Counted from the stretch's first letter, positions 1-26,787 are shown. The stretch is DNA of 26,787 nt from Methanocellales archaeon (GCA_038850285.1 JAWCMA010000001.1:163636-190422), one strand, 5' to 3'. The notes: generated by a model from the letters alone, not told the origin. Numbers and translations are program-made.

Positions 1-2103
1 GTTGCAATTGGATTAGGCGGGCCAACTCACGTGCTTAAGGAAAATTGGGAGGGCGCTGCGTTCTTGGGCTTTAATGCTGTGTTTGCTGAGTCTACTGGAT
101 ATAATGCATCTGAAAATAGATTGGAAACCCCTGCTCACGAAATAGCGCATGTATACTATATCTGCGATGAATATGACCTCTCATTTTGGGCGCATGAAGC
201 AGCAACATTAAGTATGACAGTTTTTCCAGGGTACTGTCCAAATCTATGGAATTTTGATAGCTGTCCAGTTGTAAAGGTGGATGATATAGTTTGGCCGAAT
301 TACACCTGCAATGGCATAGCTCAATGCTGCGGTCCTGCAGCATATAGAATTTATTCAGGAGCATATTCAGCTAAAAATACTATATGCACTGAGCCAGTTT
401 ATAGCGTAATGGGAAGTGGGGCTTCAAACCATCGATGCGGTTATAGTGAAAGGAGCTATAAATGGCTTGAGTATTCAGGATTGTTAAACTGCAAGCGAAA
501 AACCGAAAAACTATCAAAACCATTAACATTGGCTCCAAGCAAGATCACTAGCATAGGCTTGCAGTTTGACAAAAAAGGGGAGGAAAAAACAAGTATAAAT
601 TATATCTGGACTTACGAGGGCAGCTATAATAGACCAAGCACAACTGGTCCTTACCAACTTCAGATATTTGATGAAAATAATAACCTCGTGGATGCTATTT
701 CACTGCCAGTTTCATATCACATAATGACTGACCCACCTGAGGAAACAAATAAAACATATTTTGCAATCGAACTCGAATATAAAGATTCATGGAAGACCTT
801 AAAAGTGGTTAAGAACAACAGCACTTTACTCGAGCAAGATATAGAAGAATTGCTCTGCAATAAAAACAATGCCTGCGATGCCAAGGAAAATTATTATTCC
901 TGTCCAGCGGATTGCAAGTCAAATGCTAAGGATGGAATTTGCAATCCACAGAAAGAAGACGGCTGCGACCTCGACTGCGCTCTAGGCATAGATGATGACT
1001 GCATTGGAATGATCGCAGCGATCATATCTCCAGCTAATAACACAGTTTTCAATAAGAACACGAGAACCATTGAGCTAAAGGCACAGACAACGATACCTGG
1101 AACCTGCAAGTACTCCAATGTCTCCACTTCATATGAAAACATGACTGCTTTCGCTGACACGGGTTCAATGATTCACACCACCACGCTTGCGGTGCAAGAA
1201 GGCAAGGAATATGACTATTATGTGAGGTGCAGCGATGCAACAGGTGCCCAGAGCGAGCTGCAATATGTGCACTTCAACGTCAGTGCTAATCGAGCTCCAG
1301 TTTTGAGCTTTATTAAAGACATCACTGTTTTGGAAACTGATTTGATTGTAATCCACGCAAACGCGAGTGATCCAGATGGCGATACATTGAGCTTCAACAT
1401 CTCGGATGGTAAGTTTAAGCAGAATGACACAGGTGTGTTTAGCTGGCAGACTGATTACTACGATGCAGGTTTATATAAAGTGAATATCACGGTTACAGAT
1501 GGCAATTTAACTGACTGGCAGCTAGTGAACGTGCTGGTTAAGAATTTGAATAGAATTCCCTCACTCGAAGCAATCGAAGATATCTGGGCAAGCGAGCTAG
1601 ATAAAATCGTGATAACCCCAAATGCCACTGATCCAGATTTAGGGGAAAACCTAACATTCTACTTGGATCTCGAGAAAGTTGGCCTTGAGGGCAAAATTGA
1701 CAAATTCAATTGGATAAATAATTCCTTTGAATGGCAAACCACGCTCTACGACTCAGGTAGATATAGAGCAACTATAACAGTATCAGATGGCTATATAAAT
1801 ATCTCCTATAGCTTCAAGATCTTCATTTTGAATTTAAATGCCCCTCCCAAGCTAGAGCCAATATCAAAGCAGATATTGAGAGAGGGCGAGCCTTACTATT
1901 ATAAAGTTAATGCTAGCGATATTGACTACGATGTATTGCACTTCTCGGATAATACCACGCTCTTCGAAATCAATCCATATACAGGGGAAATCACTTTCAC
2001 ACCCGCAAGCTTGGATGTGGGCACTCACTTTGTCACGATCACTGTAACAGACGGTGCAGAATATGACTCGATAGTTGTGGAATATGAAATAAGGGGGGCT
2101 TAA
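1..2103 (+). CDS. Probably secreted zincin/metzincin-like metalloprotease with Cys-rich motif and C-terminal Ig/cadherin-like repeats; 5'-truncated by window edge
   Basis: Frame is open from base 1 ([10 protein letters not shown] precedes the GTG at 31), so the true start is probably upstream. [13 protein letters not shown] at 136..174 (HExxH...DEY zinc motif); SVMG Met-turn-like at 403..414; 8-Cys motif at 856..1002; three N-x-x-P-initiated Ig/cadherin-like domains with DPDGD/DPD/DID motifs (about 1288..2090). No C-terminal TM. Confidence 0.8.
2092..2098 (+). promoter_or_regulatory. Possible Shine-Dalgarno (AGGGGGG) for the giant ORF, inside the 3' end of the upstream CDS
   Basis: G-rich run 13 nt before ATG 2112; 8-bp intergenic gap suggests co-transcription. 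Confidence 0.35.
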
Positions 2104-2111
2104 TAGCAATT

Positions 2112-2210
2112 ATGAATAGAATATTTAGAAACAGGGAAGCAGCAGTTGGATCGTCTGCATTAGCTATTGCATTATTACTTACCATAACCTTTACACTGCC
2201 CTTTTTATCT
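2112..2210 (+). other. N-terminal signal peptide / hydrophobic segment (possible class III, prepilin-like)
   Basis: [32 protein letters not shown]: charged n-region, EA|AV, then hydrophobic stretch. Confidence 0.6.
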
Positions 2211-5200
2211 CAAATACTGCCAGATTTAGGAGTTCAAAATACTGCGCCAGAGGTAAATATCATTGCTTCAAACGCTGATCCCCCTGATTTGATTATTACA
2301 AATTTAACTTGGACGCCTGATCCGATTGGCTATGGAGACATCGTTACTCTCAATGCCACCCTGCAAAATGCTGGAGATGCAGATATAGTGGAAAAAGATG
2401 TCTGCGTGGGCTTCTTCATAGATGGTAACTACATAGGCGAGGACTGTAGAAATGTGACAATTAGCGTTAATGAAACTGCAACCTTCGAACTAGCTTGGCC
2501 TTCAACACCAGGTACTCATGAGCTAGCGGCTTGGGCTGATTACTATGATAATATCGCTGAGGATGATGAAAATAACAATAACGCAACAGCATCCTTATAT
2601 GCCCCAGGACCGGATTTAATTGTTAGCAATATAACTTGGAATCCTGAACCATTTGGCTTTGGAGATGCTGTTACTTTCAATGTCAGTGTTAAAAATGTGG
2701 GCGATGTTGATATCCTGGAGAAGGATATCTGCATGGCTATTTATATAGATGGAGCTTGGATAGGCGATTTCTGTGAGTTCGTAAATATTTCTATCGATGA
2801 AACTATTTACTTCCAAGCACCTTGGAATGCAGATATCTCTGGGAATCGCAATGTTACTGCAGTTGCTGATGCTTACAACAATGTGGATGAGCTTGATGAA
2901 GCTAATAATCAATTGTCAGTTCCAGTTTACATTACTGGGCCTGATTTAGTTGTCACAGATATAACTTGGTCTCCTGATTTTGAAACCTTTACAGTTGGAG
3001 ACTTAGTGAAGTTCAATGCAACTGTGAAGAATATTGGGGAGAGAGATATTTCAACACCAACTCAGATTCGCGTTCAATTTTGGGTCGATGGAAATCCTAT
3101 TGGCAGTAATTATAATAATACAAAGCTGCTGGTAGATGAAACCACAGTGGTGAGCATTTCTTGGAGCATAACCCTTGGGAACAAAACCAATGTCAGCGTG
3201 ATGGTTGATCCATGGAATTCTATCTCTGAAATAGATGAAACTAACAATACACTTACAAAAGCCTTCCAAGTTAAAGTTCTCGCTCCCGATTTAATCGTTA
3301 GCAATATAACTTGGAGTCCAGAAACAATTGATTTTGAAAACAATGTTTATTTCAATTTCTCAGTAACGAATATCGGAGATGCAAATGTAACCAATAAAGG
3401 TATTTATGTTTATTATTATTTTGACCGCGACTTTTCCTATAATGGCTATGATGGCTATATTTATAGATATGGTAATATTTCAGCCAATGAGACTGTTTAT
3501 TTCAATACAAGTTGGTGGGGGCCTTGGCAAGCGAGGGGAGGGTATCATAATATCACTGCTAGAGTAGGTCCTTATTCTTGGGAATCAAATCAAACGAATA
3601 ACAGGCGAGTTGCTGACTTGCCCTATATACCTGGGCCAGATTTAATTGTTACAAACATAACTTGGACTCCAGATGCAACAGCGGTAACAGCCAGGGACAG
3701 CGTGACCTTCAACGCCACGATAATGAATATTGGCGAGAGAAATATATCGACAAGGTATATCTATGCGAGATTTTGGGTAGATGGAATTGATATAGGAACT
3801 GGTAGCAAATCCACGAGCTTGCCTATCAATGGTTCCATGTGGATAACACGTTCTTGGTCAATACCAGTTGGGAATAAAAATAATGTTACAGTAATGGTCG
3901 ACTATGGGAATAATATTGGCGAGATAAATGAAACTAATAATACACTTACAAAAGCCTTCCCAATGCAAGTTCTAGCTCCAGATCTAGTTATCAGCAATAT
4001 AACCACAATTCCCTATCCACCTCGCGAGGGTGAAAATGCTACAATCAATGTCACCATAAGCAACTTAGGAGACGGCAATTACTGGGGAGCCTTTACCTCG
4101 AGAATTCTCGTGGATGGTACTGAAGTTGCAAGGCCATATCTGCAGAGTATTAACGAGAGCAGATTTGACTACGCTACTCAGTATGTCTCACAGAGAGATT
4201 ACATCACCATGACAGCACCTTCATCGTGGGGATATAGCTACTTATTCGCAAAGGAAGCATTCGCTAGAGAGAAAAACCTCACATTCCAACTTCGGATTAA
4301 ACCTGCAGCGGGCAGTCATACAATGATTGGCTGGAAGGATAATACCTCGGGATATAGCTATACCGATATGCCTCACGCTATTTACTTCGCCGATGGCAAC
4401 ATATATGTTTATGAGGATGGCAACAACAGAGGAGATACTGGCTATGATTATATTCCCGATACTTGGTATGATGTAAAGGTGGTTTTGAAAGCAACAGGCG
4501 CAGAATACTACTACAAGCAAGTGGATAGCGATATCTGGACCAGCCTGTACTTCAGCACATATTCAAGCGAGAGCAATCTTAGACCAGGTATTGCTGCATA
4601 TGGATCAACGCGCTACACTGATGACTGGATAGTTAAAAACGACAGCGGCACGCTATTCTCAGAGGACTTCAGCGGGAAGACGATCGAAGCAGGTGGAACA
4701 AGAAATGTCTATGCAAACTGGATAGCAACAAGGGGCGATCACACTATAATGGCGATAGCTGATTTGAATAATGATGTCTGGGAATCAAATGAAAACAATA
4801 ATCAGCTAACAGTGAACATAACTCCACTTCAAGGCCCAACTTTTAACTGGATTAATACTTCTCCTGAGTATCCAAATGTTAATCAAAGTATTACGGTGCT
4901 GGCGAATATAACTGATGATATAGCAATAACAAATGCAATTTTATATTATTCATCTCAAGTGTACAATGCTCACGATGATTTTAATTCGACCCAGGGCTAT
5001 AGGAACTGGTGGTATCAAGAATGGACAGGCTCAACATATCAAGATATGAACTGGGATTCCACAAACAGTAGATGGAAAGGAAGCTACAATTATAATTTGT
5101 TATGGAGCGATGGAGGGCATCCTGAAACTTATGAAGCCGCTCGAAAGTGGTCAGCTCCTAATAATGGGACTATAAGAATAACTGGAAATGCACATAAGGC

Positions 5201-8200
5201 AGATACAGGGGGAGGAGATGGGGTTATAGTGAGAATATTCAAAAACTCTGAATTGCTATGGGAAAAAACGATAGCCTACTATGATAATATTGGATACGAC
5301 TTTGATTTGATAACTTCTGTACAATCAGGAGATGCAATTTATTTCAGGATTCACCAGAATGGGAATATCAACTATGATTCTACTTATTTTAATCCAACTA
5401 TAGCATTCCTAGCAAACTTGAGCATGAGTAATATAGGAGATATCTATTCTGCAACCATACCTGGCTATTCAAATACAACAAAAGTCTACTACTACGTTTC
5501 AGCAACGGATTCGGATAATATTACGCTAAGTAGCTCAATAAAATCTTTTATTGCTGATGAAGAGCCGCCGAGATTTGTTTCAATTGATACTCTCCCAAGA
5601 TATCCCAATGCAACCGCTGAGGTATACATCATTCCAAATATTCAAGACAATGTTGGCATAGCCAATGGAACTCTCAACTATAGCTATGACAATGTAATCT
5701 GGAATTCTACTGTGATGAATCTCACAATTATCCCCGCGGTTGAAACTCCTTCGAGCACGGGTTCCACAACCTTAAGTGCTAATTATCTCCAGTGGGATAC
5801 TAATGATGGAGGGTATATAAGCGATGGAGGCTCTGACGCCTATGATGGCATGTATCACTTGAGCTACGCTGGAACTGATTATTCAAGCGCTGCATATCTC
5901 TGGGAAGCAAATGGCAGGGAAATAATATTTGCCAAGGAGACAATTGATGGTTTGGAGTTCTCAAGAAAATTCTATGCACCCAACTCGGGTTACTGGGGAA
6001 GATATATAGATACAATTCATAATCCAACGAGTAGTGATATTTCAATTTCTCTCCAAGTATATGGAAATCTCGGCTCCGATGGCTCCACCTATACCTGGGC
6101 AAACGAGAGTTACTGGCTGGGAACAGATGACTATGACGCTGGTGGAGATCCCTCTCTTGCACACGTTTATGGAAAATATGGGGCAAGTGTTTCAAGAAGT
6201 GGCGATAATGTCTATATTACCTATTCTTTAACTATACCAGCTGGTAAATCCAAGTCTCTCGCGACTTTTGCTATTAAAACACCAAATCAAACCTTTGCTA
6301 GAGAAATTGCAACTGAAATTATTGAGAAATTTGAGAACGAGAATTGCGAGTATAATGCCTATCTAAGTTTCGAGGAATTGGATCAAATATCCAACTGGAA
6401 GATTTCAACTCTAGCTGCTACAATTCCACCTCCTAATTATACAACTAGAGTTTATTATTATTTACACGCTTTTGATTTAAGCGGCAATTCAGCAACCTCA
6501 GAAACACTAAGCTACATTGCAGATGGCAATTATCCCGCAATAAACTGGGTTACAAATGTCACTGGAATCCATAGCTACAAACTCTCGATGCCAATTTTTG
6601 CTAATGTATCAGATAACCAGGGCTTCAATTCAGTAAAAATCTGGTATTCATTTGACAGCACTACGTGGAACGAGAGTTCCATGAAACCTATTATCAACTT
6701 AATTAACTGGGGATATAGAAAACCTGTTTACATTAACAACTCGGCTAATCCACAGAATTTGATTGACTATCAAGTGAAAGTCAATGTGAGTTACGAAAGT
6801 GAAATGCAGCCTGATTTTGATGATTTGAGATTTACCTATCATAACTTAACCTCTGGATTAGAGGAAGAGATTCCTTATTATATTGAGAGCTATATAGCAG
6901 GAGTTAATGCCACTGTTTGGGTTAAAGTTCCTCTCATTAAAGGCGAATCTCTAGAAACAATCTACGTGTACTATGGAAATCCCGATGTAGAGAGCAAGAG
7001 CAATCTCAGCTCAGTTTTCATACTCTGGGATGATTTCCTAGGAAATACATTAAACCCAAGATGGACATCAAGTAGGGCTTCTATAACTGATGGCTGGGTA
7101 ACCTTAGATAGAAGTGGTGGTGACGCATATCTATATACAACTTGGAATAGTGTAGCTACCAGTTTTACCATAGAAACAAAGATCACCATTTTGAATCCAA
7201 ATGCCTATAGAACAAGATATTATGCTTCAACTTCCGCTGGAGGGGGGAGTCCAACTGGCTTTGATTATGGTCTATTCCGCATTGGGACTAATGATTTAAG
7301 AGTATACTGGAATGGTTGGACTAATGTAAGGATTTATCCATATATACCGTATACACTAAAATGGATATTAACCCCGCCAAATAGCTATGTCTGGCAAGTC
7401 TGGAATGAGACCACTAAGCTGTTCGAGGGAAGCGCTTCTATAGCAACTTCAAATGTCATAGGAATCACATTCTCGGGAACAGAAGATGATACATCTGACT
7501 TCAAAATTGACTACATATTAGTAGACTACAGCATTCCCCAGCCTTCAATTAAGCCAAATGTAAGCATAGGAGATGAAGAAGCCATTTCAATAGATTCAGC
7601 GCTATATAAGGGCTTCATACCTCCAACCAACGCCACAACTCATGTTTATTACTATGTTGAAGTCAAAGACCTAGCTTTAAACACTGTTTATTCTGATATA
7701 TTTTCCTATATCACTTCATTACCACCAGCAATAGCCAATATTACAATAAGTCCAGCATATCCAAACGGTTTTGACAGCGTCACTGTTTCAGCGAATATAA
7801 CTGACGATGGCTACGTTGCCAATGCTTATACCTATTATGGTATCGCTAATTATACAAATGCCCTGCAGTTTGATGGCGTGGATGACTATGTTAAGATCTA
7901 TGATAGTCCTAGTTTGAGCATCATAGGAACAGGATTAACACTTGAGGCATGGATAAAGCCGAATTCAGGAGCGGTCGAGGGTGACATAATCCATAAAGAT
8001 TATCAATACTCCATATTCTGGCGCTCAAATGGTGCAATTACCTATGCAGATAGTATTACATGGTCTTACGCAGATATTGGCAACTATGGAAACGCACCTG
8101 CAGACCAATGGAGCCACGTTGCCGTTACCTTTAATGGAACGCATATAATGTTCTACATTAATGGAGCTCTAGTTGGCCTCAAGCCAAGAACCGGTAGCCT

Positions 8201-11200
8201 TACTGATAATAACAACCCAGTGTTAATTGGATGCTACGGCGGGACAACTTGTAGTAGCAACGTATTCAATGGAATCATAGATGAAGCAAGAATATACAAT
8301 CGAAGCTTAACAGCTGAGGAAATAAGAGGAAGATACCAAAATAATACAGATATAAGAGATGGCTTAGTTGCAGAATATAAATTCAATGAGGGTCTTGGAA
8401 ATAGAGCAAATGATTCCTCCGGCAATAGTAACAATGGAACAATTTATGGTGCAACTTGGACTACCAGAGAAATGCCAGTAACAACGTGGAACAGCTTGGT
8501 AATGTCAAATACAACCGGCATTTACTCTGCAGTTATACCAGCAACTGGCTATAATGCAAAAGTTTATTATTACCTAACCGCTACGGATGACCTAGGCTAT
8601 ACATCTATATCGCCCACTTATAGTTATATCTCAGATCTAGAACCGCCTCAATTCATCGGCGTTTCAATATATCCACAATATCCCAACGCAACGACAAATG
8701 TAACAGTAAGCGTTGATATAAAAGATAATGTTGGCGTGGCCAATGCAACTCTCTACTATAGCTATGATAGTATAACTTGGAATTCTTCTATCGTAAATGT
8801 CACTGGTTTGCTGCAGAATTATTCGGTAAATGAAATTTCACATCCCTTTGAAAGCGCCAGTGAAACAATAATAGCTTCTGGAGACGATACATATGGAACC
8901 TATGTTTTGCCATTTTCATTCCCATTTTACAATTCAACTTATAATATAATTTACGTTGGCACAAATGGCTTCATCTCATTTGATTCTGGCAATACGTGGT
9001 ACTATAGTAATTTGCCTAGCTACGAGCAAATAGCAGTTGATGTTCGAGACTTGGTTACAACAGTATATGCAGCTAATCACGGTGATTATGTAACAATAAG
9101 ATGGTATGGCAGGCTTTATGGAGGCTCTGGGGATCGAAACTTAGCAACTGCAGAGCTTTATAGCAATGGAAAAATCATTCTCACCTATAGCGATTATCTC
9201 GGGGGTTATGCTGGAGTAAGTAGTGGAGATAATAAGCACTATACACAAATTTATCCTGCAACTGGACGCGCCTATGAATTTCTTAGACCAAACGCTGGAG
9301 TAATACCGCCCCCATACATCTCCACAAATGTTTATTATTACTTTGAAGCTTGGGATGTCTCAAGAAACGTGAATTACAGCCGCATTTATACCTATTACAC
9401 TGGGGAAGTCGATTTAATAGCCGAGAACATAACCATAACCGGAGCACTTGCAGCAGGCAATGAGGTTGAGATTAGCGCTTGGGTGAAAAACCTAGGTCCA
9501 GGGGATATACTCGCGAATACCTCAGTTGGCTTCCTCGTGGATAACAGCTTTATTGGTAAAACGAGAATAGGCAAACTAAATGCAAGTGAATCTACGATAG
9601 CAAAACTCAACTGGACAGCCACTGGCGGGAAGCACAATATCTCAGCAAAAGCAGATTATGACGATGAATTCTCCGAAACCAGTGAGACAAACAATGAAGT
9701 AACAATAGCTATTGAGATATCTCCAGATGCAATACCGCCAGTGTTTAGCGACCTCACTCAGGTGCCAGTGAATATAACCAGGGCAACAATAGGCAAAGTA
9801 GATATCACAGTTAACATAACAGATGTAGGAATGGGGGTAAATCCCGCATCGGTTGTTTTACATTACAATCTAACTGGGGATATAGATAAGAGTACATCAA
9901 TGAACTTCGTTGGTGGATTATATAAAGCAAGTATCACTGAGAACTGGTATGCTTCAAGCGGTAAAAATCTAACCTATTATATCTCAGCATCAGACCTAGC
10001 TGGCAATTCAAATGTTTCCCAAATAGTAATTGATTATATAGACCCCATTAATACCATACCCCAAGTTTACATTATCACTCCAAATGCCACCACTGCATAT
10101 AAGGATGAAGGAATAATTATCTGGAGAATAGTTGATGACGATAGCAGTTTATTCAACTCCACTCTTTATTCTCGCAAACAGGGAGAAAACTGGACGTATT
10201 TAGCAGAAGTAAATACAAGCTTATTCATTGGCAGCAACACATATCAATCTCAATATACCTGGAATACCTCTCTACTCGAGGAAAGCAATTATCAGCTATT
10301 GATAAATGTAAGCGATGGCATTGATTTTGCGAGCAGTGTTTCCGAAACATTTGCCATAGATAGATCAAAGCCATATTCAATAACACTAACAAGTCCAGTT
10401 GAGGCATATGTAGGAGGAGAGCCAATCTCTTTTAAGTTCATTGCCAGAGACAATCTAGATAGCATTTTAACCTGCAACTTAACGGTCGATGGAATTAGCA
10501 AAACCACTGTTCAAGGAACCACTTTCCCAGCAAATAATAACTCCCTTACAACTGTAAGTGCCTATGGAATAGCAGAGGGCAATCACACATGGAGTATAAC
10601 CTGCTGGGACAATGCACTTAACGTGAATACAAGTGAAACTAAGTCATTTGGAATAGACCGAGCTCCTCCCGCGATTACAATATATGCGCCAGCTGATAAT
10701 ATTACTATTGACATCGATACCCTAGAATTCAACTTCACAGCAAGCGATACCCTGAGCACAAACTTAAGTTGCAGTATTATTTTAAATGAACAAAACCAAG
10801 CAACTCTTTATGTTGAGAGAGGCACTTACGCTTTGAAGAGTATATCTCAACTCTCAAGCAGCACATATAATTGGTATATAAGCTGCAAAGATGAAGCTGG
10901 AAATACTGGAAATAGTGCAACTAGAAGATTTAATGTAACAACCGACCTTGGCTTAGCAAGCGAGGACATAGAATTTTCAGATCCCACACCCCTAGAGGGA
11001 ACTTCAATAACAATGAATATTACAATATATAACTTTGGCAAGGTAAATGCGACAAATGTACTCATAAGAGCTTATGGCGAGTCCGAATTAATCGGAGAAA
11101 GAACCACCTCGGTACTAGCACATAGTCAAGTGAAGTTTTCCATGCCTTGGAATCTAGCAGGCTTACCTGCTGGCATGCGAAATGCAACAGTAATAATATC

Positions 11201-14200
11201 TGAAAATCCACTTGTTGATTCCAATCCAGCGAATAATACCGCGAAGAATAGCATAATAATCAACTTAGATAGCATTCCACCAGTAATCTCGAGAGTTATA
11301 GTACCAGATATCAATGAAAACTCCCAAAATGTAACTATCGAGGCAGAGGTAACAGACGCTGGCGTGGGCGTTAATACCGTTATTCTATTCTACAAGATTG
11401 AAACCTGGCCAAGTTGGCAGAATAAATCCATGGTAAAAGTAGCAAGTGATAAATATAGAGCGATTTTAAGCAAGCAAGAAATTGACTGGGACTTATATCA
11501 AGGCCAGAACTTCACTTATTATGTGAATGCCTCGGATAAGAATAATAACTATAATCAAACCTCGATAGCAATAGAATATATAGATATAATAAATGACGTG
11601 CCTAAACTCGCTATCTATACGCCTAATAAGGATAGAATTTGGTTTGGAATTATAACTATAAACTTCACCTGCGACAATGATAATGAAGGGCCTTGTGCTT
11701 CAACAGTGTACTACTGGCAGCCACACCCATGGGCACCCACTTATGAGGAAAACCCAGTGGAATACTTCAAGCAAGGCAAATGGATAAAAATTGTAGACCT
11801 CGTAAATGAGGGCATTACAACTTATGACTGGGATACAACTAGCTTTAATGGTTGGAATAGATTAAACATAACCGCGAGCGATGGCATATATATAGTTAGC
11901 AATCTCTCGGATATCTTCATCATCGACAACTTCAATATCTCAATCACCATAGACAACTACTACGATAGCGATGCAAAAGCATATGTCATCGCAGCAACAC
12001 CAGTGATCTATGGCAAGGTAAATGCCATTTATAGTAACATCACCTCGCTAGAGATAAACAACACTAGCTATACCTTAACAATAAGTCCAATTGGAAAGAA
12101 ATTTGGTAACTACACCTTCGAGTCAAGCACTATTTTCACCACCCCCTTCAGCGTGAAGATAAACGCGAGTGATGAAGCAAATAGCTATGATGAAATAACT
12201 GGATACTTCATAATAGATAGCCTATTGCCAGTGATCGATAGCGTGGAATTCCAGAACTCCTACACTAACGACCTAGTTAAGATAGTAGTTAACGCGAGCG
12301 ATAACTATCTCATTGATTCAGTTACTGCAACTATTCCAACGAATATTGGCATGCAAAATATCACTTTAAATAAAATCAATGAAACCATTTATGAAGCTGA
12401 ATTCAGAGGCCCATTGACACCTGGAACTTATACTGCAAATATTACAGCTAGAGATATAGCTGGGAATATTGCAAAGGTAACCACAGCATTTGACATTACC
12501 CCTGGAATCGAGCTAGAGGTTAGCGATATAACATTCGAGCCAGGCATAGTTGCAACAGGTGAAATGGTAAATATCACTGCTTTGGTCAAGAACACAGGGG
12601 GCAAAGACGCCTTTAATATTAATATTTCCATTCTCGTTAATAGCAAGCATATTGCAACGTTATTCGCAAATGTTTCGCAGAATTCAAGTGCAGCAATTCC
12701 CTTCAACTGGGATACCACTGGCTTCGCAGGCAATGTAAATGTAACGGTTAAAATTGAAAATGCCACTGGAATCTATGAAGTTAATTATACCAATAATATC
12801 TTATCTAAGTCATATTACATCAAAGCCTCAGATTTAATAGTCACTAGCATTTCCTTCAACCCACCCCCGCCAACTTACTCTGGATTGAGGGTGGCAATAT
12901 ATGCTGATATAGCAAATATAGAAGAGATAAATGCCACTTGGGTGAGAATCAATTTCTATAGAAATAATACCACTGAGGATAATTTAATTGGCTATACATA
13001 TATCGATGTCAACGCGAATTCAACCACTAGGGCACAAGTGGAGTGGAGAACCTCTGGACTGGAGGGCAATCAGACCATAATTATCTGGATAAATCCATAT
13101 AACCTGCCAGCAGAGCTTAACACCAGTAATAATTTAGCAAGTGCAATCTATCAAATAGAAGAATATATCACTGAAAAGATACCTGCAACCCTGACCTTCC
13201 AGAAGCATTTGGTAGCACAGCTAGCTGGAGAGAAAATCAGAGGACTTGCCTCAGGTAACTTCGATAGCGATACCAAGATGGACTTTGCAATTGGCACAGA
13301 TAAAGGCAATGTAATTCTCTTCAAGAACCTCGAGACCATTATTGAAAATAGAACCAAGTATATCAACTTCACCTCTGTAGCTATAGATAATCTTGGGGAG
13401 AAAGCTTATGGCATGACCTCAGGCGATTACTATAACGATGGCTATCAAGATCTCGTGGTTGGCACAGAATCTGGAAAGGTAATCCTCTACAATAATACCC
13501 TGGGTATATTTACTAAGAGAGAGTTATTTGACGTTGGGGACTATGCCTATGGCTTAACAACTGCTGACTACGATGGCGATGGCGATTTAGATCTCGTGGT
13601 CGGCGATAAGCTGGGACACGTTTCTCTATATCTCAATGATAACATGACTTTTACTTTCTCTAGAATTTTGACCACGAGAGAAGAACCATTTGGATTAACC
13701 TCAGGCGACTACAATCTCGATGGCAGCATAGACTTAATAGCTGGCGATAGACTAGGGCAGTTAACAAGAGTAACTAAGGAAGCTGGAGTTTATAATAGCT
13801 TTATCTTCGCAGATATAGGTGCATTTGCCCATGCATTAACGACCGCGGATATTGACTTCAATGGCAGACTAGATTTAATTGCAATTGGCTTCGCGGGCGA
13901 GATAAATCTCTTCTACAGCCGAGAAGGCGGCTTGGTGATGGATCCATTGATAATTGGGAAGACTAATAATACCTATGGCATAACCTCCGCAGACTACGAT
14001 GGCGATAATGATATCGACCTTATAATTGGCACTGACGAGGGCGAGGTCTATCTCCTCTTAAACAGCCTCTCGATAATTAAGAGCTCATCCAGAGACCCAG
14101 CGCCCACCTCGCGCCCATTTGAGATAGCAACTTATATAGAAAATCCATGGGCAAGGAAGATGGAGAGCGTAAATTTAACTGAAAGCTGGGGAGAAGAACA

Positions 14201-17200
14201 GAGACTAATTGAGGATAGCTATTCCTACACCGCTTGCTGTGGATGGTGGTGCATGAACTATCACGAAACTCGCTCTGGAGACCTGCTAATATTTGATCCC
14301 CAGGGGAGAATGTATCTCTTCCAATTCCCCAATACCATTAATTATGACCCTGAATTTAGATACTCAGGCTGCTTCTACTGGTCTTCTTATACCTACAATG
14401 GTAATGCCAATCTCAGCAATACCTCTTTCAGTATACCAAATTTCCTTGATGTGGTGAAGTATGATACCTTGAAGCAGAGAGAGAAAATAATCTACAAATA
14501 CCAACTCTCTCCGCAAGAAGAGGAAAATGTAACAGCAATAACAGATGTTAACTATCTCATTAAAGGCCTTTTCAAAACAGCACCAACTGATTACTTGCTA
14601 TCAGATGATGTTTCTAATGTTAATAATCAAGCTGCAAATGTCAAGAACCTCAATCCCAGCGAGTATAAGACAGATCGCGATTATCTAGATGTGGAGATAA
14701 GAGCTCCAGAATTCGTGGCAGAGGACATACAATTCTCTTACAAAGGCATAGCAATACCATATAAGCCCATCACCATAACTGCCACTGTAAACAACACTAG
14801 AGATATATCCATAGATAACGTGGAGATTCAATTCTTAGTGGATAATCAAACTATATCTCAAAGCTGCACTTACGATCCCTTTGGCTACATCATTGAATGC
14901 AGAGATGTGACCTTCAACATAGGCGCACTCTCAAAAGCAAAGATCTCCTATATTTGGACGCCGACAACTGGTGGAACCCATGATATAGCCATTGCGGTCA
15001 ACCCCGCGAAGAAGATAGTGGAAAGAGATTATGGGAATAACAACTTGACAAAGAAATTTAGTTTAGAGCCACAAGCGGACTTAGCTCCAATAGCAATATG
15101 GTTCAACAAGAGTGAATACATAGAGGGAGAGCGCGTTACAGTATATGCCACGATAGAAAATGTGGGGAAGAACAAGAGCTACTGGGGCTACGCGGTATTC
15201 TGCGATAGACAGAGGATTAACTGTACGCCAGCGAGTCCATATTACGATGCGGATAAATGCGATGGAATAGTTAGCTATCCATGCGGCACGGGTGCCACTT
15301 GCTGGGTCTGCGAGCCAGTGGGCTTTGGCAATCTAGAGGCTGGGGAAAATGTTACAATTAATTACACATTTACCCTAGCAGATGGATACTCCTCATCACA
15401 GGGAACCCATTACTTCAGCGTGGTAACTGGAGATGTTGGCTCTGGCGATGATGATAACTCGAATAACGCAATTTATACAACTTATACCGTAAAGCCCTCG
15501 CAAGTTAACTTGAGATATGATGATTGCAATGGTTGGTGCGACCCATTCTACTTCACTAATCCAGAGGATGAAATACTTAGGTTATATTTAAGAGAAGGGA
15601 ATGCAGGGGGAGAGGATGCAAAGAATTACTCAATAAGAATTTATTATGACAACAACCCTGCTAATCTCCTTAATCAAACTAATAATCTCACTCTAAATAA
15701 CCACACGCTTATCACTAGAACATTTGATGTGAACTGGAGTGCTGTGCCAAATGGAGACCGCGAGATATATGCTTACATTGACTATAATAATGAGGTTAAT
15801 GAATCTAATGAAGGCGACAATATAGTAACCACTCCCTTCAAATGGATCGACTTAGTTGCAAGTAGTATTTCCTTCTCAATCGAGCATCCACGTGCAGGGG
15901 ACTTAATATCTATCAGCGCTACTATTCGCAATGAGGGGGATATTAGAACCAAGGAATTCTCAGTAGACCTATATATAGATGGTCAATTCGTGGAGAGAAA
16001 GAATACCTCTATACCAGCGCATTCCCAGAGCAATGTGATATACAACTGGACGGTTCCCAAATCCCAGATGGTGAACCACGATGTAATGATAAAGGTAGAC
16101 CCAGAGGATGTGATAAAGCTTGAGAGTGAGGCTAACAATGTGCTTAAGAAGCAGCTCTCAACAATTGGCTGGGAAATGCATTTGCTTGCGAAGGGATTCA
16201 AGCACCATAACCTAACTTCCTATGAAAATAGCGGTGGAGCATTTACTGAGAAGGACTATAACTTGAAAGACTTGTTCATGGAATTCCACTCTGCTCCAGC
16301 TTTTGCAGATTTAGATGGCGATGGAGATTTAGATTTAATGGTTGGCGATATCACTGGCAAGCTGAGGACCTATAAGAATACTGGCAGTGCTTTGAATGCA
16401 ACTTGGGTGGAATCTTACTGGGCTTATGGAATAGATGCTGGTTCATATTCAACTCCAGCATTTGCTGATCTTGATAACGATAGCGATTTGGACTTGGTAG
16501 TTGGCAATAACTTCGGATCTTTAAGTGTATATGAAAACACAGGTAATGCAACTAATCCTGCTTGGAGCAAAGTGGATAAGTGGAATATAACGAAGATAAG
16601 CGTTTCATCTTATGCAGCTCCAGCATTCGCTGATCTAGATGGCGATGGCGATTTAGATTTGATAATAGGAAGCGGCGATGGCAAGCTATACTCCTATGAG
16701 AACACTGGGAATTACACTTGGCAGGAAATTGACTGGACAGCAGATATAGATGCAGAGCAAAATGCAGCTCCAGCATTCGCTGATCTAGATGGCGATGACG
16801 ATTTAGATTTAATTGTCGGCCTCAAGAATGGAACAATTTATAGCTATGAAAACATTGGCAGCGCTTCAAGCCCAATTTGGCAAATGGCAACTTGGACATC
16901 TTCAATAAAAACTGGCTCCCACGCCAAGCCTGCACTCGCCGATCTCGATGGCGATGGGGATAAAGATCTTGTTATTGGCAGCAACAACGATGGCTTCATA
17001 CCGCTAAGAGCAGGATATACAGAGCCCATTTATCTAGAGGTGGTCAATTATGGTAACTTCACCATGACGGTAGAGAGGGTTAGCTTTGAATTGCTGAATA
17101 AGAGTTCCGGGAATAAGATTACCGACCTATTTGTTGCTCCACCAATAATAATCCCTGCCCTAGCCGCAATAGAGCGAGAATTCATAATCACTCCGCCGGT

Positions 17201-20200
17201 TGATATACCTGAGAATACCACGCTTGCGATTGTCACTGAAAATGTATTCCCAATGAGCCCCGCGTGGATTAACAATCCCGAGCTGGGAGGCTATACGACA
17301 GACGTGCTCGTGGATGCCATCACAACCCTTGAGATCAGCGGTTCCTACAGAGTACTATACAATGATACAATGTCACCGAAGTTTGTCTGCAGCAACTGGT
17401 GCCCGATTTATAACCTAACGCCTTATAAGATGGCCACGATAATCGCAGACTCCCCAGCTGGAATTAATGTCTATGAAAAGGAGAGAAGGACTAACTTTGA
17501 AATCATAAGACCAGATAGAGCGCCTGTTACGATTTACATCGAGCGATTAGGCGAGTCATTTAGCTTAAGACCAGGCTATATAGAGGACATAGAGTTTACT
17601 ATTCAAAATAACAATAAGAAGGAATACAAAGTTGATCGCTTGACATTCGAGCTATATAAAGATGGCAAGATCTATGATTTATATACCGATACCAATGGCT
17701 TCACCTTGCCAAGGGAAGAGTCGATTAGAAAGAGTTATAAGTTTTATGTGCCAGAAGGAGTGCCGCTTAATGCCACCTTCATATTGAAAGTGGGCACGAA
17801 ATATGGCTTCCCCGATGGCTCTTGGCATAGGAATAATATAAACATCTATCCTAATGTCGCTGGCATAGGTGGCCTTGGATGCGCATTTGCTTCAGAAGAT
17901 ATACCATTAAAAGGTAGATATGATGTAAATAACCTCACGCTCTTTACAAATGAAAGCAGCTGGGGTGCGCAGTACTTCAGCAGCGGGGATATATTCAGCT
18001 TGATGGATATCCTGGCGAAGTTCAACTATATTATTGATCCAACTCGGGTGGAGGAAGAATTCAATCGCGTGCTATCATCGCCAATAGTGGGTGAGTATCT
18101 CTCCTACTTCGGTGTCACCCCTGATATAGTCAATATTGAGGATGTCAGAAACATCTGGAATCAGAAGATCCATCGCTATCATAGCGAGATCGATGATGCC
18201 TCCTATTTAAGGAAACACATCTGGATTCCCTCGACATTGCAAAAAGCAGAGCTATATCAAAAAGTCACTTGCGCTTGTCCAATGGGGGTTCCAAATCCAC
18301 CTTCAGGCATAATCACTTGGGTAAATGAGAAGAATAAATATAGTTTATGCGCTGATTTATGTAACTTTGAGCAAAAGGGCTGGACTTCCCTCTACTACGA
18401 TTTAAAGAAAGGCGAGGATAACTATATAACTCTATATTCCTATGGCCCAAGTCGGGAATTTGAGGTTAACTTCTATGATTTAATAGCTCTAGATTACGTG
18501 CATGCGGCAACTGATAGGGCACTAGAGCCAGCCTTCGACATAAATGTATCTTCAATTGGCTATAAAGGGCTATTGAGAAGGGGATATGAAGAACCAGTTA
18601 ACATTACCATTATCAATAACGACGACGATCCCTTCATAGTTAGAGTTGTGGAATTCGATTTAATCTCAGATAATAGAAAGATCCACCTTTTAACTGATTT
18701 AACTCCTAAGGTATTTGAAGCTAAACAAAAGCAAACTCATAGCTATTATGTACCAATTCCAGATGATGTACCGCTTGATGCAAAGCTTAGAATTAGAGTG
18801 GAGAGAATAGTTGAGCTGCTGGATAAGCTCTGGCTAAGAGACTCTGAGCTAACCATGGAGCAATTGCTCTCCAAGGAAACTCTTGACTATGGATTTGGCG
18901 ATACACTTCCAACTTCTCAAGCGAGCAACTATAGAAAGCATGTATTCATGCCCCTAAATATCACTCGAATGGAAATGATCCTAGGCGCTGGCTTGGATAC
19001 AAAGGTTTACTTAAATGGTGAATATCAAGGCTCAGCTTACTCTGGCTGGTCACCTATAGCCACGCAAGCTGGATTGAGGGAGGGTGAGGACAACTTAATC
19101 TCAGTTAAAGGAAGCATTCCTAAGACTGATGCGCAGATCTACGTGGGCAGGGCATTTGAAGGTGGAAGTATAGTTGAGCCAGAGCAAGATATATTCTACA
19201 TGGTATTTGGAATGCACGAGCACATTTATATCCCAGGTAGGGAGAAGTTCTATGTATATCCCAATGAAACTGTTACCGCGAGGATAAAGATTGATAATTA
19301 CTATCGAAATGCGAGAACATTTGATCTAACATTATATGTAACGGACTTTTCAACTAGAAGTGAAACTATTTTGAAATCAATGACTATAAAGGTTGAGCCT
19401 CAAACCTCGAAATATCTCGAGGTTGATCTAACAATTCCAAGCTATGTGAGCAATGAAACTAAGCTCCAGCTATCAAGTAAATGGCATGAGATAGTCCAAG
19501 ATAAAGCTTGGCTTAGAGCCTCGAATGTAGATGATACAAGTGCTAAGAATCAATTCATGGATGACTCCAGCTGGGGAGTGGTGAATCTCTCAATTGCAAA
19601 GGAAGAAGCACTCTATTTCCGCAAGCACCTCTGGATAGATTCCTCAACCGAGGATGTGCAATTTAAACTCAAAGGTGTGGAGAAGCTCTGGGTCAATGGC
19701 TTAGAGGTGGATATGAGTAAGTGGAAAGCCAATGAGTTTAACTCGCTAACTGGAAATGAAGCCACTAAATCCCAAGATAATGTCATAGTGCTAAAGGCAA
19801 AGAGCTATGATGAAGATGTTGACGCTGAGATCAAGTTAATCCACTTCGTGCCAGTGAAATCCACAGATCTAGATTTATTCAACGTTAGCTACTCGCCTAT
19901 GGCAGTGCTAATGCAAGGCAATACAACTTGCTACTTCAATCAATCCCTCTGCAACTGCAGCGAAGTAGCCAAGGGCGAATGCATCTACACAGTTAATCAA
20001 GGAGATAAAGTAGCAATTAACTTCACAATTAGAAATAGTGGCGAGCTCTTCTCCAAGAACTTCACATTGCTAGCTCAAGCTAGCGGTAGAAATATTGCTC
20101 TAGAGAGAATAAATATGCATCCCTATTCAAGAGATACTTGGCAGATTACCTGGGATACCTCGGAGTTCGCGGGCTTATATGAATTGAATGTAAACCTCGA

Positions 20201-23200
20201 CCAACCTGAGGATATAATTATAGAATCATCTGAATTGAATAACCAAATAGCGAGGAAGATCTATGTCAACGCTCCGCCTAGGATTGAGTATTTAGATGTA
20301 AGAGAACTCTATGGTTTGAATGAAAATATTGCGATAAAAGCGCTAGTTACAGATGCGGATTCCAATTTAGAAAGTGTTAAATTCGAAATCTCCCTACCCA
20401 ATGGCACAGCGCTAATAATTGAGCCATTGAGGATAAATAATAACAGCATTTACACCTATACCTATAAGTCCTCGGATAAAGGTAGATATACTATAAGAGC
20501 ACTTGCGAGGGATTCCCTGGGATTAAATGCTTCAATGAGCAAGTGCTTCGATATTTATAACTCGCTTTTTGTGAATGTTAAAACTGAGAATGATACCTAT
20601 TACTATGGAGAAACAATTAGGCCTACATATGCAGAGTACTCAAATCGAACCAGAGAAATCAATAACACCCCTCCACTATTCCTAGGTGCCTATGACGATC
20701 TTCTCGAGAATATCATTAAGGGCGGGAGTAAAGTTACCATTAGAACAATTGCAGTGGATAGTGATAATGAAGCTATAACCCTATATGTCTGCAAGGATGA
20801 TAGAGTCTCCCGAGAGGGATGCTTGCTTGAAAGCTATTGCAATGCCACCTCGCTGGTGAATCCAAGCTGCTCATTCTACGCAGAAGCTAGTGAGGGCAAT
20901 TACACTTGGCATGCCTTCATATTCGATGGAAGAGGTGAGAGAGCTCGCGCTAGTTATCAAGGCAATTATACCATTGATACCAAGCCACCAGTGATAGAGC
21001 TACTCTCAATTGCCTCAGCCAAAACCAAGGTAGAAGGCCTCTGGGGAGCCACTCCATATCTCGATGATCAAGCGGATAATAAAACATTGATCACAATTAA
21101 AGGCGAAGAGGGAATGAAATGCAGAATAGGCGTTGACGAGGACTACATGCTGCATAGAGATAGAAGTTACTACAACCTCGAACCTAGAGAGGAATGCTAC
21201 GTCTCAGGGGAATATGCCAATTGCCTCGCACCATTGAAGCGTGTTAATCTCACAATGGCTCACATAAGCTGCATTGATAGATATGGCAATGAGCAAAGCA
21301 GCACTGAAAACCTAGATGTAGAAATAGAAGTTAGCCCAGCTGATGATATATATGATAGCTACAATGGCTCAATATTGCAAAAGGGCTCATATGTTACTAT
21401 AAATGGCTACACTAGATATTGCTTGGATCAAGGGAGTAGCTGCACACCAAATATTCCAATTGAAAATGATAATGTGCAATTCAATGAAGAAGGAATCTGG
21501 CACCTCAGATACTATGACTCCGCGGAGAAGATAAGAGATACAGCAATCTTTGTGAATACAAAACCAAGCCTCAGCGAGCAATTCCTAGAATTCATAGATT
21601 ACTTAGGCCACGAATTCGAGGTAATAGCTAGGATAAGTGATCCTGAGAATCAAAAACACCAATGCAATATCACCTACAATAACTCAACCATTGAGATGAA
21701 GCTTGAGGATGGAAGAGCGAGAGCAATATTGAAGTCAAATTCATCAGAAATAGCTGAGCTCGCGATTGCGTGCAGCGATGGATTCGAAGTGGAAAGCTTA
21801 ACCACTTGGCACAGCTTCCCTAACCATGCTCCAGTAATCCGCGGAGTGCCTGATATTAGCTTGAAGCCAAGCGAGGGCAAAATCCTGAATCTAAGTGAGT
21901 TCTCAAGAGATATAGATGGAGATAGCCTTGCATACTTCATAGCAAGCGGCGCTGAAGGTGCGACTGCTAATGCATCCATCGAGGCAAATCTACTCATAGT
22001 CAATGCCTCAAGCACGGTGGGAATATCAACTCTGTGTTTAGTGGCAAATGACTCCCATGAGAATAGTAGCGAGGAATGTATAAACATCTACGTCGAAGAC
22101 CTAAGTGAGTCTATGGTTAAGAATAACGAAGTTACTGAGATGCTTCTCAAGGTATTAATAAAAGTTCAATATTACACCAATCCCCATTGGGTCGACGTTG
22201 AAACAGGCTACTACGAGGTAAAAGTAGACCCCGGGAAGTTTAATCAAATCGATTTAAAGGATATATATAATTGGGATAGCTATAATTCACCATATAAAGC
22301 CGGGCTATTCCGGATCTATGCTGCAGTAATAGATGAAAATAATACTGTGCTTGAAAATAGAGATGGCAGCTTAGCAAGCTCTTCCTATAACTTCAGCTTG
22401 ATGTATTACGAACCCGCTCCCTCTCCTCCATCAAGCATTACCAACTTAACCAATGTAAGCTATGCTGATACATATATCAACTGGACTTGGGATAATCCAG
22501 CAGACCTAGACTTCTGGTATGTAATGGTCTACATAAATGGCGAGTTTAAGCAAAATGTAACTGCTAATTACTATCTCGCAACTAGCTTAGCACCTAATAC
22601 CACATATACAATTTCCACTCGAACTGCAGATTACGCTCATAATATCAATACCACTTGGGTAAATCACACTGCCACCACAGCACCAATGCCACCTATGGTA
22701 AACTACACCATCACTGGCTATGTCTTCGATACCCTCGATGCAGCACTAAGCGCTGTTAATGTAAGCGATAATCAATCCAGAAGCTTTGCTTCTTCCCTTT
22801 CAACTGGCTACTATGATCTAGGCAAGCTATATCCAAATGGCACTTATCTCCTGACCTTCAACAAAACTGGATTTGAAGATGGCACTCTTGAAGTTATTAT
22901 ATCAGGTGGTGATAATCTAACCGCAAACATTACCCTCCGCGACATAACTCCTCCAACCCCTGTTATAGCAGTAGCAACTGATACTCCCACGCAAACCACT
23001 GTAAATATTACTTGGAGCGCTGCCTCTGATGCAAACCTCTGGGGCTATGAAATACTCTTAAATGGCATGCTCTATGCTCATACCCAGAATACCTACTTCA
23101 ATGTCACTGGACTCAGCCCAGGTACTACTTATGAATTTAGAATTAGAGCAGTTGATAAATACAATAACACTGGAGAGAGCTCAGCTCCAATAATAATCAC

Positions 23201-24641
23201 AACCATGCCCCCGCCACCAGGTGCAATCCCACCTGTGATTATCTCCTGGGGCAATAATGCAACAAAAGATAATTCTAGGGATATAGAGGTTGAGAGACTG
23301 CAGGTAGTGAAATTCAATGCCACTGCAGATCAAATAGTGGACTGGCACTGGTACATAGATAGAATACCTCGAGCTTGGAATTATGATAATATTGATCTAA
23401 GTTGGAATTCCACTGGCGATATAGAGGTGGCTGTGAATGCCTCAAATATAAATGGCACCTCAAATACAATAACTTGGAATGTAACAGTAAGAGACACAAC
23501 TCCACCCCCTGATTTACATAGCTTTGCCAGCATCGCAACCTCCACCTCAATAAATATCACTTGGATTCAAAGCTTGGATACAGATCACGTGGAATGCTGG
23601 GATGAAACAACATTGCTATTCAACGCAACCGAGAGCTACTGGCTGAGAATTAATCTTATCTCAGATACGCTTTATCCAATGAAATTCAGACCAGTGGATA
23701 GCTATGGCAATGCAGGCAATTTCACATGGTACAATGTTAGCACCCAGCTAGCTATTACGCCTACACCAACGCCTACTCCAATACTACCTCCGAGTATTGC
23801 AGCTTATGCCCCGCTCTCTCCAGTGGATGATATAGAAGGTGCAGCTAGAACATTTAACATAACAATTAATCAAATAGTAGAAGTAACTTGGTATATAAAT
23901 GGAACAAGCGTTCAGACTAATCATAGCATCACCATAGCTTCTTATACCAATACAAGTGCAGTCATAGGTATCTGGAATGTTTCAGCAATTGCAGAGAATA
24001 TCAATGGAAGCACCATTCAAACTTGGACTTGGAATGTCACACCTTTACCAGTAACACCTATACCCACCCCAACTCCAGCAAATTATACCATTGCTGGCTA
24101 TGTCTTTGACAATTTAGGGGTTCCTCTCAGTGGTGTAAGCGTGAGCGATAATCAATCCAGAAGCTTTGCTTCTTCCCTTTCAACTGGCTATTACAATCTA
24201 GCTCAGAATTATCCCAATGGTTCCTATGAACTCAGCTTTAATAAGACTGGATATATTGATGGCAGTTTAATCGTAACCATAACAGGTAGCGATAATCTAA
24301 CCGCAAATATTACTCTAACCCCTGTTATTACACCTACGCCTACTCCAACGCCAACCTTAACTCCCATCCCGCCCCCTGCACCAATGCTCACGCCAGCCTT
24401 AACTCCTTACTTCCCATATCTCGGCAAAGACTATACACCTACATTAATGCCAACGCCAACGCCCACGCCAACTCCAGGTCCAGCGGAGATATCCCCAACT
24501 CCTCCTCATACGCCCACGCCAACTCCAGCTCCAACGCCCACTCCACCTCCACTAGCAATTGAATACGTATTTGGAGCAGCTATTTTAATAGCAGGAGTCT
24601 CAATAGCGATCTGGCTGCTATTAATTAAAAGAAAAAAGTGA
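2112..24641 (+). CDS. Giant (7509 aa) multidomain cell-surface glycoprotein / putative adhesin (CARDB, DUF2341, LamG, nidogen-like, FG-GAP, jelly-roll, FN3; C-terminal TM anchor)
   Basis: Single uninterrupted ORF; N-terminal basic plus hydrophobic signal; repeated PDL-x-x-x-x-I-T-W...E-x-x-E-x-NN CARDB motifs; [10 protein letters not shown] FG-GAP motifs; Pro/Thr linker, TM and KRKK at C-terminus; very many N-x-S/T sequons. Confidence 0.95.
3246..3960 (+). repeat. 22-bp exact direct repeat AATACACTTACAAAAGCCTTCC (3246..3267 and 3939..3960) in paralogous CARDB 3 and 5
   Basis: Direct comparison; both encode NTLTKAF. Confidence 0.85.
4149..4673 (+). other. Payload 1: ConA/lectin-like beta-sandwich inserted in CARDB 6
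   Basis: [13 protein letters not shown]...YTDDWIV...LFSEDFSG motifs; CARDB resumes at [15 protein letters not shown]...ESNENNN. Confidence 0.55.
4959..5408 (+). other. Payload 2: CBM/galactose-binding-like jelly-roll inserted in scaffold Ig-1
   Basis: [15 protein letters not shown]...GGHP...RKWSAP..GTIRITG...GGGDGV...[10 protein letters not shown]; flanked by the two halves of an Ig-like domain. Confidence 0.5.
5730..6404 (+). other. Payload 3: unnamed ~225 aa beta-rich extracellular domain inserted in scaffold Ig-2
   Basis: [11 protein letters not shown]...NGRE...SRKFY.P..GYWGRY.D.I.NPT...GNLGSD...DPSLAHV; scaffold resumes at [16 protein letters not shown]. Confidence 0.5.
6696..7595 (+). 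other. Payload 4: DUF2341 plus ConA-like module inserted in scaffold Ig-3
   Basis: WGYRKPVYI...DYQVKV...DFDDLRFT...EIPYYIE...ATVWVKVP...TIYVYYGNP (DUF2341 signature), then VFILWDDF...FKIDYILV...VSIGDEE. Confidence 0.8.
7845..8480 (+). other. Payload 5: LamG-like (Laminin_G_3) domain inserted in scaffold Ig-4
   Basis: [11 protein letters not shown]...TLEAWIKP...[10 protein letters not shown]...FYING...[15 protein letters not shown]...[11 protein letters not shown]...[15 protein letters not shown]. Confidence 0.85.
8808..9290 (+). other. Payload 6: nidogen (NIDO)-like domain inserted in scaffold Ig-5
   Basis: GDD.....[25 protein letters not shown] motif typical of nidogen-like domains. Confidence 0.7.
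9408..13160 (+). other. Stalk of CARDB-like and other Ig-like domains (4 CARDB, 2 uninserted scaffold Ig, about 6 further Ig)
   Basis: CARDB starts near 9408, 10941, 12507, 12825; empty scaffold Ig at 9735..10043 and 11277..11585; D-x-x-P-P...D-x-A-G-N type Ig motifs. Confidence 0.7.
13242..14063 (+). other. FG-GAP/VCBS beta-propeller cluster 1 (6 repeats)
   Basis: [108 protein letters not shown]. Confidence 0.9.
14066..16160 (+). other. DUF11-like domain plus four CARDB-like domains with Cys-rich loop insertions
   Basis: [10 protein letters not shown]...FEIATYIEN...VNLTE; CARDB starts near 14703, 15075, 15504, 15846. Confidence 0.65.
16290..16985 (+). other. FG-GAP/VCBS cluster 2 (5 repeats, [15 protein letters not shown]...YENTG type)
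   Basis: Five ~50-aa repeats with [AT][15 protein letters not shown]; the first four are followed by Y[KE]N[TI]G. Confidence 0.9.
16612..16810 (+). repeat. 49-bp direct repeat with 1 mismatch (16612..16660 and 16762..16810) between adjacent FG-GAP repeats
   Basis: ATGCAGCTCCAGCATTCGCTGATCTAGATGGCGATG[G/A]CGATTTAGATTT, offset 150 bp. Confidence 0.85.
16998..19860 (+). other. Four divergent units of Ig-like domain plus (units 2-4) beta-galactosidase/GH2-N-type jelly-roll
   Basis: Unit starts LRAGY (~17004), LRPGY (17565), LRRGY (18573), VYPNE (19254); motifs ESSWG/DDSSWG, YLRKH/NYRKH/YFRKH, WVN/YLNG/WVNG, LKKGEDN/LREGEDN. Confidence 0.6.
22425..24320 (+). other. Membrane-proximal region: three FN3-like, two carboxypeptidase-regulatory-like and two Ig/PKD-like domains
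   Basis: YINWTW...LAPNTTYTI; VNITWSA...[16 protein letters not shown]; YTI[TA]GYVFD...V[NS]VS...STGYY.L...GTY.L.F.KTG[FY] twice. Confidence 0.75.
22764..24190 (+). repeat. 47-bp exact direct repeat (22764..22810 and 24144..24190) within two otherwise diverged paralogous domains
   Basis: AGCGATAATCAATCCAGAAGCTTTGCTTCTTCCCTTTCAACTGGCTA, offset 1380 bp. Confidence 0.9.
24318..24551 (+). repeat. Pro/Thr-rich low-complexity stalk (includes exact 19-mer at 24459..24477 and 24510..24528)
   Basis: (TP)n runs; ACGCCCACGCCAACTCCAG twice; shorter PT runs at about 23757 and 24042. Confidence 0.85.
24552..24638 (+). other. C-terminal transmembrane anchor and basic tail
   Basis: [29 protein letters not shown]. 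Confidence 0.9.
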
Positions 24642-24707
24642 AGTTATGATAAGTAATAAGTAAGATAAATAAGATAAGATAGATAAGATAAAAATAATTT
24701 TATTTTT
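24642..24707. repeat. C-free (AAGAT/AAGTA)-like imperfect microsatellite ending in an 8-bp inverted repeat / T-tract; possible terminator
   Basis: AAGTTATGATAAGTAATAAGTAAGATAAATAAGATAAGATAGATAAGATA, then AAAAATAA-TT-TTATTTTT (24690..24707), directly after the stop codon. Confidence 0.55.
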
Positions 24708-25441
24708 GGAATAGATTTATTGTAAGGCATCTGCATTGCTTTGCTGCATCCTCTAACATTTTCGAGAAGGCGGAGGGGAAAGGATGATTGGAAGTAGAAG
24801 AAGAATGATAGGATGATCTGATATAGATCGAGCCCGGGCGTGGATACTGGCATGCGGCTTTGAGGGATTGCACGGTGGAGGAAATAAGTTGAGAATCAGA
24901 ATCGAAAATCTGAAATAGAGAGCTTTGATGTTGCTCATGAACTTTGAAGCAGAAACTGGATAGTTAAGTTAAAATTAGAAATTAGGGGTAATGGGATGTG
25001 AAGTACTTGTAGTTGAGGTTTGGGATTGCTTGCTTTGGTTGCCATTTGCATTTTTTCCCTTATAGCCGTGGATGCCAGTGATAGCAAATATCTCTATCTT
25101 CTGTGGAAGTATTTCAGCCTGCTTTGATTTTTCCAGCTCAAGTTCAGGAACAGGCTTCGACTTATTCCTCGCATCGCTTGCAATCGCCTATTTACTTGCA
25201 AGGAAAAAAAATTATAGCTCAAGCCAAATCTTGTTCTAAATTATCAGGGTTTCAAGGCGCCTTCTCAGCCCTTAAAGTATATCCTCCCTTAGATTTTTAG
25301 AGATAAGTCGAATTCTAATCGCGGGAGCAATTGAGCGAAATATCCAAGCAACTGGTTCCCGAGATTTACAAGATGCAAAACGCTTATTGGCCAATAATCT
25401 CTAATATCTAATTTCCCTGAGATTCAGTTCCATATATCATA

Positions 25442-25819
25442 TTATATCTTGGATATTTTCCAATCTCCATCTGTTTTGATTAACTCAAAGTTCTGCATCA
25501 CAGTATTATTAACATCAGCCATTGCACATTCTATAGTTAAATTTGCAATTGCAATTGTGCCATTTATCGCAATTGAATTAACTTTAGAAATATGGATTTT
25601 CATCTCCATTGCATCAAAATATCGGAAGAGTGCTTCTACATCGGATTGAGATAAATTGCGAGCCATCACGCTTTGAAAGCCAGCAATATCACGAGCATTA
25701 TAGCTCGCTTCATATCGCTTCAAAGTTTCCTTAATTGCCATTTCATCTTGAGTTAAACAGCTGGAGAATATTATTAGAAAAAACATAAATGCTATGGTTA
25801 TTCTACGGGTTCCACCCAT
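25442..25819 (-). CDS. Small putative lipoprotein with NTF2/SnoaL-like fold
   Basis: RR plus hydrophobic segment plus FSS-C lipobox-like site; helix 'AIKETLKRYEASYNARDIAGF' and C-terminal 'FELIKTDGDWKI' typical of NTF2-like proteins; GAGGT RBS 8 nt upstream. Confidence 0.75.
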   Translation of the reverse strand: MGGTRRITIAFMFFLIIFSSCLTQDEMAIKETLKRYEASYNARDIAGFQSVMARNLSQSDVEALFRYFDAMEMKIHISKVNSIAINGTIAIANLTIECAMADVNNTVMQNFELIKTDGDWKISKI

Positions 25820-25827
25820 TCCAATCT

Positions 25828-25832
25828 ACCTC
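25828..25832 (-). promoter_or_regulatory. Shine-Dalgarno GAGGT for 25442..25819
   Basis: Minus strand reads AAGAGGTAGATTGGAATG. Confidence 0.55.
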
Positions 25833-25956
25833 TTTTCAATTTAAGTTTGTATTACAACTACAATTTGATTTACAGAACTATAATGTAGGATCTCTTGGTT
25901 TTCCTGCACCACTGATTTAACAGGATGTATAACGGATCTCACTAGGGCACTCAAGC

Positions 25957-25971
25957 ATATATTTCTTTTTG
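25957..25971 (-). promoter_or_regulatory. Possible BRE/TATA for the lipoprotein gene
   Basis: Minus strand CAAAAAG-AAATATAT about 140 nt upstream of the ATG; weak TATA match. Confidence 0.25.
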
Positions 25972-26018
25972 AAAAAATAGCTAAACCGAAAGATTTACAT
26001 CCCTTGCTAATTGAATAA

Positions 26019-26033
26019 CCAAAAGTTTAAATA
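26019..26033 (+). promoter_or_regulatory. Archaeal BRE plus TATA box of the vapBC operon (likely leaderless transcript)
   Basis: CCAAAAG-TTTAAATA ending 22 nt before ATG 26056. Confidence 0.7.
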
Positions 26034-26057
26034 AGTATAACTTTAAGTAATACTTAT
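26031..26057. promoter_or_regulatory. 27-bp palindromic operator (putative AbrB/VapB autoregulation site)
   Basis: ATAAGTAT-A-ACTT-T-AAGT-A-ATACTTAT: 12 of 13 positions pair; overlaps the TATA 3' end and the start codon. Confidence 0.7.
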
Positions 26058-26301
26058 GAAATTGAAGGTAAAAGTAGGGCCGAAGGGACAGATAGTGATC
26101 CCAAAGGCAATTAGGGAGAAAATGGGAATAAATCCCGGTGACCTCGTTCTTCTAGATATAGAAGGCGAAAGAGCAATAGTGGAAGCAACTCATTATAACC
26201 CACTTGAAAAGCTTTCAGAGATCTCCCGAAAGGCAGGTGCAAAATCTAGCGAGCTAGTCTGGGGAGATAAACTTTACCAGGAATTACTGAGGGGGGTTTA
26301 A
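26056..26301 (+). CDS. vapB: AbrB/MazE/SpoVT-family antitoxin
   Basis: KVKVGPKGQIVIPKAIREKMGINPGDLV is the AbrB-type swapped-hairpin motif; lies 7 bp upstream of a PIN gene. Confidence 0.9.
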   Translation: MKLKVKVGPKGQIVIPKAIREKMGINPGDLVLLDIEGERAIVEATHYNPLEKLSEISRKAGAKSSELVWGDKLYQELLRGV

Positions 26302-26308
26302 GTGGTTT

Positions 26309-26719
26309 ATGGTTTACCTCGATGCCAATGTCTTCGTTTTTGCAGCCTTGGCTACGGACGAACTTGGAGATGCATCGCGCTATATACTTGCAAATTTGAG
26401 AAAAATAGAAGCTAAAACAAGCTGCCTCACATTAGATGAACTTGCTTGGGCTGTTTTAAGAAGAGTAGATATTTCCACAGCGGCTGAGGCTTGTAGAGCA
26501 GTGCTCATGTTAAAAGACCTAAATATAGCCTCAGTTGAATATGGCGATACCTGGGAAATGACTAAAGCAATGGAAACTTGGAAGTTAAAACCTAGAGATG
26601 GACTGCATCTCGCGATCATGAAGCGGCTGGGAGAAAAAACGATTGTCAGCGAGGATGAGCACTTCGATAAAACTAATGTTAAGAGGATCTCGATCGCTAC
26701 TTTCACGAGGTCGATTTGA
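26309..26719 (+). CDS. vapC: PIN-domain ribonuclease toxin
   Basis: VYLDANVF...TLDEL...LKPRDGLHLA...IVSEDEHFD conserved acidic PIN residues. Confidence 0.92.
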   Translation: MVYLDANVFVFAALATDELGDASRYILANLRKIEAKTSCLTLDELAWAVLRRVDISTAAEACRAVLMLKDLNIASVEYGDTWEMTKAMETWKLKPRDGLHLAIMKRLGEKTIVSEDEHFDKTNVKRISIATFTRSI

Positions 26720-26787
26720 TTCAGCGCAATGAATTTATTCGGCTAGATTTCGGCATTTTAAATCTGAAATATAACCTCTCGAGTTCC

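Follow-up and report, generated by a model that had tools for sequence, protein, structure and literature searches.

In Gram-positive pilus adhesins such as RrgA, a loop of an Ig-like domain hosts another domain; this nesting is of the Russian-doll type within one small protein and forms no serial panel on a rod. Split domains are also found in bacterial RTX adhesins, on which Graham et al. (2024, Proteins 92:933) is said to be a further source. In the accessible text of three sources (PMC12077191, PMC10865825, bioRxiv 10.1101/2025.09.30.679566), Ig-like split domains project ligand-binding domains off the adhesin axis, several per protein, and AhLap, FrhA, and MpIBP carry them. The available part of the bioRxiv article (10.1101/2025.09.30.679566) reports six CBMs in one RTX adhesin and describes split extenders in which the break follows the first strand or precedes the last two. 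A sequence-only reading of the DNA studied here knew of no described system of this kind; the accessible parts of PMC12077191 and PMC10865825 contradict it, since split domains projecting ligand-binding domains are known in bacterial RTX adhesins.

In the window, the whole stretch of 26,787 nucleotides that was analyzed, the region of interest falls within one uninterrupted ORF. From the N-terminus, a signal-like segment (aa 1-34) and five CARDB domains precede the split-domain region, within which CARDB (PF07705) gives Pfam matches. The region is followed by two intact scaffolds, CARDB, Big_13, FG-GAP, fn3, and CarboxypepD_reg domains, a Pro/Thr-rich stalk, a hydrophobic helix, and KRKK; the signal-like segment and the C-terminal anchor were read by eye from the sequence. 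Pfam scans of all 7,509 residues matched neither RTX/HemolysinCabind families nor a T1SS signal or a retention module. Ribosomal protein S24e is present in the genome, and the same search was positive only in the 4 archaeal controls among 14 controls. Residues 622-2433 comprise six consecutive β-sandwich split domains in an unbroken chain, with a foreign domain inside every one, and this chain probably belongs to a surface-adhesin rod with varied heads. The features are as follows (hmm, positions in the scaffold HMM).

2112..24641, plus strand: giant ORF of 7,509 aa, open across 22.5 kb, containing the whole split-domain region
3975..4133, plus strand: CARDB-6 N-half, aa 622-674, by CARDB profile
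4134..4646, plus strand: CARDB-6 insert, aa 675-845, probably LamG/ConA-like
4647..4820, plus strand: CARDB-6 C-half, aa 846-903, by CARDB profile
4830..4958, plus strand: Ig-1 N-half, aa 907-949, cut at site 1; aa 909-949 match hmm 4-44, E 5e-11
4959..5408, plus strand: Ig-1 insert, aa 950-1099, 150 aa, no fold label
5409..5561, plus strand: Ig-1 C-half, aa 1100-1150, by rejoined alignment and scaffold HMM; aa 1077-1152 match hmm 25-101
5562..5726, plus strand: Ig-2 N-half, aa 1151-1205, cut at site 2; hmm 2-56, E 9e-14
5727..6398, plus strand: Ig-2 insert, aa 1206-1429, predicted galactose-mutarotase-like β-supersandwich and two C-terminal helices
6399..6530, plus strand: Ig-2 C-half, aa 1430-1473, by rejoined alignment and scaffold HMM; aa 1389-1473 match hmm 14-100
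6531..6698, plus strand: Ig-3 N-half, aa 1474-1529, cut at site 2; aa 1473-1536 match hmm 2-62, E 3e-12
6699..7595, plus strand: Ig-3 insert, aa 1530-1828, DUF2341 (aa 1568-1652) and a tail of ~175 aa, possibly LamG-like
7596..7721, plus strand: Ig-3 C-half, aa 1829-1870; aa 1828-1872 match hmm 57-101, E 3e-11
7722..7844, plus strand: Ig-4 N-half, aa 1871-1911, cut at site 1; aa 1870-1912 match hmm 2-44, E 5e-10
7845..8480, plus strand: Ig-4 insert, aa 1912-2123, Laminin_G_3
8481..8639, plus strand: Ig-4 C-half, aa 2124-2176; aa 2124-2178 match hmm 46-101, E 7.5e-13
8640..8807, plus strand: Ig-5 N-half, aa 2177-2232, cut at site 2, strands A, B, C, and C'; hmm 2-57, E 7e-15
8808..9293, plus strand: Ig-5 insert, aa 2233-2394, NIDO-like as a lead
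9294..9410, plus strand: Ig-5 C-half, aa 2395-2433, strands F and G; aa 2395-2431 match hmm 62-98, E 1e-9
9732..10049, plus strand: intact scaffold copy A, internal control, aa 2541-2646; hmm 2-98, E 8.5e-15
11274..11591, plus strand: intact scaffold copy B, internal control, aa 3055-3160; hmm 3-98, E 6.5e-13

The scaffold HMM has 101 positions and derives from 29 intact copies, all in five other proteins and none in this window. It matches all ten halves of the five Ig-like scaffolds in complementary coordinates, with domain E-values from 7e-15 to 1e-9. The boundaries of the Ig-1 and Ig-2 C-halves are fuzzy by some residues, because the HMM alignments over-extend into the insert. The VYYY motif of the C-halves recurs at aa 1125, 1447, 1845, 2151, and 2407. 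The CARDB-6 halves match positions 3-58 (E 4.7e-15) and 53-111 (E 6.3e-14) of a 116-position CARDB profile, which they may themselves have entered, since it was iterated on the CARDB copies of this protein. A second profile (A1) gave 2 full and 9 half matches in the whole genome, all within this ORF. Laminin_G_3 (aa 1921-2071) and DUF2341 (aa 1568-1652), as delimited by Pfam, lie entirely between halves. When the inserts are excised in a script, as had been proposed, the rejoined halves are collinear over ~100 columns with the two intact copies of the same protein. The insertions fall at profile position 44/45 (site 1; Ig-1 and Ig-4) or 56-62 (site 2; Ig-2, Ig-3, and Ig-5). The five homologous scaffolds, the split CARDB, and the two insertion sites of the sequence-only reading are thus borne out, and its insert coordinates agree with the re-derived ones to within about 10 residues.

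The predicted structure of unit 5 should be noted, since it bears on whether the halves form one domain. In the AF2 model, for which the alignment included 13 other split units, the N-half (strands at residues 4-11, 22-28, 33-41, and 48-51) has pLDDT 86-95 and the C-half 73-97. All seven canonical strands except E are assigned, the insert has pLDDT <50, and pTM is 0.47. Once the low-confidence insert is trimmed (model range 1..257), the halves jointly superpose on single domains: 2c4x (Z 9.9, rmsd 2.2, 87 aligned), irisin 4lsd (Z 8.7, 91 of 98 residues), the Ig-like domain of PPAD (5ak7 360-465; Z 8.6, 91 aligned), and SiiE BIg 2yn3 (Z 8.5). The model thus matches solved FN3-, Ig-, or PKD-type domains, the best 40 matches having Z 8.0-9.9, rmsd 2.1-3.0, and 79-99 residues aligned, and 37 of 48,161 chains reach Z ≥8; a Z of 8-10 is "middling" on the scale of the search tool, though the alignment takes in nearly all confident residues. 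In the AF2 model of unit 2, both halves, covered by a single homologue row, have pLDDT <50. The Ig-4 halves folded as two chains give an ipSAE of 0.49, against 0.02 for the best of three controls, and were graded as "weak support" (≥96% of contacts agreeing between runs, partner pLDDT ≥75, own alignments used). Among 80 solved complexes, 58 attain the same mark, as do 2 among 110 mismatches, while at ≤0.60 only 7 of the 80 complexes attain it, plus both passing mismatches. Since solved Ig/FN3 structures are plentiful, the pass may reflect memorized folds.

By sequence, the closest relative of the scaffold with a solved structure is the Ig-like C-terminal domain of PPAD from Porphyromonas gingivalis (4yt9, 5ak7), which the scaffold profile matches at E 8.3e-7. 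The two share a Y-Y...M...Y...V-YYI-A-D-G pattern, whereas the PPAD domain is uninterrupted, without an insert, and is carried on an enzyme. None of seven intact scaffold copies gives a match above threshold to Pfam fn3 or another family; the scaffold, as modeled, is therefore an FN3/Ig-like β-sandwich of an unnamed family. The two insertion loops adjoin in sequence, yet from FN3 topology they should sit at opposite poles of the sandwich.

These results bear on whether the halves are instead independent short modules or linkers flanking ordinary domains, like beads on a string. Single Ig-like halves compared with intact copies give weak pairwise BLAST matches (E 0.01-0.5), and the unit 2 halves are unfolded in AF2, as such an arrangement would have it. 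However, all 12 halves have ordered, complementary profile coordinates, the same ~100-aa domain occurs uninterrupted in this and 10 other proteins, and the confident unit 5 halves superpose together on single FN3/Ig domains. We know of no half-sandwich of 40-55 aa with an independent fold. The arrangement as beads is accordingly disfavored and very improbable, and the nesting claimed earlier stands.

The inserted domains differ from one another, as had been claimed: hhalign among seven insert pieces gives a probability of ≤1.4% for 18 of 21 pairs, and the three exceptional pairs lie among the LamG insert, that of CARDB-6, and the Ig-3 tail. Two labels exceed the Pfam curated cut-offs, namely Laminin_G_3 (PF13385) in Ig-4 (95.9 bits against 27.6, E 3.4e-27, profile 1-150 of 151) and DUF2341 (PF10102) in Ig-3 (59.7 bits against 23.4, E 3.9e-16, profile 1-82 of 84). 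The ConA-like tail read after DUF2341 fares less well (hhalign 3%, E 0.015 to LamG; 15%, E 0.0017 to the CARDB-6 insert), and the DUF2341-tail pair recurs in P0076 and P0082 at 38% identity. The CARDB-6 insert, also called ConA-like, has no Pfam or PDB sequence match; with 69.6% to the LamG profile (E 4.2e-5, 112 columns), it is probably LamG/ConA-like, and homologous pieces occur in the same two proteins.

The Ig-2 insert had been described as an unnamed domain; its predicted structure is a galactose-mutarotase-like β-supersandwich. The AF2 model has pLDDT 84-98 over unit residues 70-285 and superposes on 9ju0 (VIA; Z 16.5, rmsd 2.7, 199 aligned) and on the N-domains of GH65, GH15, and GH94 and YidC P1 (Z 13-15). 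The best 50 matches have Z 12.8-16.5 with 176-206 residues aligned; Foldseek gives E 2.6e-6 and 75 matches at E ≤0.001, and the family counts 1,196 proteins at E ≤1e-3. The jelly-roll proposed for the Ig-1 insert finds no backing: the insert has no Pfam or PDB match, no homologue among 244 proteins compared, and only unnamed clusters in the ESM-Atlas (0.96). For the Ig-5 insert, nidogen-like in the earlier reading, the three nearest ESM-Atlas clusters (0.97-0.96) have NIDO on 12-14% of members, while Pfam gives no match at E ≤10, including NIDO (PF06119); the label is a lead only. The insert is 28% identical over 72 aa to that of a split scaffold in L070.

Homologues with the same scaffold and other inserts or none, for which a search had been suggested, were found in number: 73 proteins or ORFs contain 170 intact and 26 split copies, five of the latter in this protein. 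The 23 inserts form 12 blastp clusters, with at least 12 unrelated types. With S for split and I for intact, the copies run SSSSSII here and SIISIISIIS, ISIISIISII, IIISI, and ISII elsewhere. The supersandwich insert is common to P0002, P0065, and P0101, at 42-50% identity over the whole Ig-2 unit. P0002 aligns to aa 1098-1527 at 49% identity, and the ends of the alignment coincide with the Ig-1 and Ig-3 insertion points; its copies corresponding to Ig-1 and Ig-3 are uninterrupted, and the flanks have family-level similarity only. This pattern fits gain here and loss there equally.

The same recurrences argue against a chimeric contig or a decayed gene joined from unrelated pieces, which is the least credible of the explanations. 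The sequence comes from an assembly of metagenome type with 39 contigs, and one contig of run X1 diverges from the window at 5042. On the other hand, the frame is open throughout, the complete Ig-2 unit recurs in the three proteins above, and the NIDO-like split unit recurs in L070. Logan contigs from four runs of one study cover the stretch at ≥99% identity without joints or indels; at least one bridges each of the 12 half/insert junctions, with 0 differences, though these runs are possibly the source samples and thus not independent.

In this nested arrangement, the chain exits each sandwich at a surface loop, forms a complete foreign globular domain (150-300 aa), and returns to complete the sandwich. 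The exit loops of the scaffold follow strand C at site 1 and strand C' at site 2. The scaffold family appears to tolerate insertion at the C' loops. The signal-like N-terminus, the stalk, and the C-terminal transmembrane helix followed by KRKK suggest a cell-surface protein, in which the split-domain region would therefore lie in the membrane-distal third. From the topology, sideways display of the inserts is plausible. The rod would hold out a panel of different, mostly carbohydrate-binding-type putative heads (LamG-type, galactose-mutarotase-like supersandwich, DUF2341, NIDO-like), in parallel with the job of RTX split domains. We infer an adhesion function.

It is unlikely, though worth weighing, that the nesting is real in a protein that serves the envelope in a structural or protective role, or in a scaffold that captures or processes glycans, and whose inserted carbohydrate-type domains would bind polymeric nutrients or glycans of the cell itself. 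The supersandwich fold is familiar mainly from glycoside hydrolases and phosphorylases, in which it is a non-catalytic domain, rather than from adhesin heads, and the best identified of the heads without a prior name has the fold of the GH15, GH65, and GH94 N-domains. The protein also has 255 N-x-S/T sequons and a C-terminal part that weakly matches the S-layer glycoprotein model NF052345 (E 2.6e-11, far below its cut-off). However, Pfam finds no catalytic domain anywhere in the protein, and a varied head panel on a rod is a documented adhesin design in the accessible literature. Relatives should share an S-layer protein, whereas none of the 60 searched (3 of the same family) yielded this gene, their genomes giving LamG and DUF2341 matches only; the gene is therefore not a conserved trait of the lineage. 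We retain the putative adhesin rod.

Since the insert at the same loop differs or is missing in relatives, gain, loss, or exchange of heads has presumably taken place in evolution. A wider proposal, which we regard as speculative, is that the scaffold is an archaeal domain-display platform with the two loops flanking the edge strand C' as docking sites. Recombination between near-identical scaffold DNA would exchange whole binding domains cassette by cassette, retargeting the giant adhesin, and this window would hold the extreme, fully loaded form. Under this proposal, FN3 topology would place the opening of site 1 at the C-terminal pole and that of site 2 at the N-terminal pole; the Ig-1/Ig-2 heads, like those of Ig-4/Ig-5, would then meet pairwise at the domain junctions and could build composite binding sites.

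Archaeal arrays of the same scaffold occur in Thermoplasmata (P0066/L020, P0067), Methanobacteriota (L021), Hodarchaeales (P0069), and Aenigmarchaeota (P0002), with further arrays in unlabelled proteins (P0065, P0101, L077). The archaeal arrays have the scaffold and site 2 in common with this protein; about every third copy is split in them and the remainder intact, whereas here five splits run in succession. Site 1 and the unbroken run of five are found only in this protein in our sample.

As far as the accessible RTX literature goes, this protein and the RTX adhesins share an Ig-like fold completed on either side of an entire globular domain with adjacent termini, several such units each, carbohydrate-binding-type heads, and a position of the units in the part of a giant surface fiber remote from the anchor. 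They differ in other respects. The host here is an archaeon, the RTX β-roll, type I secretion signal, and N-terminal retention module are lacking by Pfam, and the C-terminus is the hydrophobic helix and KRKK; with this by-eye anchor, the polarity is reversed. The scaffold belongs to a different, unnamed family, joined by CARDB. The insertions follow strands C or C', in contrast to the split extenders as described in the available text, and five or six split domains succeed each other with no intact spacer. What is new here is the archaeal host, a scaffold of an unnamed family, the splitting of CARDB, the different insertion loops, and five splits running.

The split-domain region lies within a single giant ORF.

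2112..24641, + strand: giant ORF, 7,509 codons in one reading frame

The amino acid numbering used here is (nt − 2112)/3 + 1. The region spans about aa 622–2431 of the 7,509-aa protein and consists of the domain CARDB-6 and the scaffolds Ig-1 to Ig-5, each interrupted by an inserted domain (head). Five CARDB domains precede it, and further CARDB, Big_13, FG-GAP, fn3 and CarboxypepD_reg domains lie C-terminal to it (Pfam). Within aa 500–2600, CARDB, Laminin_G_3 and DUF2341 are the only Pfam families at E ≤ 0.1. Read by eye, the N-terminus of the protein is signal-sequence-like, and the C-terminus shows a Pro/Thr-rich stretch, a hydrophobic helix and KRKK in this order.

The nested architecture proposed in the sequence-only reading is confirmed. 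A VYYY motif is found in the C-halves (the scaffold pieces after the inserts) at aa 1125, 1447, 1845, 2151 and 2407. The halves joined by script are collinear over ~100 columns with two intact (uninterrupted) copies in the same protein, aa 2541–2646 and 3055–3160, which are natural controls for the scaffold without an insert. Pairwise BLAST of these intact copies against the halves is too weak to decide (E 0.01–0.5), and profiles were therefore needed. To avoid circularity, the scaffold HMM was built from 29 intact copies in five other proteins. All ten scaffold halves are matched by this HMM in order and at complementary profile coordinates, with E values from 7e-15 to 1e-9. Two of the C-half boundaries are soft, because their alignments extend into the insert.

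Profile coordinates of the scaffold halves (scaffold; N-half; C-half)
Ig-1; hmm 4–44; hmm 25–101
Ig-2; hmm 2–56; hmm 14–100
Ig-3; hmm 2–62; hmm 57–101
Ig-4; hmm 2–44; hmm 46–101
Ig-5; hmm 2–57; hmm 62–98

The proposal that insertions fall at only two neighbouring loops also holds. The break is at profile position 44/45 in Ig-1 and Ig-4 (site 1, after strand C) and at 56–62 in Ig-2, Ig-3 and Ig-5 (site 2, after strand C′). By the HMM coordinates, neighbouring scaffolds adjoin without linkers. The halves of CARDB-6 match positions 3–58 and 53–111 of 116 with 171 residues in between, in a profile that was iterated on the CARDB copies of the same protein and may include the CARDB-6 halves themselves. 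All 12 half/insert junctions are spanned without joints or indels by contigs assembled separately from four runs. These belong to a single study under the label hot springs metagenome and are possibly the source samples; no RNA run is listed among those containing the stretch, which has no bearing on expression.

Two units (both halves plus insert) were modelled with AF2. No single alignment suited the halves and the insert alike, as MAFFT misplaced rows: intact copies were scattered across the insert, C-part rows were placed under the N-half, and, with long proteins included, rows were shifted to other repeats. In the model of unit 2 (Ig-2), the insert is folded well and both halves have pLDDT values below 50, with only one homologue row over the halves in the alignment. 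The alignment of unit 5 (Ig-5) includes 13 other split units and 16 N-half rows, and its halves are modelled with pLDDT values of 86–95 (residues 1–55) and 73–97 (residues 222–257). Strands A, B, C and C′ belong to the half ahead of the insert, and F and G to the half behind it. Within the insert, pLDDT values are below 50 (pTM 0.47), and this part was trimmed for the structure search (model range 1..257). Among 48,161 solved chains, the two halves jointly superpose on single FN3/Ig-like domains: 2c4x (Z 9.9, rmsd 2.2 Å, 87 residues aligned), NCAM2 FN3 (Z 9.3), irisin (Z 8.7, 91 of 98 residues), the Ig-like domain of P. gingivalis peptidylarginine deiminase (5ak7 360–465, Z 8.6) and SiiE BIg (Z 8.5), where a Z near 8 is middling by the search tool's own warning and the match spans nearly all confident residues. 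By sequence, too, the scaffold profile hits this peptidylarginine deiminase domain best (E 8.3e-7).

The halves of Ig-4 folded as two separate chains give a weak pass, with an ipSAE of 0.49 versus 0.02 for the best of three controls, contact agreement of at least 96% and partner pLDDT of at least 75. Of 80 solved complexes, 58 attain this mark, as do 2 of 110 mismatches, but only 7 of those 80 complexes, plus both passing mismatches, do so at ipSAE ≤ 0.60; the test used custom alignments, and solved structures with the Ig/FN3-type fold are abundant. The unit 5 model, the superposition and the two-chain test combined speak against the refuting outcome named in the sequence-only reading, that rejoined halves do not fold as one Ig domain.

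The inserted heads differ from each other. The LamG assignment in Ig-4 is borne out by Pfam (Laminin_G_3, aa 1921–2071, E 3.4e-27). Of the DUF2341 plus ConA pair read in Ig-3, DUF2341 stands (aa 1568–1652, E 3.9e-16), whereas the ~175-aa tail C-terminal to it is only weakly ConA/LamG-like (hhalign 3%, E 0.015). For the CARDB-6 insert, a LamG-like nature has moderate support (hhalign 69.6%, E 4e-5, 112 columns), and the other 18 of the 21 pairs among the seven insert pieces give hhalign values of 1.4% or less. At E ≤ 10, Pfam finds nothing in four of the five insert pieces without a family and a single chance-level hit in the other. The CARDB-6 insert, the Ig-1 insert and the tail in Ig-3 had no match in PDB sequence searches (best E 0.2–0.9), and searches for homologues, PDB sequences and ESM-Atlas entries gave neither a relative nor a fold assignment for the Ig-1 insert. 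A NIDO-like nature of the Ig-5 insert is a lead only.

The Ig-2 insert (window 5727–6398), left as an unnamed domain in the sequence-only reading, is by its model a galactose-mutarotase-like β-supersandwich. It superposes on 9ju0 (Z 16.5, rmsd 2.7, 199 residues aligned) and on the N-domains of GH65, GH15 and GH94 enzymes and YidC P1 (Z 13–15). The supersandwich family has no Pfam model and comprises 1,196 proteins at E ≤ 1e-3 (568 at E ≤ 1e-10). A giant protein often contains several such stretches, mostly outside split scaffolds.

The scaffold also lacks a Pfam family, seven intact copies giving only weak stray hits. It was found at 57 loci in species-representative genomes with archaeal and bacterial titles, in a search made with a three-row alignment, and at only 4 loci in a metagenome scan. 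The 73 proteins/ORFs with scaffold hits contain 170 intact and 26 split copies; an ORF identical to P0066 (L020) was left out, and unpaired partial hits were counted neither way. All 21 splits outside the window protein are at site 2. The split-bearing genome loci are three, all with archaeal titles.

Order of split (S) and intact (I) scaffolds in representative proteins
Window protein; SSSSSII
P0066 (Thermoplasmata); SIISIISIIS
L021 (Methanobacteriota); ISIISIISII
P0069 (Hodarchaeales); IIISIIII.SIISIIS
P0101; IIISI
P0002 (Aenigmarchaeota); ISII

The 23 inserts extracted fall into 12 BLAST clusters. One of these clusters consists of inserts from several relatives (L020, L021 and L077; e.g. 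L020:6011–6856) that end in G-W-Y-I-D-D/N-V/I just before the scaffold resumes. The complete Ig-2 unit is also present in P0002, P0065 and P0101 at 42–50% identity, flanked there by intact copies. P0002 aligns to aa 1098–1527 of the window protein (49% identity); the alignment begins and ends at the insertion points of Ig-1 and Ig-3, where P0002 is uninterrupted. Similarity beyond the alignment ends is only family-level, so the change may have gone in either direction. In nucleotide sequence, an 88-nt stretch is common to the Ig-2 and Ig-5 N-halves at 80% identity (window 5638–5725 and 8716–8803). This stretch stops 2–5 nt before both insertion points, and the DNA is unrelated beyond, which would fit duplication or recombination within scaffolds carrying different inserts. 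No direct repeats flank any of the inserts.

At 93% completeness, the small host genome measures 1.28 Mb. Its archaeal nature is indicated by ribosomal protein S24e, the search for which gives a signal only in the four archaeal controls; SSU rRNA was not found in the assembly. The giant gene occupies 1.76% of the genome and is the only gene with the scaffold in a profile search of the whole genome. A search of 60 relatives, including 3 from the same family, did not find the gene and gave LamG and DUF2341 matches only. The large share of the genome and this distribution suggest a strain-specific interaction trait.

Other features of the window should be noted. An ORF with Big_9, cadherin-like and He_PIG domains (window 1–2103, open at the window start) lies directly upstream on the same strand, and a second large surface protein is therefore located there. 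Downstream, an AbrB-family gene (window 26056–26301; TIGR01439, E 7.7e-14) is followed by a gene for 136 aa without an NCBIfam hit (window 26309–26719); by layout the two resemble a putative toxin-antitoxin pair. In the giant protein, a module several hundred residues long occurs three times (window about 17500–19900, aa about 5150–5950). The copies have no Pfam family and share, by eye, a conserved Y/F-R-K-H-hydrophobic-W/F motif. In a later CARDB copy (window about 15078–15500, aa 4323–4470), the profile match stops at position 58, the same position where CARDB-6 splits, and a Cys-rich stretch of ~40 aa (8 Cys) precedes CARDB-like sequence again.

The protein would be a C-terminally anchored fibre, the distal third of which may form a rod of split domains, each displaying a different, mostly carbohydrate-type putative binding head. 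In the up-down topology of the FN3/Ig sandwich, strand C is followed by a loop at the C-terminal pole and strand C′ by one at the N-terminal pole. Since both loops flank the edge strand C′, the heads should emerge on one side of the rod, close to domain junctions. Ig-1 and Ig-2 are predicted to have neighbouring heads, as are Ig-4 and Ig-5. Adhesion would be a reasonable function by analogy. The region yields six concrete units, each separately expressible, and defines two unnamed families, the widespread scaffold (57 loci) and the supersandwich module (1,196 proteins). Its insertion loops would be natural guides for protein engineering.

The supposition that no such system had been described does not stand. 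Graham et al. 2024 is reportedly the founding paper on split domains. Split domains are already known from bacterial RTX adhesins (PMC12077191, PMC10865825): Ig-like split domains of AhLap, FrhA and MpIBP hold ligand-binding domains off the fibre axis (PMC12077191, PMC10865825), and the split domain serves as a flag for such domains (PMC12077191, PMC10865825, bioRxiv 10.1101/2025.09.30.679566). One adhesin is reported to have six CBMs, and the opening of split extenders is placed behind the first strand or ahead of the last two (bioRxiv 10.1101/2025.09.30.679566). The window protein shares this split-domain design. It is not an RTX adhesin: Pfam finds neither RTX repeats nor a T1SS signal or retention module in it, and its anchor, polarity, scaffolds and insertion loops are all different. 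Literature searches, screened mainly by title and the opening of the abstract, gave no archaeal split-domain adhesin. The split domain as a practical flag for heads in megadalton RTX adhesins can also be used for archaeal giant surface proteins, the heads of which are otherwise invisible to domain databases. Because the design has arisen in two domains of life, each time on an unrelated scaffold, inserting display heads into loops would be a general way to build multi-headed fibres. Compared with the RTX adhesins, the region is a split-domain display that evolved independently in an archaeon, and its run of six loaded domains is unusually dense.
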